Source: Candidatus Omnitrophota bacterium
Lineage (GTDB): Bacteria; Omnitrophota; Gorgyraeia; B26-G9
Assembly: GCA_043814605.1 (NCBI GenBank)
Contig: JBDRJV010000017.1
Span: 5,445 to 69,444 of the forward strand
DNA length: 64,000 nt
Direction of reading: 5' to 3'
In this document: positions 1 through 64,000 of the stretch, in pieces
Position numbering within the stretch: position 1 is the first letter of the stretch
Layout: each line of letters starts with the position of its first letter
Notes under the pieces: model-generated
What the model was told of the DNA's origin: nothing
What the model saw: the letters and a program-made list of their open reading frames with translations, nothing else
The model's database searches: none
Translations under genes and position numbers: made by a program

Positions 1-579
1 GGCTGGTATCCATTGGGAAAACCACGTATTGTCACAGAAGCTGATCATAACATTATCAAGAAACTTGATGGAAAACCCGCGGCACGGATTTATGAGGATT
101 ATTTTGGCAAAAGAGTCGCAGATTTAAAAAATGAACCAATGGCGCGGATGTCGGTAATGTATCCTTTGGGGATGTCTATTCCCGAAGAAGAAGAATGTAT
201 TATTCGGAATGCGATGCGAATTAATGAAAAGGGGGAATTAATCTGTGCCGGTGAAGTACCGTGTGGATCGGAAATTCGGGTAATGATGGGTTCAAAAGAA
301 ACCGCTTTAAAAGCAGCTAAAAAAGCCGCCGAGGTTGCTCTGAGCGGGCTGCGTAAAAAAGCGGAAATAGTCTTTGTTTTTGATTCTGTTTCCCGCGAAC
401 GATTATTTGGGCGAAAATCTAAAGAAGAAATTGAAATTGTTCGAGAAACTTTTGGCAAAGACACCCCGATTATTGGATTTTATACTTACGGAGAGCAGGC
501 TCCTTTAGGCGCTACAGTACATTTGGGGCAGACTTTTTTTCATAATGAAACAATTGTTGTGTTTGCGATTGGAGAATAA
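1..579 (+). CDS. FIST C-domain sensor protein, 5'-partial (reading frame open from window edge; track start at 13 is an internal TTG)
   Basis: Frame open from nt 1. Sequence resembles FIST_C domain proteins (…GFYTYGEQAPLG… C-terminal pattern). Directly upstream of a histidine kinase, consistent with FIST sensor operons. Confidence 0.55.
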   Translation, partial: GWYPLGKPRIVTEADHNIIKKLDGKPAARIYEDYFGKRVADLKNEPMARMSVMYPLGMSIPEEEECIIRNAMRINEKGELICAGEVPCGSEIRVMMGSKETALKAAKKAAEVALSGLRKKAEIVFVFDSVSRERLFGRKSKEEIEIVRETFGKDTPIIGFYTYGEQAPLGATVHLGQTFFHNETIVVFAIGE

Positions 580-585
580 TTTTTA

Positions 586-2166
586 ATGAAAATAAATATC
601 TGGGTTATCTTAATTGTGGGAGCCGCAGTATTAAGTGTAATCATCATTGTCAATAGTACAATTACTAAGCTAATGGGCGGATTTATCTTGCTGGTATTAT
701 TAGCCTATTTAGCGGAAGTTTCACGTGAGGAACGTGAACAAATCGCGAAGATGCAAAGAGCGTTAGATAAATTAAGAAATGCCTATAATGAACTTGATGA
801 ACAAGCCAAAATTATTATCCGTACTGACCTTGAACTGAACCGCACCCAGGAAGAACTCGATAAAAAAATCAATGGATTGTATACTTTACACGAATTAGGT
901 AAGTTGATCAGCTCAACATTGGATGTACAGCTTTTATTTTCTCAAATCACAGAACCTTTGATTTTAAAACTGGGTTTTGAGAAGACGATGATTTTTTTAA
1001 AAGAAAAAAGTGACGAAAATCCCCAATGCAAAGCGGCAATTGGATTTGACCATGAGCATATAAAACAGATTGAACAAGCTAATATCACTGCAGAATTTTT
1101 AAAAAATGTATTTGAAAGAGGCAGTTCTGTCTGGGTAAAGAGTGTTGATGGTGCAAGTAATGAGCAGAAAGAATGGCTGAAATTATTTGGTGTCTCTTCA
1201 TTTGTAATTGTTCCCATGGTAATTAAGGAGCATGTCGAAGGGTATATTTTTGTGGGAAATACGACAACCTATAATTATATATCGGAAGGAGATATTGATT
1301 CTCTATTTATTCTTTCTAATCAGCTGGCAATTGCTTTAGAAAATGCCCGCCTTTATGAAGAATTAAAAAAATCACATGATCAATTAGAAATTAGAGTTGA
1401 AGAAAGGACAAAAGAGTTAGCCGAAGCAAATAAGCAATTAGTTCGTTTAAATAAAATGAAATCTGACTTTGTTTCTGCGGTCTCCCATGAATTGCGTACT
1501 CCGCTAACTTCTATAAAAGGGTATGCATCGATACTAAGTGCCGGCCGGCTGGGGCAAGTGAGCGAAGTGCAGTCAGAAAAATTAGATAAAATCAATAAAC
1601 ATAGTGACGAATTAATAAAATTGGTTAATGATTTATTGGATATTGCCAGAATTGAATCCGGCAAGATCGGCATGAGCATAAAACATGCATCCCTGACAGA
1701 AATTATTCGGAGTATTGCGGATTTATTTTTCCCGCAAACTGATGAAAAACATATCGCTTTAAAATTAGAAATGCCTCCGGAACCGATAAAAGTTTGGATG
1801 GATCCGAGTCAAATATCGCGTGTGTTTATTAATCTGATCGGTAATGCGATGAAGTTTACACCGGAAAATGGTTCGATCACCATAAAAGTTAAACCCCTCC
1901 AGGATTACATAAATATTGCAATTACGGATTCAGGAATTGGTATTTCTGAGGAAGATTTACCGCGATTATTTGATGAGTTTTACCGTGTGGATAATGCGAT
2001 TAATGCCGAAAAGAAGGGCACGGGATTAGGGTTACCGCTGGTTAAAAAGATTATTGAGGCCCATAAAGGAAAAATATGGGCTACAAGTGAAGTAGGAAAA
2101 GGTACTACTTTTCATTTTACTCTCTCTTTACACGAAGTTGAAGATTCTCAATTAAACGTCCATTAA
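586..2166 (+). CDS. Sensor histidine kinase, membrane-anchored, GAF + HisKA + HATPase_c
   Basis: N-terminal TM segment and coiled coil. GAF-like region. H-box SHELRTPL. G-boxes GTGLGL near the C-terminus. Starts 7 nt after the FIST gene stop. Confidence 0.85.
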   Translation: MKINIWVILIVGAAVLSVIIIVNSTITKLMGGFILLVLLAYLAEVSREEREQIAKMQRALDKLRNAYNELDEQAKIIIRTDLELNRTQEELDKKINGLYTLHELGKLISSTLDVQLLFSQITEPLILKLGFEKTMIFLKEKSDENPQCKAAIGFDHEHIKQIEQANITAEFLKNVFERGSSVWVKSVDGASNEQKEWLKLFGVSSFVIVPMVIKEHVEGYIFVGNTTTYNYISEGDIDSLFILSNQLAIALENARLYEELKKSHDQLEIRVEERTKELAEANKQLVRLNKMKSDFVSAVSHELRTPLTSIKGYASILSAGRLGQVSEVQSEKLDKINKHSDELIKLVNDLLDIARIESGKIGMSIKHASLTEIIRSIADLFFPQTDEKHIALKLEMPPEPIKVWMDPSQISRVFINLIGNAMKFTPENGSITIKVKPLQDYINIAITDSGIGISEEDLPRLFDEFYRVDNAINAEKKGTGLGLPLVKKIIEAHKGKIWATSEVGKGTTFHFTLSLHEVEDSQLNVH

Positions 2167-2170
2167 ATAG

Positions 2171-3118
2171 GTGATGTATATAATGCGCAAACAAAAAATA
2201 CTAATTATTGATGATGAACCAGACATTCGCGATGTTTTAAAAATTACACTGGAATGTGAAGATTTTGAAGTGTATGAGGCACGTGATGGAGTGGAGGGGC
2301 TTGAGAAAGTTCATAAAAATTCTCCGGATCTGGTTATTTTAGACTATAAAATGCCCAAGATGAATGGGCATGAAGTCTGTCAAATATTAAAAAAAGATAT
2401 TCTTTTGAGGCATATGCCCATTATTATGCTTACGGGAAAAGGAGAGACTCAGGATAAAATAAAAGGCATAAATGCTGGGGCGGATGATTATTTGGTTAAA
2501 CCATTTGACCCGCAGGAGCTGGTTGCGCGTATAAAAATGATTGTACGCAGAAGTACACGTGATTTGGATGCGAATCCATTGAGCCGTTTACCGGGCAATG
2601 TAACGATTATGAGCGAACTAGAAGCCGTAATTAACAGCGGTAAAAATTTTGCTGTCTGCTACCTGGATTTAGATAAATTTAAAGCGTTTAATGATACTTA
2701 CGGTTTTGAACACGGAGATGAGGTAATTCGTGAAACAGCCAGAATTATACTCAGTGTTGTCCAGGAAATTGGGGATAAAGAAGATTTTGTCGGTCATATC
2801 GGCGGTGATGACTATGTAATTTTAACTACAATAGAAAAAGCCGAAGAAATTTGTATAAGAATTATCCGCGAATTTGACGAAGTAGCGCCATCTTTTTATA
2901 ATCAATTAGATAGACAAAGGGGTTTTATCTTAGCGCAAGACAGACAAGGTAATGCCATGCAAATACCGCTAATCTCTGTTTCGATCGGAATTGTTACTAA
3001 CGAAAATCGGCACATTTCTCATGTTGCCGAAATTGGTGAAATCGGCGCTGAACTCAAAAAAGCAGCCAAAGCTAATTCGGGAAGTAATTTTGTTAAGGAT
3101 AGCCGCAAAGCAGAATAA
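2171..3118 (+). CDS. Response regulator, REC domain fused to GGDEF-like domain (signature GGDDY instead of GG[DE]EF)
   Basis: REC motifs (LIIDDE…, DLVILDYKMP, phospho-acceptor Asp context, KPF). C-terminal block LDLDKFKAFNDTYGFEHGDEV … GHIGGDDYVIL aligns to the GGDEF fold, but the A-site reads GGDDY. Confidence 0.8.
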   Translation: MMYIMRKQKILIIDDEPDIRDVLKITLECEDFEVYEARDGVEGLEKVHKNSPDLVILDYKMPKMNGHEVCQILKKDILLRHMPIIMLTGKGETQDKIKGINAGADDYLVKPFDPQELVARIKMIVRRSTRDLDANPLSRLPGNVTIMSELEAVINSGKNFAVCYLDLDKFKAFNDTYGFEHGDEVIRETARIILSVVQEIGDKEDFVGHIGGDDYVILTTIEKAEEICIRIIREFDEVAPSFYNQLDRQRGFILAQDRQGNAMQIPLISVSIGIVTNENRHISHVAEIGEIGAELKKAAKANSGSNFVKDSRKAE

Positions 3119-3126
3119 TATTTATT

Positions 3127-4221
3127 TTAATGACTGAAATAGCTTTTTTCAAATGCGTATTTGCGCGCTGTTCTCAGACTTATTTTTGCGCCATCTAAAA
3201 GATCATGTAATGACTGATCCATTGTTTGCATGCCTTCACGTCCGCCGCTTTCAATCATATTTTTTATTTGAAATGTTTTATTCTCCCGAATAAGATTCCT
3301 AATCCCCGTATTTGCAACCATAACTTCACAGGCCAAATATCTTGTATCTCCATCACGCGACGGAACTAAATTTTGGGAAACAACAATATTTATTGCCTCG
3401 GCAAATTGAATTCTAATCTGAGCCTGTTGTTCTGCAGGGAAAACATCAATCACCCGGCTCACAGACTGCGCTGCCGAACGGGTATGCAAGGTACCAAATA
3501 CAAGGTGACCGGTTTCTGCGGCAGTAACTGCATTAGAAATAGTTTCTAAATCACGCATTTCTCCCACTAAAATAACATCGGGATCTTCTCTTAAAGCCGC
3601 CCGTAAGGCCTGCGCAAAAGTTTTAGAATCAGTTCCAATCTCTCTTTGATTAATAACACTGCGTTTATGTGTATGCAGATATTCTATGGGATCTTCTAAA
3701 GTAATTATATGTGTTTGCCGTTCGTTATTAATTTGATCAATTATCGAAGCTAAGGTTGTGGATTTTCCGCTGCCCGTTGGGCCAGTTACTAAAACCAGCC
3801 CTCTTTGTAATTCGCAAGCTTTTCTCACTGAAGCGGGTAAGCCTAAAGTTTCCAGCGGTTTAATCTTTTGCGGAATTTGCCTTAATGCCGCACATATTCC
3901 ATTACGGTCATGATAAATATTCAACCGGAATCGTGCAGAATTCCCGACTGTGACTCCAAAATCTAGTTCCTGGCCTCTATTATTAAAATCAATTTCCCGG
4001 GCCGGAGGAGTAATACTGGTTAAAATTTCCCGGATGTCATTTTCCTGGAGTTTTTCATTACCCAAAGGCATTAGGCTTTCCGCTTTTCTTACCATGGGCG
4101 GTAAGCCGACGCATAAATGTAAATCTGAAATTTCTTTTTCCAGTATTTCCTTAAATAAATTTCTATATTTTTCCTGCATACAGGATTGATTATAAAATGA
4201 ATTTTCAGTCTCGTCAATCAA
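3127..4221 (-). CDS. pilT: Type IV pilus retraction ATPase PilT/PilU family
   Basis: Walker A GPTGSGKSTT, Walker B ILVGEMRD, and PilT-like length (364 aa) with PilT-like N-terminal domain. Confidence 0.85.
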   Translation of the reverse strand: MIDETENSFYNQSCMQEKYRNLFKEILEKEISDLHLCVGLPPMVRKAESLMPLGNEKLQENDIREILTSITPPAREIDFNNRGQELDFGVTVGNSARFRLNIYHDRNGICAALRQIPQKIKPLETLGLPASVRKACELQRGLVLVTGPTGSGKSTTLASIIDQINNERQTHIITLEDPIEYLHTHKRSVINQREIGTDSKTFAQALRAALREDPDVILVGEMRDLETISNAVTAAETGHLVFGTLHTRSAAQSVSRVIDVFPAEQQAQIRIQFAEAINIVVSQNLVPSRDGDTRYLACEVMVANTGIRNLIRENKTFQIKNMIESGGREGMQTMDQSLHDLLDGAKISLRTARKYAFEKSYFSH

Positions 4222-4422
4222 ATAAATTTAATTAATAAAATAATATTGATGTTAAACTTTGATAATGTTAAAATAAATTAACCGAAAAATTAATATTAAT
4301 AAGAGTATCAAGTAACAACTGTTAATTTTAATCAGTTTTTTATAATCAAGTGAATATAAATAATCATTAAAAATTAATTTTAACTATGTTTTAATTTGCA
4401 GTAATTACACAGTCTGAATTGT

Positions 4423-6057
4423 ATGAAAAAAATCACTTTTGGCTTAAGAAGAAAACTGTATTTAGCTAGTATGCTGGTTACGATTATCGGTGCGGTAATC
4501 GTATGCTGGTATGTAATAACTTATTATCGGGTAATTATTACAGAAGATTTAGAGAAAAGGGCAATCACCTTAGCTAAAAATCTGGCACATGAATGTATCG
4601 GACCGATTATCTTAAAAGATGAAAACACTTTATTAAGTTTGGTTAATAGGATTTTAAAAGAACGTGATATAATTTATACGGCTATTTATGATAAAGACGG
4701 AAATATTCTCGTTCAAGGCGGGCCTTTTAATATAGAAAACATTCCTCAGTCAGTTAAGAAAAAATCTTTAATCACCCATGTAAATTTAGTACAAAAATAT
4801 TTATCCGCTAAGGAAAATTTAATTTATGATATTAGTGTTCCCCTGCATACTGAGGGTTCATTAGAGAACAATGATTCCGAAGACAAGAGCATAGATGAAG
4901 AAAGCCTTTTTTTCACAGGTGAAGGAAAAGAAAGTTTTAGTGTAAAAGTAGGATTAGCCAGAATTGGTATTTCTTTTAAAAACAGTAACCAATCAATTAT
5001 TATTCACCGTAATAAAATTATTTTTATAAACTTAGTGTTATACTGTATTTTTTTAATACTCATGCACTTTATTGTAAATTCAATACTTATGCCGATCAGC
5101 CTTTTATTAAAAGGAACTCAGAAAATCGGAGCCGGAGACTTGAACTATAAAGTTAGAATTAAAAGCTCAGATGAAATCGGACAACTGGCTGATTCTTTTA
5201 ATAAAATGGTAGACAATTTAAATATTTCGACAACATCCATTGAAAACCTTAACAAAGAAATTATGGAGAGAAAATTTGCCGAAGAAAAGCTAAAAGAAGC
5301 TTATCAGGAACTGAAAGAAGCCCAGCAGCAGCTTTTACAATCAAGTAAACTTTCCGCTATGGGGCAAATGGCCGCAGGCATATCCCATGAACTTAACCAG
5401 CCCTTGACCGGAATTAAAGGGTTTGCACAAATTTTAGCCATGGATTTAGGTAAAGACAGCCCCTATCTTACAGATGTAAATAATATTATTGAACAGGCAA
5501 ACCGCATGGATAGCATCATTCAAAATGTACGTTTTTTTGCGCGAAAATCAGAATTTAAATTAGAGAAATTAAATGTTAATGATCCGATAAAAAATGCAGT
5601 GAACTTACTTCAGGAGCAATTAAAAATACACAGTATCGAATTAATTTCGGAACTTGATCCGGATTTGCCGCAAATTTATGGAGATAATAATCAATTGCAG
5701 CAGATATTTTTAAATTTAGTAACTAATGGCCGCGATGCGATTGAGATGGCCCATAAATCTGAACCGGGAAAAATTATTATAAAAAGCCAGCAATGCAAAG
5801 AAGATAAATATATTTTAGTTACCTTCGAAGATAATGGCTGTGGAATTCATAAAGAAAATTTGGAAAATATTTTTAATCCTTTTTTTACAACAAAAGCACC
5901 GAATGGGGGAATGGGGTTAGGATTATCCATAGTTTATCGAATTGCTGAAAACCATAAGGCAATTATTGACGTTGAAAGTGAACAGGGGGAATTCACTATT
6001 TTTAAAATTATTTTCCCCGTTGCAGATGATTATATTGCCTTTGATAAAAAAGCTTGA
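4423..6057 (+). CDS. Sensor histidine kinase with two TM segments, extracytoplasmic domain, HAMP, HisKA, HATPase_c
   Basis: TM1 near residue 15 and TM2 near residue 200, followed by a HAMP-like linker (GDLNYKVRIKSSDEIGQLADSFNKM). H-box SHELNQPL. N/G-boxes (NLVTNGRDA, GGMGLGLSI). Confidence 0.85.
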   Translation: MKKITFGLRRKLYLASMLVTIIGAVIVCWYVITYYRVIITEDLEKRAITLAKNLAHECIGPIILKDENTLLSLVNRILKERDIIYTAIYDKDGNILVQGGPFNIENIPQSVKKKSLITHVNLVQKYLSAKENLIYDISVPLHTEGSLENNDSEDKSIDEESLFFTGEGKESFSVKVGLARIGISFKNSNQSIIIHRNKIIFINLVLYCIFLILMHFIVNSILMPISLLLKGTQKIGAGDLNYKVRIKSSDEIGQLADSFNKMVDNLNISTTSIENLNKEIMERKFAEEKLKEAYQELKEAQQQLLQSSKLSAMGQMAAGISHELNQPLTGIKGFAQILAMDLGKDSPYLTDVNNIIEQANRMDSIIQNVRFFARKSEFKLEKLNVNDPIKNAVNLLQEQLKIHSIELISELDPDLPQIYGDNNQLQQIFLNLVTNGRDAIEMAHKSEPGKIIIKSQQCKEDKYILVTFEDNGCGIHKENLENIFNPFFTTKAPNGGMGLGLSIVYRIAENHKAIIDVESEQGEFTIFKIIFPVADDYIAFDKKA

Positions 6058-6148
6058 TGATTTTAAATTAAAAAAATTATAAAGATAAGATATTTTCAAT
6101 TTTTTATGTTTTCTTTTTTAATCATTAAACTTAGGAGAAAATAATTCT

Positions 6149-6709
6149 ATGCCGGATACCTCTAAAGGTATGCTTTTTAATATGATCCTTAAGTTTATCC
6201 AACAAAAAGGTAAACCGGAATTAATCCATAAAATCAGCGCACAATTGGATAAACCGCTTAAATATATTGATTTTTTTGATTACCCTGTACAAGAATTAAT
6301 GCTGATTACTGAAAAAGCCGCTAAAGGTGTTTTCCCGGATAAAAAAATCGAAACAGCGTTATATACTCTCGCCCGAGAAACATTCACTATTTTAGCGCAA
6401 ACTCCTATCCTGAAAGCAATGCTACCCCGCGCAAAAAGAAATCCGATGAGTGTAGCGCAAAAAATTCCTTTTTTATACAGACAAATCAACTGTTTTGGTA
6501 ATATTTCAGTAGTTGATGTAAAAGAAAAAAGCTGCCGGATAATTTTTAAAAATTATAAAAGTTTTCCCCATTTACAACAAGGATTTTTACAACAAGCCTG
6601 TGATTATTTAGGTTTTATTACTGAAGTCAGTTTAGATATTATTAAGTTTAAAAATAATGGTAACGGGGACATTTTAACTGATTTTGATTTAAGTTTGAAA
6701 TTAAGTTGA
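6149..6709 (+). CDS. Cassette protein A1: ~186-aa conserved hypothetical, putative small-ligand sensor domain (paralog family of 4 in window)
   Basis: ORF with own RBS. 55-65% identity to 7286..7846 and 8327..8887. Conserved blocks TKGMxFN, GKPLKYIDFFDY, FKNYxSxPxLQQGFLQ, NNGNGDI. No TM segment or signal peptide. Confidence 0.7.
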   Translation: MPDTSKGMLFNMILKFIQQKGKPELIHKISAQLDKPLKYIDFFDYPVQELMLITEKAAKGVFPDKKIETALYTLARETFTILAQTPILKAMLPRAKRNPMSVAQKIPFLYRQINCFGNISVVDVKEKSCRIIFKNYKSFPHLQQGFLQQACDYLGFITEVSLDIIKFKNNGNGDILTDFDLSLKLS

Positions 6710-6731
6710 TTTTAAATCAGAGGAGGGTTCT

Positions 6732-7103
6732 GTGGGTAACCGCATAAAGTGGATAGTGTACAAGAACAAACGAATTCTTTTCCACGATTACTCAGGCATT
6801 AGAGGGTTTCAGGGTGAAGGGGAGCAATTAGCACAAGAGGTGAATGAGTTTGTAGAGAAATTGACAGAATATAATATTTTAGAATTAGTTGATGTAAGGA
6901 ATTCATTTGGTGATTTAGAATCAGTAAAAAGGCTTAAAGAAATATCTAAACGATTAAAGCCGCGCATAAAAAAATCTGCAGTAATCGGCGTTAGCGGGAT
7001 AAAAAAAGTTATTTTAGATGCAATTAATACTTTTTCCGAAAGAAAAATTAAACCGTTTAAAACTGAGGAAGAAGCAAAAGAATGGCTGATTTTGGAAGAT
7101 TAA
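6732..7103 (+). CDS. Cassette protein B1: ~123-aa STAS-like (anti-sigma-antagonist-like) protein, GTG start
   Basis: AGGAGGG RBS 4 nt before GTG. Conserved LELVDVRNSFGDLESV (resembles the DLSxVxFxDSSG phosphoserine loop) and a C-terminal …EEEAKEWL helix typical of STAS/SpoIIAA fold. ~70% identity to the copy-2 partner. Confidence 0.6.
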   Translation: MGNRIKWIVYKNKRILFHDYSGIRGFQGEGEQLAQEVNEFVEKLTEYNILELVDVRNSFGDLESVKRLKEISKRLKPRIKKSAVIGVSGIKKVILDAINTFSERKIKPFKTEEEAKEWLILED

Positions 7104-7145
7104 ATCGTTTTAAAGGTTTATAATATTATAATTTTTGGTTTATAC

Positions 7146-7240
7146 ATCCGCGGCCTAAAACCGCGCCCATTTATGGCGCGGATAAAAGGAGGCCGCTTGA
7201 GTATTCCACCCCAGGAACCACGGGCTTTAGCCCGTGGGGG
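7146..7240. repeat. GC-rich nested palindromic element (two strong hairpins) in the intergenic spacer between cassette copies 1 and 2
   Basis: Inner stem CCGCGCC-catttat-GGCGCGG (7161..7181) is nested inside GCGGCC…GGCCGC (7150..7196). A second hairpin CCACGGGC-ttta-GCCCGTGG lies at 7218..7237. GC content is far above local background. Confidence 0.45.
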
Positions 7241-7285
7241 TTACATTTCTGGATAATTTCTAAAAAGAAATCGAGAGAATTTTAA

Positions 7286-7846
7286 ATGCCGGCAACAACA
7301 AAAGGAATGTTTTTTAATGTGGCTTTTAAACTGATTACGGCAAAAGGTCACGCGGAATTAATAGAAAAAATCAGTAAAAAGCTGGGCAAACCTCTTAAAT
7401 ATATTGATTTTTTTGATTATCCCATAGAGGAATTTATGCTGATTGTCGAAGAGGCGATTAAATATATTTACCCGGATAAAAAATTCGAAGAAGCATTATA
7501 TATTTTATCCGAAGAATCATTTGACCTGATCATGCAGACCCCGATAATTAAAGCAGTATTATCCGGAGCAAAGAAAAATATGCAAAATATTGCAAAACGC
7601 ATTCCTTTTATCTATGAACAATTCAATCACTTTGGAAAAATTTCTATTATTGATTTAAAAGAAAAAAACTGTGTGATTGCTTTTAAAAATTATAAAACTT
7701 ATCCGGAACTGCAGCAGGGTTTTTTACAAAGAACCTTTGATTTTCTAAAGCTTAATCACACTGTAGAACTAAACATCCATAAATTTAAAAATAATGGAAA
7801 CGGCGATATTACCGCTGATTTTGATATAAGCTTAAAATGGGGTTAA
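7286..7846 (+). CDS. Cassette protein A2 (paralog of 6149..6709)
   Basis: Same conserved blocks and length (186 aa) as A1. Own start context. Confidence 0.7.
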   Translation: MPATTKGMFFNVAFKLITAKGHAELIEKISKKLGKPLKYIDFFDYPIEEFMLIVEEAIKYIYPDKKFEEALYILSEESFDLIMQTPIIKAVLSGAKKNMQNIAKRIPFIYEQFNHFGKISIIDLKEKNCVIAFKNYKTYPELQQGFLQRTFDFLKLNHTVELNIHKFKNNGNGDITADFDISLKWG

Positions 7847-7868
7847 TTTTTTATAAAGGGTGGTTTAT

Positions 7869-8240
7869 ATGACTAATCGGATAAGGTGGATAGTATATAA
7901 AAACAAGCGTATTCTTCTAGTTGATCTTTCTGGGATTAGAGGGTTTAAGGGCGAAGGGGAGCAATTAGCAAAAGCCGCGGCTGATTTTGTGGATAAATTA
8001 AGAGAATATGAGCTCATCGAATTAATTGATGTCCGGAATTCATTTGGTGATTTAGAATCAGTGAAAACAATGAAAGAACTATCTAAAAAATTAAAGCCGC
8101 ACATAAAGAAATCTGCAATCATTGGAGTAAGTGGGATAAAAAAAGTTATTCTCGATGCGATTAATTCTTTTGCCGAAAGAAAGATTAAACCGTTTAATAC
8201 AGAGGAAGAAGCAAAAGAATGGCTGATTTTAGAAGATTGA
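7869..8240 (+). CDS. Cassette protein B2, STAS-like (track start 7860 is GTG; ATG at 7869 preferred)
   Basis: MTNRIRWIVYKNKRIL…VRNSFGDLESVK…EEEAKEWLILED. ~70% identical to B1. Confidence 0.6.
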   Translation: MTNRIRWIVYKNKRILLVDLSGIRGFKGEGEQLAKAAADFVDKLREYELIELIDVRNSFGDLESVKTMKELSKKLKPHIKKSAIIGVSGIKKVILDAINSFAERKIKPFNTEEEAKEWLILED

Positions 8241-8326
8241 ATGTTAAAAAATTTTAAAGCATTAAAGGTTTAATAATTATTCGCTGAATTATTTAAATAA
8301 TAACTATTATGGGGAAGAGATTTTAA

Positions 8327-8887
8327 ATGCCAGAAACAGCAAAAGGTATACTTTTTAATGTAAATTTAAAATTCATTAAAAATAAGAATAAACCAGAATT
8401 ACTGGAAAAAATCAGTAAAAAGCTGGGCAAACCGCTTAAATATATTGATTTTTTTGATTATCCTGCCCAGGAATTATTGGTTATTGTTGAGGAAATTGCT
8501 AAAAATATTTTTCCCCATAAAAAAACTGACGAAGTTTACTATTTATTAGCACAGGAAAACTTTGCCACTCTTGCGCAAACACCGATTCTAAAAGCAATGC
8601 TGCCTCGCGCAAAAAAAAATCCGCGGATTATTGCGCCAAAAATTCCGTTTTTATATAAGCAAATTTACCGCTTCGGAGAAATTTCTGTGGTTGACCTAGA
8701 AGAAAAAAGCTGCCGTATAGTTTTTAAAAATTATGTTAGTTTGCCGCAGTTACAACAGGGTTTTTTGCAAAAAGTTTCTGATGTATTAGGGTTTAATCAT
8801 AAAGTAGGCTTAAATATCCACAAATTTATAAATAATGGTAACGGAGACATAAAAGCAGATTTTGATTTAACCCTTCGCTGGGATTAA
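8327..8887 (+). CDS. Cassette protein A3 (paralog)
   Basis: 186 aa, same conserved blocks. Confidence 0.7.
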   Translation: MPETAKGILFNVNLKFIKNKNKPELLEKISKKLGKPLKYIDFFDYPAQELLVIVEEIAKNIFPHKKTDEVYYLLAQENFATLAQTPILKAMLPRAKKNPRIIAPKIPFLYKQIYRFGEISVVDLEEKSCRIVFKNYVSLPQLQQGFLQKVSDVLGFNHKVGLNIHKFINNGNGDIKADFDLTLRWD

Positions 8888-8919
8888 AAATACTTAATTA
8901 TAAGGAGTAATAAAGTTTT

Positions 8920-9291
8920 ATGAGTAACCGCATACGCTGGATTGATTATAAGGGAAAAAAAATACTTGTGCACGATTATTCTGAACTTAAAGGATTTAAT
9001 AGGGGGGGAGAACAAGTTTTAAATGAAGTGTCTAATTTCATTGATAAATTAACTGAGAATAATATACTCGAATTAATTGATGTGAGAAATTCTTATGGCG
9101 ATTTAGACTCAATAAAAAAAATGAAGGAAATGTCCAAAAAAATGCAGCCGCATGTAAAGAAATGTGCAATAATCGGGGTGACGGGTGTAAAAAAAGTTCT
9201 TTTAGATACAATTAATGTTTTTTCCCAGCGCCAGATTAAACCGTTTGCCACAGAAGAGGAAGCCAAAGAATGGCTGGTGGCTGAGGATTAG
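8920..9291 (+). CDS. Cassette protein B3, STAS-like
   Basis: 123 aa with NSYGDLDS loop and C-terminal EEEAKEWLVAED. More diverged than B1/B2. Confidence 0.6.
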   Translation: MSNRIRWIDYKGKKILVHDYSELKGFNRGGEQVLNEVSNFIDKLTENNILELIDVRNSYGDLDSIKKMKEMSKKMQPHVKKCAIIGVTGVKKVLLDTINVFSQRQIKPFATEEEAKEWLVAED

Positions 9292-9293
9292 AT

Positions 9294-9746
9294 ATGAGGA
9301 ATAAAATTTATTCAAGGTTAAAACTCTTAGGAAATAAAGAATATTGGATAAAAATATTTATGTTTGGATTTCCTTATTTTCTTATTGTTGATGCATTAAA
9401 AGTTATTTTAATTAATATTCTGCTCATAACTCGTGGAATGTCAACTTACTTGGCTCACTCTACTTCAATGTTTTTATTGATTGGAGATATGGGATTATCT
9501 ATTGGTTTAACTTTTGCAGCGTTGCTTGTTTTATGTGGAAGTATCGGTTTAATACTGAAAAAGAACTGGGCCAGGGGTTATATGTTTATAATATTCCTAC
9601 ATTATTGCATTTTCCAGATATTATTTATACTGTATGCTTCAGGTAATATGTCTTCCTCTTTAATCGAAATGATTCCGGCAACCATTATTTATATGCTAAT
9701 AATTTATGTTTATACTCGTCCTAAAGTAAGGGAGCGGTTTAAATGA
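9294..9746 (+). CDS. Hypothetical integral membrane protein (4 predicted TM helices)
   Basis: Hydrophobic 150-aa ORF starting 3 nt after the B3 stop. Confidence 0.5.
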   Translation: MRNKIYSRLKLLGNKEYWIKIFMFGFPYFLIVDALKVILINILLITRGMSTYLAHSTSMFLLIGDMGLSIGLTFAALLVLCGSIGLILKKNWARGYMFIIFLHYCIFQILFILYASGNMSSSLIEMIPATIIYMLIIYVYTRPKVRERFK

Positions 9747-9765
9747 TAAAAATGGAGGTGAGGAG

Positions 9766-10020
9766 ATGAAGGAGAAAGAAATAGGTGTTATAAATCATTA
9801 CTTTAATAAACTTTCTGTAGGAATTATTGAATTAAAGGGCTCTTTAAAAGTAGGAGACACTATCCATATAAAGGGGGCTCACGATGATTTCAGCCAAACG
9901 ATTGATTCTATGCAAATAGAACATGAAACAGTTGAATCTGCTAAAAAAGGTGAATTTGTGGGTATCAAGGTTGTGCAGCAAGTTCATGTCAACGATAAGG
10001 TATTTTTAGTTGCAGAATAA
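9766..10020 (+). CDS. Small conserved hypothetical (84 aa), beta-rich, possibly EF-Tu domain-2-like barrel
   Basis: GGAGGTGAGGAG RBS. Pattern GxIxL.G.LKVGDTIHIKG…GEFVGIKV resembles translation-factor domain II-like small proteins. Weak assignment. Confidence 0.4.
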   Translation: MKEKEIGVINHYFNKLSVGIIELKGSLKVGDTIHIKGAHDDFSQTIDSMQIEHETVESAKKGEFVGIKVVQQVHVNDKVFLVAE

Positions 10021-10056
10021 TATAGCGGTTGGAATATTACCATACAATTTTATTAA

Positions 10057-10085
10057 GGGGATAGTCTTATAGCTATCCCTTTTTT
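10057..10085 (+). terminator. Intrinsic terminator (GGGATAG-loop-CTATCCC + T6)
   Basis: 7-bp stem, 8-nt loop, TTTTTT run directly after the 9766..10020 gene. Part of a 37-bp element repeated at 13387..13423. Confidence 0.6.
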
Positions 10086-10086
10086 A

Positions 10087-10115
10087 TTGACTAAATGTAA
10101 AGATAGGAGTATGAT
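10087..10115 (+). promoter_or_regulatory. Near-consensus sigma70-type promoter TTGACT-17 nt-TATGAT
   Basis: -35 TTGACT at 10087..10092, exact 17-nt spacer, -10 TATGAT at 10110..10115. AGGAGGG SD at ~10150 precedes ATG 10163. Confidence 0.5.
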
Positions 10116-10162
10116 TCTTATATTAAATAATTACAAAAATAACTAAAAAAAGGAGGGTTAAA

Positions 10163-10387
10163 ATGGAAGGACAGGAAAGTAAGCATGACCGTTTTAAAAG
10201 ATTAGCCAGTAAAAGGGTTCAGAATGCCATTAAGAAAATAGAGATCATTGGTAATCTTGCCTCACCGGGGTATGAGTATTCAGAAGAAGATGTAGAAAAA
10301 ATCACAAGCTCACTTCAAGCAACTCTTGATCAGGTTAAAAACGCTTTTTCAAAAAGAAAGCCAAAAGTTCAGAACTTTACTTTATAA
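10163..10387 (+). CDS. Small Lys-rich hypothetical protein (74 aa) with strong expression signals
   Basis: Consensus promoter, AAAAAGGAGGG SD 6 nt upstream of ATG, and a 13-bp perfect terminator immediately downstream. No recognisable family. Confidence 0.6.
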   Translation: MEGQESKHDRFKRLASKRVQNAIKKIEIIGNLASPGYEYSEEDVEKITSSLQATLDQVKNAFSKRKPKVQNFTL

Positions 10388-10388
10388 A

Positions 10389-10424
10389 ACAGATTAAAAT
10401 CCTGATGATTTTAATCTGTTTTTT
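10389..10424 (+). terminator. Strong intrinsic terminator
   Basis: 13-bp perfect stem ACAGATTAAAATC / GATTTTAATCTGT, 5-nt loop, followed by TTTTTT. Confidence 0.8.
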
Positions 10425-10437
10425 GATTAAACATAAG

Positions 10438-10478
10438 TACAAACTCTGTAAATAAATTACAGAGTTTTTGTACTTTTA
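10438..10478. terminator. Second imperfect hairpin + T-run (possible back-up/bidirectional terminator)
   Basis: GTACAAACTCTGTA-aataaat-TACAGAGTTTTTGTAC, then TTTTAT. Confidence 0.4.
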
Positions 10479-10894
10479 TAAGGTTTTATGAATTTTGATA
10501 ATTTTTGATGTAAATAGACATCTATATGGACACCAGGTAGATGGGGCTACAGAGAATCTAACCCCAGTGGGCATATGAGACTTTTATCTTACATTAGTTC
10601 AATAAATACTTGACAATTTATTAAAATATGAGGAAGAAGTGGCGAAAATAGCGGCGGAGAACGAGTAGATATGAAACAATGGCGGAAGAAAAATAAAAGA
10701 GGAGATTTAAGATAGAAAGGGGCTATGCTGCCCCTTGAAGATAAATGAAGCGCAAAGCACCCTTGCCTAAACATTGCAAATTATCTAATGATAATTTGCT
10801 ACTAGGCTACGGGCATAAATTAGAACTTATTACTTATGTCACTTTGTTCCATAAGCAATGTTCTCATTTAGAAAACAGCCCTGGGAAACAGCGA

Positions 10895-11075
10895 TGATTT
10901 TCTAATGGTTTACTCACTACGACTTCGCTGCCAATTCGGCAGTCCTGCCTCAATGGCGTTCGTCCTGGCTGCATCTTCGTTCCTAAACCAAAGAAAATTA
11001 CCTGTCTCGCCGTGTTTGTGGCGGATATCGCTTGGTTTCAAAAGGGGATTAACAAAAGTTAAACCCTTTTAGTAT
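10895..11075 (+). promoter_or_regulatory. Candidate structured cis-regulatory RNA (GC-rich island in the 5' leader of the radical SAM gene, ending in hairpin AAAAGGG…CCCTTTT)
   Basis: About 50% GC inside a ~30% GC leader. Several local stems (CTGCC-aattc-GGCAG; CGCC-gtgtttgt-GGCG). The terminal 7-bp stem with U-tract at ~11040..11075 lies 85 nt before the start codon. No match to riboswitch classes I can recall. Confidence 0.3.
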
Positions 11076-11158
11076 ACTTGATAACAATAATGAAACATGG
11101 TATACTTTAATATTCAAACCTGTATAAAATAATATAATTAATTGAAAATAAAAGAGTT

Positions 11159-13345
11159 ATGATTAAAATTCGGATATTTAAAAGAGTTGTATCTATGATC
11201 TTACTGCAAGCCTTTTTGTTCGGGGCAGTTAGGTCAATCTATGTCTATGCTCAGGAACAGTCAATACTGAGTCCTCGAATAAGTTTGGGCCAGCCTGACT
11301 TGCAAACAGCAATGACCGAAAAAATGTCTTTAGCGCACTTTCCACCGTTAGATATTAGAGGAATAATAAAAGTAGGAAGAGGAGCAATAATATCAAAATC
11401 TTTGGTGACTAAAGAGGATCAAGCGTCCCAAGTTTTTTTTAAGAAAGCTTTACAGGGACTAGAACAGATCGAAACGATACAATGGTTTATAAATTTAAGA
11501 TGTGTTCTTAGATGCGATCACTGCTACTTAACACCAGAGCAGAAGAAAATGCCTCCTACCTCTTATCAGCAAGTATTAGATATTAGTAAAAAGATCAATA
11601 AACTCCCTGGGATTAAAGGAGTGGTAATTAACGGAGGGGAACCTTTTGCTAACCTTAAATTGATATATTTAGCATTAAAGGAATTAAAAGTACCAAAAAT
11701 AGGCCTTATGACTAGTGGTTTTTGGGCGAAAACACCTTTTATTACCAGTCGTGTTCTTGAAAATATAGTTAACGCTGCGGGAGATAAACACTTAGTTCTA
11801 CAAGTTAGTGTTAACGAATTTATTATGAAACAAAGAACCAAAAATAAAAAGCTTGGGTTTACTTTAGATAACTGGGTTAATATTATTAGGACTGTTGATG
11901 AACAATATTCTAAGAAAATTACTTTAGTGATTACATCTTTCTATAATGATCCAATATTCAATCAGTTAAAAAAGAAAATAGAGGACGAGGGTCTTAAAAT
12001 GCCTGAAGTCCGCAGATCAATAATGGAGTTTATTGGGCCAGCAGGAACCAACTTAGAGCGCAATGAATATAAGCAATGGGTTAATGTAGATAGCGCAGAC
12101 ATTTTTGTCCACAATAAATCTTTAGCAATCTATCCAGATGGGAAAGTAACTGTCGCTGCAGAGTTTTTAGGAGTATTAGAGGCAGGGAATATTTGTAAGC
12201 AGGGATTCCCAGACATTATTGATAATATTAATAAAGATTCATTATTCTACTTTGTTTTAACCAAGAAGGAACCAGCCAGACAATTATTAAGGATGGCTGC
12301 TCATTTTAACCCTGAGCTTGTAAATAAATGTAGCGATGAAATACTAGATGCTCCTAAAATTAGATTGCTGTTAGAAGATCCTATATTGAGATATTGTCTT
12401 AGAAAATTGGTGATTTGGAAGCTCTATAATGAACATGAACTTTTATTCATTGATGAAGATATGAAAAAATATGTCAACAAGCCTATTAGTGAGTTTATGT
12501 TGGAATTGGATAGAGAATACACTGGTCAAAAACAAGAAAAAGGAGAAGACGTAACCATAGTTAGTCTAAAAGATAAAATAATTATAGATTGGTTTGATAT
12601 TTCTAATCCAGCCACAGATTGGAAGAAAATATTTGGTAACAATAACAATCCCCAGGAACTTATAATTGGAAGTCTTTCGAGGTCTATGATCAAAGAAGCC
12701 CAAAAAAATCTTGCCAAGAATTATATCTGGGTTCAAACAATAAATCCTGCAGATACTACATATTTTATTGAGAAAGAAATTAGAGAAAAAAACATTCAAA
12801 ATGTCCGGTTAATCGATGCAGACATAAGAACGGCTATCCAGTCGATGTTTACCTTCGAGCAGATTTCTAATCTTTATGTATATTATACAGGAGCTGACAA
12901 ACGGATAGAAGAGTTTGAACGGCAAAAGTCAGGAGGAATGTATTATTCTGCTGATCCATATCTGCGGCATTTATATATAGAGATGCAGCAATCAGAATTG
13001 CAATATCCACCAAAAGGCTATTGGTTGGATTTTAGACAAGAAGGTTTATTACAGCGATTTTTAACCGTCATAAAAACAGGAGGTGTTTGTCATATCAGCA
13101 GCTGTGTTAGTGACTACATCGCTAGTGTTACCCGTATGATTGATTCTCATAAAATGGACATTCAGACTTTTGATAAGCCTAGTATGTTACCGGAAATAGG
13201 AGTCAACATAACTAATTATCTGGGGATTAGGAAAATACTACCTCTGAGTCCAAGTTGCTTAACGACCGCGAATGTTTCGATTCCTCAATTAAGAGCGAAC
13301 CCCGCTGGGACTTATCAATCGAAAATTATACAGAGTAGTATATAG
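11159..13345 (+). CDS. Atypical large radical SAM domain protein (728 aa) with N-terminal hydrophobic segment and ~450-aa C-terminal extension of unknown function
   Basis: CxxxCxxC motif CVLRCDHC at residues ~115-122, followed by a G-rich SAM-binding-like segment GVVINGGEPF. No SPASM/twitch Cys cluster seen. N-terminus MIKIRIFKRVVSMILLQAFLFGAV is hydrophobic. Confidence 0.75.
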   Translation: MIKIRIFKRVVSMILLQAFLFGAVRSIYVYAQEQSILSPRISLGQPDLQTAMTEKMSLAHFPPLDIRGIIKVGRGAIISKSLVTKEDQASQVFFKKALQGLEQIETIQWFINLRCVLRCDHCYLTPEQKKMPPTSYQQVLDISKKINKLPGIKGVVINGGEPFANLKLIYLALKELKVPKIGLMTSGFWAKTPFITSRVLENIVNAAGDKHLVLQVSVNEFIMKQRTKNKKLGFTLDNWVNIIRTVDEQYSKKITLVITSFYNDPIFNQLKKKIEDEGLKMPEVRRSIMEFIGPAGTNLERNEYKQWVNVDSADIFVHNKSLAIYPDGKVTVAAEFLGVLEAGNICKQGFPDIIDNINKDSLFYFVLTKKEPARQLLRMAAHFNPELVNKCSDEILDAPKIRLLLEDPILRYCLRKLVIWKLYNEHELLFIDEDMKKYVNKPISEFMLELDREYTGQKQEKGEDVTIVSLKDKIIIDWFDISNPATDWKKIFGNNNNPQELIIGSLSRSMIKEAQKNLAKNYIWVQTINPADTTYFIEKEIREKNIQNVRLIDADIRTAIQSMFTFEQISNLYVYYTGADKRIEEFERQKSGGMYYSADPYLRHLYIEMQQSELQYPPKGYWLDFRQEGLLQRFLTVIKTGGVCHISSCVSDYIASVTRMIDSHKMDIQTFDKPSMLPEIGVNITNYLGIRKILPLSPSCLTTANVSIPQLRANPAGTYQSKIIQSSI

Positions 13346-13386
13346 GAACGAAAAAGAAGTTAACTTCAGCAATATATAAACATATC

Positions 13387-13423
13387 AAGGGGTAGTATTC
13401 GGGCTATCCCTTTTTTATTGACT
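13387..13423 (+). repeat. Second copy of 37-bp terminator-like element (AAGGGG…CTATCCCTTTTTTATTGACT), direct repeat of 10055..10092
   Basis: About 32/37 identity with the copy at 10055..10092, including the T6-ATTGACT tail. Here the stem is degraded by a 1-nt deletion and there is no -10 element. Confidence 0.45.
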
Positions 13424-13673
13424 TAACTAGTAGCATAAGACTCCGAACCATCAGAGAGATAGTTAGTTGACTTTTCTTGCCAAAAACTTTAAACTAATTG
13501 TAATATTTTAATTTAACATTTATCATTCGTAATTTATAATTTGTCACTTGTCATTTGCCCCAAATGATGCAACATCTTTAGAGAAATCTTCGGGGGCCCG
13601 AAGAAAAACTTCTCTGGATATCCACATTCGGGATAATTTGTAATTCCCTCCAAAGGAGGGCGTGGGGTCATGG

Positions 13674-13749
13674 CGCAGTTGGGAGCGCGCCTCGTTCGCA
13701 ACGAGGAGGTCGGGGGTTCGAATCCCCCTGACTCCACCAAAAAAAATAA
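13674..13749 (+). tRNA. tRNA-Ala (anticodon CGC), CCA encoded
   Basis: Hand-folded cloverleaf: acceptor GGGGTCA/TGACTCC with G3:U70 wobble (Ala identity element), D-arm GCGC/GCGC, anticodon stem CCTCG/CGAGG with loop TTCGCAA, T-arm GGGGG-TTCGAAT-CCCCC, then ACCA. Confidence 0.85.
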
Positions 13750-13926
13750 ACCCTCGACCTCAAAAAGGGGATTTTAAGGGGAAAGATTGTTTCCCCTTAT
13801 CAGGGTATTAGAACTTCTTTGCGGAAGGAAAAGGACCAGTCCCGGCATAGGCGGGACGATAGGGGAAAACCTTAAGGGTTGTCCCCTATAGAGCGAATAA
13901 AATGAGCGATGAGGGCGGGGTTCGAA

Positions 13927-13957
13927 TCCCCCTGACTCCACCAAAAATGAGCAGAAG
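13927..13957 (+). repeat. 31-bp direct repeat of the tRNA-Ala 3' end (GGGGTTCGAATCCCCCTGACTCCACCAAAAA), att-site-like scar
   Basis: Identical to 13723..13753. Lacks the 5' half of the tRNA. Copies lie 204 bp apart. Confidence 0.6.
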
Positions 13958-13964
13958 GCTTACG

Positions 13965-14003
13965 CAACCAAAGGGAGCGTAAGCCTTTTTGCGAATTTAT
14001 ATA
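13965..14003 (+). terminator. Intrinsic terminator (11-bp perfect stem AAGGCTTACGC/GCGTAAGCCTT + T-run)
   Basis: Read directly. Lies just downstream of the tRNA 3'-end repeat. Confidence 0.65.
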
Positions 14004-14294
14004 GAGGAAGCTTTTGCAACGAGATGACTCCAATGCTCATTTTTAGTGTCCGTAGGGGAAAACGTAGTTTTCCCCTTTCGGCGCTCACCATCCTCATGGG
14101 GCTCGCTGTCACCCCTTTCCCAGAGGACTATTGCTTTTCAAGGAAAGGGAAGAGTCTTATCCTCCCTTTCCTTGGTAACCATACCTACCTAAAAAGGTGT
14201 CGACTTCGTCGACCAATAATTAAAAAAATTTTAAAAAATATTTAACGATAACCCAAGTTAGTATCCTATTTTTAAGCGATGCTATTGATTAAAG

Positions 14295-15038
14295 TTGAAG
14301 AAATATGTTATAATAAAAGCTATGAAAAATAATAAATTATATAAAATAAAAGTCTTCCTGGTTTTACTAACTGTGAGTATTTTATTTGGGTTGTGTATTA
14401 AAAATGTCTACGCTGAGGTTAATGTAGGTGCAACCCGTGAGGAAATCATTGCAACTTTCGGACAACCTACAGGAACCATGAACAGCGGGGATGAAGAAAT
14501 ATTAACTTATCCCGGAGGATTAATTGTTTTACGTGATGGAGTTGTTCAAAGTATGGATGATAAATTTAGCGAACGCTTAGCAGCACGGAAAAAAGAAAAT
14601 GAATTTGAACAAAAACAGAAAAAAAACGGGTTTATACAGTATTTGGGCCAATGGGTTACCCCGCAAAAGAAAAAGAATATTGAAGTAAATAAAAAGTTGG
14701 AAAAGAAAATTTTTGTCTATTCACAGGGAGGGCAGGAAATTGCAATAAATGAGTTACTTGTGCCGGATAAAATTACCATTGTGGATTTTTATGCTGACTG
14801 GTGCGGGCCTTGTAAAGCCATGGGGCCTAAACTGGAAAAACTGGCACTCTCTGATCCTGATGTTTATTTAAGAAAAGTTAATATTATAAAATGGGGCACC
14901 CCGGTTACAAAACAGCATCGGATCAGGGCCATTCCGGATGTACGCGTATTTACACGCAAAGGATATTTACTGGGTAAACCAACACACAGCATTCAGGAAG
15001 TGGAGCAGTTCGTTAAAGAGGCAAAAGATATCCGTTGA
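14295..15038 (+). CDS. Exported thioredoxin-family protein (signal/TM anchor + C-terminal thioredoxin fold)
   Basis: N-terminal hydrophobic segment. WCGPCK active-site motif within a thioredoxin-like block. Confidence 0.75.
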   Translation: MKKYVIIKAMKNNKLYKIKVFLVLLTVSILFGLCIKNVYAEVNVGATREEIIATFGQPTGTMNSGDEEILTYPGGLIVLRDGVVQSMDDKFSERLAARKKENEFEQKQKKNGFIQYLGQWVTPQKKKNIEVNKKLEKKIFVYSQGGQEIAINELLVPDKITIVDFYADWCGPCKAMGPKLEKLALSDPDVYLRKVNIIKWGTPVTKQHRIRAIPDVRVFTRKGYLLGKPTHSIQEVEQFVKEAKDIR

Positions 15039-15254
15039 TATTTAACTTTAATTTTTTTTATGAAAAAACCCGCACGCCCCTCAGATCATGACTTTTGGTT
15101 TATTGCCCGCATCCGAAAAGAAAATTCCCAAAAAAAACTTAATAAACGCCAGCAAAAAATTTTATCAAAAGTTCGACTTTGGGAGAAATTTAACGGGGCA
15201 CTGGACCAAAAAAAATGGAACTTTTAACTAACCACTTATCTTACGGCTAAAAAA

Positions 15255-16517
15255 ATGGAGCAGAAAATACTAAAATTCCCAAAAAATTTTTACTGGGGGG
15301 CAAGCACCTCCGCGCATCAAGTTGAAGGCTGCAATAAAAATGACTGGTCGTTATGGGAAAAAACCCGTGCTTCAAAACTGGCCCAAAAAGCTAAAAACAA
15401 TTATGCCTATCTTAGCGATATTTGGCCGCATATAAAAGATCAGGCGGAAAAAGAGCAAAATTATATTTCCGGGCTGGCAATTGATCATTATCATAAATAC
15501 TGTGAAGATTTTGAACTCGCCAAATCATTAGGACTTAATGCCTACAGGTTCTCTTTGGAATGGTCAAGGATCCAGCCTCAACCAGATTATTTTGATCAAG
15601 CTGCAATAACACACTACCGGCAAATATTAATAAAATTAAAACAATTAGGTATTGAGCCGTTTGTTTGTCTTTGGCACTGGCCGCTGCCTGTTTGGATCAG
15701 CGAAAAAGGCGGCTGGCAACATCCCAAAACACTGGAATATTTTCAAAAATATGTGGAATTAATTTCCTCTGAATTTAAAATTGAGGTTAGATACTGGGTT
15801 ACGCTTAATGAACCGGTTATCTATAGTTATGAGTCATATTTTAAAGGTATTTGGCCTCCGGAGAAAAAAGGGTTGTTAAAATTTTTCCGAATCGTGAAAA
15901 AGCTAATAAAAGCACATAAATTTAGTTATGCCGTAATTAAAAAAAATATTCCGGAAGCAAAAATTGGGATTGCTAAAAATAATATCCATTTTGAAGCTAA
16001 ACATAATTTTTTTATAAATATTTTGATTAAAAAAATACTGGATTGGGGATGGAATAATTATTTTTTGCAAAAAATAAAAAACCATCAGGATTTTATTGGA
16101 CTCAACCACTATTTTCATAATTTAATCGATTGGGGACTAGATAAAAACGAAAATAAAATTGTCTCGGATTTAGGCTGGGAGTTGTATCCGGAAAGTATTT
16201 TTTATGTTTTAAGTGACTTGAAAAAATTTAAAAAACCAGTTTATATTTTAGAAAATGGTTTAGCGGATTTAAAAGATGAAAAAAGAAAGTGGTTTATCAA
16301 AGAAACTCTTCAGTCTGTGTATAAAGCTATTGATTCCGGAGTTGATGTGCAGGGTTATTTTCATTGGTCATTATTAGACAACTTTGAATGGGATAAGGGC
16401 TTTTGGCCAAGATTCGGATTGATTGAGGTCTTATACCCTAGCCTGGAAAGGAAAATAAGGCAGAGTGCTTTTTATTATGCTGAGATTATTAAGCAAAACG
16501 GGCTAGTCGTTGAATAG
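15255..16517 (+). CDS. Glycoside hydrolase family 1 (beta-glucosidase/beta-galactosidase-like)
   Basis: GH1 signatures: N-terminal FxWGxSTSAHQxEG, LNAYRFSLEWSRIQP, acid/base TLNEP, nucleophile ILENG. Confidence 0.85.
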   Translation: MEQKILKFPKNFYWGASTSAHQVEGCNKNDWSLWEKTRASKLAQKAKNNYAYLSDIWPHIKDQAEKEQNYISGLAIDHYHKYCEDFELAKSLGLNAYRFSLEWSRIQPQPDYFDQAAITHYRQILIKLKQLGIEPFVCLWHWPLPVWISEKGGWQHPKTLEYFQKYVELISSEFKIEVRYWVTLNEPVIYSYESYFKGIWPPEKKGLLKFFRIVKKLIKAHKFSYAVIKKNIPEAKIGIAKNNIHFEAKHNFFINILIKKILDWGWNNYFLQKIKNHQDFIGLNHYFHNLIDWGLDKNENKIVSDLGWELYPESIFYVLSDLKKFKKPVYILENGLADLKDEKRKWFIKETLQSVYKAIDSGVDVQGYFHWSLLDNFEWDKGFWPRFGLIEVLYPSLERKIRQSAFYYAEIIKQNGLVVE

Positions 16518-16610
16518 TAATTACTAACCGAAATCAAATTGATTTAATATGTTGATTATGCTAAACTAGGCTTAATAATAAAGTTATCCGTAAGAAAGTG
16601 ATGAGGAAAA

Positions 16611-17249
16611 ATGAGTTTACCGAAAGAAAGAATGATCCTAGGCATAATCTTAACAATTATCGGCGGAACAATACTAATTACCAGCTTAGTTTTTGGAATA
16701 ATTAAGCTTGCTAACGGCCGTTACGAAGACATAAACATTTTCTCGGCAAGATTAACCGCACAAAATAAAAAAATTAATGCCGGTACTTTTATTGCGAATG
16801 CCAATGAAAGCCTTTCTTTCTGGCTGAAAGTTCCGGATCGACGTATTGAAAATCGCGATTTTCTGCTTTCGGTGAGCATTGAGGATCAAAATAACCAGGC
16901 TCTGGCTACCTGGATGAACAATTTTTCTTTGGGGTCATTGCGTAACAGTTCCGGTTTCGGACAATATTATGGCTTAGGAACGCATTACTTTCATAACGAT
17001 TTAGTGGCAAATTTAACTTATAAAATTCAAGGACAGTGGATTGCGCCTTATAAAGGGTATTTGGTTATTCGGAAAACCCGGCCGCTTAAAATCCCGACAA
17101 AGCATATTCTTTGCTTTACTTTAGGAATCATAATTATTTTTAGCGGCGTAGGAATCATCATTAAAAATAAAAAAATTCTTCAACAGTGTGATAACCTCGA
17201 ACAATATCTAAAAAATGGAATTAATCGACAAAAAGTTCAAAAAAAATAA
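16611..17249 (+). CDS. Hypothetical membrane-anchored protein (N- and C-terminal TM)
   Basis: ORF with hydrophobic ends. No family recognised. Confidence 0.45.
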   Translation: MSLPKERMILGIILTIIGGTILITSLVFGIIKLANGRYEDINIFSARLTAQNKKINAGTFIANANESLSFWLKVPDRRIENRDFLLSVSIEDQNNQALATWMNNFSLGSLRNSSGFGQYYGLGTHYFHNDLVANLTYKIQGQWIAPYKGYLVIRKTRPLKIPTKHILCFTLGIIIIFSGVGIIIKNKKILQQCDNLEQYLKNGINRQKVQKK

Positions 17250-17718
17250 ATCAAAATACATAATACAGTGCTTGTTGGCAATCGTTGCTGTTTTTTGTGT
17301 ATTAATGCTGCTGGATATTAAATCAAATGCCGCAATTATCGCATCTTTAGGAGCGAGTGCTTTTATTGCTTTTACGCAGCCAGATGAACAGCGTTCTCAA
17401 CCGCGCTTTCTTGTCGGGGGATATATCGTCGGGATTATTTCCGGATGTATCTGTTATGGAATTTCTCAAATCATGCTGATTCAAAACATACATTTTTTTG
17501 GTACTTTCCTGATGCTATTTTTTTCTGCTTTTGCTGTAGGATTATCCATGTTTTTAATGGTTATCACCAACACAGAGCATCCGCCGGCAACGGGTTTGGC
17601 TTTAGGTCTTTTTCTTAACGGGTGTCAATTCCGTTCGATTATGGTTATTTTAATCGGAATTATCGCGTTATCTATTGTAAAAAAAATACTCAAACCTTTT
17701 TTGACAAATTTAATTTAA
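17215..17718 (+). CDS. HPP family membrane protein
   Basis: Four TM helices. Conserved EHPPATG motif. Confidence 0.65.
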   Translation: MELIDKKFKKNKSKYIIQCLLAIVAVFCVLMLLDIKSNAAIIASLGASAFIAFTQPDEQRSQPRFLVGGYIVGIISGCICYGISQIMLIQNIHFFGTFLMLFFSAFAVGLSMFLMVITNTEHPPATGLALGLFLNGCQFRSIMVILIGIIALSIVKKILKPFLTNLI

Positions 17719-17769
17719 TCTTACCGGTAAGATTAAAAATAATTTTAAAAATTAAAAGGTAGATTTTAG

Positions 17770-18876
17770 ATGAAAGTTACGCGGAGAAAATTTTTAAATA
17801 TTTGTTTAAATACCGGGGCTTGGCTTGCAACATCTAATATAACTAAATTAACTGCGCAGGAAAAATTAAAAGAGTCGCAATATTATCTTGTAAAAGATAA
17901 TCTACAGGTACAATGTATTAAATGCCCCTATCAATGCCTGATAAAAAATCACCAGCGGGGATTTTGCCGGGTGCGGGAAAATCAGGGTGGTAAACTTTAT
18001 AGCATAACCTATGCTAATCCCTGCGCTGTTCATGTTGATCCAATTGAAAAAAAACCGTTTTTTCATGTTTTACCTGGCTCTCAATCATACTCCATAGCAA
18101 CAGTGGGCTGTAACCTAAGATGTAAATTTTGCCAGAATTGGCAGATATCTCAGAGTGATCCTGAAGATATTAAAAGCGTTTATCTGGAACCTGAAGACAT
18201 TGTTGCCGGAGCGAGGCAAACTAAGTGTTTATCCATTGCCTATACATATACGGAACCGACTGTTTTTTATGAATATTGTTTGGACATTTCAAAAATTGCT
18301 CAGGGATACGGAATTAAAAATGTAATGCACTCTAATGGTTACATAAACCCGGATCCATTACGAAAATTAGTTAAACATTTAGATGCTGTTAATGTTGATT
18401 TAAAATCATTTTCTGATGATTATTACCAAAAAGTTTGTCAAGGCGATTTAACAACAGTAACGAATAGCCTTAAAATCATAAAGCAGGAATTAGGAGTATG
18501 GCTGGAGTTAACTAATTTAGTTGTGCCTACACTTAATGATTATCCGGACCAAATTAAAATGATGTGCGATTGGATTGTGCAGGAATTAGGGCAGGAAGTT
18601 CCTTTACACTTTTCGCGTTTTTATCCAACATATAAATTAAGCTCGCTCGCACCGACCCCGCTAAGTACTTTAGAAAAAGCTTATCAAATCGCAAAACAAG
18701 CCGGACTATACTTTGTTTATATCGGAAATGTACCGGGGCATAAAACAGAAAATACTTATTGTCCAGAATGTTCAAATATATTAATTGAACGTTCTGGATA
18801 TGTTGTCATTAAAAATTCAATAGGGAAAGGGGTATGCAGCAAATGCAGCAGAAATATACCGGGTATCTGGGCATAA
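17770..18876 (+). CDS. AmmeMemoRadiSam system radical SAM enzyme, with twin-arginine (Tat)-type N-terminal signal
   Basis: MKVTRRKFLN… matches S/T-RRxFLK. GCNLRCKFCQNWQIS radical-SAM cluster motif (PFL-activase-like). C-terminal CxxC…CxxC. Overall length and layout typical of this family. Confidence 0.8.
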   Translation: MKVTRRKFLNICLNTGAWLATSNITKLTAQEKLKESQYYLVKDNLQVQCIKCPYQCLIKNHQRGFCRVRENQGGKLYSITYANPCAVHVDPIEKKPFFHVLPGSQSYSIATVGCNLRCKFCQNWQISQSDPEDIKSVYLEPEDIVAGARQTKCLSIAYTYTEPTVFYEYCLDISKIAQGYGIKNVMHSNGYINPDPLRKLVKHLDAVNVDLKSFSDDYYQKVCQGDLTTVTNSLKIIKQELGVWLELTNLVVPTLNDYPDQIKMMCDWIVQELGQEVPLHFSRFYPTYKLSSLAPTPLSTLEKAYQIAKQAGLYFVYIGNVPGHKTENTYCPECSNILIERSGYVVIKNSIGKGVCSKCSRNIPGIWA

Positions 18877-20360
18877 AAAAAAGAAGGATTTTAACGATCT
18901 TGTTTTGTTTTACTCTGCTTTTGAATTTCTCAATTTTTAATCTAAGTGCCGCTGAATCCAAACTGATAAAAAAAGCCAATGTCAGCGGAACATTTTACCC
19001 GGCTCAAAAACAGGAACTTTCCGATTTAATCGACACTTTTTTAACTCAGACTCCGCAATTAAAACAACCCGGCCAACTCTGCGGCCTAATCAGCCCGCAT
19101 GCAGGATTAATTTACTCCGGGGCGGTTGCCGGTTACGGTTACAGTTTAATCAGAAATAAAAACTATAAAACAATTATTATTTTAGCGCCCAGCCATTACT
19201 TTCCGCTGGAAAAAGCAGCTACTTATCAAAAAGGATCTTTCCGCACACCCTTAGGTGATATCCCGGTTGATGAAGCTTTAATTGAAGAAATTATTACGAA
19301 AAACAAAAACATTGTTTACAATCCACAGGTTTTTGAGAGAGAACATTCACTGGAAGTTCAACTGCCATTTTTACAAAAATCTTTAAATAATTTTTCCCTC
19401 GTCCCGATTCTTTTGAGTAATCATTCTTTGGATTTATACCGCGAGCTGGCTCAGACATTGGCAGAGGTTATCAAAGAAAAAAATGACATATTAATCATCG
19501 CCAGTTCGGATATGTCCCATTTTCATCCCGATGAAAAAGCCAAGGAAATTGATAAACAAACTTTAAAATTAATCAAAAACGGAAAAGCAGAAGAACTGTT
19601 TAAGGGCTCAGTTTTGAAAAAAAATGAATTATGCGGTTTGTCCGGGGTCGTAACTTTAATGCTCACAATGGAAAAATTAGATGCAACTCAGATCGAAATT
19701 TTGCATTATGCCACGAGTGCGGATACGACAAATTCAGATAAAACAAGGGTTGTAGGATACAGTAGTATTGCTTTCTTTAAGCCACTGAATAAAGATGAAA
19801 ATAAAAAGGAGAAAAATAAAATGCTGACGCAAGCGCAAAAAAAAGAATTAATAATGCTGGCTAAAGATTCCATCAATCAATATGTAACTAGTAAAACTAA
19901 AATTATTCCGAAAACTACGGACATTTTGTTTTTAGAGCCGCGCGGTGCTTTTGTCACCCTACACAAAAATAAGAAACTGCGTGGTTGCATCGGCCGGATT
20001 ATTGCCGATAAACCTTTAATCAATGTAATTGCCGAAACGGCGGTTGAGGCCGCCACTGGTGATCCCCGTTTTCCCCCGGTTACGAAAAGCGAACTACCTG
20101 AGCTAGAACTTGAAATATCTGTACTTTCACCTTTAAAAGAGATTACGAATATTAATGAAATTGAAGTGGGAACACACGGAGTGATCATTCAAAAAGGGTT
20201 TAATTCCGGATTGCTCTTACCCCAGGTAGCCACGGAATACGGTTGGGATAGGGAAGAGTTTTTACAACATACCTGCCATAAAGCTGGTCTTGGGCCAAAT
20301 GCATGGCGAGAAAATGCACAAATTTATATTTTCAGTGCAGAAGTTTTTTCGGAAGAATAG
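18834..20360 (+). CDS. Fused MEMO1-like (AmmeMemoRadiSam protein B) + AMMECR1 (protein A) protein with N-terminal RR signal-like segment
   Basis: N-half: GTFYPAQ…LISPHAGLIYSG (MEMO/DUF52). C-half: …LRGCIGRI…GDPRFPPV…LLLPQVA (AMMECR1). N-terminus KKRRILTILFCFTLLLNFSIFNLSAAES. Overlaps the rSAM gene by 43 nt (start may be M5 at 18846). Confidence 0.8.
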   Translation: MQQMQQKYTGYLGIKKRRILTILFCFTLLLNFSIFNLSAAESKLIKKANVSGTFYPAQKQELSDLIDTFLTQTPQLKQPGQLCGLISPHAGLIYSGAVAGYGYSLIRNKNYKTIIILAPSHYFPLEKAATYQKGSFRTPLGDIPVDEALIEEIITKNKNIVYNPQVFEREHSLEVQLPFLQKSLNNFSLVPILLSNHSLDLYRELAQTLAEVIKEKNDILIIASSDMSHFHPDEKAKEIDKQTLKLIKNGKAEELFKGSVLKKNELCGLSGVVTLMLTMEKLDATQIEILHYATSADTTNSDKTRVVGYSSIAFFKPLNKDENKKEKNKMLTQAQKKELIMLAKDSINQYVTSKTKIIPKTTDILFLEPRGAFVTLHKNKKLRGCIGRIIADKPLINVIAETAVEAATGDPRFPPVTKSELPELELEISVLSPLKEITNINEIEVGTHGVIIQKGFNSGLLLPQVATEYGWDREEFLQHTCHKAGLGPNAWRENAQIYIFSAEVFSEE

Positions 20361-20440
20361 CAGCGTGAGATTATCCCGGTTTTTATCATAATCATTTAAA
20401 AATCCCGAATTATGATCAAATTTTAAAAATTGCTTTAAAA

Positions 20441-21622
20441 ATGCAGAAAACTAACCAAAAAATTAAGGTCCTCCATATAATAACCCGAATGATCATTGGC
20501 GGGGCACAGGAAAATACTTTAGATACAGTGATTGAATTAGGAAAAAATAAAAATTATGAAGTACAATTATTCTCAGGATACACATCTGGACCAGAAGGCA
20601 GTTTAATAAGTAAAGCTGTATCTAATTGCACATTAAAAATCTCTAAATTTTTAATCCGGGATATTAACCCGATTATGGATTTTATCGCTTTAATTCAATT
20701 ATATTTTTTTATTAAAAAAAATAAATTTGATATTGTTCATACGCACAGTTCAAAAGCAGGCATTTTAGGCAGATTTGCAGCAAAATTAGCAAAAACACCC
20801 ATAATTATCCATACTGTTCATGGCCTGCCTTTTTTTAAAGCACAAAATAAAATATTAAATAAAATCTACTTATTACTGGAAAAAATTACGGCACGTTTTA
20901 CGCATAAAATTATTTGCGTCAGCCCCTCGCTTATAGAAGATGCGGTAAGCGCCGGAGTGGGGAAACGGGAAAAATTTGTTAGTGTATATAGCGGTATTGA
21001 ACTGGAGAAATTTAAAAAAAATGTTAGAGAAAAACAAACGCTCAGAAAAAAACTCGGCTTTTCAGAACATGATATAGTTATTGGCAATTTAAGCCGGCTA
21101 TTTACTCATAAAGGCCATGAATTTTTACTGCAAGCGGCAAAAATTATCATGCAAAAATATCCGAAGACAAAACTGCTTTTAATCGGTGATGGAATTTTAA
21201 GGAATAAATTAAAAATTTTAGCCGGAAACTTGAGGATTGAGAAAAATATTGTGTTTACCGGGTTAATTGTTCCGGGAAAAGTTCCCCAATATTTACAAAT
21301 TATAGATATTCTTATGCACACATCTTTACATGAAGGGCTGCCTCGCGCCGCAGTTCAAGCATTCGCTTTAGAAATCCCCGTTATTGGCTTTGATATAGAC
21401 GGAACACGCGATGTTATAAAAAATAATGTGAATGGGTTTCTTATTGCCCCTAAAAATGTGGCCGGTTTAGCCGCGGCAGCTTTAAAACTTATGGAAAATA
21501 GAAAACTGGCACAAAGAATGGGCAAGCAGGGGGCTGATTTTGTCCGGGATGTTTTTAATTTAAAAACCATGATTGCTTCCATCGATTTTATCTATCAGGA
21601 TTTACGATTATGTGGGAAATAG
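20441..21622 (+). CDS. Glycosyltransferase family 4 (GT-B fold)
   Basis: N-terminal GGAQE…, C-terminal E-x7-E-like region (…HTSLHEGLPRAAVQAFALEIPVIG). Confidence 0.8.
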   Translation: MQKTNQKIKVLHIITRMIIGGAQENTLDTVIELGKNKNYEVQLFSGYTSGPEGSLISKAVSNCTLKISKFLIRDINPIMDFIALIQLYFFIKKNKFDIVHTHSSKAGILGRFAAKLAKTPIIIHTVHGLPFFKAQNKILNKIYLLLEKITARFTHKIICVSPSLIEDAVSAGVGKREKFVSVYSGIELEKFKKNVREKQTLRKKLGFSEHDIVIGNLSRLFTHKGHEFLLQAAKIIMQKYPKTKLLLIGDGILRNKLKILAGNLRIEKNIVFTGLIVPGKVPQYLQIIDILMHTSLHEGLPRAAVQAFALEIPVIGFDIDGTRDVIKNNVNGFLIAPKNVAGLAAAALKLMENRKLAQRMGKQGADFVRDVFNLKTMIASIDFIYQDLRLCGK

Positions 21623-22683
21623 CCTATTACTATATTTTTTTATTTGGATTAATCTGTTCTTATTTATTTGTGCTTTTTTTTAAAAAAATTGCTTTGCGTT
21701 TTAATATTGTTGATTTTCCGGATAAGGAACGAAAAACTCACAAGTATCCTATTCCACTTTTAGGCGGCGTAGGCATGTTTATTGCCTATCTGAGCACAAT
21801 TACAGTTAATTTATTTTTGCTCCTATATTTACATCAACAAAACCTGCTTCCGCAAGAAATTTCTTTACATCTTGCGGGAGTTTTTTCTGTTTTAAGAATT
21901 CTCAGTGTCTTGGTCATCTGTACTTTAGCTATGGTAACTGTGGGACTCATTGATGATCTGAGAAAAATATCTGCAAAGTTTAAATTAGTTCTAGAGGTAA
22001 TTTTATGCTGTATTCTCTTTTTTAACGGAATAAAAATTAGTTTATTTATTGATAATCAAATTTTCCAGGTGGTTTTAACCTTTTTTTGGATAATTGGCAT
22101 TACCAATGCTTTTAACCTTTTGGATAATATGGACGGATTATGTGCATTAACTGCATTAATCAGCAGCACTATTTTCTTAATCTGGTCATTAATTAGTTCT
22201 CAAATTTTTATGGTATTAATACTGGCTTGTTTTTGCGGTGTGCTTTCAGGGTTTTTGTTTTTTAATTTTCCTCCGGCTAAAATATTTATGGGAGATGCGG
22301 GAAGCTTATTTATTGGCTTCACTTTAAGCATTTTAACTATTCTTAATACCTATTATTTACCTTCAGCTAAAAAAGCAATTATCGTAATTATGCCGCTGGT
22401 AATTATGGCTATTCCCATATTTGATACAATTTCAGTAATTATTATCCGAATTAAAAATAGAAAATCAATTTTTACTGCGGATAAAAATCATTTATCTCAC
22501 CGCCTGATCAAAAAAGGAATGTCTGAAAAGCAGTCCCTGGCTTTTATTTGTTTAATAAATACTTGTATTGGGCTGGGAGCGCTTATGTTTTTCTGGGTCA
22601 AGATGCGCTCGGGCACTCTTATTTTAATTCAAGCAATATGTATTGTCTTGATCATCTTAATTTTCGCGAGGATGAAAAAATGA
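21610..22683 (+). CDS. Polyprenyl-phosphate N-acetylhexosamine-1-phosphate transferase (WecA/MraY/TagO family)
   Basis: Multi-TM. NAFNLLDNMDGL signature, plus a second conserved Asp-containing block (MGDAGSLFIG). Confidence 0.8.
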   Translation: MWEIAYYYIFLFGLICSYLFVLFFKKIALRFNIVDFPDKERKTHKYPIPLLGGVGMFIAYLSTITVNLFLLLYLHQQNLLPQEISLHLAGVFSVLRILSVLVICTLAMVTVGLIDDLRKISAKFKLVLEVILCCILFFNGIKISLFIDNQIFQVVLTFFWIIGITNAFNLLDNMDGLCALTALISSTIFLIWSLISSQIFMVLILACFCGVLSGFLFFNFPPAKIFMGDAGSLFIGFTLSILTILNTYYLPSAKKAIIVIMPLVIMAIPIFDTISVIIIRIKNRKSIFTADKNHLSHRLIKKGMSEKQSLAFICLINTCIGLGALMFFWVKMRSGTLILIQAICIVLIILIFARMKK

Positions 22684-24650
22684 GTGTTTTGATTTTCTGT
22701 CTCTTACTGGTCGGGGTGTGTTTTTGTTGGTTAGTATTTAGAAGACTACCTCAATTAAATACACTCGAACGCATGATTTTAATTTTAACTTTCGCAATAT
22801 TGTTTTTTAGGCCAATTATGGGAGATGCCTTTTTCACGGGCGTTAATACTTTTTTTTTAATTTCGGTTTTATTCGCCGCGTTATTATTACTGATCAATAA
22901 AACAGTAAAATTAAATTCAAAGAAAGCATCGTTAAATAGTGCAGACACCTCTGATTTTTATTTTTTACAAACCTTTGAATTTAACAATTTTTTATTTATC
23001 ATTACCTTATTCATCGCCTTAAAATTTTCGGCCAGTCTGAACAGCGGATTAAACCAGCTATTAAATTGGTTCATGCTTTTTATATTTTATTTAACTCTAA
23101 AGTGTACAATAAATAATAAACAAAATATAAACTGGCTGTTCTTCTGTTTAGGCGCCTCGGCTGTAATGGTCACAAGTTACGGAATATATCAATATGCCTA
23201 CGGATTTAATATCCTGCGTGAGTTTTTAAAAAACAATTCCGCGCTGATGAATTACAGTCCTGATTTCCTGCGCAGACTTTCTGCAAATACTATTTTTTCC
23301 ACTTTTGTTTATGCCCCGGCATTTGCTGGCTATTTGAATATGATTTTTTTTAGTTTTTTAGGTTATTTATTTTATTTAAAGGAAAAACCTGATTTAGATA
23401 AAAAAGAGAAAGCCGTTTCAATATTTTTAATTATATATTTATTCATAATAATTCCGGTTTTAATTCTTACTGAATCAAAAGGAGGGTGGTTTTCTTTTCT
23501 TTTTGCTTTAGCAATCTTCATTCGGCTGGGATTAAGAAACCATCTAAAAGAACTGATCAAAATTTTTATCTTGGCTTTTACGGCAATACTCCTGGTTGGT
23601 TTTCTCAGTTTTAGAATTTTTCCTAAAATAAAATTTCCTGAAATTAATAACTTTTTGTTATCGCTTGATGTAAGAATTGAATATTGGAAAGCAGCGATCA
23701 ATATGATTCTTGAAAAACCCGTTTGGGGGTGGGGACCGGGTTGTTTTAGTTTTATTTATCCCCTGTTTAAAACAAAATTGGCCGAAGAAACAATTATGGC
23801 GCATAACAGTTATTTACAGATCTGGGCAGAAGGAGGCATATTTAGTTTTACAATTTTTATCTGGCTGTGGATTAATTTTATCCTGCAAGGCATTAAAATC
23901 ATCCATAAAACTCTTACCAGCAGATTTATTTTAATCGGACTCTATTGCGCGGTGATTTCTTTTTTAGCCCATAATTTTATTGACTTTGGTTTCTATGAAT
24001 CGCAAACTGCTTTAATCGCCTATGCACTTGTGGCATTGTTTTTTTTAACAACTAATATTTTTGATCCAAACATAAATAAAGATCTTAAAATTAATAATAT
24101 TTTTAAAACTAAAGCACTCCTGACTGCGGCAATGTTAATTATTGTTTTTACGCTTTTTTATGCCGGTTTAAAATATAGCGGTGAAATCTATACTTTTAAA
24201 TTTCATCAGGCAATCAGCAGAAATAAACCCGAACTTGCCCTGGGATTTATCCGCAAAGCCTCAAAACTTGACCCCTTAAACTCTGATTATGTTTTTAAAC
24301 AAGCATTATTGCAAGAGTCACTTTATTTTAATAAACAAAAAAAACTTTCCTTTAAAAGCAGCAGCCTTCCTGAAATTATTTTATTATATAAAAAAGCGAT
24401 CCGCCTGAATCCTTATATCGCTTATTACCATTTTCGTTTGGGAGAATTTTTAATGCAAACTGATGCATTAGCAAATAAAGATGAAGCACTTTATCACTAT
24501 ATTCGCGCTAAAGAAATTTACCCGTTAAAACCGTTTTATCATGAACAAATCGCGCGAGTTTATGATATAATAGGCAATAAGGAATTATCAGCTTACGAAA
24601 AAAGTATTGCTGAATATCTCCGCCAATTTTACTTTACCGGAACAAAATAA
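22680..24650 (+). CDS. O-antigen ligase (Wzy_C)-like polytopic membrane protein with C-terminal TPR repeats
   Basis: ≥10 TM helices. Wzy_C-like loop (…HNSYLQIWAEGG…). TPR-like C-terminal ~200 aa. Start moved from 22548 to ATG 22680 (ATGA overlap with upstream stop). Confidence 0.65.
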   Translation: MSVLIFCLLLVGVCFCWLVFRRLPQLNTLERMILILTFAILFFRPIMGDAFFTGVNTFFLISVLFAALLLLINKTVKLNSKKASLNSADTSDFYFLQTFEFNNFLFIITLFIALKFSASLNSGLNQLLNWFMLFIFYLTLKCTINNKQNINWLFFCLGASAVMVTSYGIYQYAYGFNILREFLKNNSALMNYSPDFLRRLSANTIFSTFVYAPAFAGYLNMIFFSFLGYLFYLKEKPDLDKKEKAVSIFLIIYLFIIIPVLILTESKGGWFSFLFALAIFIRLGLRNHLKELIKIFILAFTAILLVGFLSFRIFPKIKFPEINNFLLSLDVRIEYWKAAINMILEKPVWGWGPGCFSFIYPLFKTKLAEETIMAHNSYLQIWAEGGIFSFTIFIWLWINFILQGIKIIHKTLTSRFILIGLYCAVISFLAHNFIDFGFYESQTALIAYALVALFFLTTNIFDPNINKDLKINNIFKTKALLTAAMLIIVFTLFYAGLKYSGEIYTFKFHQAISRNKPELALGFIRKASKLDPLNSDYVFKQALLQESLYFNKQKKLSFKSSSLPEIILLYKKAIRLNPYIAYYHFRLGEFLMQTDALANKDEALYHYIRAKEIYPLKPFYHEQIARVYDIIGNKELSAYEKSIAEYLRQFYFTGTK

Positions 24651-24671
24651 AGAGGAGGGCAATAAATAAAC

Positions 24672-25118
24672 ATGTCTAATATACTTGTGATCCACGGTCC
24701 AAATTTAAACCTTTTAGGCACTCGCGAACCAGAGATTTATGGCAATGTAACCTTAGAACACATAAATAAAAAAATTAAAGAATGGGCAAAACAAAATAGA
24801 GTCGGAATAGAAATTATACAATCAAATCATGAAGGGGATATAGTTGATAAAATTGGGCAGGCTCAGGATTCTTTTGATTTAATTTTAATAAACCCCGCTG
24901 CTTATACGCACACAAGCATTGCCATTCGCGATGCAATTAGTGCCATAAAAATTCCTGTCATTGAGGTCCATTTATCTAATATTTACGCACGGGAGGAATT
25001 CCGGCATACTTCTGTCACAGCCACTGCTTGTTACGGACAAGTGAGCGGATTTGGCGATTTCAGTTATATTTTAGGTTTAGAAGCAGCTTTAAAAATCATA
25101 AAGAATAAAAATGATTGA
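24672..25118 (+). CDS. aroQ: 3-dehydroquinate dehydratase, type II
   Basis: [21 protein letters not shown]… and [13 protein letters not shown] signature. Confidence 0.9.
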
Positions 25119-26169
25119 GCAACGACTTAGTAAAATTAGGGATTTTTTAAAAAAAAATAAAACAGATGCAATCCTTATTAAATCCGCAGCTAATGTAAGA
25201 TATTTATCCGGATTTACAGGGGATAGCTGCTATTTATTGATTACGCTAAAAAATAATTATTTTTTGGGTGATTTTCGGTATATTCTACAAGCAAATAACC
25301 AGTTGGGTCAGATTTTTAAAATTATTAAACTCAGGGTTTCTTTTATTAGCAGTATTAGAAAAATTATTAGGAAAGAAAAAATTATAAAATTAAATTTTGA
25401 GTCAGCACAATTTACTTTTGCCCAATACCAGCAAATGTCTTCCGGGTTAAAAAACTTGCCTAAATTTAAATTAATTCCGTTAAAAAATATTGTAGAAAAA
25501 TTAAGAGAAATTAAATCAGATGCGGAAATAGAAATTATTAGAAAAACACAATCAATAACTAAAAAATCTGTAGCTCAGATTAAATCTTTTATCAAAATTG
25601 GCCGAACTGAACTGCAAATTAAACAAAAACTGGAACAAATTCTCATTACCAACGGCTCAGAAGGCTTTGCCTTTGATATAATCGTAGCTTCCGGACCGAA
25701 TACCGCCATGCCGCATGCTCAATCAACGCAAAGAAAAATCAGGCCAAATGAACCAATTATTATTGATGCGGGGATAATTTTCCAAGGCTATAGATCTGAC
25801 TTGACAAGAACTTTCTTTTCAGGTAAAATTACGCAATACACGAAGTATAAGAAATATTATAAACTTGTTGCCACAGCACAAGATAGAGCGATAAAATTGA
25901 TCCGGCCGAATGTTATGATCAGTAAAATTGATCAGGCCGCAAGAAGTGTTTTTAAACAAGCCCGGCTTAATCAATATTTCGGCCATGCTTTGGGACATGG
26001 AATCGGGTTGGAAATTCACGAGACTCCGAGTATTTCCCAAAAAAATAAACAACGATTGGTTCCCGGAATGATTTTTACAATTGAGCCAGGATTGTATATA
26101 CCCAATTTTGGCGGGATTAGGATAGAAGATGTTGTCTTAGTAACAAAAAAAGGATGTGAAATAATATAG
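25111..26169 (+). CDS. M24 family Xaa-Pro aminopeptidase
   Basis: Pita-bread metal-binding blocks (DAGI…, [20 protein letters not shown]). Confidence 0.85.
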
Positions 26170-26171
26170 CG

Positions 26172-26729
26172 ATGATCAGTGCGAACCAGTTTAAATCAGG
26201 TTTAACTATAGAATACGAGGGTCAATTGTTTGCAGTTGTTGAATACCAACATGTGAAACCCGGTAAAGGCGGAGCTTTTGTCCGGACTAAATTAAGAAGT
26301 TTAAGAACAAAACGTATAGTGGAAAAAACTTTCCGGCCGGATGAAAAATTTCAAGATGCATTTGTTGAAGAGAAAAAGATGCAATATTTATATTCATCGG
26401 CAAATACATATCACTTTATGGATCAAGAAACATTTGAAGAATTTACACTTGATTCTGAAAAACTAGCAGATATTGCAAGTTATCTTAAGGAAAATATGGA
26501 GGTTGGCGTTATAATTTACAAACATGAAGTTATTGAAGTAAAACTGCCAATCTTTATTGAATCAAAGATTGAACATACGGAACCGGGAATAAAAGGGGAT
26601 ACTGCCAGGAATTCTTTTAAGCCGGCAACAATTGAAACCGGGGCAATAATTCAAGTCCCTTTATTTATTAATAACGGAGACCGCATAAAAATTGATACTC
26701 GAACGGGTGAATATGTAGAACGAGTTTAA
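26172..26729 (+). CDS. efp: Elongation factor P
   Basis: 185 aa. Conserved KPGKGGAFVRTKLR loop. Confidence 0.9.
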   Translation: MISANQFKSGLTIEYEGQLFAVVEYQHVKPGKGGAFVRTKLRSLRTKRIVEKTFRPDEKFQDAFVEEKKMQYLYSSANTYHFMDQETFEEFTLDSEKLADIASYLKENMEVGVIIYKHEVIEVKLPIFIESKIEHTEPGIKGDTARNSFKPATIETGAIIQVPLFINNGDRIKIDTRTGEYVERV

Positions 26730-26766
26730 TCTTTTTAACCGGGATTTTCCTGTAAAGGAGATAGGT

Positions 26767-27243
26767 ATGAATTTAAAAGAAATAAAAGAGATGATATCTT
26801 TAATGAATGAAAATAATTTAACAGAATTGGAGTTAGAAAGAGAAGGGCTTAAAATTCGTCTAAAAAGAGGCGGCTCCAGTTCATTGGATGCTTCAAACAT
26901 TGTGGTCGAACGCATGAATATGCAAGAATTAACGCAAGGCTCCCGCGCGCAAATTATGTCACCAACTGAAAATTCAAATCAGGCAACAACAATTACGGAT
27001 AACTTTATTGAAATAAAAGCGCCTATGGTGGGAACATTTTACACTGCTCCTTCGCCCGATGCTTCTCCTTTTGTGTCAGTTGGTTCAACGCTTGAGATTG
27101 GTCAGGTTGTCTGCATTATTGAAGCAATGAAATTAATGAACGAAATTAAGTCAGAAGTAAAAGGAATCGTGAAAGAAATATTAATAGAAAACGCCGACCC
27201 GATTGAATTTGGACAGGTACTGTTTAAAATTGAACCCCTTTAA
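26767..27243 (+). CDS. accB: Acetyl-CoA carboxylase biotin carboxyl carrier protein
   Basis: Biotinyl-Lys motif IEAMKLMNEI in the C-terminal lipoyl-like domain. Confidence 0.85.
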   Translation: MNLKEIKEMISLMNENNLTELELEREGLKIRLKRGGSSSLDASNIVVERMNMQELTQGSRAQIMSPTENSNQATTITDNFIEIKAPMVGTFYTAPSPDASPFVSVGSTLEIGQVVCIIEAMKLMNEIKSEVKGIVKEILIENADPIEFGQVLFKIEPL

Positions 27244-27260
27244 AAAAATAAATTGACTAT

Positions 27261-28610
27261 ATGTTTTCAAAAATTTTGATTGCAAACCGTGGAGAAATTG
27301 CCTTAAGAATAATTCGGGCTTGCCGGGAAATGGGTATTCGCACGGTGGCTGTATACTCGGAAGCAGATGCGGATTCTTTGCATGTTCAATTTGCAGATGA
27401 AGCGGTTTGTGTGGGCCCAGCATCCAGTACCGCCAGCTATTTAAATATTGCTTCAATTATGAGTGCGGCAGAAATAACCGATGTAGAAGCAATTCATCCC
27501 GGATACGGTTTTTTAGCAGAAAATGCTCATTTTGCAGAAATTTGCGAATCATGCCATATTACTTTCATTGGCCCGAGTCCTGAAAATATTCGACTGATGG
27601 GAGATAAAATGGAAGCAAAAGCAACTATGCGTAAAGCTGGTATTCCAATTATCCCGGGATCCGGAGATATCTTAACAAACAAAGAGGAAGCAATAAAAAT
27701 TGCTAACAAAATTAGATATCCGGTCATTGTTAAGGCATCGAGCGGCGGAGGTGGACGCGGGATGCGTGTGGCTCATAATGATGTACGCTTAGCCAGCTCT
27801 ATTATTACCGCGCAAACTGAAGCCGAAGCAAGCTTTGGCAATCCTAATGTTTATTTAGAAAAATATTTTGAAAAACCGCGTCATATTGAGGTTCAAATAT
27901 TAGCGGATAAGTTTAATCATGTGGTGCATTTAGGGGAGAGAGATTGTACGATACAAAGACGGCATCAAAAACTGATTGAAGAAACCCCCTCACCGGCTAT
28001 TGATGCTAAAATCAGGCGTAAAATAACTGATGCCGCAGTGCGTGCTGCACGTGCGGTCAACTACACTAATGCCGGAACTATTGAATTTTTACTGGATACT
28101 GACGAAAGATTCTACTTTATGGAAATGAATACACGCATTCAGGTTGAACACACAGTTTCAGAAATGGTATCCGGGATTGATTTAATCAAAGAGCAAATTA
28201 AAATTGCCGCAGGAGAAAAACTGAAATTATCTCAGGATGAGATTAAACTAGAAGGTGCATCTATTGAATGCCGGATTAATGCTGAAGATCCGGATAATAA
28301 TTTCATGCCTTGCCCGGGTGTAATTGAAAATTTACACATGCCTGGCGGCCGCGGCATTAGGATAGATTCACATGTTTACAGCGGGTATAAAATACCGCCT
28401 TATTATGATTCAATGATTGCTAAATTAATTGTCCACGGAAAAGACAGAAAAGAAGCAATAAAAATAATGCAGCGTGCGCTTGATGAATTTGTGATTAATC
28501 CGATAAAAACTACGATTCCTTTTCATAAGGCTGTATTTGCAGATCCACAATTTTTACGCGGTAAATATTATACTGATTTTGTAGAAAACTTTTTAATTAA
28601 AAAAGTTTAA
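27261..28610 (+). CDS. accC: Acetyl-CoA carboxylase biotin carboxylase subunit
   Basis: ATP-grasp fold with hallmark blocks ([29 protein letters not shown]). Confidence 0.9.
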
Positions 28611-28624
28611 AAGGGGGAAGTATT

Positions 28625-28990
28625 GTGACAGAAAAAGACAAAAAAACAGATTTAGGAATTCTTAAAATTAATACGGAAGTAATTGCATCTATTGCCCGCA
28701 ATGCAGCATTACAGGTTAACGGAGTAGAATCAATAAAAAGTTCTCCTTTATCCATGATTTCAGATTTCTTCCATAAAGGTTACCATCATAAGGGAATCAG
28801 CTTGGAAATCAGTGAAAATGAGGTAAAGATCGGGATAACAATAATCGTCAGGTATGGAGTTACGATCCCGGAAGTTGCAAGCGTTGTGCAGGAAAATATT
28901 CGTACCGCAATTGAAGAAATGACGGGATTAACTGTTTCGGAAGTTAATATTAATATTGGAGATATCTATTCAGAACAAGTAGAAGAATAA
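28625..28990 (+). CDS. Asp23/Gls24 family envelope-stress protein
   Basis: 121 aa, characteristic Asp23 pattern (…IAS IA…V GV… EVNINIGD). Confidence 0.75.
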   Translation: MTEKDKKTDLGILKINTEVIASIARNAALQVNGVESIKSSPLSMISDFFHKGYHHKGISLEISENEVKIGITIIVRYGVTIPEVASVVQENIRTAIEEMTGLTVSEVNINIGDIYSEQVEE

Positions 28991-29000
28991 GGGGGAAACA

Positions 29001-29579
29001 ATGCGAATACTAAACAAAATAATTGTATTTTTTTATACTTTAATTTTTTCATTAATCGGTGCCTGCTTAATTTTTATATCTTTACATATTGCCGGATATT
29101 ATGACCTGACTTTTTTACTTGAATATATAATGGAATACCCCAACTTACACCTGCTTTTAGGTTTCAGCGGAATTTTATTAATCCTGGTTAGTTTATCATT
29201 ATTAAATCTTTCCTTTAAAAAATTTCAGGCGGAAAAAACGATTGGGTATGCAGCAGAAGGAGGCCAAGTTATAATTTCCTTAGGAGCAATTGAGGATTTT
29301 ATCCGCCGTTTGACCCAGCATCTACCGGAAGTGAAAGAACTTCGCTCCGAGGTTTTCGTAACTAGAAAAGGTATTGAAATTGAAAGCAGAATAGTTCTTT
29401 GGTCAACTTCAAATATTCCGGAAATTACGGAGAAAGTTCAATCAATAATCAAAGGACAAGTGGGAGATTTGCTCTCCGGTATTGATAAAGCGGTGATCGT
29501 AAATGTACATGTGGTCAAGATAGCTCCAAATGCAGAAAAAAACCAAAAAAATAAACAGGAAATCCCTTTTTTAAGATAA
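29001..29579 (+). CDS. Membrane protein, AmaP-like (Asp23 membrane anchor) guess
   Basis: Two N-terminal TM helices, follows Asp23 gene. Assignment by context only. Confidence 0.4.
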   Translation: MRILNKIIVFFYTLIFSLIGACLIFISLHIAGYYDLTFLLEYIMEYPNLHLLLGFSGILLILVSLSLLNLSFKKFQAEKTIGYAAEGGQVIISLGAIEDFIRRLTQHLPEVKELRSEVFVTRKGIEIESRIVLWSTSNIPEITEKVQSIIKGQVGDLLSGIDKAVIVNVHVVKIAPNAEKNQKNKQEIPFLR

Positions 29580-29585
29580 TTTTTT

Positions 29586-30152
29586 ATGAAAAATATTATT
29601 TCTGATATTTTTAAAAATACAATGAAGACAATTGAATTAACCCATGTAAATTGTGTGGAGGAAATTGAAAAAATTGCCGCAAACATTATTAATGTATACA
29701 AAAATAAAGGTAAAGTTTTGATTTTCGGCAACGGAGGCAGTGCCGCGGACAGTCAGCATTTTGCCGCAGAACTGGTCGGGCGATTTCAAAAAGAAAGGAG
29801 ATCTTACCCGGCAATTGCGTTAACCACAAATACTTCGACAATTACTGCCTTAGCTAATGATTATAGCTATGCATACATATTTGCACGTCAAATCGAAGCT
29901 CTTGGCACGGATAAGGACTTAGCCATCGGGATTTCCACAAGCGGACAAGCTAAGAATGTAATCAATGGGCTTAAAAAAGCTAAAGACTTAGGAATGCAAA
30001 CTATTGCTTTGACCGGCCAAAAAGGTAAAAATCTCAAAAATTTAGTCGACATTTGTTTATGCGTGCCAGACGGTGATACCCCTCGTATTCAGGAAGCGCA
30101 TATAACCATAATTCACATAATTTGTAAACTCGTTGAAGATAATTTATCATAA
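29586..30152 (+). CDS. gmhA: D-sedoheptulose-7-phosphate isomerase (SIS domain)
   Basis: GNGGSAADSQHFAAEL motif. Confidence 0.85.
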   Translation: MKNIISDIFKNTMKTIELTHVNCVEEIEKIAANIINVYKNKGKVLIFGNGGSAADSQHFAAELVGRFQKERRSYPAIALTTNTSTITALANDYSYAYIFARQIEALGTDKDLAIGISTSGQAKNVINGLKKAKDLGMQTIALTGQKGKNLKNLVDICLCVPDGDTPRIQEAHITIIHIICKLVEDNLS

Positions 30153-30637
30153 TGATAAAAGATAAAATAAAATCATTAAAACAGTTATCCACTATTGTAT
30201 TGCATCTCCGACACGCTAAAAAGAAAATCGCATTTACAAACGGCTGTTTTGATTTAATTCATTATGGCCACATTCATTATTTAGAGCAAGCTAAAAAGAA
30301 AACTGATTTTTTAATTGTGGCGATTAACAGCGATAGTTCTGTAAAAAAAATTAAGGGTCCATCCCGGCCGATAACATCACAAAAAAATAGGGCCAGGGTA
30401 ATCGCGGCGCTTGAATGTGTGGATTATGTAACCGTTTTTAACCAATCAACACCGCAAAAACTAATTGAGAAACTTAAGCCGGATATTTTAATTAAAGGCG
30501 CAGATTGGAAAAAAGCGGATATTGTAGGTTCCGAAACAGTTATTAAAAATGGCGGCAAAATAGTCCGGATTAAATTGATCAAAAAACTTTCAACCACACA
30601 ATTAATAAAAAACATTGTTAAAAAAAAAGTTAAATAA
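30152..30637 (+). CDS. D-glycero-beta-D-manno-heptose-1-phosphate adenylyltransferase (RfaE domain II-like cytidylyltransferase)
   Basis: Nucleotidyltransferase motif FTNGCFDLIHYGHIHYL. Confidence 0.85.
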   Translation: MIKDKIKSLKQLSTIVLHLRHAKKKIAFTNGCFDLIHYGHIHYLEQAKKKTDFLIVAINSDSSVKKIKGPSRPITSQKNRARVIAALECVDYVTVFNQSTPQKLIEKLKPDILIKGADWKKADIVGSETVIKNGGKIVRIKLIKKLSTTQLIKNIVKKKVK

Positions 30638-31079
30638 TTATAAAATTTTAAGATTAATTGATGCAAATTCTAACCGTTTACGTGAGGGATTAAGAGTTGT
30701 TGAAGATATCCTCAGGTTTATTTTGGACGATGAAAAATTAACTGCAAAACTTAAAATTTTTAGACACAAGTTAACCAGAACTTTAAATAAAGCAACAATC
30801 ATAAAATCATTAAAAGCACTGAATCACAGACAAATAAATAAGGACGTGGGAAAAAAAACAATAAAGTCTGAAAATATACGCTTTAATGTAAAAGATATTT
30901 TTATGGCAAATGCGCAACGGATTAAGGAATCAACCCGCGTGTTAGAAGAGTTTTTTAAATTATACAATCTTACAATTGCTGAGGATCTAAAAAAATTAAG
31001 ATATAATTTTTACGATTTAGAACAAAAAATAATAACTAAAATTTTAGATTCAGGAAAAACTAAAAAAAGTAAACTTTAA
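30615..31079 (+). CDS. Hypothetical protein, possibly thiamine-associated (ThiD2-like N-terminal motif), upstream of thiC
   Basis: Motif LRLIDANSNRLREGLRVVEDILRF recalled from a domain that accompanies thiamine-phosphate synthase genes. Low certainty. Start uncertain (overlap with upstream gene). Confidence 0.35.
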   Translation: MLKKKLNNYKILRLIDANSNRLREGLRVVEDILRFILDDEKLTAKLKIFRHKLTRTLNKATIIKSLKALNHRQINKDVGKKTIKSENIRFNVKDIFMANAQRIKESTRVLEEFFKLYNLTIAEDLKKLRYNFYDLEQKIITKILDSGKTKKSKL

Positions 31080-31208
31080 AATCTATATTTGCTCGGAAAA
31101 GAAAATTATAATCTGTTTATCTTTGTTTTAAAAAGATAACCTGTTAATATAAAAATTTTTTTCTGTTTCCCTTTTTTAGAATTTCCTCACCTTAAATAAA
31201 AGCGCACG

Positions 31209-32483
31209 ATGAAAACATTAATTGAAACAGCTAAATCCGGAAAAAATTCTTTTTTGATGCGGATGATTTCACGCGATGAAAAGGTAGATATTAATATCCT
31301 CAGAAAACTCATTGCCGAAGGGAAAATAGTTATTCCCAAAAACAAAAATCACATTCTGACTAAACCTTGCGGAATCGGCCAAATGATGCGTGTTAAAATA
31401 AACGCTAACATTGGCACCTCCCCGGGGTGTTCTTCGCCAACAATAGAATTAAAAAAACTAAACACTGCAATTGAATTTGGTGCCGATACTGTTATGGATT
31501 TAAGCGTCGGTGCTAATCTTGTGCAAACTCAAAAATTAATTTTAAAAAAATCTTGTGTTCCAATTGGGACAGTACCAATTTATCAGGCAGCATTAAATGC
31601 TAAAAAAAATCGCGGGTCAATTGTCAACATGACCAATAATGATTTTTTAGAAGTTATCGCCCAGCAGGCAAAAGATGGTGTTGATTTTTTTACAATCCAT
31701 GCTGGGATCACAAAAAAAACTTTAAATACGCTGAAAAATTATCCCCGTTTTATCGGGATTGTAAGCCGGGGAGGAGCAATAATTGCAAAATGGATTAAGG
31801 AGAATAAAAAAGAAAATCCGTTATTTGAAAATTTTGATAAAATATTAAAAATCGCTAAACAATACGATATTGTTTTAAGTTTAGGAGATGGTTTACGTCC
31901 GGGAACAATTTTGGACGCAACGGATAAACCACAGATTTCTGAATTAAAATTATTAGGTTTTCTCGCAAAAATGGCAATAAAAGCCGGGGTACAAGTAATG
32001 ATTGAAGGCCCCGGCCACATCCCGATTGATCAAATTCAAAAAAATATTAAATTACAGAAAAAATTTTGTCAGGGCATACCTTTTTATGTTTTAGGACCAT
32101 TAGTAACTGACATTGGAATGGGGTATGATCACATTACGGCAGCAATCGGATCAGGTATTGCGGCTGCATACGGAGCTGATTTTATCTGTTTTGTTACACC
32201 AGCTGAGCATTTAAAATTACCGGATATAACAGACATTAAACTAGGGGTTATTGCCAGCCGCATTGCAGCACACAGCGGGGATTTAGCCCGCGGTAACCAA
32301 CAGGCCTGGAAAAAAGACAAGCTTATGTCTTGGGCGAGAAAAAAAAGAGAATGGGATAAGCAAATTAAAATGTCTTTAGATCCCAAAAAAATCCGAGCAC
32401 TTAGAAGTAATTCGCAACCGGCAATTAAGGATGTTTGCACAATGTGCGGTGAATTTTGTTCTATGAAACTTATGGATGATTAG
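31209..32483 (+). CDS. thiC: Phosphomethylpyrimidine synthase
   Basis: ThiC core blocks and C-terminal CTMCGEFCSMK Fe-S cluster motif. Confidence 0.9.
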   Translation: MKTLIETAKSGKNSFLMRMISRDEKVDINILRKLIAEGKIVIPKNKNHILTKPCGIGQMMRVKINANIGTSPGCSSPTIELKKLNTAIEFGADTVMDLSVGANLVQTQKLILKKSCVPIGTVPIYQAALNAKKNRGSIVNMTNNDFLEVIAQQAKDGVDFFTIHAGITKKTLNTLKNYPRFIGIVSRGGAIIAKWIKENKKENPLFENFDKILKIAKQYDIVLSLGDGLRPGTILDATDKPQISELKLLGFLAKMAIKAGVQVMIEGPGHIPIDQIQKNIKLQKKFCQGIPFYVLGPLVTDIGMGYDHITAAIGSGIAAAYGADFICFVTPAEHLKLPDITDIKLGVIASRIAAHSGDLARGNQQAWKKDKLMSWARKKREWDKQIKMSLDPKKIRALRSNSQPAIKDVCTMCGEFCSMKLMDD

Positions 32484-32733
32484 GTTTAAGAATTAAGCGT
32501 TAAGAATCAAGGAAAATTTAAAAAGTAAAAATGCTTAATAATTATCTAGCAAACAAAAAACTTTTTTAGATATTTGAAATTTAATTTTGATTTACTTATG
32601 GATAGAGAGTGTATATTACACTTAATTCTTACAACTTAGTACTTATCCCGAATGAAGCAGTTTTCACAAGATGCACTTCGGGATCCTGATGCTCTTACTA
32701 CAGGGGCAACATCATTCGGTAAAACTATCTTTT

Positions 32734-32817
32734 GCGGGCGTAGTGGGAGTGGTACCTGTGCCGCCACTTATTGAAAAACATCCTGAGATTATATCAGGGC
32801 GGCAGAACATCAGCTTC
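32734..32817 (+). pseudogene. Disrupted tRNA-Gly-like fragments (5' part GCGGGCGTAGTGGGAGTGG … GGCAGAACATCAGCTTC)
   Basis: Two segments, near-identical to the 5' acceptor/D-arm and the D/anticodon-stem of the intact tRNA-Gly ~190 bp downstream, separated by ~48 nt of unrelated sequence. Confidence 0.5.
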
Positions 32818-32925
32818 TAAAATGAGTATTTAACTTACGGAGTGAAACGACGAAAGTTAATTATGCGAATTTTATCCCGCCGGATTAAAGGCGGGGCCAA
32901 GCTGTTTATTGACAAATTAATTGAT

Positions 32926-32999
32926 GCGGGCGTAGTTCAGTGGCAGAACATCAGCTTCCCAAGCTGAATACGAGGGTTCGATTCCCTTCGCCCGCTCCA
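32926..32999 (+). tRNA. tRNA-Gly (anticodon CCC), CCA encoded
   Basis: Hand-folded: acceptor GCGGGCG/CGCCCGC, D-arm GTTC/GAAC, anticodon stem TCAGC/GCTGA with loop TTCCCAA, T-arm GAGGG-TTCGATT-CCCTT, then TCCA. Confidence 0.85.
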
Positions 33000-33118
33000 G
33001 AAGATGGAACTCCTAAGGGAATCGAAGCAAATGAGCGCCGACCCTAGGGAGGAAAAGCGAGCAGGATTGCGAGCGTCAGCGAATGCAGGGGAGCCTACGC
33101 AGAGAGCAATACGATGTT

Positions 33119-33177
33119 GCGAACGTAGTGGGCGATTTCCTTCGCCCGCTCCAGAAGATTGAACTCCTAAGGGAATC
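33119..33177 (+). pseudogene. Internally deleted tRNA-Gly pseudo-copy plus repeat of the tRNA's 3' flank
   Basis: GCGAACGTAGT|GGGCGATTTCCTTCGCCCGCTCCA reproduces the 5' acceptor and 3' T-arm/acceptor with the middle missing. 44-bp repeat (2 mismatches) of 32981..33027 including the downstream AAGGGAATC box. Confidence 0.55.
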
Positions 33178-33272
33178 AAAATTTATCCTGTATCATGCGA
33201 AGAATTGGTACAGGGAAAAAAACATTTTTTTGTATGAGATAATTAAGAGTAAATTAATTAGCAGGGGAAACA

Positions 33273-33977
33273 ATGCCGTGTTTAAAATTCTACATATTCA
33301 GTATAATAGTTGTAATCGCATTATTATTTAGCGCTGGATGTTCTGTGCGCGCGCCGATTATAAAAACTACTTTAAAAAAACCGCCAGGACTTATTGCTCC
33401 CCAAGTTACTGGCGAATATCATAGTGTAAAAAAAGGAGAGACTCTCTGGAAAATTAGTCAATATTACTCTGTTGATTTAAACCAGTTATCTGAAATTAAT
33501 AGGATAAGTAATACTTGTAAAATTGAAGTTGGGCAAGAAATCTTTATCCCAGATTATTTGCGAAAAAAGCAGAAGGATCAAAAAATCTATAATCTTTCGG
33601 GGAAAATAACTTTTATCTGGCCTTATAAAGGTGAAATTGTCAGTTGTTTTAATCAAAGCAAATTAAATGTAAAAAACCCTGGTATTGATTTAGCTGCAAA
33701 AGAAGGCAGTTCGATCGCTGCCGCTTGTGATGGTATTGTTATTTTTACATCTGAAAATATGCGCGGGTATGGAAAAGCCATAATTATTCAACATGCAGAA
33801 AATTTTACTACAGTATATACACAAAATAAAAAAAATTTAGTAAAAAAAGGTGAATATGTAAAAAAAGGCCAGGTAATTGCAAAGGCCGGTTCAACCGGGA
33901 GAACTTCCCGCTGTTTGGTACATTTTGAATTAAGAAAAAACAACAAACCACAGAATCCATTACTTTATTTACCATAG
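33273..33977 (+). CDS. Lipoprotein with LysM domain and M23 metalloendopeptidase domain
   Basis: Lipobox LFSAGCS. LysM YHSVKKGETLWKISQYY. M23 blocks (HxxxD region GIDLAA, HFELR). Confidence 0.85.
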   Translation: MPCLKFYIFSIIVVIALLFSAGCSVRAPIIKTTLKKPPGLIAPQVTGEYHSVKKGETLWKISQYYSVDLNQLSEINRISNTCKIEVGQEIFIPDYLRKKQKDQKIYNLSGKITFIWPYKGEIVSCFNQSKLNVKNPGIDLAAKEGSSIAAACDGIVIFTSENMRGYGKAIIIQHAENFTTVYTQNKKNLVKKGEYVKKGQVIAKAGSTGRTSRCLVHFELRKNNKPQNPLLYLP

Positions 33978-33987
33978 GAAATTAGCG

Positions 33988-35613
33988 ATGAATTTAAATT
34001 TAATGACACAACCAAAAATGAACATTTATCGGCCGCAGATTCTAAACCTGCTTTTAATGCGGGTGGAAGCTTTGTTAAAAAAATACCGGCAAAATATTGC
34101 GATTGTAGGTTATCAAAGTTTGGGAAAGACAGCTTTAATTTTTGATCTTTTATATAAAATTAAAAATTTTAATTTGATTCCAATTTATATTACCCTAAAA
34201 ACAAAATCAATAGAACTCTTTGCCAAGAATTTTATGGGGATTTTACTTTATCAATATCTTGCAGAGGAAAAAGAAAAAGTTGAAGACAACTTGGATTTCT
34301 TAATTAATAAAAGTAAAGAAAAAATACCCCGGACAGCAAAAGAAATTCTCAAAATACTCAAATTAATTAATAAAAAATGTACTTCGGATGAAATTTTCAG
34401 TAACGTTTTGGATTTACCTCAAATTTTATATGAAGAAACTCAGAAACCGGTGATTTTAATTTTCGATGAATTTCAAAATTTTGAGAAATTAGGATTAAAT
34501 CGCCCCTTTCTTGAATTAAGTAATAAGATTATGGTCCAAAAAAATATAATGTACATAATTATAAGTTCAAGGCCATATCGTGCGAGAAATATTTTGACTA
34601 AAAAATTAAGTCTTTTATTCGGAAATTTTGAAATCGTGGAGATTAATCCTTTTGATGCCAAGACAGCAGATGATTTTATAAGTCAGGAGTTAAAGGATTT
34701 TTTAATCGAAGAGGATTTAAAAAATTTTTTAATTTATCTTTCTGGCGGTTACCCTTTTTACTTAAAGATATTTCTTGACCAACTCAAATCTATTTCTTTG
34801 GAAAAGAACAGCGGGAAAATAAACGAAGAAATTTTTTTAAAAAGTTTAGAGGAATTAATGCATCAAAACCATGGAATAATAAATCAATATTTTTACAATA
34901 AATATCGTGTTCTGCTTAATAAAAGCGGTTCAAATCTATTTCCATCGATATTGCAAGCTATTGCGGATGGGAAGAAAAAACCCTCGCAAATTGCCAGCTA
35001 TTTAGCAAAAAAAACACCAGAAGTTAACCGGTATATTAATAAACTGATTGAGAAAGACATAATCACCAAAAAAGGGATATTTACACACATTAATGATCCG
35101 CTTTTTGCTTGTTGGATAAAATTTGTATTTAGCCGTGATCAGGATTCTTTTGACATGAATATCTATGGTGCAACAAAAAAATTTGAAGATGACTTAGCTC
35201 GCATTCTGGCTGAATTTAAAAGCGAATCTCAGAAGAAAATTAGTAACCGTATCAAAGAAGTATTTGAACTATTTGAAAATGATATTATCGAACTTGATAA
35301 AAAACGATTTATGTTAACACATTTTGACGAAATTATTACGAATGATCATAATGGCCTGAGCTTGATAAATGCCCGGCGATTGAAAAAAAGTTGGTTCTGT
35401 TGCGTAGAAAAAGAATTTGTTGATGAAGTTAAGGTCAATGAGTTTATAAAAAAAATAAAAAGAAAGGAGTGCCTAAAAAGAATTTTAATAGCATTAGACG
35501 GCATTGATGTTAACGCGCGGTTAAAAGCGTTAGAAGAAAAAGTCTGGATTTGGGACCAAAAAATTTTAAATGAACTATTTTCAATATTTGAAAGGCCAAG
35601 GTTTCTAAAATGA
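33988..35613 (+). CDS. AAA+ ATPase of the archaeal-ATPase/DUF234 type
   Basis: Walker A IVGYQSLGKTAL. Walker B ILIFDEFQNF. C-terminal winged-helix-like tail. Confidence 0.75.
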   Translation: MNLNLMTQPKMNIYRPQILNLLLMRVEALLKKYRQNIAIVGYQSLGKTALIFDLLYKIKNFNLIPIYITLKTKSIELFAKNFMGILLYQYLAEEKEKVEDNLDFLINKSKEKIPRTAKEILKILKLINKKCTSDEIFSNVLDLPQILYEETQKPVILIFDEFQNFEKLGLNRPFLELSNKIMVQKNIMYIIISSRPYRARNILTKKLSLLFGNFEIVEINPFDAKTADDFISQELKDFLIEEDLKNFLIYLSGGYPFYLKIFLDQLKSISLEKNSGKINEEIFLKSLEELMHQNHGIINQYFYNKYRVLLNKSGSNLFPSILQAIADGKKKPSQIASYLAKKTPEVNRYINKLIEKDIITKKGIFTHINDPLFACWIKFVFSRDQDSFDMNIYGATKKFEDDLARILAEFKSESQKKISNRIKEVFELFENDIIELDKKRFMLTHFDEIITNDHNGLSLINARRLKKSWFCCVEKEFVDEVKVNEFIKKIKRKECLKRILIALDGIDVNARLKALEEKVWIWDQKILNELFSIFERPRFLK

Positions 35614-36092
35614 AAATTGGAGTAATTTCAGATACACATATCCCGGTTAACTGCCCTGAAATACCTAAAAAAATATTAAAAGTATTTAAGGATGTTGAGA
35701 TGATTCTGCACGCGGGAGACTTGATTGATTATAAGGTAATAGGAATGCTGCAAAAAATAACCCCCCGAGTTGTTGCAGTTTGCGGAAATATGGATTCTCA
35801 CGAAGCATGTGAAAAGTTAGCAAAAAAAGAGATTTTAACTGTTGGCCGGTATAAAATTGGGTTAATCCATGGATATGGCGCTGCCGATACAATTATTGAA
35901 ACAGTATCCGATGAATTAAAAAATGTTGATATTATTGTTTTTGGTCATTCACACAAGCCGCTAAATAAAAAAATCAACGGCATTTTATATTTTAATCCGG
36001 GAAGCGCAACGGATAAGATTTTCACAAAGGAGAATACAGTAGGAATATTAAATATTAATGATAAAATTGAAGCAAATTTAATTATTGTTTGA
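35610..36092 (+). CDS. YfcE/MJ0936-family metallophosphoesterase
   Basis: MKIGVISDTHIP…, GDLID, GNMD, GHSHKP motifs. 4-nt overlap with the ATPase gene. Confidence 0.85.
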   Translation: MKIGVISDTHIPVNCPEIPKKILKVFKDVEMILHAGDLIDYKVIGMLQKITPRVVAVCGNMDSHEACEKLAKKEILTVGRYKIGLIHGYGAADTIIETVSDELKNVDIIVFGHSHKPLNKKINGILYFNPGSATDKIFTKENTVGILNINDKIEANLIIV

Positions 36093-36133
36093 TTTAATAA
36101 TAAACGTCAAATATTAAAGAAACGAGGTTTAAA

Positions 36134-36604
36134 ATGGATAAACTTTGGGCTCCGTGGAGAATAAAATATATCCAAGCAAAAAAAACAAAAGGCTGTATTT
36201 TTTGCCAAAAACCAAAACAAAAGAAAGATAAACTAAATTATATAATTAAACGAAAAAAATATGCGTATTCAATGTTGAATATTTTTCCTTATAATAACGG
36301 GCATATTTTAGTTGCTCCTTACAAACATGAAGCTAATTTAGATAAACTTGTACCGAATGAAGTTTTAGAGATTATCGATTTAATCAACGAGAACATAAAA
36401 ATATTAAAATTAAAACTAAAACCGCAAGGATTTAATATCGGGGTGAATATGGGAAAAGTTGCCGGCGCTGGATTTGACAATCATATTCATTTTCATATTG
36501 TACCCCGATGGGCAGCAGACACAAATTTTATGCCGATAATAACAGGAACAAAGATAATTTCACAATCATTAGATGAATTATATGAGGTTTTAACACTAAA
36601 GTAA
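36134..36604 (+). CDS. HIT (histidine triad) family protein
   Basis: HxHxHxx motif HIHFHIVPRW. N-terminal CxxC. Confidence 0.75.
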   Translation: MDKLWAPWRIKYIQAKKTKGCIFCQKPKQKKDKLNYIIKRKKYAYSMLNIFPYNNGHILVAPYKHEANLDKLVPNEVLEIIDLINENIKILKLKLKPQGFNIGVNMGKVAGAGFDNHIHFHIVPRWAADTNFMPIITGTKIISQSLDELYEVLTLK

Positions 36605-36637
36605 AAAGTAAAAATTAAAAGGAGAAATTAGGCAATC

Positions 36638-38176
36638 ATGAAGGAACGCATTATCATCATTGACTTTGGATCTCAGTACAGTCAGCTAATTGCCCGACGC
36701 ATTCGAGAATATAATGTTTTTTGTGAAATTTATACCCCGCAGATTACCGCGAAAAAAATAAAAAAACTCAACCCTAAAGGCATAGTTTTTTCCGGGGGGC
36801 CATCTAGCTTAACGGAAAAAAATGCGCCGCATTGTGATAAAAACATTTTGACCTTGAACATTCCGATCTTAGGCATCTGCTATGGGATGCAGCTTTTAGC
36901 TTATTATTATAATGGGAAAGTCGGAAAGTCTTCCGCGCGGGAATATGGCAAAACAGAATTGTTTATTGATGACCCGCGAGATTTATATGCCAATATGGGC
37001 AAGGAAATCATAACCTGGATGTCCCATGAAGATAAAATTACAAAACTTCCCTTAGGATTTATCCGCTTAGCGCACACGAAGAATTCACGTATCGCGAGTT
37101 TTGCGAACCGAAAGTTAAAAATTTACGGAGTGCAATTTCATCCAGAAGTTATTCATACTCCGCGGGGTAAAGAAATAATTAAAAATTTCCTGTTTAAAAT
37201 TTGCCACTGCCAGGGTCTTTGGACAATGAAATCTTTTATCCATGATTCAATAAAGGAAATTAGAGAAAAAGTCGGTACTGATTCTGTCGTCTTAGGATTG
37301 AGCGGAGGAGTTGATTCTTCTGTGACTGCAGTTTTATTGCATAAAGCATTAGGAAAAAGACTCCATTGTATTTTTGTCAATAATGGATTACTGCGTACGG
37401 GAGAAGCCGAACAAGTACAGGACACATTCCGTAAGCATTATCATATGAATTTTCATTATGTAAATTCAGAAAAACTGTTTTTAAAAAAATTAGACAAAGT
37501 TACCGCTCCTGAAAAAAAGCGGAAGATTATTGGTAAATTGTTTATCCAAGTTTTTGATGAGGAGGCACGAAAATTAAAAAACATAAAGTGTTTAGCCCAG
37601 GGCACATTATATCCCGATGTTATTGAAAGTCAGTCTGCTTTCGGGGGGCCATCCGCTGTAATTAAAAGCCACCATAATGTAGGAGGGTTACCGAAAAAAA
37701 TGAATTTAAAACTGGTAGAACCCTTGCGTTTTCTATTTAAGGACGAAGTTAGGATGCTGGGAAAGGAATTAAAAGTTCCGCTTGAATTTATCCAAAGACA
37801 TCCTTTTCCTGGTCCGGGATTAGCTATCCGAATTTTAGGCAGCATAACAAAAAAACGGTTAGATATTTTAAGAGCAGCAGATTTACGTTTTATCGAAGAA
37901 ATCAAAAAAGCCGGACTTTATAACCAAATATGGCAAGCTCTGGCTGTGTTATTACCCATAAAAAGCGTAGGCGTAATGGGTGATGAGAGAACTTATGAAA
38001 ATACAATAGCATTAAGGGCTGTTACCAGTGTTGATGGGATGACTGCTGATTGGGCTAAATTACCTATAGAACTTTTAGAAAAAGTTTCTAACCGTATCAT
38101 TAATGAAGTAAAAGGAGTCAATCGGGTGGTTTATGATATTAGCAGTAAACCTCCGGCAACCATAGAATGGGAATAA
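36638..38176 (+). CDS. guaA: GMP synthase (glutamine-hydrolysing)
   Basis: GATase class I (ICYGMQLL, catalytic triad context) + ATP-PPase SGGVDSSV + C-terminal dimerisation domain. Confidence 0.95.
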
Positions 38177-38177
38177 T

Positions 38178-41100
38178 ATGCAACATACAGATTTCGTGCA
38201 TTTGCATGTGCATAGTCAATATAGTTTATTAGACGGAGCCTGCTTAGTTCCCAAGCTTGTGGAACTAGCTATGGCACTCCATATGCCCGCCCTAGCGATA
38301 ACTGACCATGGTAATATTTTCGGTGCAATTGAGTTTTATAACGAAGCTATGGAAAAAGGGATAAAACCAATTATTGGTTGTGAAACATATCTGGCTCAAT
38401 CCACAAGATTAAATAAATCGTCCGATGGAATACGTGAACAAAATTTTCATTTAACCTTACTCGTTAAAGATGAACTCGGTTACAAAAACTTAATCCGTTT
38501 GGTTTCGATTGCTTATCAAGAAGGATTTTATTATAAACCACGTATTGATAAAGAAGTATTAAGAAAATTTTCTAAAGGGCTAATTGGTTTAAGCGGTTGT
38601 TTAAAAGGTCAAATCCCAGTCTTATTTTTACAAGGCCAAGAAAAAGAAGCTTATCAGACGGTTGCCGAATACCAGGAAATTTTTGACAGAGATAGTTTTT
38701 ATTTAGAATTAATGGACCATGGTATTCCTGAACAAAAACATGTTAATAAAAAACTGATTAAAATGAGCCAAGATTTAGGCGTGCCTCTGGTGGCAACCAA
38801 TGATGTTCATTATCTAAAGAAAGAGATGGCGCATGCCCATGAAGTTTTGCTTTGCTTGCAAACACAAACTTCATTAGCGGATACAAAACGAATGAAAATG
38901 AGCACAAACGAATTTTATTTTAAAAGCGGCGAAGAAATGAAAGCTATTTTCAAAGAAATTCCGCAGGCTATTAGTAATACTTTAAAAATAACAGAAATGT
39001 GTAGTTTGGAACTTAATTTTGAACAAACTCATATTCCAAATTATAATTTACCCCCCGGCGTTACTCCGGTTGAGGTGTTAAAAAAAATGTGCCGGGAAAA
39101 AATTTCTTTGAAATGTCCGGAAAATGAAGCACAGGCAAGCGAACGATTAGAGCACGAATTAGAAGTAATTAAGAACTCTGGATTTGCCAGCTATTTTTTG
39201 ATCGTATCAGATTTTGTCCGCTTTGCTAAAGACAACAAAATTCCCGTCGGACCAGGGCGAGGATCAGCCGCAGGAAGTATTATTTCTTATTTACTGGACA
39301 TTACCGAAATTGACCCCTTGAAGTATGATTTACTTTTTGAGCGTTTTTTAAATCCGGAACGTGTAAGTTTTCCGGATATTGATATTGATTTTTGTTACGA
39401 GCGCCGCGATGAAGTAATCAAATATGTCACTGAGAAATATGGGCAAGATAATGTTGCACAGATTATTACTTTCGGCACTATGGCCGCAAAGGGTGTATTA
39501 CGTGATGTCGGACGAGTAATTGGAATGCCTTATGCTGATGTTGATAAGATTGCTAAGCTTGTCCCGGTTGATCCTAATATTACCTTGCATCAGGCGGTCA
39601 ATATAGAAACAGAATTAAAAAATTTATATGATTCTGATCCAATAATAAAAGAATTAATTAATACTGCATATGTTCTGGAAGGATTAACACGGCATGCTTC
39701 AACCCATGCAGCGGGAGTTGTGATTAGCGATAAACCACTTTATGAACATATACCTTTATTCCGTTCTTCTGAGGGACAAACTACTACCGGCTACACCATG
39801 AAATCATTAGAAAAAATCGGATTACTTAAAATGGACTTTCTGGGACTAAAAACTTTAACGATAATTTCAGAAACAACAAAGATTATCAAACGCACTAAAG
39901 GAATAGACTTAAATATAAGTAAAATTGATTTAAAAGATCAAAAAACATTTGAATTGTTTTCCAAAGCAAAAACTCAAGGAGTGTTTCAGCTGGAAAGTTC
40001 AGGCATGCGAGAACTTTTAAAGAAATTGAAACCCGATAAATTTGAAGATATTATTGCATTACTCGCTTTGTACCGACCTGGCCCTTTAGGCAGCGGGATG
40101 GTCGATGATTTCATCAAAAGAAAGCGTGATGTGGAAAAAGTAAGATATGATCATCCTAAACTTGAACCTATTTTAAAAGATACTTATGGGATTATTCTTT
40201 ATCAGGAGCAAGTTATGCGTATCAGTAATGTTTTAGCCGGATTTAGTTTGGCCCAAGCAGACCTTTTACGCAGAGCTATGGGGAAAAAGATTCCGGAAGT
40301 TATTGAAAATCTTAAAAAAACATTTGTGGATGGGGCATTAAAACTGGGCGTTAACCGAAAAATAGCGGAAAAAGTTTTCGGGCTAATTGAATACTTTGCC
40401 GGTTATGGATTTAATAAAAGCCATTCCACTGCCTATGCTTTAATTTCTTATCAAACCGCATTTTTAAAAGCTAATTACCCGGTTGAATTCATGGCGGCAT
40501 TATTAACCTGCGAAAAAGATAATACGGATAAAATAGCCCGTTACATTAATGAATGTAAAAATATGAAAATTAAAATTTTACCTCCTGATATTAATGAAAG
40601 TTTTTCTCAGTTTACTGTGGTCGGAACCAATGCCATACGCTTCGGGCTATCTGCGGTAAAAAATGTCGGGAAGGGCGCGGTTGATTTAATCATTCAGGCG
40701 CGTAAATTACATGGTGCATTTAACTCTCTTTTTAATTTTTGTGAAATAGTTGATCCGAAAGCTGCAAATAAAAAAGTTATTGAGAGCCTGATTAAATGCG
40801 GTGCTTTTGACAGTTTCGGCTGTAAACGGGCACAACTTATACAGGGAGCGGAAAAAATCATGAATTTAGCCTCGCAAAGACAAAAAGACCGTCAAAGCGG
40901 GCAGCTTCTATTATTTAATCAAACAGAGCAAAAAAATAACTCAGAAGAAATTTTACCGGCAGTAAATGAATGGCCAATGCATGAATTGCTTTCCTATGAA
41001 AAAGCAATGCTGGGTTTTTATATTACCGCACATCCTTTAGATCAGTATAAAAAAATAATACGCCGTTATTCTATTTTAACGGTTGCGGATTTATTTAAAA

Positions 41101-41618
41101 AAAGCAATTTTCCGGAAGAAATAAATATTGCAGGAATTTTAGAAAAAATTAAAATTACAATTACAAAAAGAAAAGCAGAAAAAATGGCAATTTTAAGAAT
41201 CCAGGATTCTGAAAGTTCGATAGAAGTTTTAGTCTTCCCCGAAACATTTAAAACCACATTTATGCATTTAATTCCGGATGCAGTTTTGATGATAAAAGGT
41301 AAAATAGATTATAAAGAAGATTTACCAAAAATCATCGCTTCAAATATTAATCCTTTACAAAATGCCTCAAATGTATTAATAAATAATATAAGTCTAAATA
41401 TATCGGCAATTGATTTAAAAAGTAAAATATTCAGCAAATTAAAAAATATTATTCTGGCACATCCGGGAAAAACACCGGTACATTTATCTATGGCAAATAA
41501 AAAGGGGCATAAGGTAAAAATTCAAGCTGATGCATCGGTTGATGTTAATAATATATTAATTTCACAATTAGAGGAAATCTTAGGAAAAGAAGATATTTTA
41601 ATAAATTTGAAAGAATAG
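38178..41618 (+). CDS. dnaE: DNA polymerase III alpha subunit
   Basis: PHP domain HLHVHSQYSLLDGA, polymerase core, C-terminal OB-fold. 1146 aa. Confidence 0.95.
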   Translation: MQHTDFVHLHVHSQYSLLDGACLVPKLVELAMALHMPALAITDHGNIFGAIEFYNEAMEKGIKPIIGCETYLAQSTRLNKSSDGIREQNFHLTLLVKDELGYKNLIRLVSIAYQEGFYYKPRIDKEVLRKFSKGLIGLSGCLKGQIPVLFLQGQEKEAYQTVAEYQEIFDRDSFYLELMDHGIPEQKHVNKKLIKMSQDLGVPLVATNDVHYLKKEMAHAHEVLLCLQTQTSLADTKRMKMSTNEFYFKSGEEMKAIFKEIPQAISNTLKITEMCSLELNFEQTHIPNYNLPPGVTPVEVLKKMCREKISLKCPENEAQASERLEHELEVIKNSGFASYFLIVSDFVRFAKDNKIPVGPGRGSAAGSIISYLLDITEIDPLKYDLLFERFLNPERVSFPDIDIDFCYERRDEVIKYVTEKYGQDNVAQIITFGTMAAKGVLRDVGRVIGMPYADVDKIAKLVPVDPNITLHQAVNIETELKNLYDSDPIIKELINTAYVLEGLTRHASTHAAGVVISDKPLYEHIPLFRSSEGQTTTGYTMKSLEKIGLLKMDFLGLKTLTIISETTKIIKRTKGIDLNISKIDLKDQKTFELFSKAKTQGVFQLESSGMRELLKKLKPDKFEDIIALLALYRPGPLGSGMVDDFIKRKRDVEKVRYDHPKLEPILKDTYGIILYQEQVMRISNVLAGFSLAQADLLRRAMGKKIPEVIENLKKTFVDGALKLGVNRKIAEKVFGLIEYFAGYGFNKSHSTAYALISYQTAFLKANYPVEFMAALLTCEKDNTDKIARYINECKNMKIKILPPDINESFSQFTVVGTNAIRFGLSAVKNVGKGAVDLIIQARKLHGAFNSLFNFCEIVDPKAANKKVIESLIKCGAFDSFGCKRAQLIQGAEKIMNLASQRQKDRQSGQLLLFNQTEQKNNSEEILPAVNEWPMHELLSYEKAMLGFYITAHPLDQYKKIIRRYSILTVADLFKKSNFPEEINIAGILEKIKITITKRKAEKMAILRIQDSESSIEVLVFPETFKTTFMHLIPDAVLMIKGKIDYKEDLPKIIASNINPLQNASNVLINNISLNISAIDLKSKIFSKLKNIILAHPGKTPVHLSMANKKGHKVKIQADASVDVNNILISQLEEILGKEDILINLKE

Positions 41619-41633
41619 AAAAGTGAGGTAATA

Positions 41634-43031
41634 ATGGCTAAGGATTCAATGGATTTTTATGCAGAGATGAGAGCGAATACACGTATCCGGTCCCGCATTA
41701 AAGTTATGATTAAAATAATTAATGAAGACGGGTCTTTGTCTGTAGCCAAAGAAACCACGGCGCGCGATATCAGTGTGCAGGGGATGTATTTTTTATTCCC
41801 AGAACCTTTAGCTTTCAATAAAAAAGTAAATGTTACTTTCCGACTGCCTAAATTAACTAATCCCGTTGAAATTATCGGCCGCGTTATTCGTATTGAAGAA
41901 GGAGAAAATAATAAATTTGGCGTGGGAATTATTTTTGATGAAATAAAAAATGATAATCAAGAAACAATTTTCCGACAAATTGAATCAATGGATATTTTAA
42001 GATTATTGCAAATTACCGCGCAAAAAAAAGCTTCTGATCTGCATTTAACCTATAATCGTCCTCCGATTCTTAGGTTGCATGGCAGATTGCACCCGTTAGA
42101 AATGGATCCTTTAAATACAGTTGAATTAAAAAATATGATTTATAGTATTTTAGATGATGAGCAAATAGCACGATTTGAAAAGTTTAAAGAATTAGATTTT
42201 GCTTTTTCCCCTAATCCCGATTTAAGGTTTCGGGCAAATATTCATGTTCAAAGAGGTAATGTTGAGGGTACTTTCCGGGTTATTATGCCTGATTTGAAAA
42301 CTACTCAGGAATTAGGACTGCCGAGTGTTGTTGAAAAACTCGCCTTGCTGAAAAAAGGAATTGTCGTTATTGCCGGACCTACCGGTTCAGGCAAAACAAC
42401 AACCTTGGCGGCAATGGTTGATATTATCAATCGCAGAAAAGAATCTGTAATTATTTGTCTTGAAGATCCTATTGAATATATCCACACAAATCTCAATTCA
42501 ATAATTAAACAAAGGGAAATAGGCACAGATACTTTATCTTTTTCTGTTGCATTAAAAAGAACATTACGCCAGGATCCAGATGTAATTCTTGTGGGGGAAT
42601 TATTAGATAATGAAACCGTAAGAACTGTTATCACAGCTGCAGAAACCGGACACCTAGTTTTAACATCTTTACATGCTCCAGATACAGTACAAGCGATTGA
42701 CCGTTTAATCAGTATTTTCCCACCGCAACAACGGCATCAGGCTTGTATACAGCTGGGCAATGTTCTGCAAGGCATTGTTACACAAGCACTTATACCAAAA
42801 AAAGACCGGGAGACAAGGGTTGTAGCAACAGAAGTTATGATTATGACTGATGCTATCCGAAATCATATTCGTGAGGGGCAAACTATTCAAATCCCTTCAT
42901 CAATACAAACAGGAGCTCGTTATGGAATGCATACTATGACCGAAAGTTTTAAGCGTCTGTATAATGCTAATATTATTTCTAAGGAAACAGCTATTGATTA
43001 CTGTCCGGAATTAGCGCAAATTTTAACTTGA
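41634..43031 (+). CDS. PilZ-domain-fused PilT-like type IV pilus retraction ATPase
   Basis: N-terminal ~110 aa with PilZ-like RxxxR…D-x-S-x-x-G motif (RIRSRIKV … ARDISVQGMYF). Then PilT core with Walker A GPTGSGKTTT, Walker B ILVGELLD, His/Asp boxes. Confidence 0.8.
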   Translation: MAKDSMDFYAEMRANTRIRSRIKVMIKIINEDGSLSVAKETTARDISVQGMYFLFPEPLAFNKKVNVTFRLPKLTNPVEIIGRVIRIEEGENNKFGVGIIFDEIKNDNQETIFRQIESMDILRLLQITAQKKASDLHLTYNRPPILRLHGRLHPLEMDPLNTVELKNMIYSILDDEQIARFEKFKELDFAFSPNPDLRFRANIHVQRGNVEGTFRVIMPDLKTTQELGLPSVVEKLALLKKGIVVIAGPTGSGKTTTLAAMVDIINRRKESVIICLEDPIEYIHTNLNSIIKQREIGTDTLSFSVALKRTLRQDPDVILVGELLDNETVRTVITAAETGHLVLTSLHAPDTVQAIDRLISIFPPQQRHQACIQLGNVLQGIVTQALIPKKDRETRVVATEVMIMTDAIRNHIREGQTIQIPSSIQTGARYGMHTMTESFKRLYNANIISKETAIDYCPELAQILT

Positions 43032-43067
43032 CATAATTTTTAGCTTGTGTTAAACTTTTAACCGTAG

Positions 43068-43580
43068 TTGTTGTTAACAAGAAGGATACGAAAAATGATA
43101 GACAAAACAATTGAAAGCAGGATAAAACAATTAAGTGAATTTGTAGAATTATGGGCAGAGTTTTATGAATTATATAAACGTGCTACTAATCAACAAACAT
43201 TCTCTGAAGAAGAAGAAAAAAATTTTTTAGAATTAAAAAGTAGTTTAGCGAGGAAATACCAAGGTCTTATGGATTCTCTAGGCATAAAGCCAACTGCCGA
43301 AGACCGAACCTTTGATGTTATTTCACAAGTTATGAGTCTTAAAAGCATCATTTCATTATCTCCATTACAAATGGAAAAAATGGAAAACGATTGGCATAAT
43401 TCTTACATAACTTTAAATAAAATAATGGGTTCCTTAGAAAACAGAAAAAATGAATTAGCAAAAATTAATGTATTTTCATTATTTATAAAAAGATTGTTTA
43501 CAAATCCTTTTTTTGCGTTAATACTCATAATTATTGTGATTTCTTTTATTTACTATATTGTAATAAATATTTTTGCCTAA
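43068..43580 (+). CDS. Hypothetical protein with C-terminal TM helix
   Basis: ORF only. Coiled-coil-like N-terminal part. Confidence 0.45.
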   Translation: MLLTRRIRKMIDKTIESRIKQLSEFVELWAEFYELYKRATNQQTFSEEEEKNFLELKSSLARKYQGLMDSLGIKPTAEDRTFDVISQVMSLKSIISLSPLQMEKMENDWHNSYITLNKIMGSLENRKNELAKINVFSLFIKRLFTNPFFALILIIIVISFIYYIVINIFA

Positions 43581-43637
43581 ATTAGGTTTTTTATAAAAAT
43601 TTTTTAATGACAAGGACTGAAAGGAGGAGTACTTAAT

Positions 43638-43910
43638 ATGACAAAAAAAGATATTGTACTCAAAATAGCCAGCGAAACAAAAATGAAACAGCAGGATATT
43701 AAGAAAATTGTACAAAAAACATTGGATGCTGTTATTGATAGCCTGGTGAATGGAAAAACTGTAGAATTACGTAATTTTGGGATTTTTAAAGTAAAATCTC
43801 GCAAAGGTAGAACTGGACGTAATCCCAGAACTGGTCAGGTAGTGCCTGTTCCACCAAAAAAAGTAGTAGTTTTTAAGCCCGGCTTAGAAATGAAAAAACT
43901 TGTAAAATAA
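43638..43910 (+). CDS. hup: HU/IHF family DNA-binding protein
   Basis: Signature GRNPRTG in the β-arm. 90 aa. AGGAGG SD. Confidence 0.9.
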   Translation: MTKKDIVLKIASETKMKQQDIKKIVQKTLDAVIDSLVNGKTVELRNFGIFKVKSRKGRTGRNPRTGQVVPVPPKKVVVFKPGLEMKKLVK

Positions 43911-43996
43911 GTGGGTCATAATCTAAAAAAAATAAATTTTTAACTTTAAACCCCAATCATTACGTATTGGGGTTTTATGTTTTGAAAGTAATAAAA

Positions 43997-45259
43997 ATGA
44001 AAATTAAAGCATTAAAAGGTGTTCATGATATTCTTCCCGATCAAATCAATACATGGAATTATGTTTTAAATCAAGCCGCGGAAAAATTCCAGGTTTACGG
44101 CTATCGTCAAATTATTATTCCGATTATTGAAGAAAGTTGTTTGTTTATAAGAGGGATTGGCCAAGAAACAGATATTATCGAAAAAGAAATGTATGCTTTT
44201 GAAGACCGAGGAAAAAGGAAGATAGCTTTACGTCCAGAAGCTACAGCTAGTGTTGTCCGGGCTTATTTGGAACATAACCTGGCCCAGCAGGGATTAGTTA
44301 AGCTATTTTATTCAGGCGCAATGTTCCGCGGCGAAAAACCGCAAGCAGGAAGAAACCGGCAATTTTATCAAATCGGCGTGGAATCCTTAGGATCCTCGAG
44401 TCCTTATCTTGATGCGGAAACCATTACTCTGGCTGTTGATTATCTTACCCAATTAGGGCTTAAAGAATTTAAACTTTTAATTAATACTGTGGGCAGTGTT
44501 CAAGATAAAGAAATTTTTTCGAAAAAATTAAAAAATTATTTTAAGGAAAAAACCGAACAGCTTTGTGCCAATTGTCAAAAACGTTATCATCGTAGTGTGC
44601 TCAGAATCCTCGACTGTAAAAATAAATCCTGCCGTAACTTGATTGAGAAAGCACCCATGATCACGGATTCTCTCTCAGAAAAATCAAAGACAGAATTTCA
44701 ATTAGTTAAAAAATTACTGCTAAATTCCGGTATAAATTTTATTGAATCAAATCATTTAGTGAGAGGATTGGACTACTACACAAAAACGGTATTTGAAATT
44801 ATTCATGATGGATTAGGCGCTCAAAACACAATTTTAGCCGGTGGCCGTTATGATGATTTAGTTGCCGAATTGGGAGGAACTCCTACAGGGGCAATTGGAT
44901 TTGCCGCAGGCATGGAAAGATTAATTTTAGCCATGTCTGCAGAAAATATAAAAATCTCCGCTGTCAAAAAGAAAAGTGTTTATATTATTGGATTAGGCCA
45001 TATTGCTCATGATAAAGCATGGGAAATTGCCCATAATTTAAGACAATTAAATATTGTAACGCACATAAATTTGTCTGAAAAATCTTTAAAATCACTGATG
45101 CGTGAAGCTAATAAAATTAATTGTGATTATGTACTAATTTTAGGAGATGATGAATTAAAAACTAATTCTATTATTATTAAAGATATGGATAAAGGAATAC
45201 AATCTTTAATAGCATTAGATGATTTCGGTAATAAAATTATTAATTTAATTAATGATTAA
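43997..45259 (+). CDS. hisS: Histidine--tRNA ligase (track ORF begins at 43967; ATG 43997 preferred)
   Basis: Class II aaRS motifs (FRGEKPQAGRNRQFYQ, GGRYDDL) and C-terminal anticodon-binding domain. Confidence 0.9.
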   Translation: MKIKALKGVHDILPDQINTWNYVLNQAAEKFQVYGYRQIIIPIIEESCLFIRGIGQETDIIEKEMYAFEDRGKRKIALRPEATASVVRAYLEHNLAQQGLVKLFYSGAMFRGEKPQAGRNRQFYQIGVESLGSSSPYLDAETITLAVDYLTQLGLKEFKLLINTVGSVQDKEIFSKKLKNYFKEKTEQLCANCQKRYHRSVLRILDCKNKSCRNLIEKAPMITDSLSEKSKTEFQLVKKLLLNSGINFIESNHLVRGLDYYTKTVFEIIHDGLGAQNTILAGGRYDDLVAELGGTPTGAIGFAAGMERLILAMSAENIKISAVKKKSVYIIGLGHIAHDKAWEIAHNLRQLNIVTHINLSEKSLKSLMREANKINCDYVLILGDDELKTNSIIIKDMDKGIQSLIALDDFGNKIINLIND

Positions 45260-45289
45260 GTCTGTTTAATTTTACTGATTATAAAAATT

Positions 45290-46443
45290 GTGATAAAAGA
45301 AACTTTTCAATCCACTCAAGATGCTAGTTTAGCACCATATGCAACTTTAAGTAAAAATACTAAAGGCAGAAAATTTCCTGAACCAGAACACGGTTATCGA
45401 GCTATTTTTCAAAGAGACCGGGACAGGATTATTCATTCGCATGCATTCAGGCGTCTGCAATATAAAACTCAAGTTTTTGTCAACCATGAAGGAGACCAAT
45501 ATCGCACTAGACTCACGCATACACTAGAAGTTGTCCAAATTGCCAGAACTATTGCCAGAGCTCTGCATTTAAATGAAGACCTGGTTGAAGCAATTGCTTT
45601 AGCGCATGATATCGGACACACTCCTTTTGGTCATGCCGGGGAAGATGCTTTACGTGAGCTAATGGCAGATCACGGGGGATTCGAACATAATCGGCAAGGA
45701 TTAAGAGTGGTTGATTATTTAGAAGAAAGATATCCTGATTTTAAGGGTTTAAATTTAACCTGGGAAGTGAGAGAAGGGATCATTAAACATGCTTCAACTT
45801 ATGATATTCCCTTAATCACAGAGGAATTTAATGCGAAAAAAAATCCATCTTTAGAGGCTCAGGTTGTAGATATTGCCGATGAAATTGCTTATAATAACCA
45901 TGATTTAGATGATGGCATAAGTAGTGGCTTGATCAAAGAAGGGGATTTAAATAATATTGCTATCTGGACTCAAGCTCAGGAAACTCTGGCCTTAAAAAAT
46001 AAAAAAATTCCGCCAATATAAAAAAATGTCAGATTATCCGTTCGCTTATTAATTTTCAAGTAACTGCTTTGGTAGAAAATTCCTTAAAAAAAATAGTAGA
46101 ACTCGGCATTGATTCTCCGGATAAAACAGCAGCCCAGGATATTAAAATCATTGATTTTCATTCCTCTGAGATAAAGCAAAATATTCAAGAATTAAAAACT
46201 TTTTTGTACAAAAAATTATATAGAAATTATAAAGTTGTCCGAATGTCCAGCAAGGCGCAGAGATTTTTAAAAGAATTATTTAACGTATACCTTAAAAATC
46301 CTGAACAATTACCCAGTGACTATAACCAGAGGATCCAGTCTGAAGGGTTATATCAAGTTATTTGTGATTATATTGCGGGAATGACTGATCGTTATGCTCT
46401 GGATGAATACAAAAAACTATTCCATCCCTGGGAAAAAGTTTAA
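45290..46443 (+). pseudogene. dGTP triphosphohydrolase-like HD-domain gene split by a frameshift (45290..46021 frame 2; 46003..46443 frame 1)
   Basis: N-part carries HD motifs (HSHAFRRL…, [12 protein letters not shown]). C-part carries the family's C-terminal TDRYA motif. Frames switch within A6/A7 homopolymer runs at ~45994..46007. Confidence 0.55.
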
Positions 46444-46561
46444 TTAAATCTTAATCTATTATATTAGCTTGACAACTTAACTAAACAGTTTTATAATAAA
46501 ATAATGTTAATACAAGGTTTTTTAAAGGAATAAAAAAACTTTTAAACAGTGAGGGAAATGT

Positions 46562-46945
46562 ATGGATACTGAAAAAAATGTTGAGGAAAAAAGAAAGTTT
46601 AAAAGAGTTTTCGTCCCAGGGCTAAAAGCCAGTTTTAAGCTTTTAGATCCCCGTACATGGTCAACTTACCACGATAAAAAAATAACTAATGTGGCAAATA
46701 TAAGCCTGGGGGGGCTGGCTTTAAAAACAAACACATTACTTTCGTTACAATCTCCAATTGGATTAGATATAAAAGTTGATTCCGCAGATGATCCCATCAG
46801 GACTTTTGGCCGTGTCGCCTGGATTAAAAAGGAAGCTAATGCAAATGCAGAAGATGACTATACTCTAGGTGTCAGTTTTTCTTGGTGGAAAAAAGAAGAA
46901 GATAAAAAAATAATATTTGATGCAATACAAAAACAAATCGCTTAG
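46562..46945 (+). CDS. Stand-alone PilZ domain protein
   Basis: KRKFKRVFV (RxxxR-like) and NISLGGLAL (D/N-x-S-x-x-G) motifs. Confidence 0.7.
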   Translation: MDTEKNVEEKRKFKRVFVPGLKASFKLLDPRTWSTYHDKKITNVANISLGGLALKTNTLLSLQSPIGLDIKVDSADDPIRTFGRVAWIKKEANANAEDDYTLGVSFSWWKKEEDKKIIFDAIQKQIA

Positions 46946-46962
46946 ATTGAGGCCAGAGTCCG

Positions 46963-48462
46963 ATGAAAAGTTCTTACCAAGATGAATTATTTAATAAAGT
47001 TATTAATCATTCTAGCTGGCAAAATGAAGTCGAAAATTTTTCGAAAATTGTCGGGGGAACTGATTATTATATTATCCCGCATTGTCTGTATGATTCTGGC
47101 CACGGACAAAAAAAATTTATACCCAAGAAAAATACTAAAAAAAATATCAATTCCATACTAAATAAATTATTAACAAAAGCAAAAAAAGAATACCATCCAC
47201 AATATTTTACGGAAAACAACGGCAAAATCCATTACTGCATCCCCATAAAAAATGGCGAACAAATTTACGGCTATGTGGGGATTTGCAACCTGCGTAATAA
47301 AATTTCACAAAGTTTACTAGATTTATTTAATACTTTTACTTGTACTACTATTGAAAATGTACAAAAAGAAATTGAGGTAACCAAGCTTTATGAAACAATC
47401 CGCCCAAAAACAATCGCACTTTCGACTGTACACACAATTGGCAGAATTATTAGTTCCACTTTAGAAATTGATGAGCTGCTGCCGCGAATCGCCCGGCTTA
47501 GTTTACAAGTATTAAGGGCGCAAAGATGCGTAATACTGCTCGTTGATAAATATAAAAAGAATTTAATTCCCTATGCAATTGTAGATGTAAAAAACAAAAA
47601 AGCTGCACAAGAAACATTAAAAATGGGGCAGGGGATTGCCGGTAAAGTTGTAAAAACTGGAAATGCAATTGTACAGCCGAAATATTTATGCGTTCCTTTA
47701 ATTGCAGAAGAGCACATCATTGGAGCAATCAACATGTCTTATCGGCTAGATGGAAAAGCTTTTAGTATTTTTGATAAGGAAATTCTGGTTACACTTTCAG
47801 AACAAGCTGTAATTGCAATCAAAAATGCCCAACTTTACGACGAGCAAGAAAAGTTAACTTTGAACAGTATTAAAGCTTTGGCTTCAATCTTAAGCTCAGG
47901 GGTTGCGGACAATTATGGGCGATCTGATCTGTTTATTAATATAACAATGTCGATCGGCATGGAACTAAAATTAAGTTCTGATCAAATGCGCATGTTATAT
48001 TATGCATCAATTTTACATAATGTGAGTCAAATGGGATTACCGGATAAAATTTTAAGTAAAGCTACAAAATTAACGGGAAGAGATTATAAAATAATTAAGG
48101 AACAACACATTAAGGGAGCACAACTAATCCGGCCGATGGGGGGTAGGCTTAAAGCTGTTTTACCAATAATAATTCATCATCATGAGCGCTATGATGGCAA
48201 TGGATACCCTAGCGGTTTAAAAGCCGAAGATATCCCTCTCGGAGCACGAATCCTGGCGGTAGCGGACTCTTTTGAAGCAATGTTATCTAAACGGCCTTAC
48301 CGGAGAAAAATGTCAATTTCGCAAGCAGTTTCTGAAATAGTTAGATTTAGCGGTGAACAATTTGATCCGATTGTTGTTGATGCTTTTGCGCGTGTAATTC
48401 ACAGGTTCAAAAATAAAATTTTCAGAGGGAAACAAAATGCATGGATTTGGAAAAAATTATAA
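46963..48462 (+). CDS. GAF-domain HD-GYP phosphodiesterase
   Basis: GAF region in the middle. HD-GYP signature HHHERYDGNGYP. Confidence 0.85.
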   Translation: MKSSYQDELFNKVINHSSWQNEVENFSKIVGGTDYYIIPHCLYDSGHGQKKFIPKKNTKKNINSILNKLLTKAKKEYHPQYFTENNGKIHYCIPIKNGEQIYGYVGICNLRNKISQSLLDLFNTFTCTTIENVQKEIEVTKLYETIRPKTIALSTVHTIGRIISSTLEIDELLPRIARLSLQVLRAQRCVILLVDKYKKNLIPYAIVDVKNKKAAQETLKMGQGIAGKVVKTGNAIVQPKYLCVPLIAEEHIIGAINMSYRLDGKAFSIFDKEILVTLSEQAVIAIKNAQLYDEQEKLTLNSIKALASILSSGVADNYGRSDLFINITMSIGMELKLSSDQMRMLYYASILHNVSQMGLPDKILSKATKLTGRDYKIIKEQHIKGAQLIRPMGGRLKAVLPIIIHHHERYDGNGYPSGLKAEDIPLGARILAVADSFEAMLSKRPYRRKMSISQAVSEIVRFSGEQFDPIVVDAFARVIHRFKNKIFRGKQNAWIWKKL

Positions 48463-48858
48463 AATTAGAAATAAATAAAAAGTTTTACAATTTTTTAATG
48501 CATATCCAAATTGCATTGATAGTGTTAGAGGTATTGCCCGCTGGACAGAACTTAGTTTAGACACCACAAAAAAAACTTTAATAAGTCCGGTTAACTATAA
48601 TATTTTCAAGAATATAAAACTAATTCTGCTAGAGGATATTCTTACACACAAAATCAAAAATTAATCAAAAATATTAACCGCACACTAGATAAAATCAGTA
48701 ACTGACTATCCCGTCTAAAGTTATAAAAAACAGGAATTAATTATATAAGACTTAAAATTTTTAATAATAATAAAAAATACTTGTTTTATTAAAGTAATTT
48801 GTTATAATATACATAAATATAATAGTGGTTAACTATTGCTGATACAGGAGGTATCTCA

Positions 48859-49467
48859 ATGAATTACAAGAACAGGGAGGTTCAACCAGAGTTATTTAGC
48901 AGCATCAAAAAAACACAAAAAACAAGTGTTTTTAAAAAAAATTTATTCCGAAATGCTTATAAAATGACGTATTCGGTTTCTTTGGATACAATATTTGTAA
49001 TAATTATTGCGGTGTTAATGCTTAATTTAACATCGTTTGTTTTAGGAATAGAAAACGGAAAAGCTTTAAAAAATACTGCGCTGCAAAAAAGCAGTCCCGA
49101 AAACATAAAAACAACCCTTAAAGCAAAAAAAACAGCAGAGGTAATTGAAACAAAGGTCGTAAATATTATTAAGAGCGAGGAAAAAGAAATTTTAAAACTT
49201 CAGGAATCTACGGAAGATAAAGAAGACAAAACAGTAGTTAATTGTGGTTATGTTATTCAGCTGGTAACTTACAGCTGCGGCAGTACTGCCGAGCGGGAAG
49301 TTGAAAGCTTGGCCGCGCAAGGATTATCCGGATATGTGCATCAATCGGGGAAATATTTTGTTGTATTTTCGGATATATATGATTCAAAAGGTCTGGCATT
49401 AAAAAATTTAGATTTATTCAAAAAAAGATATAAAGATTGTTTTGTTAAAGTTCTAAAAAATTCTTGA
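48859..49467 (+). CDS. Membrane-anchored protein with C-terminal SPOR-like domain
   Basis: TM near residue 45. C-terminal ~75 aa resembles SPOR (…GYVIQL…SGYV…FVVF…). Possible TGTTATAAT promoter at ~48801. Confidence 0.5.
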   Translation: MNYKNREVQPELFSSIKKTQKTSVFKKNLFRNAYKMTYSVSLDTIFVIIIAVLMLNLTSFVLGIENGKALKNTALQKSSPENIKTTLKAKKTAEVIETKVVNIIKSEEKEILKLQESTEDKEDKTVVNCGYVIQLVTYSCGSTAEREVESLAAQGLSGYVHQSGKYFVVFSDIYDSKGLALKNLDLFKKRYKDCFVKVLKNS

Positions 49468-49489
49468 TTTTGAAAGGAGTGTAAAAGTA

Positions 49490-49735
49490 ATGTCAATTCA
49501 TCCCAGTTTAACCGCAGCTAAAGGAAAAAAACAAAGAAGTGTCCTTAAAAGATATGAACGGATTCAAAAATTACAAAAAGAAGGTAAATGGAAAGATGAA
49601 AGTTCCTCTTTTGGTTTACCTAAAGCTAAGGTTATTAAATTAAAATTAAAGAAAGTAAAAGCCGCGGAAACAAAAACTGAAGAAGCGGATAAGGCTGCCG
49701 ATAACAAAGAAGTTTCAAAACCTGCTTCCAAATAA
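49490..49735 (+). CDS. Small basic hypothetical protein (81 aa)
   Basis: Lys-rich, low complexity. GGAG SD. Confidence 0.4.
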   Translation: MSIHPSLTAAKGKKQRSVLKRYERIQKLQKEGKWKDESSSFGLPKAKVIKLKLKKVKAAETKTEEADKAADNKEVSKPASK

Positions 49736-49753
49736 AGCCATACCTTTAAAACA

Positions 49754-50860
49754 ATGAGAAGAATAATAATTTTTTTACTAATTATAGGTTTTATTTCAAT
49801 TTTAGTTTTGGCATCAAATACAGTTAATGGATTGGGTCAAAATTCAGAATTAAAAAAATATACAGGAATTATCACGGCTGATTCAGTTAACCTACGCAGC
49901 GGACCAGGCCTAAATTTTGAAATTTTAAGAAAAGTTGATTGCGGTGACTTAGTTTTAGTTGTGGACAAAGAGCTGGCTTGGGTTAAACTTAAATTACCGA
50001 GAAATTGTAATTCCTATGTGCACAAAGAATACATAACTGCGCTTAATGATATTAGCGGTCAAACTACATCTGATCGTGTCAATGTTCGCGCTGGTTGTGG
50101 TACAGAATTTAATGTGATTGGTCAGCTTAATAAACAAGATCCATTTGAAATTGTTGATTTTGACGGAGATTGGGTTAAAATCTATCCTTACACAAATTGT
50201 TTTGCCTGGGTACATGAAGATTTTGTAAAAATGCAGGGAGCGGCAGAAATATATGAAAAAGTTGAAAACATTAAAAAAGAAAGTGTAAGCCTTTTAATTA
50301 GCGCCGAAGAATTTGAAAAAATTTATTTGGCTGAGCAAAATCAAAGCAATGATAAAGCGCCGATTTTGCAAAAATATCAGGCAATCATGCGTGATTATCC
50401 TAAGTCTGAAGCCGCAAATATTGCTAAAAAACACATCGAACAGTTAGTTGATTCAGCAACTCCTGAGACTGAAATTAAACCTGCAGAAACAATAGATCCT
50501 CAGCTGAACCCAAGCCCAAACACTGTTAAAAAAACAAAAAGCGCTGAGAAAAAAATTTTTGTCTCCAAAAAAACAGTTTTAATTAACACCCCGGTAAAAG
50601 CTGACATTGTGCAACTTCCTCTGCCGAAAGAAGAACCAATTGCCCAGGGGAAATTACTAGATGCCGGCAGAGTTTTAAACCGTACCGGAACTCATAAATT
50701 ATATGATAAAGATAAACAAATAATTTATGATTTAAAAAGCTCACTGCTGGATTTAAATAAATTTATCTATTATAAAGTAAAAATCTGGGGAAAAATAGAT
50801 AATGATAAAAATCATAAACATCCTTTAATTGAGGTAAGCTATATTCAAAAATTAAATTAA
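49754..50860 (+). CDS. Membrane-anchored protein with two bacterial SH3 (SH3b) domains
   Basis: Two repeats of the pattern …VNLRSGPG…F…G..V.V……WVK(L/I). Confidence 0.6.
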   Translation: MRRIIIFLLIIGFISILVLASNTVNGLGQNSELKKYTGIITADSVNLRSGPGLNFEILRKVDCGDLVLVVDKELAWVKLKLPRNCNSYVHKEYITALNDISGQTTSDRVNVRAGCGTEFNVIGQLNKQDPFEIVDFDGDWVKIYPYTNCFAWVHEDFVKMQGAAEIYEKVENIKKESVSLLISAEEFEKIYLAEQNQSNDKAPILQKYQAIMRDYPKSEAANIAKKHIEQLVDSATPETEIKPAETIDPQLNPSPNTVKKTKSAEKKIFVSKKTVLINTPVKADIVQLPLPKEEPIAQGKLLDAGRVLNRTGTHKLYDKDKQIIYDLKSSLLDLNKFIYYKVKIWGKIDNDKNHKHPLIEVSYIQKLN

Positions 50861-50875
50861 AAAAAGTTTTAATTA

Positions 50876-51460
50876 ATGAATCTGACAAATCCTTTAGTTC
50901 TTAGATTTTTTATTAATTTGCCGGCTTTTTTAGTTGCCTTGGTTGTCCATGAATATGCCCACGGGTTTACAGCTTATAAATTTGGTGATTACACAGCCAA
51001 ACATATGGGGCGGCTAACTTTTAATCCACTGGCACATATTGATTTATTTGGTACAATATTATTGCCGCTTTTTTTAATCATTCAACATGCCCCTTTTGTT
51101 GTTGGCTGGGCCAAACCTGTACCGGTTAATTTTTATAATTTAGATAACCCCAAAAAAAACATGATTTGGGTAGCTTTAGCCGGGCCAGCGGCAAATTTTA
51201 TTACTGCCGGAGTAATTTATTTTTTTCTAAAGTTAGGGATTTTAACTAACCCGCTGTTAATGAGCTTCTTAATTAATGTTTTTTTAATAAATATTGTCTT
51301 AGGATTATTTAACCTTATTCCCATTCCACCTTTAGACGGTTCTCGAATCTTAATGGGAATTTTACCTTTAAAATTAGCCCGGATTTATGCTAAAATAAAA
51401 CCGATTTATGGTATGATAATATTAATATTTTTGCTGGCTATTTTAAGGAGAATATTTTAG
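50876..51460 (+). CDS. Site-2 protease family (M50) membrane metalloprotease
   Basis: HEYAH in TM1 and the NLIPIPPLDG motif. Confidence 0.8.
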   Translation: MNLTNPLVLRFFINLPAFLVALVVHEYAHGFTAYKFGDYTAKHMGRLTFNPLAHIDLFGTILLPLFLIIQHAPFVVGWAKPVPVNFYNLDNPKKNMIWVALAGPAANFITAGVIYFFLKLGILTNPLLMSFLINVFLINIVLGLFNLIPIPPLDGSRILMGILPLKLARIYAKIKPIYGMIILIFLLAILRRIF

Positions 51461-52554
51461 TGAAAACAATAAAGGTGAATTTAAATAACAGGTCTTACCC
51501 GATTATTATTAATGCTGATGATTTTAAACAATTAGCGCAACTGATCTTAAAATTAAATTTAGGTACAGATGCATTCATAATTACCAATTCCCGCATTGCT
51601 AAATTATATGCCGGTAAATTAAAAAAGGCTTTGGCAGGTATAAAAATTAAATTTTTCTTCAAAACAGTTAAAGATTCTGAAACCAGTAAATCAATCGATG
51701 AATACATGAAGACAGTAAAAGCAATTTCCGCAATGGATACAGGCAAAAGAATTTTTATTATTGCACTCGGCGGGGGAGTGATCGGGGATTTAAGCGGTTT
51801 TGTTGCGGCTACATATAAAAGAGGTATTAATTATGTGCAAGTTCCCACAACTTTACTGGCTCAAGTTGATTCAGCCATTGGCGGGAAAACAGCGGTTGAT
51901 TTAGCTACGGGTAAAAATTTGGTGGGAGCTTTTTATCAGCCGCGTATTGTTTATTCTAATATTAGTGTGCTTAAAAGTTTGCCCCGGCGCCAAATCAAAA
52001 GCGGATTAGCCGAAATTATTAAATACGGTGTTATTGTCGAACCCAGGTTGTTTAATTTCTGCGATAAAAATTATAAAAAAATCTTAGCTTTAGAAGAAAG
52101 GTCTTTAAGCTACATCATCAGCACTGCCAGTAAAATTAAAGCTAAAATTGTTAGTTTTGATGAAAAAGAAACAAAAGGAATGCGTACTATTTTAAATTTT
52201 GGCCACACGATTGGACATGCACTGGAAACAGCCGTTAATTATAAAACTCTCAATCATGGCGAAGCAATTAGTATCGGGATGGTATGTGCGGCTGAAATTG
52301 CAGAAGAATTAGGAATTATGGAAAAATCACACACTCAAAATTTAATTAAAATTCTAAAAAAATTTAAACTTCCTGTAAGCATTAAAAATGTAAATATAAA
52401 AAAAGTGTTTGCGGCATTTTATCATGATAAAAAATTCATTAATGGTAAAATCCGCATGATTTTACCGACAAGAATCGGGCATGTAATTGTCAGTGAAAAT
52501 ATTCAATTATCAATCATAAAAAAAGTGATGGAGAAAAGGTTAAGGGCAAAATGA
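51460..52554 (+). CDS. aroB: 3-dehydroquinate synthase
   Basis: GGGVIGDLSGF, NAD-binding and metal-binding His blocks (HTIGHALE). Confidence 0.9.
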   Translation: MKTIKVNLNNRSYPIIINADDFKQLAQLILKLNLGTDAFIITNSRIAKLYAGKLKKALAGIKIKFFFKTVKDSETSKSIDEYMKTVKAISAMDTGKRIFIIALGGGVIGDLSGFVAATYKRGINYVQVPTTLLAQVDSAIGGKTAVDLATGKNLVGAFYQPRIVYSNISVLKSLPRRQIKSGLAEIIKYGVIVEPRLFNFCDKNYKKILALEERSLSYIISTASKIKAKIVSFDEKETKGMRTILNFGHTIGHALETAVNYKTLNHGEAISIGMVCAAEIAEELGIMEKSHTQNLIKILKKFKLPVSIKNVNIKKVFAAFYHDKKFINGKIRMILPTRIGHVIVSENIQLSIIKKVMEKRLRAK

Positions 52555-53027
52555 ATATAAAAATCAGAAGATATGAAGACCAAGATAAACCGCAAGTAAT
52601 TAAATTGATAAATTCTATCCTTAAAAATGAATATGATTTGGCTAAAGAAACATATTCAAATTTCGATATCCATAATATTAATGAAGTTTACGGGGGAAAA
52701 AGAGATTTATTTTTAGTCGCTGTTGTCGGTAATAGTGTTGTGGGAACAATTGCCGTAAAAGAAGATGACCGTAATAGCGCGCTCCTGCGTAGAATTTTTG
52801 TTTCTAGTGAATTTCGCGGGATTGGCTTAGGAAAAAAACTTATATTAGAAGCTATTCAATTTTGTGAAGAAAAAAAATTTCGTATTATTAATTTCTGCTC
52901 AACTGACAAAATGGAAGCAGCAAACAATTTGTGTAAAAAAAATGGTTTTTCGCGGCGTGCCTGCATGTCTCTGGGGCCAGTTAAGTTATTAAAATTTACC
53001 CGAAAACTACGGTCAAATTCTCGATAA
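52551..53027 (+). CDS. GNAT family N-acetyltransferase
   Basis: Motif A-like RRIFVSSEFRGIGLGKKL. Confidence 0.8.
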   Translation: MNIKIRRYEDQDKPQVIKLINSILKNEYDLAKETYSNFDIHNINEVYGGKRDLFLVAVVGNSVVGTIAVKEDDRNSALLRRIFVSSEFRGIGLGKKLILEAIQFCEEKKFRIINFCSTDKMEAANNLCKKNGFSRRACMSLGPVKLLKFTRKLRSNSR

Positions 53028-53040
53028 TTTTTTTTGCTTA

Positions 53041-53619
53041 ATGAAAAAACAGTCTGAAAAAAACTTATTTAGCGGTAAATGGATTAGTTTAACAGAACTC
53101 ACCTTTAAAACTAAAAATAATCAGATTATTTACTGGGAAGGCATAAAACGCATTAATACCCATATTATTCTCGTAATTGTGCCAATTATTAAACCGCATA
53201 ATCAATATATCCTGATCAAACAGTTTCGGCCGTCTGTGAATAATGTAGTCATTGGTTTCCCGGCAGGAATTCTGGATTTAAAAAATACGGCAAAAAATTC
53301 CGCAAAAATTGATATTGAAACCCAAGCTTTAAAAGAATTAAAAGAAGAAACTGGGTATACAGGGATTATAACGGATATCAGCCCGGAACTTGTTTTTAAC
53401 CCAGCCTTAAGCAATGAAAGGGTCTATATAGTCAGTGCGGAAATCGATGCAAATAACCCCTTAAATTTGCATCCTGTGCAGCAATTAGAGCCAGCTGAGG
53501 AAATCGACGTTGTTTTAGTGGATAAGGTTAAAATCAAGGAATATTTAATCCAAGAACGAAAAAATGGCTTAGAAATTGGGGTCGCACTTTGGTATTTATT
53601 TGGTATACCGCAATTTTAA
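53041..53619 (+). CDS. NUDIX hydrolase
   Basis: Nudix box GFPAGILD…ALKELKEETGY. Confidence 0.8.
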   Translation: MKKQSEKNLFSGKWISLTELTFKTKNNQIIYWEGIKRINTHIILVIVPIIKPHNQYILIKQFRPSVNNVVIGFPAGILDLKNTAKNSAKIDIETQALKELKEETGYTGIITDISPELVFNPALSNERVYIVSAEIDANNPLNLHPVQQLEPAEEIDVVLVDKVKIKEYLIQERKNGLEIGVALWYLFGIPQF

Positions 53620-53622
53620 ATT

Positions 53623-54249
53623 ATGCCGATGAAAAAAGACAGCTTTCAAGGAAAACAGGCTAAAATGTCTCTTTTTTCAGCATTTTCAATTATAATGCTG
53701 ATACTAATTATAGTTTCTGCCTGGATATTACTGGAACAAGCGCAGAATTTATATTGGGATCATTTTATGTCCAAAAGAAAATTTAAAAAGCATCAAATCG
53801 GAATTTTTCATAAAAATAATATATCAGTATGGGATAAAATTAAGAACAATCTGGAAACTTTAAATAGAAAAACTGAATTAAACAATAATATTAAAACAGT
53901 TATTCAGCTGCTTGAAAAATATGCTAGAGCGCAAGAAATTTATTATAAAAATTATGGGATTTACGCAGAAAATTCAGCTTCTTTAATTATTAAGGCTCAG
54001 GATGGGCAATTTCAGCTTATCGATGCCGATTTAAAGGTGATATCAATGTCCAATAGCAGGCAAGAACCATATTGCGGTTATACGTTTAAACAAGCCATAA
54101 TCAAGGATTCTAATCAGAAAAGCACAGGATTCACATTATTCGCAATCCCAGCCAAAAATGAGTTAGCCGGTCCTAATATTCTATGTATAGACAATCAGGG
54201 AATAGTAAAATATGATCACCCTAAAGGGGAAGCAGTTACGGTTTTCTGA
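53623..54249 (+). CDS. Hypothetical N-terminally anchored protein
   Basis: Single TM. Not a clear prepilin (no G-F-T-L-x-E). Confidence 0.45.
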   Translation: MPMKKDSFQGKQAKMSLFSAFSIIMLILIIVSAWILLEQAQNLYWDHFMSKRKFKKHQIGIFHKNNISVWDKIKNNLETLNRKTELNNNIKTVIQLLEKYARAQEIYYKNYGIYAENSASLIIKAQDGQFQLIDADLKVISMSNSRQEPYCGYTFKQAIIKDSNQKSTGFTLFAIPAKNELAGPNILCIDNQGIVKYDHPKGEAVTVF

Positions 54250-54653
54250 TAATTAGCCATAAATCCATAACTCATTGAAAATCCGTCGGAAAAGCATTCT
54301 CGAGAACATACGATTAAGTTAACATAACATATATTATAGGAAGTTAGCTAAATTATGGGATTGCCTCCCAAATATGCTAATTTTAAGGGATTTGGCTTTT
54401 AGGGTTCGTTCTGGAACTTATCCAGAGGTTATCCCCAGGCTTGTGCGGTGTCTCTGAGATTCAACAGTGTTGATCGTGTGGTGTAGAATAAATACTGCGT
54501 GCGGCGTATACCTAATTAGACGTCCTCCCCAGTAAACAACTTTACTCCCATGATTATCTATGAGTAAGCATAATAAATAAAATAGTAAAAATTAGAAATG
54601 ATTGGTTATTTTAGGTTTTTATTATATTTTTGAAGTTAATAGACTGGTTATTT

Positions 54654-55376
54654 TTAAAAATAAGCATTAAAATGATGCTCAATCTCATCAAGAATATTCA
54701 TATCTAATCTAAAAGCCATAAAATTAACCGAAGAATTCAGTTTAACCAAGGCATTCAGCACTGCATCTTTATCTACAATATTACGTAATTTTGCACAAAA
54801 ATTTTGATTAACTGCCTGGATTTCATCAAAAGTTTTATTAAGCTTAATTAAATCCCAATCGCCGCTAATTCCCTTTCGGTTAAGAAAATATTGTGCGAGT
54901 AAATACATGGTAATCATCCGGTACATTGTTTCTTCTGTTGTGGCAAACGGCAAGTGATATCTGACCATGGGTTTTAATTTTTCCATAACCGGACAGCCGC
55001 TGGTAACCATATATATCCCCATTAAGGAACTTAACCCTATTTGTAAGGATGTTTCTTTAAAAAAAGAACGCTCTTTTGTTTGAATGGAAAGGTCCACCTC
55101 AGTAAAAGAAATTGAATCCTGAAAAGAACCAACCAGGTCTAAAAGATTTAAAACAACAGGACAATAACCGCCATATTCACTCTTTTCCAAACTACAACTG
55201 GAGCACTTAAAATTCTCAAGCTTCGCCCATTCCGGACCGGCTAAAATAGATTTTTGCTTAACCAAATGTAAATTATTATCTAATTTTACCGTAAATTCTT
55301 TTGCCGAACCATCCTTAAACTTAAATAAATAATTAAAATTAATCGTTTCATTTTCTCCCGGATTTAAAAAATTCAT
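54654..55376 (-). CDS. Hypothetical protein (240 aa) with CxxC and GYCP motifs
   Basis: ORF, convergent with upstream gene. No family recognised. Confidence 0.45.
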   Translation of the reverse strand: MNFLNPGENETINFNYLFKFKDGSAKEFTVKLDNNLHLVKQKSILAGPEWAKLENFKCSSCSLEKSEYGGYCPVVLNLLDLVGSFQDSISFTEVDLSIQTKERSFFKETSLQIGLSSLMGIYMVTSGCPVMEKLKPMVRYHLPFATTEETMYRMITMYLLAQYFLNRKGISGDWDLIKLNKTFDEIQAVNQNFCAKLRNIVDKDAVLNALVKLNSSVNFMAFRLDMNILDEIEHHFNAYF

Positions 55377-55537
55377 TCCTCCCCCTTTAATTTTTTTAAG
55401 TTTATTAGTAAATTATATCTCAGAAAAACCCAAATCCCAAACATTTTTTTCTGCGCTGCCGAAGTTGACTTTTCAATCCGCAGCCCTAATTTTTATTTTC
55501 TTTAAAAAATAAAAAAAATAGTGTAAAATAATTTTAT

Positions 55538-57085
55538 ATGAGAAGGAAAACTCTGACAATATTTTTTGCGGATGTGCAAGGCTATACTATCCGCACTGGG
55601 CGTCAGACCAGAGAGCAAAACGAAATTTTCGTAAAAGAAATCCGCACTTTTGTTGAAGATAATATTAAGGAAAAAGGCGGCACTTTTGTCAAAGCCATGG
55701 GTGATGGATTTCTGGGGACTTTTGAATCCCCTACGGATGCTGTTGGCTGCGGCCAGCAAATGCAGAAAAAAATTGATGAACGCAATTCTAATGTACTCAG
55801 ACAAGATAATTTTATCCGGTTCAGGATAGGAATCAGTACAGGTGAAGTCACTTTGGATGATTCCGGTGATGTTTTTGGTGATGCGGTAAATATCGCTGCC
55901 CGTATTCAAAAATTCGCATCTCCGAATGATGTTTATATTTCTGAGGCCACTTACCTGGCCATGAATAAATCTGAAATTAAAGCCCAGGATTTAGGCCCGC
56001 AAAGATTTAAAAATGTACTCCACGAAATCAGAGTTTATAAAGTTTTTCAGGGCTTGCCGGAATTATCCGAGTTGCCCTTAGGTCCTGATAAAAACAAAAA
56101 ATCTCCCTTTTTAAAAAAGATACTAATCCCCGTTGCAATTATTACAGTTATCGTAGTTTTATTCTTATTTCTAAAGAGCCTCTCCCCTGCCCGCCTTAAT
56201 AATAAAGAATATAATTTTGAACATAATTATCAGCCGGATATTGAAAAATTAATGGCTGATGGCAATTTCGGACCGATTATTGGCTGGGCGGAAAGCCAAT
56301 TAGAAAAAACCCCGCAGGATATAAATATGCATGAATTATTAGCAGAAGTTTTTCAAAAAATGCGCGACTGGGATCAAGCTGAATTTCATTTGAAAAGTAT
56401 TGCAGAAATAGTTCCGAATGAGCCTTTTGCCTATATGGCCATGGCAGATATTTTTGAACAAACTGGGCGTAATGAACAGGCAATTCAAATGCTGGCTGAA
56501 TATATTAATCGCGAACCAAATCAATATAAACGAAGAAAAGCACTTGACCGCATGAAGGATATTGAAGCCAGAATTAAAGAACAAGCCTTAGAGCTTAATC
56601 AGCATACACCGACAGAATATAAACCACAATATAATAATCAGCCTCTGCCAGCGCCTTACCCTAATGAAAATAATCAAAATAACGCTTTTAGGGATTCACG
56701 CGATTGGCGAGAAAATGCTCCTATTCCTGACATTCAAAGATTAATGCAAGAAGGAAATTATGGGGAAATAATTGAGTGGGCTCAAGGCGAACTTGAACGA
56801 AATCCGGATAATTTAGAAGCCCATGAGTTATTAAGCAGAGTTTATTTGGAAATGCGAAACTGGGGACAAGCCGAAATGCATTTAAGAGAAGTGATGCAGA
56901 TGATGCCTGATAATACCCTGCTTTATTTTCGCTTAGCGGTGATTTACGAAAAGGCCAACCAAATCGATAATGCTATCCATACATTGCGTTTGTTTATAAA
57001 TAAGGAAAATGATCCGCAAAAAAAACAAAAAGCAATCCGAAAAGTAAAGCAATTAGAACGCCGTAAATACCATCCTCAATTTTGA
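55538..57085 (+). CDS. Class III adenylate/guanylate cyclase (CHD) – TM – tandem TPR-like modules
   Basis: FADVQGYT, metal-binding Asp, GDGF, and FRIGISTGEV…GDAVNIAARI blocks. One TM at ~190. Two ~150-aa internally repeated TPR-like segments. Confidence 0.8.
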   Translation: MRRKTLTIFFADVQGYTIRTGRQTREQNEIFVKEIRTFVEDNIKEKGGTFVKAMGDGFLGTFESPTDAVGCGQQMQKKIDERNSNVLRQDNFIRFRIGISTGEVTLDDSGDVFGDAVNIAARIQKFASPNDVYISEATYLAMNKSEIKAQDLGPQRFKNVLHEIRVYKVFQGLPELSELPLGPDKNKKSPFLKKILIPVAIITVIVVLFLFLKSLSPARLNNKEYNFEHNYQPDIEKLMADGNFGPIIGWAESQLEKTPQDINMHELLAEVFQKMRDWDQAEFHLKSIAEIVPNEPFAYMAMADIFEQTGRNEQAIQMLAEYINREPNQYKRRKALDRMKDIEARIKEQALELNQHTPTEYKPQYNNQPLPAPYPNENNQNNAFRDSRDWRENAPIPDIQRLMQEGNYGEIIEWAQGELERNPDNLEAHELLSRVYLEMRNWGQAEMHLREVMQMMPDNTLLYFRLAVIYEKANQIDNAIHTLRLFINKENDPQKKQKAIRKVKQLERRKYHPQF

Positions 57086-57107
57086 TTTTTCCCAAATCTT
57101 TAAGCCA

Positions 57108-58106
57108 TCACCAATCCGGAAAAGGTTTATGCAGCCAAGTATTAATCAGCCGATCTTTTTGTTTTAATAAATCTGGCTGAACTTGAATATTTTTAAGTTT
57201 ATCTTCAAGCTGTTTATATCGTTTTGATTTTTTAAAAACATATACATAAACAGATATAAATATTATCAAGACAATAAAATCATTATTAAAAGTTAGAATT
57301 CCCTGCACAAAAACATAAATTAATAATATTAATGGCGTGGTTAAAAATATTAAAACAGGAAAAAAAACATACATTTGCCAGGCAATTATTTTCTTAAACT
57401 CATCAAAACTATTTTTAGAATCTAGCTGGGAATATTTAGCTAGGAATTCTTGAGATTTTTTTACGGTAATATTATATACAGCTAAACCTAAACCTACTAA
57501 ACTAAAAAATAAAATTATAAATATTAACTTTTTTAATCGATAATCTATATTCTTCACACCAGGCCAAAATATGAGCATGATTTGATTTGCTTCGGTCATT
57601 TTTTGGTGTCCGCTAGGTAATTTAACCTTGGTTTGAGTTTGTCCGGATCGCATCAGCGTAATTGTAGCATCATTAGCTTGCCAAACCATGGCTGCTCCGT
57701 TTACTCCCATATTGGCTTGAACACCAGCTTGTCCATACTTAGCTGTGAAATCTTTTACTATCTTTTCCCAATTTATACTATTCGCATACAGAACAAAAAT
57801 TCCAAACAGTTTGGTATTACTAATAAAATAATACTCCCTTTCAATATCGTTATTTCTTGATTTTTCTATTAATATCTTATCAAATTGAATGTTATCTTTT
57901 TTTGTTTCAAATTCTAAAGGATCTATTTCTTTAAGATTTGGATATTGTGTTTTAAGCAGGTTTTCATCAATACCGAGAGGGATATTATTATATGAAGCTT
58001 TAGAGAAATTACAGCCGGAAAATGAAACTATGAATAAAGAAAGTATAATAAATTCTAGGAAAAACATCCTGTTGCCTAAGTACTTTTTCCTCATAGAGTT
58101 AAACAT
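57108..58106 (-). CDS. Hypothetical membrane protein (track ORF to 58181 overlaps thyX; internal Met start preferred)
   Basis: Several TM helices. Confidence 0.45.
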   Translation of the reverse strand: MFNSMRKKYLGNRMFFLEFIILSLFIVSFSGCNFSKASYNNIPLGIDENLLKTQYPNLKEIDPLEFETKKDNIQFDKILIEKSRNNDIEREYYFISNTKLFGIFVLYANSINWEKIVKDFTAKYGQAGVQANMGVNGAAMVWQANDATITLMRSGQTQTKVKLPSGHQKMTEANQIMLIFWPGVKNIDYRLKKLIFIILFFSLVGLGLAVYNITVKKSQEFLAKYSQLDSKNSFDEFKKIIAWQMYVFFPVLIFLTTPLILLIYVFVQGILTFNNDFIVLIIFISVYVYVFKKSKRYKQLEDKLKNIQVQPDLLKQKDRLINTWLHKPFPDW

Positions 58107-59616
58107 TAATTTTTTTAACTCCCGGCAATAAAGCTTCTGTAACTTTAGGCAATTTCCCATAAATCCCTGCATAAATTTCATTATATTTGTCTTTACCGCC
58201 GATTAAATCAAAAATAAATGGCACGTTTTCTTTGGCTAATTTAGTCATTTTACGCGAGATATCCTGAATGTCCCATTGTGCATGTGTATCTTCTCTTAAA
58301 CGGGAAATATGATATAATTCCCGACCATTTACCCGGATTAAAACCCGTTTTCGGTGGGAATTAGTTAGAATGTAACTAGCGGCCAGCGGAATTTGTCGAT
58401 TTATTTCATCATAAACTTTATTAGTTTTATCCACAATCTCCATAAAATATTCCTGCATCTTTATTTCCTTAATCGCTTCTGGTATTGTATTGCCCAGATT
58501 TGGATCATAACTTTGAGCTGTTATTGTAGACATCCGGTGTCTTTTTAACTGGCCAAAGCAGGCTGACGATAAAACAATATTATAAGTAAGGTTTATATAT
58601 TCAAATTCCCGCGGCATTGTATCGTAAAATTGCATATTCTGCCAAACTGTTTTTAAAATCTCTTTTTTATCTATATCGTTTAAGGCTTTAATAATGTTTT
58701 TACATTCAGTATAAGGTTTATCCGTAGCAACGCACAATAGTGAACTCAATACAATAAGATCTGCATCTTTGGTTAGTTCCACTAAAGAAACATCGCTATT
58801 TACGGCCATATCCGTAGTCTTAGCATTTTCGGCAATAATTTTTGCCGCCACATCTTTTAATTGGCCAAATGTATGCTGATCAAAATCATTGGCTTGATGA
58901 AAAATTAGTATTGAAGGTGCTACTGCAGCAATTTGGTCGTATATAGTTCTCCCTAACTGTTTTACTTCTTTTAGAGGGTGCGAAGCAAACCTGCGTAAAA
59001 CTAATTCTAAATTACGCGCATTAATTGTTTGCCCAACCTGTGATTCTGTAGCCAGAGCCGTAATATATCGTGCATCTTCTTTTGCCCACCCCTCGAGTAG
59101 ATTATGATTTTTAGGATTAGCGGCTAAATCTGCGTATTTTTTAAAAATATGCGTTTTTAAATTTTTAAAAAGATTAACATAAGCCTGGTTTTGAGTTTCT
59201 ATCATAGCAATAAATTTTTTCTCTAAGGGAGTGCCTTTAATTTCCTCCGGAATAACAAAATCTTTATCCAGAGTAATATAGCGTTGTGATTTTTCGGTAT
59301 ACGAACAAAGCCTGAATTTTTCCAATTCCTCCATACAATAGCGAGAAATACCCAATATATCCAGATTAAACACAGCATGTTCGGCTACAGAATGATGTCC
59401 CATTTTAAAAATTATTGTTGAATTTGATTTACGAGATTTTTCTACTTCACTGCGTGCTAGTTCTCTAATAATATTAATGGGCCGGGAATCACGGCTTATT
59501 CGGGCATAAGCGGCAGAAATAACTTCCGGAGTTAAATCTTCTCTTTTTCCTGTTTTTGCTTCTAATTCTTTTAATATTGTTGTATCTACATTAAACCCCG
59601 CTAAATATACTTTCAT
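58099..59616 (-). CDS. thyX: FAD-dependent thymidylate synthase ThyX, tandem two-domain form (505 aa)
   Basis: C-terminal half has the RHR-x7-S signature (KRHRMSTITAQS). N-terminal half has a ThyX-like His block (GHHSVAEHAVF) but lacks RHR (ARISRDS). Confidence 0.75.
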   Translation of the reverse strand: MKVYLAGFNVDTTILKELEAKTGKREDLTPEVISAAYARISRDSRPINIIRELARSEVEKSRKSNSTIIFKMGHHSVAEHAVFNLDILGISRYCMEELEKFRLCSYTEKSQRYITLDKDFVIPEEIKGTPLEKKFIAMIETQNQAYVNLFKNLKTHIFKKYADLAANPKNHNLLEGWAKEDARYITALATESQVGQTINARNLELVLRRFASHPLKEVKQLGRTIYDQIAAVAPSILIFHQANDFDQHTFGQLKDVAAKIIAENAKTTDMAVNSDVSLVELTKDADLIVLSSLLCVATDKPYTECKNIIKALNDIDKKEILKTVWQNMQFYDTMPREFEYINLTYNIVLSSACFGQLKRHRMSTITAQSYDPNLGNTIPEAIKEIKMQEYFMEIVDKTNKVYDEINRQIPLAASYILTNSHRKRVLIRVNGRELYHISRLREDTHAQWDIQDISRKMTKLAKENVPFIFDLIGGKDKYNEIYAGIYGKLPKVTEALLPGVKKINV

Positions 59617-59654
59617 AAAATTCCCTTCCGATTAAAAGAATACTTTTCTGCATT

Positions 59655-60041
59655 TTAAGCATCTTTTTTTATCCAGATTACATATAACGGCTTGAGGCTA
59701 AAAATTACCATTACTAATAATAACCACCTAATTCTAACATCAAAAATATATGGTACTAATTTAGCAACTATAATCCCAAAAATCATTGCGCTAATTTGAG
59801 AACATTTCATATCGATAAATCCCATTTTTTTTACTTTTTTGTTAAAAAATGCTAAAAATCCTGTTTTTTTCTGACTTTTTCGACTAATCTCCCCCTTGTG
59901 CCCTATAACATAGCCAACTATTCCGCCAATAATCAGTAACACCACAATAGAACCAACTTTACAAAACGAACTTGGTAAATACCCTTGCAACATGCTGAAT
60001 AAAGGACAGCTATTCATAAATATTTCCTTTCTTATGGTCAA
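59655..60041 (-). CDS. Hypothetical small membrane protein
   Basis: 3-4 TM helices. Confidence 0.45.
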   Translation of the reverse strand: MTIRKEIFMNSCPLFSMLQGYLPSSFCKVGSIVVLLIIGGIVGYVIGHKGEISRKSQKKTGFLAFFNKKVKKMGFIDMKCSQISAMIFGIIVAKLVPYIFDVRIRWLLLVMVIFSLKPLYVIWIKKDA

Positions 60042-60091
60042 TTAATTTTACTGGTTAAATTACACTGTTTTGTTATTTTTTCTTTTATTTT

Positions 60092-62149
60092 TTATTCAGT
60101 TTTTTCTATTTCTGCATCCGCGGTTTTATTTGCCTTCTCATTTTTACCGATTTGCCTAGGGCTAAAAACATATTGCTGTTTTATATTGCCAGTTTGATCA
60201 TACCAGTTCCATAATCCATCCCGTTTTCCTTGTACATATCCGCCTTCTGTCTCAACTTTACCATCGGGGAAATACCAGCGGAAAAAACCGTTTTCTTTAC
60301 CTTGATCATAATTACCCGTAATTTTAACAATTCCATCTGTGTAATACCAAATAAACAATCCTTGTTTTTTTTTGTATTTATATTCTCCTTCTCTCAACTC
60401 ACTGCCTAAAGACTTTGCTTTTTCCCAATCCTGCTCCATCTTTAAAAACCAGCCCAGTTGTTTACATACAAGTCCTCTTAAAAAATATCCTTGGGCTTTA
60501 ACTTGTTTGTTTTCCGCTAATTTAATCGCTTTATTTAAATCCGCTACAGCTTTTTTATATTCTTCCTGCGCTTTATAAGAAAGAGCTCTTTGGGAAAGTA
60601 TACTAGCCATTTCATTTGCCTTAAAATTTATCAAGCTTAGCGTATTTTTATCTTCTCCCACTACTTCAAATAGTTTCTGCTTTTGTTCCATATCATCCTG
60701 AGCAATATTTTCTAGCTTTTGTATTGCTTTGTGATAATCATCAATTGCTTTTTCCTGTTCATTAATTTTTTGATAAAGATTACCGCGATTAAAAAAATCC
60801 CAATATTTTGCATAAACACCCTGTTCTTTTATAATCAGGGAAATATCCTCAATCGCTTTCTCATAATTATCCATAGCTTCATAAACTTGTGCTCTTGAAT
60901 AATAAGCAAAATAATTTTTAGGATTTAATTCGATAGCTTTCGTAAATTTTTCTAATGCATCGGGGTATTTACCTTCCTGCAGATAAACATTCCCTAAATC
61001 AATCAATGTTTGGCTTTGGGCAATTGATTCTATTTTTTTCTTCTTTAATCCTTCCTCATTTTCAGAAAACACCCAGTGTAATTTTTTCATATCCACCTGG
61101 CCTTGGACATCAATTGATTCTTTAATTAAATCCGCCCCCCCATCAAGCGCGGCCACTTTCTCGATAATTTGATTGTCTCCTTTGTTTTTTAGAAAATCTA
61201 AGATCCGAGAAAAATCAATTATCCCTTCCCTTGTTCTTGCCTGCTCCAGAGCTTGCTTTAGCTCTGGATCTTTCTCGGCCAGCTCAATAAGCTCAGCTTC
61301 TTTATCTTTGGAGATCTGGATTATTTCTTTGTCCAACTTTTGCGTTAAAACATCGGCATTTTTTGTTTTTTCCTGTAACTTATTAAATATTTGACTCATA
61401 TCCTGAATTTTAATATTTTCCGGCAGAATAAATTTATCCTTGGGAATTGGCACATCAAATTCTAGCTCTCTCACCATTTTAATATAAGCACCCGCAGTTA
61501 TATTTTCCGCTGAGATTTGTTTTAGGAGGATCCCCTGCCAAAAATAAAAAAGATTACTGCCTCTTTCATAAACATTACATATTTTACCCTCACACAGTTC
61601 TTTTTTTATAAAATTAGGGAAAAATCCCTTCTCGCCAAACCAAGAACCTAGAACATTTGGCTGCGCTTTCATTCTCACACCCATTTTTTGTGTGAGATCC
61701 ATAATATGAAATTGTTCCCCATTATATATACTTAACTGATGCAAGTTCTTTTTTGTGTTGCCGATAACTGCAGTTGTATTATTTTCAATCCTAAATTTAC
61801 TATTTTTAAAATCAGCAAATAATATTTCTTCTCCCTCTTGTGAACCGGTATATGCATATTTGATAATTACCGCAGAAAAAGGAACATTAAAAAAAGAAGC
61901 AATATTTTTATTTTCTGCTAAACCTTCAATCCGGATAATATCTTGTTTATCAAATTCAATCTTAATATTATTCCTTTCTAATATCACCTTTTCTTTATCA
62001 TCACTTAATAACTTGCCTTTGATAATTTCTCCCGAGGAGAGAAAAACACTAATTACATCCGTGTTTTTATCCGCTGCGGTTACTATAGATCCAGTATGCC
62101 AAAAATAAATTAGGCCGAAAAAAAATATTATTTTTTTAAAAAAAAGCAT
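60092..62149 (-). CDS. Secreted TPR-repeat protein with C-terminal MORN/YwqK-like repeats
   Basis: Signal peptide. TPR-like pairs. C-terminal GxxxGxWxxYxxxG repeats. Confidence 0.6.
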   Translation of the reverse strand: MLFFKKIIFFFGLIYFWHTGSIVTAADKNTDVISVFLSSGEIIKGKLLSDDKEKVILERNNIKIEFDKQDIIRIEGLAENKNIASFFNVPFSAVIIKYAYTGSQEGEEILFADFKNSKFRIENNTTAVIGNTKKNLHQLSIYNGEQFHIMDLTQKMGVRMKAQPNVLGSWFGEKGFFPNFIKKELCEGKICNVYERGSNLFYFWQGILLKQISAENITAGAYIKMVRELEFDVPIPKDKFILPENIKIQDMSQIFNKLQEKTKNADVLTQKLDKEIIQISKDKEAELIELAEKDPELKQALEQARTREGIIDFSRILDFLKNKGDNQIIEKVAALDGGADLIKESIDVQGQVDMKKLHWVFSENEEGLKKKKIESIAQSQTLIDLGNVYLQEGKYPDALEKFTKAIELNPKNYFAYYSRAQVYEAMDNYEKAIEDISLIIKEQGVYAKYWDFFNRGNLYQKINEQEKAIDDYHKAIQKLENIAQDDMEQKQKLFEVVGEDKNTLSLINFKANEMASILSQRALSYKAQEEYKKAVADLNKAIKLAENKQVKAQGYFLRGLVCKQLGWFLKMEQDWEKAKSLGSELREGEYKYKKKQGLFIWYYTDGIVKITGNYDQGKENGFFRWYFPDGKVETEGGYVQGKRDGLWNWYDQTGNIKQQYVFSPRQIGKNEKANKTADAEIEKTE

Positions 62150-62180
62150 TCTTTTCCTTTAAATAAATTCTTGTTATTGA

Positions 62181-62744
62181 TTATTTCCATTCTAAAAAAC
62201 ATTCAAAATCAGCCACAATATCCCCTTTATTTTCCAACTCTTCGAACCGATGGACAGTTAGAGAAACAGTTCCGATTAGCCCTAGAACCTCCATCCCTTG
62301 AGTAATTAAACCATGATGGTAATGAGGATAATTTTTATAATTTTTAAATATGATTTTATTTTTTTTCTCCGCTATTTCTTCAAACTCTACACTGCCAAAT
62401 TTGTTAATTTGCATATACCAAGAAGGAATTTTTTTAAATGTTTCGGCCGGATTATTTTTTAGAAAAGGCAGTGTTACCTTGCCTAATAAACTCTTTGCAA
62501 ATGTGTAAAATGCAATTTTGCCAAGTTCAAACATGCCTTGTTCTCTGGTTTTTTCAGGGAAAATATACTTTATGCATAACTGTTGGATTAAAACCAGCTC
62601 CTGGATAGAATAATCTTTAAACCCGATATATTCTAGCGGCTTGCCTAATTCCTTGGCTATTTGATTTTTTGTTTGTTCCCCAGATTTTTCCGTAATAAAT
62701 TTTATTACATCATTAAAATACATTCCCTTTGTGGTTTCCTGCAT
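62181..62744 (-). CDS. Cassette protein A4: diverged orphan paralog of the 186-aa family (no STAS partner)
   Basis: Shares TKGMxFN, GKPLxYIxFxDY, IIFKNYKNYP, GDIVADF blocks. ~35-40% identity to A1-A3. Confidence 0.6.
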   Translation of the reverse strand: MQETTKGMYFNDVIKFITEKSGEQTKNQIAKELGKPLEYIGFKDYSIQELVLIQQLCIKYIFPEKTREQGMFELGKIAFYTFAKSLLGKVTLPFLKNNPAETFKKIPSWYMQINKFGSVEFEEIAEKKNKIIFKNYKNYPHYHHGLITQGMEVLGLIGTVSLTVHRFEELENKGDIVADFECFLEWK

Positions 62745-62765
62745 TAATCACTCCCTCGCTTAAAA

Positions 62766-63068
62766 TCATTTTAAGTCAAGAATCAAATCATAATAACTTT
62801 TTAGCCTTTGCAGTAAATCATAAGTAACCTTAACTAAAATTATACTTACTCCGATCACCAAAATTATAATGATTAATTTTTGTTTTTTATTTAAATTAGG
62901 ATTCATCCAAACTAAAGGCAGGACAAACGGGCCAACTGCAAAAAAAAGAATGACGATGGATATTGGCTTAAAATACCATTTTATTTTTTTATTCAAAAAT
63001 TCTCCACAATGTTTACATTTTATTGCTTCCGGCTGGATCAGTTCTGCACAAAAAAGACATTTTTTCAT
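62766..63068 (-). CDS. Small zinc-ribbon + TM protein (100 aa)
   Basis: CLFC…CKHC N-terminal ribbon. Two TM helices. Confidence 0.45.
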   Translation of the reverse strand: MKKCLFCAELIQPEAIKCKHCGEFLNKKIKWYFKPISIVILFFAVGPFVLPLVWMNPNLNKKQKLIIIILVIGVSIILVKVTYDLLQRLKSYYDLILDLK

Positions 63069-63074
63069 ATTATT

Positions 63075-63455
63075 TTAAACTTGTTCAGACTTATCTTTAT
63101 AATCATCACGAAATTGCTGGCAAAATCTTTTAAAACGAGGCTCATAAATCAATTTGTATAAATGCATTTTTTCCGGATATGTCTCTTTGATCAGCTGTTT
63201 TAGCTTCTGCTTTTCTATTTCAATCTCTTCTTTTGTACATTCATTATTTAAAATCAAGCTGACAATTCTATCGGCAATTCTCCTGATTTCAGCCAGAGTC
63301 TCATTTTCTATTTTTAATTTATATTCAACGCAAATATTTTCCAGCTGAGCAAAAATTTCTTCATGTTCAATTCCCAAATTTTGGCCACAATCACAAATAA
63401 AACTTAAATAAATTCTGGTATGTTTTTTTTTGCATTTAGGGCAAATTATCGACAT
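63075..63455 (-). CDS. Small zinc-ribbon protein (126 aa) with coiled coil
   Basis: CPKC…CDC pattern. Confidence 0.45.
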   Translation of the reverse strand: MSIICPKCKKKHTRIYLSFICDCGQNLGIEHEEIFAQLENICVEYKLKIENETLAEIRRIADRIVSLILNNECTKEEIEIEKQKLKQLIKETYPEKMHLYKLIYEPRFKRFCQQFRDDYKDKSEQV

Positions 63456-63499
63456 TTTGACTCACCGAAAAAAATCAAATTTAAATTTGAAATTTTAAA

Positions 63500-63706
63500 T
63501 TAATTCCATTCAAAATTAGTACGATTAACAGCATCCTGCCAAGATTCTGATAAAGGTAATTCTTCTCCCTGAGGATCATAAGATTTCATTTTCTCCCAGC
63601 AAGAGAGACAGTAGAGACGATTTTTACGGATATTTAACGCTCCCCTGCCCTTTTGTAACTCTACCCCGCAGCTATCACATGCACATAACCCATTTAAAAT
63701 TGACAT
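63500..63706 (-). CDS. Small zinc-ribbon protein (68 aa)
   Basis: CACDSC…CLSC. Confidence 0.45.
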   Translation of the reverse strand: MSILNGLCACDSCGVELQKGRGALNIRKNRLYCLSCWEKMKSYDPQGEELPLSESWQDAVNRTNFEWN

Positions 63707-63718
63707 ATTATCATTTCC

Positions 63719-63937
63719 TTATCTTTTTTTGTTAAGGATACCTTCAACTGTAGTTTTATAGCTATGCAATAACTCATCTTCTGTAGAAAAATAAACTTTT
63801 TTTTGTGCTGGAAATGTTATCCACCAATACTTTGCACCCACAGGGGCATCTTTATCTACGCTTCGATCAACTTCGCCATAAGAATTATACGTTTGGATAA
63901 GATCTCCCATTTTATCCTCAAATTTATAATCTGGCAT
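63719..63937 (-). CDS. Small hypothetical protein (72 aa)
   Basis: ORF only. Confidence 0.35.
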   Translation of the reverse strand: MPDYKFEDKMGDLIQTYNSYGEVDRSVDKDAPVGAKYWWITFPAQKKVYFSTEDELLHSYKTTVEGILNKKR

Positions 63938-64000
63938 CAGAATAGTGTCTAATTTCCATTCGAGCAGGTAATCAAATATTTCACCATTACCATCCGCTAT

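What the first reader, a model, noticed from the sequence alone, without database searches (positions are those of the whole stretch)
11159..13345. Atypical 728-aa radical SAM protein: CxxxCxxC placed ~115 residues in, hydrophobic N-terminus, ~450-aa uncharacterised C-terminal region
The only recognisable feature is the CVLRCDHC cluster motif with a downstream GGEP-type SAM-binding segment. There is no SPASM/twitch cysteine cluster and no B12-binding signature. The C-terminal 60% has no family I recognise and contains an isolated CxxC near the end (SSCVSDY region). The N-terminal 25 residues look like a signal or TM anchor, which is unexpected for a cytoplasmic Fe-S enzyme. With the long regulated leader, this looks like a specialised, possibly novel, radical SAM enzyme.
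Basis: seen in the sequence. Interest (0 to 1): 0.7.

Follow-up and report, generated by a model that had tools for sequence, protein, structure and literature searches.

The report
Signal-peptide radical SAM enzyme, TrmB-like tail
This gene encodes a very rare radical SAM enzyme, distantly related to the peptide epimerase EpeE/YydG but lacking its second iron-sulfur cluster, that carries an export-type signal sequence at its start and a degenerate tRNA-methyltransferase-like domain at its end; its substrate is unknown, and the signal sequence is the surprising part.

Summary
The 728-aa ORF (11159-13345, +) is real, and the "uncharacterised" regions mostly resolve into three parts.

1. Residues 1-31 look like a Sec-type signal peptide (KR-rich n-region, 15-residue hydrophobic core, VYA|Q). 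The same feature is present in all four clade members once the start of P0002 is corrected.

2. Residues ~95-470 are a radical SAM module of the EpeE/YydG-like branch. The CX3CX2C and GGE motifs are intact. Every auxiliary-cluster cysteine, the Cys223 H-donor and Asp210 are missing.

3. Residues ~480-700 are a degenerate TrmB-like class I methyltransferase fold. The Gly-rich SAM loop and the catalytic Asp/Arg motifs are lost. Only this protein has the domain.

Exhaustive searches (1.84 billion representatives, genome, metagenome and viral scans) find about four relatives, with no conserved neighbours and no precursor peptide.

The "CxxC" is actually CX4C, and the "long regulated leader" is not supported.

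Best reading: an active SAM-cleaving, H-abstracting enzyme acting on an unknown, probably peptide or protein, substrate, and not by the EpeE epimerisation route. Whether it is exported or membrane-tethered is unresolved.

Verdict: a new variant of a known kind, of moderate interest.

The parts
11159..13345 (+). Whole ORF, 728 aa plus stop. NCBI's version (MFH1459569.1, 716 aa) starts at M13 = 11195.
   Evidence: Codon-position GC is coding-like in all three segments. The last 280 codons have a chance probability of about 2e-10 of staying open (0 of 20,000 shuffles).
11159..11251 (+). Residues 1-31: Sec-type signal peptide or signal anchor, MIKIRIFKRVVSMILLQAFLFGAVRSIYVYA|QEQ. It has an n-region with K3, R5, K8, R9, a ~15-residue h-region, V at -3 and A at -1, and no twin-arginine motif.
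   Evidence: Hydropathy. Analogous segments occur in P0002 (upstream extension), P0003 and P0006. Assigned by inspection; no SignalP was available.
11267..11290 (+). Residues 37-44, LSPRISLG: a degenerate copy of the post-signal motif L[STA]PxG[ILVYFM][ST]E seen in relatives and their neighbours.
   Evidence: Strict motif: LSPIGVSE (P0002), LTPPGISE and LSPPGLSE (adjacent L001 genes), LAPAGYSE (P0006). Relaxed: LAPEPFTE (P0003).
11441..12568 (+). Residues ~95-470: radical SAM module of the EpeE/YydG-like branch, made of a partial TIM-barrel core and a helical C-terminal extension. It is conserved with P0002 (33% identity), P0003 (26%) and the P0006 fragment (42%).
11501..11524 (+). CVLRCDHC: C115-x3-C119-x2-C122, the ligands of the SAM-binding [4Fe-4S] cluster. 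H121 and Y123 are invariant in the clade.
11630..11644 (+). NGGEP (residues 158-162): the GGE SAM-binding motif, invariant as N-G-G-E in the clade.
11711..11824 (+). TSGFWAK (185-191), the signature of the wider YydG-like branch, and SVNEFI (217-222), which replaces that branch's S-x-D-x-(F/Y)-H motif.
12131..12172 (+). YPDGKVTVAAEFLG (325-338): the position of EpeE's 'DGEIYPCC' loop. The Cys222/Cys223 pair is V-A-A here, so the H-donor and a cluster ligand are absent.
   Evidence: Role of Cys223 from PMC5682303 and PMC13012085.
12596..13258 (+). Residues ~480-700: degenerate TrmB-like class I methyltransferase fold. The first half (480-579, beta1-beta4) is well supported. The second half is tentative and carries a ~45-residue insertion after beta4.
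   Evidence: Pfam PF02390 24.4 bits vs gathering score 24 on the isolated domain. TIGR00091 E 1e-5. PDB 7nyb/2fca E ~1e-3. hhalign 89.7%, E 1.9e-6. Model pLDDT 69-91 for residues 484-574 only. Foldseek top hit BsTrmB.
12662..12685 (+). IIGSLSRS (502-509): takes the place of TrmB motif I, E-V-G-T-G-K-G-Q. The Gly-rich SAM loop is lost.
12875..12904 (+). YVYYTGADKR (573-582): takes the place of TrmB 'YLNFSDPWPK'. The catalytic Asp (E. coli D144) and the following RHxKRR are not conserved.
   Evidence: Residue roles from PMC10130221.
13088..13105 (+). C644-HISS-C649 (CX4C). In the greedy hhalign it falls on TrmB beta5, 'GGEIHFKTD' (query GGVCHISSC).
11049..11106 (+). Two overlapping sigma-70-like promoter candidates (10 of 12 matches each) in an 18-19% GC stretch directly upstream of the ORF.
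   Evidence: These are consensus matches only.
13387..13412 (+). Intrinsic-terminator-like hairpin (10 pairs) plus a T-run, 42 nt after the stop codon. The gene looks monocistronic.

Best explanation
The ORF encodes a three-part protein.

(1) An N-terminal Sec-type signal peptide or signal anchor (residues 1-31) is followed by a ~65-residue non-conserved linker.

(2) A radical SAM module (residues ~95-470) descends from the EpeE/YydG-like branch. C115, C119 and C122 hold a [4Fe-4S] cluster that binds SAM, with help from the GGE motif, and cleaves it reductively to a 5'-deoxyadenosyl radical. [quoted passage not shown] The nearest characterised relatives act on peptides, so a peptide or protein substrate is the most likely (inferred). 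The clade has lost all auxiliary-cluster cysteines, the Cys223 H-donor and Asp210. It therefore cannot use EpeE's thiol-quench epimerisation route, and the radical must be resolved in another way (unknown).

(3) A TrmB-derived Rossmann domain (residues ~480-700) has lost its SAM-binding glycine loop and its catalytic and tRNA-binding residues. It most likely acts as a non-catalytic binding or scaffold module (inferred). It is an accessory specific to this Omnitrophota protein.

The gene is monocistronic, with its own promoter-like sites and terminator.

Shown: the architecture, the motif content, the rarity, and the conservation of the signal-like N-terminus.
Inferred: activity, substrate class, and location.
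For: - Radical SAM identity.
- EpeE/YydG is the closest characterised relative by four measures. PDB phmmer gives E 0.002 over residues 102-369. TIGR04078 is the top NCBIfam model for the query and for P0002, P0003, P0017 and P0040, with intermediates P0004 and P0007 matching it over its full length. Foldseek's top nine hits are EpeE 8AI1-6, at E 1e-9 to 5e-8 against 1.6e-5 for the next family.
- Loss of the auxiliary-cluster and donor residues: alignment, with residue roles from PMC5682303 and PMC13012085.
- A conserved clade module of ~370 aa with invariant C..C.HCY, NGGE, WA, S.N.F and FIG.A.
- TrmB-like domain. Its degenerate motifs: against the residue list in PMC10130221.
- The C-terminal ORF is kept open, P about 2e-10 by chance.
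- A signal-like N-terminus in all four members.
- Promoter and terminator.
Against: - No biochemical data exist, and the family has only about 4 sequences, so conservation statistics are thin.
- Both structure models are of low confidence (mean pLDDT 42.9 and 52.6). The TrmB-like model was driven by a TrmB alignment, and its second half is unresolved.
- No substrate gene and no conserved neighbour was found in six loci, so 'peptide or protein substrate' rests on ancestry alone.
- A Sec-type signal on a [4Fe-4S]/SAM enzyme is hard to reconcile with activity, because SAM, reductant and Fe-S assembly are cytoplasmic.
- The signal-peptide call was made by eye, without SignalP or DeepTMHMM.
Confidence: 0.6

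Rival explanations
1. Exported enzyme or effector. The N-terminus is a cleaved Sec signal peptide, and the protein works outside the cytoplasm: in the periplasm, at the cell surface, or inside a host or prey cell after delivery. It would receive its cluster, SAM and electrons there. The post-signal motif would be a sorting tag shared with co-secreted neighbours.
For: - The n/h/c organisation fits: a short h-region (13-15 residues, too short for a typical TM helix), I/V at -3 and A at -1 in the query, P0002 and P0003.
- The strict motif L[STA]PxG#[ST]E hits only 3 places in 746,000 six-frame residues. All three lie directly after signal peptides of adjacent L001 genes, one of them the rSAM. P0006 adds an independent case.
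- A preprint reports that Omnitrophota often place cytoplasmic-type enzyme domains, including radical SAM, in proteins with signal peptides or TM segments (10.64898/2026.06.07.730766).
Against: - There is no twin-arginine motif, so folded, cofactor-loaded export by Tat is not indicated.
- No extracytoplasmic radical SAM enzyme is known to me.
- SAM, low-potential reductants and Fe-S assembly are cytoplasmic.
- The query's own copy of the motif is degenerate (LSPRISLG).
- The taxonomy and lifestyle of the L001 and L002 organisms are unknown.
Confidence: 0.25
2. RNA-modifying enzyme. The TrmB-like domain still docks tRNA or another RNA, and the radical SAM module performs radical chemistry on a nucleotide, by analogy with MiaB, RlmN or TYW1-type fusions of a radical SAM core with an RNA-binding domain.
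For: The C-terminal domain is homologous to a tRNA m7G46 methyltransferase. A tRNA-Ala gene lies 320 nt downstream.
Against: - The TrmB residues needed for tRNA binding and catalysis (E. coli D144, H151, R154, R155, T179/D180; PMC10130221) are not conserved.
- The other clade members lack the domain altogether.
- The radical SAM core groups with peptide-modifying enzymes, not RNA-modifying ones.
- A signal peptide is not expected on a tRNA enzyme.
Confidence: 0.07
3. Decaying or non-functional gene: a radical SAM gene fused by accident to a trmB pseudogene in a reduced genome, with no selected function for the tail or for the whole protein.
For: The TrmB-like catalytic motifs are degenerate. 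The fusion is unique to one MAG. There is no conserved context. The segment is bracketed by two near-identical terminator cassettes next to a tRNA gene with a duplicated 3' half, which hints at a rearranged region.
Against: - A 728-codon frame is intact in a 34% GC genome, and the last 280 codons alone have P about 2e-10 of staying open by chance.
- All radical SAM core motifs are intact and invariant across the clade.
- Codon-position GC is coding-like throughout.
Confidence: 0.08

Closest known systems
EpeE / YydG radical SAM peptide epimerase (B. subtilis; PDB 8AI1-8AI6; NCBIfam TIGR04078)
   Same: It is the closest characterised relative by sequence, by family model and by fold search. Shared features are CX3CX2C near the start of the module, the GGE motif, the (S/T)NGFW(A/G) strand motif, the 'P-DG' loop, and a helical extension of the 'L.YF(L/V)' type after the barrel.
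   Different: - It scores 29.9 bits against a 300-bit equivalog cut-off.
- None of the auxiliary [4Fe-4S] (T-SPASM) cysteines is present.
- Cys223 (H-atom donor) and Asp210 are absent, and S-x-D-x-Y-H is replaced by S-V-N-E-F-I.
- There is no EpeX-like precursor, peptidase or ABC transporter nearby.
- It has an N-terminal signal-like segment and a C-terminal TrmB-like domain, which EpeE lacks.
TrmB, tRNA (guanine46-N7)-methyltransferase (Pfam PF02390, NCBIfam TIGR00091; PDB 2FCA, 7NYB)
   Same: Residues ~480-579 align with TrmB beta1-beta4, including the N-terminal 'ISNPA..W..FGN.NP' signature, 'NYI' and 'NV+L'. Greedy profile alignment also pairs GGVCHISSC with GGEIHFKTD, and NITNY with NIMTEY.
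   Different: - Motif I GTGKG reads GSLSR.
- Other replacements: GIE to WVQ, FSDPWPK to YTGADKR, no RHxKRR, KTD to SSC.
- There is a ~45-residue insertion after beta4.
- It scores 25 bits against a 112.65-bit equivalog cut-off.
- It is fused behind a radical SAM module instead of standing alone.
SPASM/twitch radical SAM peptide maturases (AlbA, SuiB, PqqE, anSME and others)
   Same: A generic radical SAM core, with weak hits to many of their NCBIfam models. SuiB is the next structural family after EpeE.
   Different: There is no Cys-rich SPASM or twitch motif and no RRE/PqqD-like domain detected.
Prokaryotic viperins (pVip; PADLOC PDLC02903, NCBIfam NF038283)
   Same: Weak similarity over the radical SAM core (24.7 bits in PADLOC, 20.3 bits in NF038283).
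   Different: It is far below the 180-bit cut-off. The similarity is restricted to the generic N-terminal core, there is no defence-island context, and YydG-family models always score higher.
Uncharacterised sibling subfamily P0005/P0010/P0017/P0082 (500-583 aa 'GFWAK' radical SAM proteins)
   Same: They share the YydG-like core without the CC pair. P0017 and P0082 also start with a signal/TM-like segment and have CX3CX2C at residue 115, as the query does.
   Different: They keep S-x-D-x-x-H and have a different, long helical C-terminal domain ('EEEKTRLYLAIRVLQDYIQEGRIS'). They have no TrmB-like domain.

Membership tests
Radical SAM superfamily (PF04055) | CX3CX2C motif ligating the SAM-binding [4Fe-4S] cluster | tested here: met
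   C115, C119 and C122; invariant in the clade.
Radical SAM superfamily (PF04055) | Score at or above the Pfam gathering threshold | tested here: met
   31.7 bits vs 29.5, residues 114-249. This is marginal.
Radical SAM superfamily (PF04055) | GGE-type SAM-binding motif after beta2 | tested here: met
   NGGEP at residues 158-162; N-G-G-E is invariant in the clade.
Radical SAM superfamily (PF04055) | Reductive SAM cleavage and [4Fe-4S] content | not testable with these tools
   Needs anaerobic biochemistry and EPR.
EpeE/YydG peptide epimerase (TIGR04078) | Equivalog score of at least 300 bits | tested here: not met
   29.9 bits for the query; 50.5 and 39.5 bits for P0002 and P0003.
EpeE/YydG peptide epimerase (TIGR04078) | Auxiliary [4Fe-4S] cluster in a T-SPASM domain (upstream Cys, CC pair, C-terminal CxxC) | tested here: not met
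   All these columns are non-Cys in the query, P0002 and P0003, but Cys in YydG and the 12 more distant hits. Feature definition from PMC13012085.
EpeE/YydG peptide epimerase (TIGR04078) | Cys223 H-atom donor and Asp210 proton relay | tested here: not met
   The query has V-A-A at the PCC position, and K-S-L at G-Y-D. Residue roles.
EpeE/YydG peptide epimerase (TIGR04078) | Operon with a precursor peptide (EpeX/YydF), a peptidase and an ABC transporter | tested here: not met
   The gene is monocistronic between promoter-like sites and a terminator. Its neighbours are a 74-aa helical ORF behind its own terminator, tRNA-Ala, and a thioredoxin-fold protein.
TrmB m7G46 methyltransferase (PF02390 / TIGR00091) | Score at or above the curated cut-offs | tested here: inconclusive
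   PF02390: 24.4 bits vs 24 for the isolated domain, but 21 vs 24 in the full-length protein. TIGR00091: 25 bits vs 112.65, not met.
TrmB m7G46 methyltransferase (PF02390 / TIGR00091) | Gly-rich motif I (E-x-G-x-G-x-G) and the acidic residue after beta2 that bind SAM | tested here: not met
   EVGTGKG is IIGSLSR and GIE is WVQ.
TrmB m7G46 methyltransferase (PF02390 / TIGR00091) | Catalytic and tRNA-binding residues D144, H151, R154, R155, T179/D180, T217/E220 (E. coli numbering, PMC10130221) | tested here: not met
   FSDPWPKxRHxKRR is YTGADKRIEEFERQ, and KTD is SSC. Only an 'NIT.Y' remnant of NIMTEY remains, and the second-half alignment is of low confidence.
TrmB m7G46 methyltransferase (PF02390 / TIGR00091) | Class I (Rossmann-type) methyltransferase fold | tested here: inconclusive
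   Beta1-beta4 are modelled at pLDDT 69-91, but with a TrmB-derived alignment, and the rest is below 50. The Foldseek top hits are BsTrmB, E 1.7e-4, TM about 0.3.
SPASM/twitch radical SAM enzymes | C-terminal Cys-rich motif binding one or two auxiliary clusters | tested here: not met
   There are only six further Cys (346, 391, 413, 644, 649, 700), none in a SPASM or twitch pattern, and there is no PF13186 hit.
B12-dependent radical SAM enzymes | N-terminal cobalamin-binding domain | tested here: not met
   No B12-binding family appears in Pfam or NCBIfam at E up to 1.
Viperin / pVip | NF038283 score of at least 180 bits, with the viperin C-terminal extension | tested here: not met
   20.3 bits. 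PADLOC pVip scores 24.7 bits over the generic core only.
Sec-type signal peptide | Positive n-region, 7-15 residue hydrophobic h-region, small or neutral residues at -3 and -1 | tested here: met
   By inspection: K3, R5, K8, R9; VVSMILLQAFLFGAV; V-Y-A|Q. Analogous segments occur in P0002, P0003 and P0006. No SignalP or DeepTMHMM was available, and cleavage is not shown.
Tat signal peptide | Twin-arginine S/T-R-R-x-F-L-K motif | tested here: not met
   There is no RR in the query, P0002, P0003 or P0006 N-termini.

The most novel reading that the evidence does not exclude
This is one member of a small family of Sec-exported radical SAM enzymes. In relatives they are co-encoded with other secreted 'cytoplasmic-type' proteins that share a post-signal-peptide sorting motif, L[STA]PxG#[ST]E. 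They would act outside the producer's cytoplasm: at the cell surface, in the periplasm, or inside a host or prey cell of these poorly known, possibly epibiotic bacteria. To my knowledge these would be the first extracytoplasmic or effector-type radical SAM enzymes, together with a previously undescribed N-terminal sorting signal.
Probability: 0.2. Interest if true: 0.85.

Novelty: new variant of a known kind. Interest (0 to 1): 0.55.

Why it matters
Radical SAM enzymes are regarded as strictly cytoplasmic, because they need SAM, a low-potential reductant and the Fe-S assembly machinery.

A clade in which every member carries a Sec-type signal sequence either challenges that view or points to an unrecognised way of tethering such enzymes to membranes.

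The clade also shows that the EpeE/YydG scaffold can lose its auxiliary cluster and its thiol donor completely while keeping the radical-generating core. That implies different chemistry from epimerisation.

The fusion to a catalytically stripped TrmB fold is a clear example of a methyltransferase domain recycled as a probable binding module.

Practically, the result gives annotators a domain map for a protein currently labelled only 'radical SAM protein', and it flags a mis-called start codon in a relative.

Tried and rejected
1. Word-indexed homolog searches with the full protein and with a clade profile found only the protein itself.
2. Genome, metagenome and viral scans with the clade profile found no further full-length members.
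3. A combined alignment (query, radical SAM relatives and TrmBs) for one structure job was discarded, because MAFFT placed the TrmB rows in the radical SAM region.
4. The full-length AF2 model was poor (pLDDT 42.9). The C-terminal model was confident only for residues 484-574. Fold-search results are therefore used only as supporting evidence.
5. Riboswitch or leader RNA: no Rfam hit at gathering score or at E up to 10. Fold z-scores are -1.75 and -1.72. There is no similarity to the upstream regions of the homologs.
6. RiPP precursor: the small ORFs in the flanks look like random frames, and the 74-aa upstream ORF has its own terminator and no counterpart near the homologs.
7. Conserved neighbourhood: nothing is shared among the window, L001, L002, L065, L066 and L067.
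8. Homology between the N-terminal 540 residues of P0003 and the query's C-terminal domain: none.
9. Defence-system membership: only a generic pVip similarity.
10. Lipoprotein: there is no Cys in the query's N-terminus. P0003 and P0006 have lipobox-like I(I/L)SC, but P0002 and the query do not.
Full report
**Observation**

The window holds an uninterrupted ORF at 11159-13345 on the + strand, 728 aa. NCBI annotates the same frame from Met13 as [quoted passage not shown] (716 aa, MFH1459569.1).

The cysteines are at 115, 119 and 122 (CVLRCDHC), 346, 391, 413, 644 and 649 (CHISSC), and 700.
NGGEP follows at residues 158-162.
- The "isolated CxxC" is a CX4C.
- The nearest internal Met codons are at 11312 and 11324, not 11309. 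Neither has a Shine-Dalgarno-like sequence upstream. Met13 (11195) has AAAGAG 8 nt upstream.

Pfam Radical_SAM is only just above threshold (31.7 vs 29.5 bits). No SPASM, twitch or B12-binding family appears.

**How rare it is**

- A word-indexed search of 5.8 billion clusters found only the protein itself.
- An exhaustive phmmer search of 1.84 billion representatives gave three hits below 1e-10: the protein itself, P0002 and P0003.
  - P0002 is 407 aa as annotated, 33% identical, and covers query residues 106-452.
  - P0003 is 964 aa, with the homologous module at its C-terminus.
- The other 91 hits (E 1e-9 to 1e-3) match only the radical SAM core. None matches residues 453-728.
- One of the weak hits, P0006 (135 aa, cut by a contig end), is 42% identical over residues 99-170 and resembles P0002 most. 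It is a fourth member.
- Each of P0001, P0002 and P0003 is a singleton cluster among about 15 billion sequences.
- Scans of 185,579 species genomes, 241 million metagenome records and IMG/VR with the clade profile added no further full-length member.

**The radical SAM module (residues ~95-470)**

The three full-length proteins share a ~370-residue module.

The closest characterised relative is the B. subtilis peptide epimerase EpeE/YydG:
- PDB phmmer gives E 0.002 over residues 102-369.
- TIGR04078 is the best NCBIfam model for the query (29.9 bits), P0002 (50.5), P0003 (39.5), P0017 (44.5) and P0040 (35.3).
- The intermediates P0004 and P0007 match TIGR04078 over its full length, at 124.5 and 93 bits.
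- A Foldseek search with the low-confidence full-length model puts the nine EpeE chains first (E 1e-9 to 5e-8). The next family, SuiB, is at 1.6e-5.

All scores are far below the 300-bit equivalog cut-off, so this is a relationship of scaffold and not of family membership.

**What the module has lost**

EpeE is defined by three features (PMC5682303 and PMC13012085):
- an auxiliary [4Fe-4S] cluster in a "T-SPASM" domain;
- Cys223, which donates the H atom that inverts the C-alpha radical;
- Asp210 as a proton relay.

I aligned the clade with YydG and twelve more distant hits. YydG and those hits conserve a Cys about 15 residues before the "DG..Y.CC" loop and the CC pair itself; the twelve hits also conserve a C-terminal CxxC (the YydG fragment used, residues 26-285, ends before that column). 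The query, P0002 and P0003 have none of these: V-A-A, V-D-N and L-G-S stand at the CC position, and there is no CxxC. They also replace the branch's S-x-D-x-(F/Y)-H motif with S-(V/L)-N-x-F-(I/V).

The radical-generating half of the active site is intact and invariant, but the half that resolves the radical in EpeE is gone. I therefore expect SAM cleavage and H-abstraction, but not EpeE-type epimerisation.

**The C-terminal domain (residues ~480-700)**

The evidence for a TrmB relationship is as follows:
- In the full protein, Pfam Methyltransf_4 (21 bits) and NCBIfam TrmB TIGR00091 (25 bits, E 1e-5) hit residues 484-576.
- The isolated domain passes the Pfam gathering score narrowly (24.4 vs 24, E 2.3e-5).
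- It matches B. subtilis TrmB structures 7NYB and 2FCA at E about 1e-3.
- hhalign against a profile of 36 Bacillaceae TrmBs gives 89.7% probability, E 1.9e-6, over residues 480-579.
- With greedy settings the alignment extends to GGVCHISSC against GGEIHFKTD, and NITNY against NIMTEY. That implies a ~45-residue insertion after beta4.
- An AF2 model built on a TrmB alignment is confident only for residues 484-574 (pLDDT 69-91; mean 52.6). Foldseek then returns BsTrmB first, E 1.7e-4. This is supportive but partly circular.

Homology to the TrmB fold is therefore likely. Functional equivalence is not:
- Motif I EVGTGKG is IIGSLSR.
- GIE is WVQ.
- FSDPWPKxRHxKRR is YTGADKRIEEFERQ.
- KTD is SSC.

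These positions include the E. coli TrmB residues D144, H151, R154, R155 and D180, which are essential for methylation and tRNA binding (PMC10130221).

The domain is nevertheless kept as coding sequence. No stop occurs in 280 codons of 35-38% GC DNA, P about 2e-10, and 0 of 20,000 shuffles stay open. Codon-position GC is coding-like. I read it as a recycled, non-catalytic binding or scaffold module. P0002 and P0003 do not have it, so it is an accessory of this lineage.

**The N-terminus**

Residues 1-31 (MIKIRIFKRVVSMILLQAFLFGAVRSIYVYA|QEQ) have the n/h/c layout of a Sec signal peptide and no twin arginine. This is not an artefact of start-codon choice:
- The frame of P0002 is open 49 codons upstream of its annotated start. 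It reads MKLFFCSFISILILCNSSPNIYA|DYKLSPIGVSE.
- P0003 has ...KELVKTIIITIIISCLCQNIILA|GNN.
- P0006 has MNNYKYKFKLVYLLTLISCICIKLHSVSS|DFLAPAGYSE.
- Two proteins of a sibling subfamily, P0017 and P0082, also start with such a segment. Their CX3CX2C is at residue 115, as in the query.

Directly after the predicted cleavage site, several of these proteins carry a short motif, L[STA]PxG[ILVYFM][ST]E. In 746,000 residues of six-frame ORFs from the window and 64 loci, the strict pattern occurs at only three distinct places. All three are in L001, and each follows the signal peptide of an adjacent gene: the radical SAM gene, a 429-aa protein and a 381-aa protein. P0006 adds an independent case, and P0003 has a relaxed version. 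The query's LSPRISLG is a degenerate copy.

**Location is unresolved**

The sequence features argue for export. The biochemistry of radical SAM enzymes (established knowledge: cytoplasmic SAM, reductant and Fe-S assembly) argues against activity outside the cell. I cannot resolve this with the available tools.

A recent preprint reports that Omnitrophota often combine cytoplasmic-type enzyme domains, including radical SAM, with signal peptides or TM segments in their long proteins (10.64898/2026.06.07.730766). So this may be a habit of the lineage.

**Context and the "leader"**

- The gene looks monocistronic. Two promoter-like sites (11049-11106) lie in an 18-19% GC stretch just upstream, and a strong terminator-like hairpin follows at 13387-13412.
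- The 770-bp upstream spacer has no Rfam match even at E up to 10.
- A GC-richer island at 10850-11050 folds no better than shuffles (z about -1.7 on both strands).
- The spacer has no similarity to the upstream regions of the homologs.
- The "long regulated leader" is therefore not supported.
- The neighbours are unrelated to the gene: DUF2378 and SpoIIAA-like pairs, a small membrane protein, tRNA-Ala, a signal-peptide thioredoxin-fold protein, and a GH1 glycosidase.
- No gene family recurs next to the homologs in L001, L002, L065, L066 or L067.
- No candidate precursor peptide was found.

**Verdict**

The interpretation "novel, specialised radical SAM enzyme" is supported in the sense of a tiny, undescribed clade. 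The supposedly unrecognisable regions resolve into an EpeE/YydG-type extension without its cluster, plus a degenerate TrmB-like fold.

- The mechanism up to H-abstraction is well founded.
- The substrate, the fate of the radical and the cellular location are inferred or open.
- The most interesting element is the conserved Sec-type N-terminus together with the shared post-signal motif.

I rate it a new variant of a known kind, interest about 0.55. There is about a 0.2 chance that it represents a genuinely exported radical SAM family, which would be of high interest.

Noticed in passing
L001:9863-19373 (contig JBDROU010000081.1): Five adjacent genes all begin with signal-peptide-like segments followed by L-[STA]-x-x-x-[ST]-E: LSPIGVSE, LTPPGISE, LAVPAFTE, LTKIQSE and LSPPGLSE. 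The genes are the radical SAM gene P0002 (with corrected start) and proteins of 429, 360, 1349 and 381 aa; three of those four have no Pfam match, and the 360-aa protein has only a borderline Enkurin hit at threshold. The strict motif is otherwise absent from 746,000 six-frame residues. This may be an undescribed N-terminal sorting or processing motif.
   Followed up: partly
L001:9863-10001: The annotated start of P0002 (MFH1283626.1, 407 aa) is probably too far downstream. The frame is open 49 codons further up and encodes a signal peptide (MKLFFCSFISILILCNSSPNIYA|DYK).
   Followed up: yes
window 13702-13743 and 13907-13947: The 3' half of tRNA-Ala(CGC) (gene 13664-13739) is repeated about 205 bp downstream (39 of 42 nt). 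This looks like an att-type remnant of an integration or excision at the tRNA.
   Followed up: no
window 10051-10095 and 13383-13426: Two near-identical terminator cassettes (84% over 45 nt) share the hairpin AAGGGG...CCCTT and the tail TTTTTTATTGAC. They bracket a 3.3-kb segment holding a 74-aa ORF, the 770-bp spacer and the radical SAM gene.
   Followed up: no
window 10850-11050: A GC-rich island (45-48% GC against 18-30% around it) lies inside the non-coding spacer. It has no Rfam hit and a fold z-score of only about -1.7 on either strand. It could be a gene remnant or an unknown RNA.
   Followed up: partly
window 6149-9291: There are three tandem repeats of a gene pair, 186 aa followed by 123-126 aa. 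The first 186-aa protein matches DUF2378, and the first and third small proteins match SpoIIAA-like (STAS-type) domains. They lie downstream of a HAMP histidine kinase (4423-6057).
   Followed up: partly
window 14295-15038: A 247-aa thioredoxin-fold protein (WCGPC) has a signal peptide ending NVYA|E, similar to the query's YVYA|Q. It is the next protein gene downstream, after tRNA-Ala.
   Followed up: no
window ~54000-56000: GC skew changes from positive to negative, and the coding strand switches from + to - at about the same place. This is consistent with a replication terminus or origin region, or with an inversion boundary.
   Followed up: no
proteins P0005, P0010, P0017, P0082; L067: This is a sibling, uncharacterised subfamily of 500-583-aa YydG-like radical SAM proteins. 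They lack the CC pair and have a long conserved helical C-terminal domain. Two of them have signal/TM-like N-termini and CX3CX2C at residue 115.
   Followed up: partly
L066:1283-9725: P0040 is an 855-aa distant relative that shares the clade's 'FEDP..Y..K.L' helix. It sits directly after a 1903-aa fusion protein with ferredoxin, NADH-dehydrogenase 51K and pyridine-nucleotide oxidoreductase domains, which is a possible dedicated electron donor.
   Followed up: no
L002:12908-14323: The gene downstream of P0003 encodes an iPGM/metalloenzyme-superfamily protein. It has a signal peptide followed by WAPLTERVK, which resembles P0003's LAPEPFTERLK.
   Followed up: no

Follow-up and report, generated by a model that had tools for sequence, protein, structure and literature searches.

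Judged by comparison with related sequences, the DNA between a tRNA-Ala(CGC) gene and a downstream copy of its own 3' end in an Omnitrophota genome is a member of a conserved family of gene-less, hairpin-rich cassettes located behind tRNA genes in several members of this phylum, and not the debris of a lost prophage. The window analysed here, a stretch of 64,000 nt, carries such an arrangement at each of its two tRNA genes.

tRNA-Ala(CGC) and its duplicated 3' end

The tRNA-Ala(CGC) gene was found by ARAGORN and by Rfam (RF00005, 68.9 bits) at 13664-13739 on the + strand; it encodes CCA and has a G3:U70 pair. Position 13674, where the initial annotation let the region begin, thus falls inside the gene. 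A 31-nt sequence, GGGGTTCGAATCCCCCTGACTCCACCAAAAA, made up of approximately 26 nt of the tRNA 3' end and AAAAA, occurs exactly at 13713-13743 (+ strand; tRNA positions 50-76 plus AAAAA) and at 13917-13947; no such match is expected in 100 shuffles. The duplicate and its spacing of 204 nt had been described correctly, while the second copy had been placed 10 nt too high, at 13927-13957, and the DNA between the copies is 173 bp long instead of about 175 bp.

A weaker similarity carries the second copy in 5' direction up to 13906, with CGATGAGGGC-GGGG aligned to CGAGGAGGTCGGGGG of the tRNA, and the full 42-nt alignment scores 68 versus 14.6 +/- 2.8 in shuffles. The whole fragment (13906-13947, + strand) consists of a diverged part, 13906-13916, and the exact part. 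Identity begins in the T arm and continues beyond CCA, with divergence on the 5' side only. The intact gene is proximal and the fragment distal, which is the anatomy of recombination at a tRNA 3' end, in line with the footprint of integration read from this locus before, and a strong terminator follows the distal copy. As GAGGGCG precedes both copies, we also considered that the second copy might be a complete tRNA gene that had lost an inner part, but a contiguous alignment with the variable loop fits better. A third, degenerate tRNA-Ala remnant lies at 14013-14032 (+ strand), where the anticodon loop/stem TTTGCAACGAG is followed by the acceptor strand TGACTCCA and the part in between is deleted. 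Its chained score of 33 was not reached in any of 300 shuffles (19.8 +/- 4.2), in a test that was designed post hoc.

Hairpins and terminator

The noncoding interval that holds these copies spans 976 bp (13346-14321). All hairpins listed in the initial annotation, a GGGGAAA trio and two more palindromes, do exist (13775-13799, 13859-13889, 14054-14076, 14139-14175 and 14199-14213), and an 11-bp perfect hairpin at 13955-13987 had been overlooked. The pattern GGGGAAA-N3-12-TTTCCCC occurs twice in the 64-kb window, both times here, compared to 0.01 expected occurrences. In a census of perfect hairpins with a stem of at least 9 bp, a loop of 3-13 nt and at least 4 G/C, four of the six sites in the 64 kb are located within 13775-14171. 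Folding of the 561-nt stretch 13740-14300 yields z = -7.3 for the + strand and z = -7.6 for the - strand.

The overlooked hairpin belongs to an intrinsic terminator at 13951-13992 on the + strand, in which the perfect stem (13955-13965 / 13977-13987) is preceded by an A run and followed by TTTTT (-26.5 kcal/mol, z = -7.0). A simple terminator scan missed it because its loop measures 11 nt. It is the only structure of the interval that combines a G+C-rich hairpin with an immediate T run, as Rho-independent terminators do; the GGGGAAA hairpins, 14139-14175 and 14199-14213 carry no T run on the + strand. The caveat that the hairpins might be ordinary terminators thus applies to 13951-13992 only, and not to the GGGGAAA hairpins, which are conserved parts of the cassettes. 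No terminator was found between tRNA-Ala and the first cassette, and the strong one stands directly after the repeat.

As to other loci, at which a look for the GGGGAAA hairpin family had been advised, motif and blastn searches of the 64 kb returned cassettes solely at the two tRNA loci. A candidate pair of terminal inverted repeats, 13856-13908 / 14034-14080 (score 31 versus 17.4 +/- 2.3 in shuffles), is better accounted for by two cassettes that share the TAGGGGAAAAC hairpin and the AAAATGAGC motif.

Two cassettes behind tRNA-Ala(CGC)

The DNA between the repeat copies forms the body of cassette A (13744-13916, + strand), which is noncoding. It contains an inverted copy of the variable loop and T stem (13749-13761), hairpin h1 (13775-13799), a conserved GAACTTCTTTGCGGAAGGA (13811-13829), a small hairpin (13839-13857), hairpin h2 (13859-13889) and the motif AGAGCG..AAAATGAGC (13891-13908). 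Two other Omnitrophota genomes have homologues downstream of their tRNA-Ala(CGC) gene, in one of them as a tandem pair (A1 and A2 of L004/L014) and in the other as a single copy (L020). The hairpins follow the same order in the three genomes, no gene remnant lies inside, and every copy is closed by a tRNA 3' fragment whose final 16 nt are exact throughout.

Within the three hairpins, 9 of 29 base pairs are altered on both sides and still pair, a value that none of 500 shuffles reached. Altogether 94.6% of the alignment cells are paired, including three G-U cells that are valid on the tRNA (+) strand only. In A1 of L004, the loop of h2 is expanded by approximately 170 nt and the h2 stem is retained.

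Cassette B (14034-14215, + strand) is truncated at its 3' end. It is homologous to the cassette of L003 (E = 5.8e-20) and to the 5' part of the cassette of L005 (E = 7.6e-6), two further metagenome contigs. It comprises TGCTCATTTTTAGTG, which pairs with 13939-13953, then GTGTCCG and the hairpins 14054-14076, 14139-14175 and 14199-14213. Two pairs of the last hairpin differ between homologues and both are compensated (GTCGAC/GTCGAC versus GTGGCC/GGCCAC). The copy in the window has no closing tRNA copy of its own, whereas its homologue in L003 has one. The cassette array is bounded on the right by a promoter-like site, TTGATT-18-TATAAT with TG (14285-14314, + strand), for trx. This gene (14322-15038, + strand; Pfam PF00085) encodes a secreted thioredoxin-like protein and provides a conserved right-hand flank.

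The same site in related genomes

Homologues of trx were found downstream of tRNA-Ala(CGC) in L009, L010, L014/L015 and L020. Three genomes that have diverged deeply carry cassette A between the two genes, directly behind the tRNA; Trx of the other two is only 48-49% identical to that of the window. The interval varies among the relatives in content and contains additional tRNA remnants, as the comparison advised in the initial annotation shows. The window has A followed by B, L003 has B alone, L020 has A alone, L004/L014/L015 have A1 followed by A2, L005 has the 5' part of B followed by an open reading frame for a reverse transcriptase (RT), and L009 and L010 have none. In L009, two decayed tRNA-Ala 3' halves bound small genes between the tRNA and trx. 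A truncated cassette start adjoins the trx promoter in L014 and L020, and in L014 the distal tRNA copy is an entire gene, decayed, which occupies the ancestral position.

In L003 and L005, the tRNA is directly followed by cassette B, and cassette A and one repeat copy are missing. On sequence grounds both look like the site without the cassette A insert, although these relatives are too distant to exclude a deletion between repeats. The radical-SAM protein encoded next to the locus was of no use for synteny, as protein searches returned only the protein itself and a scan of genome contigs gave one weak, irrelevant match (L002).

The left boundaries of six repeats from four genomes lie at tRNA position 50 (tRNA-Ala of the window), 53 (L020), 53 and 61 (A1 and A2 of L004), 56 (L003) and 56 (tRNA-Gly of the window). 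All six repeats start in the T arm, in or beside the T-loop, and thereby at one of the canonical sublocations of integration (anticodon loop, T-loop or 3' end); the T-loop is a described sublocation for tRNA-targeting integrases (bioRxiv 10.1101/2020.11.02.365908). Repeat lengths across the copies are 16, 17, 26, 31 and 48 nt, and the repeats of tRNA-Gly and L014 extend 27-65 nt past CCA. The T stem is not kept in the L004 fragments (GCGAG-TTCGATT-ACCCC), and none of the Ala cassettes holds a 5' partner strand for TGACTCC.

The tRNA-Gly(CCC) locus

The other tRNA of the window, tRNA-Gly(CCC) (32926-32999, + strand; ARAGORN, Rfam), shows the same arrangement. It is followed by a noncoding cassette (33000-33132, + strand) and by a 48-nt copy of its 3' end (33133-33180, + strand), which runs from the T-loop (CGATT) through CCA into 27 nt of flank and is 94% identical to its direct-repeat partner 32979-33026. 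The 3' domain of this cassette (33078-33135) is homologous to that of the tRNA-Ala cassette in L003, with 79% identity over 58 nt (score 56 versus 17.1 +/- 2.2 in shuffles; blastn E = 2e-8). In L003 this 3' domain adjoins a tRNA-Ala end, in the window a tRNA-Gly end. Upstream of the gene, a partial 5' copy of tRNA-Gly (32732-32817, + strand) comprises the 5' acceptor strand (32734-32744) and tRNA positions 17-33 (32801-32817), ending in the anticodon loop.

Searches for recombinases, free elements and known RNA families

Of the 52 open reading frames in the window that reach 150 aa, 47 were examined and none encodes an integrase, a transposase or an RT; the gene calls of L009, L010, L014 and L020 include no integrase. 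The sole mobile-element gene near the related tRNA loci is the truncated group II-type RT reading frame of L005; it is 63% identical to its best matches, which are group II intron proteins and fragments with an RVT_1 domain. An element carrying the 31-bp core, which the initial annotation had proposed to search for, was not detected in the viral collection. Neither the 31-mer nor a 25-mer has an exact match in viral contigs, and a cassette B motif gave 0 matches. A metagenome scan for the core returned only tRNA-Ala genes or their downstream 3' fragments, and blastn and motif searches of the 64 kb gave no dispersed copies away from tRNAs. Cassette-motif matches in two viral-collection contigs, L008 (inside a reading frame of 1504 aa) and L021 (with unlike flanks), were discarded as chance matches in unrelated coding regions.

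Rfam searches of both tRNA loci, at gathering thresholds and with E up to 10, and of L003-L005 with E up to 1, yielded only tRNAs and noise. As the fragment carries the Ala acceptor strand with U70, a tmRNA, including the two-piece form, was considered. It was rejected, since ARAGORN was negative, the Rfam tmRNA_permuted model gave 11-19 bits (threshold 47 bits), and a 5' partner strand is missing. A group II or ORF-less intron was considered because of the RT in L005, and because cassette B starts with GTGTCCG after a terminator-like hairpin. Here, Rfam found neither D1-D4 nor D5; the positive control L006, a real intron, gave 102 and 47 bits for the intron domains. A miniature inverted-repeat transposable element (MITE) does not fit the repeats, whose lengths of 16-48 nt are not fixed, or the cassette ends, which have no terminal inverted repeats. 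REP/BIME-like repeats are dispersed in many intergenic copies, unlike the cassettes, which occur at only two tRNA loci in 64 kb.

Comparison with known systems

A literature search found no paper on such cassettes or on tRNA-linked elements of Omnitrophota. Scars of the attL/attR type, left by tyrosine integrases acting at the T-loop, resemble the cassettes in several respects: an insert framed by an intact tRNA and a 3' fragment, a repeat from the T-loop or T stem to CCA with foreign DNA on the left and host DNA on the right, and several scars in a row at one tRNA. Unlike these scars, the cassette inserts measure only 154-440 bp, contain no gene or integrase, are conserved across distant genomes with covarying hairpins, and have no free attP-bearing element among the sequences found. 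Cis-mobilizable elements (CIMEs) likewise have att-like flanks, no recombinase of their own and tandem arrangements with other units, and the cassettes do have att-like sites on both sides and neither recombination nor transfer genes. CIMEs, however, arise on the kilobase scale by decay of a known integrative and conjugative (ICE) or integrative and mobilizable element (IME) at the same site. The cassettes are about ten times smaller, no autonomous relative from which they could derive was found, and their secondary structure shows signs of selection.

The tycheposons of Prochlorococcus share with the window and L009 successive insertions at one tRNA, with partial tRNAs towards the outside and older units more decayed, but they carry integrases and cargo genes, whereas most units here are gene-less. 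Integrons and CALINs (arrays with no integrase nearby, as in our case) are comparable by analogy only: tandem, promoter-less units are closed by a segment resembling a recombination site, and structure is kept above sequence. The attC R and L boxes and IntI of integrons were not seen for the cassettes; integrons moreover take up cassettes at attI, while the present ones sit at a tRNA gene and are closed by the 3' end of the neighbouring tRNA. In plant mitochondrial t-elements and in mascRNA, a tRNA-derived segment ends a longer transcript and could mark a processing site. The cassette fragment differs from these in having neither a conserved acceptor partner nor a conserved T stem.

Origin of the cassettes

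Our leading interpretation, which we regard as about as likely as not, is an array of miniature non-autonomous integrative cassettes that accumulate at a tRNA recombination hotspot and are co-transcribed with the tRNA. In every related cassette found, the duplicated segment starts in or next to the T-loop and extends through CCA. Each cassette would have arrived in the form of a small circle and integrated through a Campbell-type site-specific crossover in the T arm, presumably catalysed by a tyrosine recombinase encoded elsewhere. At the DNA level, the T stem-loop would offer inverted repeats around a 7-bp spacer, resembling the core site of an integrase. Newcomers would enter at the tRNA and shift older cassettes outward, recombination between repeats would delete or duplicate units, and gene conversion from the nearby tRNA may hold the repeat exact. 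Because the terminator stands after the repeat and not before cassette A, the cassette probably forms a long 3' trailer on the tRNA transcript, with hairpins that would be selected as folded single strands. The predicted empty site joins ...CCACCAAAAA of the tRNA to TGAGCAGAAGG, and the predicted circle has the junction ...GCGATGAGGGC + 31-nt core + AAATAAACCCTCG.

This integrative reading draws on the exact 31-nt repeat with its divergence solely on the 5' side, the six T-arm boundaries, the differing cassette content at one site with L003 and L005 as a possible empty site for A, the decayed tRNA halves of L009 and the third remnant in the window. The attachment of one 3' domain to two tRNA ends and the loss of the T stem in L004 agree with a crossover that has element DNA to its left and host tRNA to its right. 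Other elements that target tRNAs are documented to accumulate in tandem and to leave partial tRNAs scattered around (bioRxiv 10.1101/2020.12.28.424599; PMC9897764). Several facts count against integration: no integrase, transposase or RT in the 47 window reading frames examined, no viral carrier of the core and no dispersed copies. Moreover, if a cassette passed from tRNA-Gly to tRNA-Ala by simple integration, a chimeric tRNA would result. The truncated cassette starts at the trx promoter in L014 and L020 and the whole decayed tRNA in L014 look like tandem-array dynamics or rearrangement rather than clean integration.

Retention of cassette A beside tRNA-Ala(CGC) and trx at such low Trx identity fits vertical inheritance as well as repeated insertion, and covariation with G-U pairs on the + strand only points to selection on RNA, which the att-site model does not require. 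Both observations are at home in the main rival, a rather unlikely one, a vertically inherited array of tRNA-linked structured noncoding RNAs that are transcribed from the tRNA promoter and end in a processing or 3'-end-protecting signal. Copy number would then change by unequal crossing-over between repeats, and conversion from the tRNA would keep the fragment exact. The retained h2 stem around the expanded loop of L004, the placement of the terminator and the invariant last 16 nt of the fragment also speak for it. Yet the fragment conserves neither its T stem nor its acceptor pairing, and TGACTCC has no partner in any Ala cassette, so tRNA mimicry is not the constraint. Cassette content and order vary freely between genomes, down to absence in L009 and L010; one 3' domain is attached to two different tRNA ends; and Rfam offers no matching family, even with E values up to 10 admitted.

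The initial annotation had taken the locus as a remnant of a deleted element. The recombination anatomy at the tRNA 3' end stands, but we consider it improbable that a large prophage or island was almost completely deleted and left its functionless left and right ends as the 173 bp. The attL/attR layout of the direct repeat and the gene-carrying segments of L009 at the same hotspot would suit such an event. The same short module with one hairpin order in three genomes, tandem in one, does not, since independent deletions would not reproduce this pattern; nor do the compensatory changes, which show selection, the insert free of any gene remnant, or the related gene-less cassette at tRNA-Gly. 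A purely local event, in which slippage or unequal exchange duplicated the tRNA 3' end and trailer in tandem with neither mobility nor function, is very improbable in our view. Repeats that reach well past CCA, as in tRNA-Gly and L014, would be expected from segmental duplication, and A1 and A2 of L004 are tandem paralogues. However, the DNA that the repeats enclose resembles neither the tRNA nor its native trailer and is conserved across genomes and tRNA identities; the match is clear-cut on the 3' side of a point in the T arm and disappears on the 5' side; the hairpins covary; and the occurrence of the same cassette at unrelated tRNA genes is already seen in part.

Least probable of all, and by our estimate again very improbable, is a retroelement origin, in which the cassettes are ORF-less derivatives of the element encoding the L005 RT and are mobilised by that enzyme. 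The 5' part of cassette B precedes the RT reading frame there within approximately 88 nt, and an 11-mer, TACGCAGAGAG, just upstream of that frame recurs in the tRNA-Gly cassette (5 of 500 shuffles score as high). Nevertheless, the L005 contig (1.26 kb) ends inside the reading frame, so its 3' side is unseen. A 62% identical relative of the RT resides in a canonical intron with D1-D4 and D5, Rfam detects a ribozyme domain in none of the cassettes, and similarity to the intron domains DIVa and DV is not significant. The RT may simply belong to a 5'-truncated intron that landed in the hotspot.

Returning to the integrative cassettes, we tentatively propose that they represent an undescribed class of Omnitrophota elements: gene-less cassettes of 150-450 bp that sit specifically 3' of tRNA genes, bring or regenerate the local tRNA end from the T-loop on, form arrays, carry hairpins selected as RNA or single strands, depend on a recombinase or possibly an RT acting in trans, and become tRNA trailers. 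By analogy, such a class would in effect be an integron-like or MITE-like system docking at the tRNA T arm.

Biological meaning

Fragments of tRNA 3' ends are usually taken as scars of prophages or islands. Here, such fragments close the conserved and structured cassettes without genes that follow both tRNA genes of a 64-kb housekeeping stretch. On either of the two main readings, annotators should score these fragments neither as prophage boundaries nor as pseudo-tRNAs. If the cassettes are RNA genes, they constitute a new tRNA-linked family of structured RNAs in a poorly known and mostly uncultivated phylum. If they are mobile, no smaller integrative unit that targets tRNAs has been described, and non-autonomous parasites can exist for elements that depend on a recombinase just as MITEs do for transposons; by analogy, the cassettes would then be the recombinase-dependent counterpart of MITEs and CIMEs.

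Repeats and hairpins at the tRNA-Ala locus

The window belongs to a metagenome-assembled genome of Candidatus Omnitrophota; the radical-SAM and thioredoxin-like proteins encoded next to the tRNA-Ala locus match NCBI MAG proteins at 100% identity. The tRNA-Ala(CGC) gene (13664-13739, + strand; ARAGORN and Rfam) is followed by a partial copy of itself. The 31-nt sequence GGGGTTCGAATCCCCCTGACTCCACCAAAAA is present exactly twice in the window, at 13713-13743 and 13917-13947, where chance predicts 0 occurrences. The initial annotation had described this duplicated 3' end, and both the exact repeat and its 204-nt spacing hold, whereas the coordinates given there for the second copy are 10 nt too high. 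In a 42-nt alignment of the tRNA with the second copy, the 3' 31 nt are exact and the 5' 11 nt carry two mismatches and a gap. The DNA between the repeats (13744-13916) is termed cassette A and contains the hairpins h1 (13775-13799) and h2 (13859-13889).

Every hairpin named in the initial annotation was found. The strongest one, at 13951-13992, had been missed; it is an intrinsic terminator, its 11-bp perfect stem (-26.5 kcal/mol) being followed by TTTTT. The DNA behind it (about 14034-14215) is termed cassette B. The density of structure is indeed unusual: a 561-nt stretch at this locus folds with z = -7.3, and of the six perfect 9-bp hairpins that occur in the 64 kb, four are packed into 400 bp at this locus. 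Two further hairpins occur in the tRNA leader, at 13587-13604 (TCTTCGGGGGCCCGAAGA) and 13646-13660 (CCCTCCAAAGGAGGG), the latter ending 3 nt short of the tRNA 5' end.

Homologous cassettes in other genomes

When metagenome contigs were scanned with the final 25 nt of tRNA-Ala(CGC), three loci were recovered (L003, L004, L005), and in all three tRNA-Ala(CGC) is followed by homologous non-coding sequence. L004 carries two tandem A-type units (A1, A2) directly 3' of the tRNA, both ending in ...CCCCCTGACTCCACCA; blastn against the sequences of this analysis gives E = 2.5e-9 and 6.6e-4 for cassette A. L003 has a complete B-type unit (E = 5.8e-20 with cassette B) between the tRNA and the fragment GAATCCGCCTGACTCCACCAAAAAA, with a terminator next. 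In L005, the 5' part of cassette B (E = 7.6e-6) precedes a reverse transcriptase (RT) ORF. Two contigs from other samples, L014 and L015, equal L004 exactly over the compared 1 kb from the tRNA.

Wider context was obtained through homologues of the secreted thioredoxin-like protein encoded downstream (trx, 14322-15038, + strand). In four other genomes, trx lies 0.1-4.3 kb downstream of tRNA-Ala(CGC). At locus L020, the tRNA is followed by one cassette A (5169-5392), which ends in GTTCGAATCCCCCTGACTCCACCATT, and trx comes about 130 nt later; the L020 Trx is 48% identical to that of the window. The 3-kb interval of L009 contains two decayed 3' halves of its own tRNA-Ala, which bound small genes, and that of L010 contains genes and no detectable tRNA remnant. 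The stretch from the tRNA to trx is thus a hotspot whose content varies across the lineage.

In L014, the tRNA-Ala copy closest to trx is a whole gene in a decayed state, sited where L020 has its functional gene (L014 7790-7930; L015 4490-4630). Its T-loop is deleted and its 5' half has diverged, and it retains a 61-nt block that matches the functional copy, 4 kb upstream, at 100% identity. This pattern points to rearrangement and gene conversion rather than simple integration. A truncated cassette start adjoins the trx promoter in L014 and L020, which suggests that arrays shrink by deletion.

Selection on cassette structure

Four A copies from three genomes were aligned: the window, L020, L004 A1 minus a loop insertion, and L004 A2. 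The three cassette A hairpins comprise 29 pairs, with 94.6% of the cells paired. Both sides changed in 9 of the 29 pairs, a count reached in 0 of 500 shuffles, and sliding the structures by 1-3 columns left 0-3. The three G-U cells become C-A mismatches on the opposite strand, a weak argument that it is the tRNA-sense strand that folds. L004 A1 has roughly 170 nt extra in the h2 loop, and its h2 stem is kept. The terminal hairpin of cassette B reads GTCGAC/GTCGAC in the window and GTGGCC/GGCCAC in L003, with two compensated pair differences. Covariation is also seen in the stem formed between the tRNA end and the cassette B start (window TGAGCA/TGCTCA; L003 TAAA/TTTA; L005 TAT/ATA).

Such substitution patterns indicate that the cassettes are under selection. 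The initial annotation had taken the locus for the remnant of a deleted integrated element. Covarying hairpins, an h2 stem kept despite the insertion and compensated pairs in cassette B make a functionless leftover unlikely, and that explanation is not supported.

The closing fragments are not working tRNA mimics: those of L004 (GCGAG-TTCGATT-ACCCC and GACG-TTTGATT-CCCCC) no longer have a T stem. None of the Ala cassettes contains a 5' strand that could pair with TGACTCC, and neither ARAGORN nor Rfam called a tRNA-like or tmRNA gene at the closing fragments.

The tRNA-Gly locus and the repeat boundaries

Besides tRNA-Ala, the window encodes a single tRNA, tRNA-Gly(CCC) at 32926-32999. Behind it lies a 133-nt non-coding cassette that is closed by a 48-nt copy of the tRNA's own end (94% identity; 32979-33026 vs 33133-33180). 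This copy extends from CGATT in the T-loop to 27 nt beyond CCA. Over its final 58 nt, the tRNA-Gly cassette shares 79% identity with the 3' domain of the tRNA-Ala cassette in L003 (score 56 vs 17.1 +/- 2.2 shuffled), and a small hairpin within this domain shows a compensatory change (GCAAT/GTTGC vs GCATC/GATGC). Thus, one cassette domain is joined to a Gly end in the window and to an Ala end in L003, and the join is at the T-loop.

All six cassette-closing repeats have their left boundary within the T arm: at tRNA position 50 for the window Ala repeat, 53 for L020 and for L004 A1 and A2 (exact identity from 61 in the latter two), and 56 for L003 and the window Gly repeat. The right boundary ranges from CCA+0 to CCA+27. 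Integrases that target tRNAs are described as crossing over at symmetric anticodon-loop and T-loop sublocations, and different tRNAs are reported to be used within one integrase subfamily (bioRxiv 10.1101/2020.11.02.365908). Repeated insertion at one tRNA that leaves partial tRNAs behind is also documented (bioRxiv 10.1101/2020.12.28.424599; PMC9897764). The repeats differ in length and terminal inverted repeats are lacking, both of which speak against a transposase.

Several smaller features were noted around both tRNAs. An inverted copy of part of the T arm lies just 3' of tRNA-Ala (13749-13761 vs 13706-13718, 12/13 complementary) and of tRNA-Gly (33015-33026 vs 32977-32988, 12/12), so that each tRNA end is bracketed by an inverted repeat with a spacer of 26-30 nt. 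At the corresponding place, the L004, L014 and L020 cassettes have GGG-ATGAGAA-CCC. The motif (A)AAATGAG(C/T) occurs at or near cassette and fragment junctions of both loci (13900-13908, 13943-13951, 14034-14042 inverted, 33029-33036, 32819-32827), and ATGAGC/ATGAGT also follows h2 in the L004 and L020 cassettes. A partial 5' copy of tRNA-Gly (32732-32817), 192 nt upstream of the gene, combines the 5' acceptor strand with positions 17-33, stops in the anticodon loop and contains an insertion of about 56 nt; recombination on the 5' side may have left it as a scar.

Mobility genes and free elements

No integrase, transposase or RT was found in 47 of the 52 window ORFs of at least 150 aa, and none is called beside the related tRNA loci L009, L010, L014 and L020. 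The window is ordinary chromosome (DnaE, GuaA, HisS, EF-P, AccBC, ThiC, ThyX). It also encodes a 728-aa radical-SAM protein with a weak methyltransferase-like region (11159-13345), for which a search of 5.8 billion proteins returned only itself, and three tandem 186-aa ORFs about 1.1 kb apart (6149-6709, 7286-7846, 8327-8887); both of those scanned (6149-6709, 8327-8887) match Pfam DUF2378. The initial annotation proposed looking for an element that carries the 31-nt core, and no viral contig contains it. Searches of the window and the retrieved sequences gave no cassette copies away from a tRNA.

A link of the cassettes to retroelements has low probability. The L005 RT ORF (745-1260) is of group II intron type and shares 63% identity with its best hits; it begins about 88 nt downstream of the cassette B 5' part, and the contig ends inside it. 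A relative of this RT, L006, resides within a canonical intron; upstream of the L005 RT no ribozyme domains were found, and the cassettes showed no significant similarity to intron DIVa or DV. The L005 RT probably represents a truncated intron that inserted into the hotspot. Separately, an ENA contig (L007, 1-8143) contains four head-to-tail copies of a 2081-bp unit that holds a 261-aa RT fragment and IS3-like transposase genes; misassembly of a circular or multicopy element could have produced this pattern.

Interpretation

Recombination at the tRNA 3' end, as initially proposed, is supported by the six T-arm repeat boundaries and the hotspot interval; the accompanying idea of a deletion remnant is not, since the cassettes are homologous across genomes and their hairpins covary. 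The main rival is an inherited family of tRNA-linked structured RNAs, which we consider rather improbable. That cassette A sits between tRNA-Ala(CGC) and trx in genomes so diverged is compatible either with repeated site-specific insertion or with long vertical inheritance under selection. Our preferred reading, to which we give a roughly even chance, is that miniature non-autonomous integrative cassettes form an array at a hotspot of recombination in the T arm and are co-transcribed with the tRNA as far as the terminator at 13951-13992. A recombinase would then act in trans, presumably on a circular intermediate of the cassettes, and the cassettes would be transcribed as tRNA trailers.

What the first reader, a model, noticed from the sequence alone, without database searches (positions are those of the whole stretch)
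17770..20360. AmmeMemoRadiSam system predicted to be exported: Tat-type signal on the radical SAM enzyme and RR signal-like N-terminus on a MEMO1–AMMECR1 fusion
The radical SAM protein starts MKVTRRKFLN + mildly hydrophobic h-region + LTA|QE, a near-consensus twin-arginine signal, appropriate for exporting a folded Fe-S protein. The downstream gene fuses the MEMO1-like and AMMECR1 domains, which are usually separate A and B proteins. It begins KKRRILTILFCFTLLLNFSIFNLSAAES, also signal-like. The genes overlap by 43 nt. The AmmeMemoRadiSam system has no established function. A periplasmic or membrane-external location, where SAM and low-potential reductant are not obviously available, would be unusual and would constrain ideas about its substrate.
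Basis: partly seen in the sequence, partly recalled or inferred. Interest (0 to 1): 0.6.

Follow-up and report, generated by a model that had tools for sequence, protein, structure and literature searches.

The report
Exported radical-SAM MEMO/AMMECR1 enzyme pair
Two overlapping genes of an Omnitrophota bacterium encode an iron-sulfur "radical SAM" enzyme with a textbook Tat export signal and a MEMO-AMMECR1 partner with an ordinary secretion signal; a whole branch of this widespread system of unknown function does the same, which points to radical chemistry outside the cytoplasm.

Summary
ORF 17770-18876 is an AmmeMemoRadiSam radical SAM enzyme (TIGR04337, 380 bits). Its only possible N-terminus is MKVTRRKFLN, followed by a weakly hydrophobic stretch and LTA|QE. 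ORF 18843-20360 is a MEMO+AMMECR1 fusion with a strongly hydrophobic Sec-type signal; its RR is not conserved, so it is not a Tat signal.

The signals are not chance. About 115 of 119 close homologs of the enzyme carry a Tat-type or Sec/TM-type N-terminus. 108 distinct N-termini give the logo [LI][ST]-R-R-[ED]-F-[LI]-K. Signal-bearing enzymes form one coherent subfamily, roughly a third of the 150 nearest 50%-identity representatives, found in more than 15 phyla, with the catalytic residues intact.

Partner proteins carry signals when the enzyme does. Related loci add periplasm-directed electron modules (DsbD_2, NapH-like, FMN_bind) as neighbours or as fusions whose topology places the radical SAM domain outside. 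tatA and tatC lie beside the gene in two relatives, one of them an Omnitrophota.

Best reading: the enzyme is loaded with clusters in the cytoplasm and exported by Tat, the partner goes through Sec, and both act in the periplasm. The sources of SAM and electrons are unresolved. Nothing here is experimental. I found no publication describing this.

The parts
17770..18876 (+). Radical SAM enzyme of the AmmeMemoRadiSam system, 368 aa, exported (Tat) subfamily
   Evidence: TIGR04337 379.7 bits, PF04055. 100% identical to NCBI protein P0001 from a Ca. Omnitrophota MAG. AF2 pLDDT 92; best solved fold is PFL-activating enzyme, 3CB8/8FO0.
17770..17856 (+). Predicted Tat signal peptide, aa 1-29 (MKVTRRKFLNICLNTGAWLATSNITKLTA|QE). 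The twin-arginine motif T-R-R-K-F-L-N is at nt 17779-17799.
   Evidence: TAG directly upstream and no alternative start. The motif is conserved in orthologs, logo [LI][ST]RR[ED]F[LI]K over 108 N-termini. In the AF2 model it is a lone helix (aa 5-27) followed by a low-confidence linker, with the core starting at about aa 33. The cleavage site is inferred from alignment with the ..AQE.LKEA c-regions of homologs; SignalP was not available.
17914..17967 (+). N-terminal auxiliary Cys motif C49-x2-C52-x3-C56...C66
   Evidence: Invariant in 35 exported homologs and at least 90% conserved in both exported and canonical family members.
18109..18132 (+). Radical SAM cluster motif C114-x3-C118-x2-C121
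   Evidence: Invariant. Lies inside the PF04055 match.
18760..18846 (+). C-terminal Cys4 motif (C331, C334, C356, C359), a ribbon-like metal or cluster site
   Evidence: Conserved in at least 90% of both exported and canonical members.
18843..20360 (+). MEMO (protein B) + AMMECR1 (protein A) fusion, 505 aa (508 aa if ATG 18834 is used). Overlaps the radical SAM gene by 34 nt (or 43).
   Evidence: TIGR04336 274.8 bits, TIGR04335 192.6 bits, PF01875, PF01871. P0121 is 100% identical with the start at 18843. AF2 pLDDT 92. Closest PDB sequence relatives are PH0010/MM0484 (AMMECR1) and human MEMO1.
18843..18953 (+). Predicted Sec-type signal peptide, aa 1-37 (MQQKYTGYLGIKKRRILTILFCFTLLLNFSIFNLSAA|ES)
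   Evidence: 12-residue KD mean 2.9. 109 of 120 orthologs have a hydrophobic signal ending a few residues before the conserved K-x-P-N-V-S-G-x-F-Y-P, and 18 have a lipobox-like motif. AF2 shows a lone helix at aa 6-34 followed by a low-confidence linker. Codon ATA 18873 sits where orthologs have the ATG of an ATGA start/stop overlap.
18972..19775 (+). Memo domain
   Evidence: PF01875 1.4e-64. Invariant residues include H86, H118, D223, H226, C264 in 505-aa numbering.
19845..20348 (+). AMMECR1 domain
   Evidence: PF01871 2.1e-58. Invariant R380-G-C-I-G384.
14295..15038 (+). Exported thioredoxin-like protein (signal peptide, WCGPC). Possibly associated, low confidence.
   Evidence: PF00085. Orthologs at 45-48% identity lie 2-3 kb upstream of the system in L083, L084 and L085.
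16611..17249 (+). 212-aa protein with N- and C-terminal hydrophobic segments and no family match. Possibly associated.
   Evidence: Orthologs (52% and 42% identity) lie directly upstream of the radical SAM gene in L085 and L086. No Pfam or NCBIfam hit.
17215..17718 (+). HPP-family membrane protein directly upstream. Possibly associated.
   Evidence: PF04982 3.9e-21. Same position in L083 and L084.

Best explanation
The two overlapping genes are a complete AmmeMemoRadiSam system belonging to an exported subfamily.

Shown by sequence and comparison:
- The radical SAM enzyme has a PFL-activase-like core, the CX3CX2C cluster and two further Cys4 sites. It carries an obligatory canonical twin-arginine signal.
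- The MEMO-AMMECR1 fusion carries a classical Sec-type signal.
- Both features are conserved across a phylogenetically coherent, multi-phylum branch of the family in which the catalytic residues are intact.

Inferred:
- The enzyme folds and receives its Fe-S clusters in the cytoplasm and is moved across the membrane by TatABC. The signal is probably cut after LTA29.
- The partner is threaded through Sec and cut after SAA37.
- The two then act together in the periplasm, or at the outer face of the inner membrane, on an envelope or extracytoplasmic substrate.

In relatives, electrons reach the enzyme through co-encoded or fused transmembrane modules (DsbD_2, NapH-like CX3CP proteins, flavinylatable FMN_bind domains, Tat-signal DUF362 proteins). 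In the window's own subclade the only candidate is a conserved exported thioredoxin.

How SAM is supplied is unknown. The options are pre-binding before Tat export, use as a regenerated cofactor or for a single turnover, or a dedicated supply route.
For: 1. Family assignment and obligatory N-terminus.
2. N-termini of homologs. Of 119 close homologs (52-63% identity), about 32-34 are Tat-type, 82 are Sec/TM-type and only 3-4 have none. The two classes separate cleanly on hydrophobicity (median 1.4 versus 3.1). The N-flank is net positive and the C-flank neutral, which predicts N-in/C-out.
3. Genome survey. 80 genome loci from more than 15 phyla plus the window gave 82 enzyme genes: 54 Tat-like, 17 Sec/TM and 11 none, of which 4 are truncated ORFs.
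4. Tat logo from 108 distinct N-termini: S/T 54% at -1, RR 82% (KR 18%), F 82%, L/I 86%, K 56%.
5. Coherent subfamily. The exported state needs 3 changes on a neighbour-joining tree of 94 cores, against about 32 in shuffles. 40 catalytic or structural positions, including all 11 Cys, are at least 90% conserved in both exported and canonical forms.
6. Partner co-variation. The MEMO+AMMECR1 partner has a signal in about 30 of 31 loci where the enzyme has one. Three loci have a signal on neither. 109 of 120 orthologs of the fusion carry signals, and some carry lipoboxes.
7. Neighbours. DsbD_2 is a neighbour in 15 of 17 Sec/TM loci against 1 of 54 Tat loci. DUF362 proteins, mostly with their own Tat-like signals, are neighbours in 17 of 54 Tat loci against 0 of 17. 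Long forms are DsbD_2+FMN_bind+Fer4_5, i.e. NapH/NosR-like.
8. Fusion proteins. FMN_bind-rSAM occurs with no TM segment between the two domains (P0255, P0265). In FMN_bind-6TM-rSAM proteins the CX3CP and K/R-rich loops lie inside, so the radical SAM domain is outside (P0242, P0247, P0263). Signal-propeller-rSAM and signal-CBM11-rSAM fusions also occur. NapH-like/FMN_bind modules are established extracytosolic electron-transfer devices (PMC8238504).
9. Tat genes. tatA and tatC lie 2.3 kb from the gene in an Omnitrophota (L010). In L024 the order is tatA-tatC-tatA-rSAM, with only a few bases between tatA2 and the rSAM start.
10. AF2 models show both N-termini as detached helices followed by low-confidence linkers.
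Against: - There is no experimental localisation. No dedicated signal predictor (SignalP, TatP, DeepTMHMM) could be run; my classifiers are heuristic.
- No SAM pool or sufficiently low-potential reductant is known in the periplasm (own knowledge).
- The window itself lacks the DsbD_2, NapH-like, DUF362 and SPDS-like neighbours seen elsewhere.
- In two Desulfobacterota loci (L025, L028) the separate A protein, and in L028 the B protein (cut at the contig end), lack signals although the enzyme has a Tat signal.
- The Sec/TM-type relatives imply translocation of an unfolded Fe-S domain. No cluster-insertion route is known for that, so part of the comparative picture is itself unexplained.
- The association statistics ignore phylogenetic non-independence.
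Confidence: 0.7

Rival explanations
1. The N-terminal segments are translocated but not cleaved. They act as signal anchors, so both proteins are tethered to the outer face of the cytoplasmic membrane rather than being soluble in the periplasm. This would suit a lipid-linked or membrane-embedded substrate.
For: - In the Sec/TM class the uncharged segment is about 20 residues long and carries a conserved L-[RK]-L-I...C-F-Y-L-P pattern, more like a TM helix than a generic h-region.
- In fusion proteins the equivalent segment is a genuine TM helix.
- Some partner proteins are lipoproteins.
- Tat-inserted N-terminal anchors exist, for example Rieske proteins (own knowledge).
Against: The window's enzyme has a weakly hydrophobic h-region (KD about 1.2) followed by a conserved small-residue c-region (..LTA|QE, aligned with ..AQE in homologs). 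That is typical of cleaved Tat signals and a poor stable anchor.
Confidence: 0.15
2. The enzyme does its radical SAM chemistry in the cytoplasm, where SAM and reduced ferredoxin or flavodoxin exist. There it could modify itself, a bound small molecule or a partner. It is then exported by Tat as a spent or structural component, possibly carrying a cargo by hitchhiking.
For: - It removes the SAM and reductant problem.
- Tat exports folded complexes (own knowledge).
- In L025 and L028 the A/B proteins lack signals while the enzyme has one.
- Known radical SAM maturases of exported products work before export, e.g. the HXS system (PMC13128918).
Against: - The partner in the window and in about 30 other loci has its own Sec signal and would cross the membrane unfolded. 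A cytoplasmic complex is therefore not expected.
- Relatives couple the exported domain to periplasm-directed electron-transfer modules, which argues for redox turnover outside.
Confidence: 0.1
3. The twin-arginine peptide is a non-exporting remnant, or a chaperone-binding or membrane-association peptide like the vestigial Tat motif of NarG. The radical SAM enzyme stays on the cytoplasmic side and only the MEMO-AMMECR1 protein is exported.
For: Vestigial Tat signals on cytoplasmic enzymes are known (own knowledge). No Tat genes were seen in the window.
Against: - The full n/h/c architecture, with a canonical consensus including the F, L and K positions, is conserved over many phyla.
- The Tat class switches with a Sec/TM class at the same position.
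- The enzyme and its obligate partner would end up in different compartments.
- Fusion topologies place the domain outside.
- tat genes are adjacent in L010 and L024.
Confidence: 0.06
4. Annotation artefact: the true start lies downstream and the signal-like peptide is not translated.
For: None beyond general caution about start calls in MAGs.
Against: - A stop codon directly precedes ATG 17770.
- There is no in-frame ATG, GTG or TTG before the conserved core (family model position 2 = residue 37; first invariant Cys at 49).
- Orthologs conserve the peptide.
Confidence: 0.01

Closest known systems
AmmeMemoRadiSam system (NCBIfam/TIGRFAMs TIGR04337 radical SAM enzyme, TIGR04336 protein B/MEMO, TIGR04335 protein A/AMMECR1), canonical form
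   Same: All three family models are matched well above cutoff. The genes are adjacent and overlapping. All conserved Cys and core residues are shared with canonical members.
   Different: - Canonical members start at M-K-E-A with no N-terminal extension. This holds for about 95 of the 150 nearest 50%-identity representatives, including signal-less triple fusions.
- Here the enzyme has a Tat signal and the fused A/B partner a Sec signal.
- The exported forms make a separate branch.
Pyruvate formate-lyase activating enzyme and other glycyl-radical activases
   Same: Best solved structural match (3CB8, 3C8F, 8FO0; TM-score 0.75-0.81 over the target) and best non-family HMM hits (NrdG, YjjW, PflA).
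   Different: - 15-18% identity.
- Extra N-terminal Cys4 and C-terminal Cys4 modules.
- No glycyl-radical enzyme partner. The invariant [RK]-V-V-G-Y in the Memo domain lies inside a core beta-strand in the AF2 model, not in a Gly loop.
- The known activases are cytoplasmic (own knowledge).
Tat-exported Fe-S proteins (Rieske proteins, NapG/HybA-type ferredoxins, hydrogenase small subunits)
   Same: Canonical S/T-R-R-x-F-L-K motif, a weakly hydrophobic h-region, and a cofactor-bearing passenger that must fold before export (family knowledge is my own).
   Different: The passenger is a radical SAM enzyme, which needs SAM and a very low-potential electron donor. In the papers I could search, no radical SAM enzyme is described as a Tat substrate.
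NapH-like / NosR-like / FMN_bind (ApbE-flavinylated) and DsbD-type extracytosolic electron-transfer modules (Meheust et al. 2021, PMC8238504)
   Same: In relatives of the window's enzyme these modules are adjacent or fused, and they carry the SGAT flavinylation motif and CX3CP motifs.
   Different: They are not present in the window. The paper's main text does not mention Memo, AMMECR1 or radical SAM partners.
Radical SAM maturases of exported products (e.g. HxsB/C of the HXS anti-phage system, PMC13128918)
   Same: A radical SAM enzyme linked to a periplasmic end point.
   Different: In that system the enzymes lack signal peptides and are proposed to act in the cytoplasm before the product is exported. 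Here the enzyme itself carries the export signal.

Membership tests
AmmeMemoRadiSam system | Radical SAM protein scoring above the TIGR04337 cutoff, with a CX3CX2C motif | tested here: met
   379.7 bits against cutoff 220. C114, C118 and C121 are invariant.
AmmeMemoRadiSam system | Protein B (MEMO family, TIGR04336) present | tested here: met
   274.8 bits against cutoff 26; PF01875 1.4e-64.
AmmeMemoRadiSam system | Protein A (AMMECR1 family, TIGR04335) present | tested here: met
   192.6 bits against cutoff 99; PF01871 2.1e-58. Fused to protein B.
AmmeMemoRadiSam system | The three components encoded together | tested here: met
   The genes overlap by 34 (or 43) nt. The same order, with an ATGA overlap, is seen in L081 and L083-L086.
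Tat (twin-arginine) substrates | N-terminal S/T-R-R-x-F-L-K motif | tested here: met
   T-R-R-K-F-L-N at aa 4-10. Conserved logo in 108 homologous N-termini.
Tat (twin-arginine) substrates | Moderately hydrophobic h-region, less hydrophobic than in Sec signals | tested here: met
   12-residue KD mean about 1.2 in the window. Class medians are 1.4 (Tat) and 3.1 (Sec/TM).
Tat (twin-arginine) substrates | Signal-peptidase c-region (small residues at -3/-1) | tested here: inconclusive
   L-T-A|Q-E aligns with ..AQE.. in homologs, and -1 is Ala, but -3 is Leu. No SignalP or TatP was available.
Tat (twin-arginine) substrates | Passenger needs cytoplasmic cofactor insertion or folding | tested here: met
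   Three conserved Cys clusters (11 Cys).
Tat (twin-arginine) substrates | TatA/TatC machinery encoded in the same genome | not testable with these tools
   - None in the 64-kb window.
- The contig is not in the gene-position index.
- TatA and TatC are confirmed next to the ortholog in an Omnitrophota MAG (L010) and in L024.
- A TatC homolog search was uninformative.
Tat (twin-arginine) substrates | Tat-dependent export shown experimentally | not testable with these tools
   Needs reporter fusions or cell fractionation.
Sec-type secretory signal (MEMO-AMMECR1 fusion) | Positively charged n-region, strongly hydrophobic h-region, A-x-A-like c-region just before the mature domain | tested here: met
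   KKRR / ILTILFCFTLLLNFSIF / NLSAA|ES; KD 2.9. 109 of 120 orthologs are alike, and RR is not conserved.
Glycyl-radical enzyme activase / glycyl-radical enzyme pair | Partner protein with an RVxG[FWY] Gly-loop fingerprint at an exposed hairpin | tested here: not met
   [RK]-V-V-G-Y is invariant in the Memo domain. In the AF2 model it lies within core strand E303-314 at pLDDT about 98. No glycyl-radical enzyme domain was found.

The most novel reading that the evidence does not exclude
A complete radical SAM system turns over outside the cytoplasmic membrane. That would require an extracytoplasmic source of S-adenosylmethionine, or a SAM molecule carried through Tat and reused, together with a low-potential periplasmic electron supply. 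In the Sec/TM-type sister clade it would also require Fe-S cluster insertion outside the cytoplasm, possibly assisted by the co-encoded DsbD_2, NapH-like and FMN_bind modules. A polytopic membrane protein with a periplasm-facing spermidine-synthase-like (SAM/dcSAM-fold) domain, encoded nearby in about half of the loci surveyed (45 of the 82 enzyme genes counted), could belong to the same extracytoplasmic SAM-related chemistry. The substrate would then be an envelope component, which would give the first handle on what MEMO and AMMECR1 proteins do.
Probability: 0.45. Interest if true: 0.88.

Novelty: new variant of a known kind. Interest (0 to 1): 0.72.

Why it matters
- Radical SAM enzymes are treated as strictly cytoplasmic, because they need SAM, Fe-S assembly and a very low-potential reductant. 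A large, conserved, multi-phylum branch with canonical export signals and intact catalytic residues challenges that view.
- The data give concrete test objects: signal-reporter fusions, and natural FMN_bind-rSAM and DsbD_2-rSAM fusion proteins.
- MEMO1 and AMMECR1 are conserved from bacteria to humans and are linked to disease, yet have no agreed biochemical function. Knowing that one bacterial branch works in the cell envelope, wired to transmembrane electron conduits, narrows the substrate search to envelope lipids, glycans or proteins. It also offers comparative contrasts with the cytoplasmic branch.
- The clean split between Tat-type enzymes without DsbD_2 and Sec/TM-type enzymes with DsbD_2 is a natural experiment on how cofactor-bearing proteins reach the periplasm.

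Tried and rejected
1. A downstream start codon for ORF1. None exists before the conserved core.
2. Tat-type signal on the fusion protein. The RR is not conserved (1 of 109) and the h-region is Sec-like.
3. Glycyl-radical hypothesis (PFL-AE-like enzyme plus invariant RVVGY in Memo). The motif sits in a buried core strand in the AF2 model.
4. Looking up the window's own contig to find the rest of the genome and its tat genes. P0001 is not in the gene-position index.
5. Motif scan for tatA and tatC in the window. None found.
6. Third homolog search, using the L010 TatC fragment, to show Tat across Omnitrophota. It returned only unnamed short fragments and was uninformative.
7. Searching the window for the neighbour families seen elsewhere (SPDS-like membrane protein, DsbD_2, DUF362). 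Absent.
8. The downstream glycosyltransferase, WecA-like and Wzy_C genes (20441-24650) as functional partners. They are absent at this position in the syntenic loci L083 and L084, so they are an insertion.
9. Promoter and terminator scan of 14000-21000. Promoter-like sites were fewer than in shuffles and terminator-like sites about as many.
10. PDB sequence search with the enzyme. No hit at E <= 0.001.
11. Literature:
 - Only 6 papers mention AmmeMemoRadiSam, none on function or location.
 - Nothing relevant for radical SAM plus twin-arginine or Tat signal.
 - Nothing for Omnitrophota plus twin-arginine.
 - Burroughs et al. 2019 (JBC, PMC6664185), the main comparative study of Memo systems, is not held. 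I cannot exclude that it notes signal peptides.
 - The supplement of PMC8238504 was truncated and gave nothing.
 - One look-up by a guessed PubMed id fetched an unrelated paper.


Full report
WHAT IS THERE

The window (34% G+C) carries two overlapping + strand ORFs at the stated place.

ORF1 (17770-18876, 368 aa) scores 379.7 bits on TIGR04337, the AmmeMemoRadiSam radical SAM enzyme (cutoff 220). The match starts at residue 37, so residues 1-36 lie outside the family model. ORF2 contains Memo (TIGR04336/PF01875) and AMMECR1 (TIGR04335/PF01871) in one chain. Both proteins are 100% identical to NCBI proteins from a Candidatus Omnitrophota MAG on a 73.5-kb contig.

START CODONS

A TAG codon directly precedes ATG 17770. 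No in-frame ATG, GTG or TTG occurs before the first invariant cysteine, C49. MKVTRRKFLN... is therefore necessarily the N-terminus.

For ORF2, NCBI and the GGGAAAGGGG Shine-Dalgarno-like run favour ATG 18843 (505 aa, 34-nt overlap) over ATG 18834 (43 nt). In orthologs the partner gene starts with the ATG of an ATGA start/stop overlap (L083, L084). The window has ATAA at the homologous position (ATA 18873). The start has probably moved 10-13 codons upstream, which lengthens the n-region and leaves the signal intact (inference).

ARE THE SIGNALS REAL?

ORF1 has T-R-R-K-F-L-N, a weakly hydrophobic h-region (12-residue Kyte-Doolittle mean about 1.2) and L-T-A|Q-E. ORF2 has KKRR, a strongly hydrophobic 17-residue core (KD 2.9) and S-A-A|E-S. 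Apart from ORF2, no other ORF of at least 100 aa in the window has an RR motif followed by an h-region.

Conservation settles the matter:
- Among the 119 best homologs of ORF1 that could be scored (52-63% identity), about 32-34 have Tat-type N-termini, 82 have Sec/TM-type and 3-4 have none.
- The two classes separate cleanly on hydrophobicity, with medians of 1.4 and 3.1.
- Their c-regions align (window KLTAQEKLKES; P0061 LRAQEKLKEA).
- 108 distinct N-termini, aligned on the arginines, give [LI]-[ST]-R(82%)/K-R-[ED]-F(82%)-[LI](86%)-K(56%). The S/T and K positions were not part of my search pattern.
- For ORF2, all 120 best hits are Memo+AMMECR1 fusions. 109 have a hydrophobic signal that ends a few residues before the conserved K-x-P-N-V-S-G-x-F-Y-P. 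18 have lipobox-like motifs. Only the window's protein has RR followed by hydrophobic residues.

The fusion's signal is therefore Sec-type, and fusion of the A and B proteins is normal in this clade.

HOW WIDE IS IT?

A scan of one genome per species found at least 597 relatives. The best 80 loci come from Omnitrophota, Planctomycetota, Acidobacteriota, Bacteroidota, Ignavibacteriota, Desulfobacterota, Zixibacteria, KSB1, Verrucomicrobia, Lentisphaerae, Myxococcota, Elusimicrobia, Chlamydiae and others. Counting 82 enzyme genes in these loci plus the window, 54 are Tat-like, 17 are Sec/TM-like and 11 have no signal; 4 of the 11 are truncated ORFs.

An exhaustive search of 1.84 billion 50%-identity representatives gave 1,559 family members at E <= 1e-30. 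Of the best 150:
- about 95 start directly at the core (M-K-E-A);
- about 28-31 are Tat-type;
- about 17 have Sec/TM signals or larger N-terminal modules.

On a neighbour-joining tree of 94 catalytic cores the exported/non-exported character needs 3 changes, against about 32 when labels are shuffled. Forty core positions, including all eleven cysteines and the Y160-x-E162-P163 motif, are at least 90% conserved in both groups. This is a coherent, old, catalytically intact exported subfamily with a Tat subclade and a Sec/TM subclade.

INDEPENDENT LINES POINTING OUTSIDE

(a) Partner co-variation. Where the enzyme has a signal, the adjacent Memo+AMMECR1 fusion has one in about 30 of 31 loci. Three Bacteroidales loci (L055, L059, L067) have a signal on neither.

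(b) Neighbours.
- DsbD_2 membrane proteins accompany 15 of 17 Sec/TM-type enzymes but 1 of 54 Tat-type enzymes.
- DUF362 proteins, mostly with their own Tat-like signals, accompany 17 of 54 Tat-type and 0 of 17 Sec/TM-type enzymes.
- These p-values ignore shared ancestry.
- Long DsbD_2 forms add FMN_bind and NapH/NosR-like Fer4_5 domains.
- These are established modules for moving electrons to extracytosolic enzymes (PMC8238504).

(c) Fusion proteins.
- P0255 and P0265 have one N-terminal TM segment, an FMN_bind domain with the SGAT flavinylation motif, and then the radical SAM domain with no TM segment in between.
- P0242, P0247 and P0263 have FMN_bind, then six TM segments whose CX3CP-bearing, K/R-rich loops alternate on the inside, then the radical SAM domain. 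This places it on the FMN_bind side.
- The last TM segment in those proteins corresponds to the Sec/TM N-terminus of the stand-alone enzymes.
- P0241 and P0251 have a signal, then a beta-propeller or CBM11 domain, then the radical SAM domain.

(d) Tat genes. TatA (PF02416) and TatC (PF00902) lie 2.3 kb from the Tat-type gene in an Omnitrophota MAG (L010). In L024 the order is tatA-tatC-tatA-rSAM-Memo/AMMECR1, with only a few bases between tatA2 and the rSAM start.

(e) Structure. AF2 models (pLDDT 92 for both proteins) show each N-terminus as a lone helix joined to the core by a low-confidence linker.

LOCAL CONTEXT

The window is syntenic with L083 and L084 (57-60% identical enzymes). The shared order is exported thioredoxin (WCGPC; 45-48% identity), HPP membrane protein, rSAM, Memo/AMMECR1, DHquinase_II. 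A 212-aa protein with hydrophobic ends (16611-17249) recurs directly upstream of the enzyme gene in L085 and L086.

The GT1, WecA-like and Wzy_C genes downstream (20441-24650) are missing from that position in the syntenic loci and are not part of the system. The SPDS-like, DsbD_2 and DUF362 neighbours of other loci are absent from the window.

MOST LIKELY MECHANISM

The enzyme's best solved structural relative is pyruvate formate-lyase activating enzyme (TM-score 0.75-0.81, 15-18% identity). Two extra Cys4 sites flank the core.

I propose the following; the steps after the sequence features are inferred.
1. Clusters are inserted in the cytoplasm.
2. TatABC exports the folded holo-enzyme, and the signal is cleaved near A29.
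3. The Memo-AMMECR1 protein is exported through Sec and cleaved near A37.
4. The two act together in the periplasm or at the membrane's outer face.

Relatives show that electrons are delivered by dedicated transmembrane modules. The window's subclade offers only the exported thioredoxin, whose redox potential is probably too high to reduce a radical SAM cluster directly (own knowledge). The SAM source is open.

RIVALS
- Uncleaved anchors. The proteins would still be outside. This is plausible, especially for the Sec/TM clade.
- Chemistry before export, then export of a spent or cargo-carrying enzyme. This solves the SAM problem and fits L025 and L028, where the A/B proteins lack signals. It fits poorly with Sec-exported partners and periplasm-directed electron modules.
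- A vestigial, non-exporting Tat peptide. This is contradicted by the conserved full signal architecture, the switching between signal classes, the fusion topologies and the adjacent tat genes.
- A start-codon artefact. Refuted by the sequence.

UNEXPLAINED

Sec/TM-type enzymes, and the polytopic fusions, imply that an unfolded Fe-S domain crosses the membrane. No periplasmic Fe-S assembly route is known. The near-exclusive DsbD_2 association may relate to keeping the eleven cysteines reduced or to supplying metal, but that is speculation.

COMPARISON AND NOVELTY

The pair is a bona fide member of the AmmeMemoRadiSam system, with all defining features met. It differs from the canonical form in predicted location. 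It meets the sequence criteria for a Tat substrate. The machinery in this genome and actual export could not be tested. It works like a PFL-activase-type radical SAM enzyme but is not a glycyl-radical activase pair: the RVVGY motif lies in a buried strand.

In the searchable literature I found no description of an exported or Tat-dependent radical SAM enzyme, or of export signals in this system. The usual picture is cytoplasmic maturation followed by export of the product (PMC13128918). The key comparative paper on Memo systems (Burroughs et al. 2019) could not be read, and automatic database annotations probably already flag these signals.

I rate the finding a new variant of a known kind, interest about 0.72.

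Noticed in passing
L001-L080 (e.g. L022:6631-8778, L010:6122-8368): A polytopic membrane protein of about 715 aa with a central spermidine-synthase-like domain (PF01564; NF037959-like fused MFS/spermidine synthase) is encoded nearby for about half of the enzyme genes counted (45 of 82; 32 of the 54 Tat-type and 8 of the 17 Sec/TM-type). By the positive-inside rule the soluble domain faces the periplasm in 29 of 33 sequences. It keeps the Gly-rich loop, the ribose-binding Glu and a conserved Asp, so a second SAM/dcSAM-fold domain may sit outside. It is absent from the window.
   Followed up: partly
L003-L006, L011, L012, L015, L022, L038, L042, L054, L071; proteins P0242, P0245, P0247, P0255, P0259, P0263, P0265: Sec/TM-type radical SAM enzymes are almost always next to, or fused with, DsbD_2 (GPCxxxCGP in TM1), FMN_bind and NapH-like Fer4_5 modules. 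This implies an Fe-S radical SAM domain translocated without Tat, which nothing known explains.
   Followed up: partly
L024:3978-6073; L010:8419-8932: tatA-tatC-tatA lie immediately upstream of, and apparently co-transcribed with, a Tat-signal radical SAM gene and its Memo/AMMECR1 gene in L024 (a MAG labelled Altiarchaeota). tatA and tatC lie 2.3 kb downstream of the ortholog in an Omnitrophota MAG (L010).
   Followed up: yes
L008:3676-6125: Two AmmeMemoRadiSam radical SAM paralogs sit side by side, the first without a signal and the second with an SRRDFLKK Tat signal.
   Followed up: no
L025, L028 (Syntrophobacterales / Thermodesulfobacteriota): The enzyme has a Tat signal (SRREFLG), but the separate AMMECR1 protein, and in L028 the Memo protein (cut at the contig end), show no signal. 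Possible Tat hitchhiking, or a different arrangement.
   Followed up: partly
window 18873-18876: ATAA sits where orthologs have the ATGA start/stop overlap between the two genes. The partner gene's start seems to have shifted to ATG 18843 or 18834, which lengthens the n-region of its signal peptide.
   Followed up: yes
window 19746-19760 (aa 302-306 of the 505-aa fusion): An invariant [RK]-V-V-G-Y in the Memo domain resembles the glycyl-radical fingerprint RVxG[FWY]. In the AF2 model it lies in a buried core strand, so it is probably structural.
   Followed up: yes
window 6149-9291: Three tandem copies of a gene pair: DUF2378 (186 aa) followed by a SpoIIAA-like protein (123-126 aa), downstream of a HAMP histidine kinase (4423-6057).
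   Followed up: no
window 11159-13345: A 728-aa protein with an N-terminal radical SAM domain and a weak C-terminal methyltransferase-like match. Unrelated to the system as far as seen.
   Followed up: no
window 20441-24650: A GT1-family glycosyltransferase, a WecA/MraY-like GT4 and a Wzy_C (O-antigen ligase-like)+TPR protein are inserted between the system and DHquinase_II, relative to the syntenic loci L083 and L084.
   Followed up: partly
P0289, P0300, P0305, P0306, P0311, P0313, P0316 and others: About 16 of the 150 nearest representatives are triple fusions of 900-1150 aa (rSAM-AMMECR1-MEMO) without signals. These are single-chain cytoplasmic versions of the whole system.
   Followed up: no
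L018, L026, L032-L035, L037, L058, L061, L074: DUF362 proteins, most with their own twin-arginine N-termini (e.g. MRRRAFFK, SRREFLKK), lie directly upstream of Tat-type radical SAM genes. DUF6599 proteins also recur in four of these loci.
   Followed up: partly
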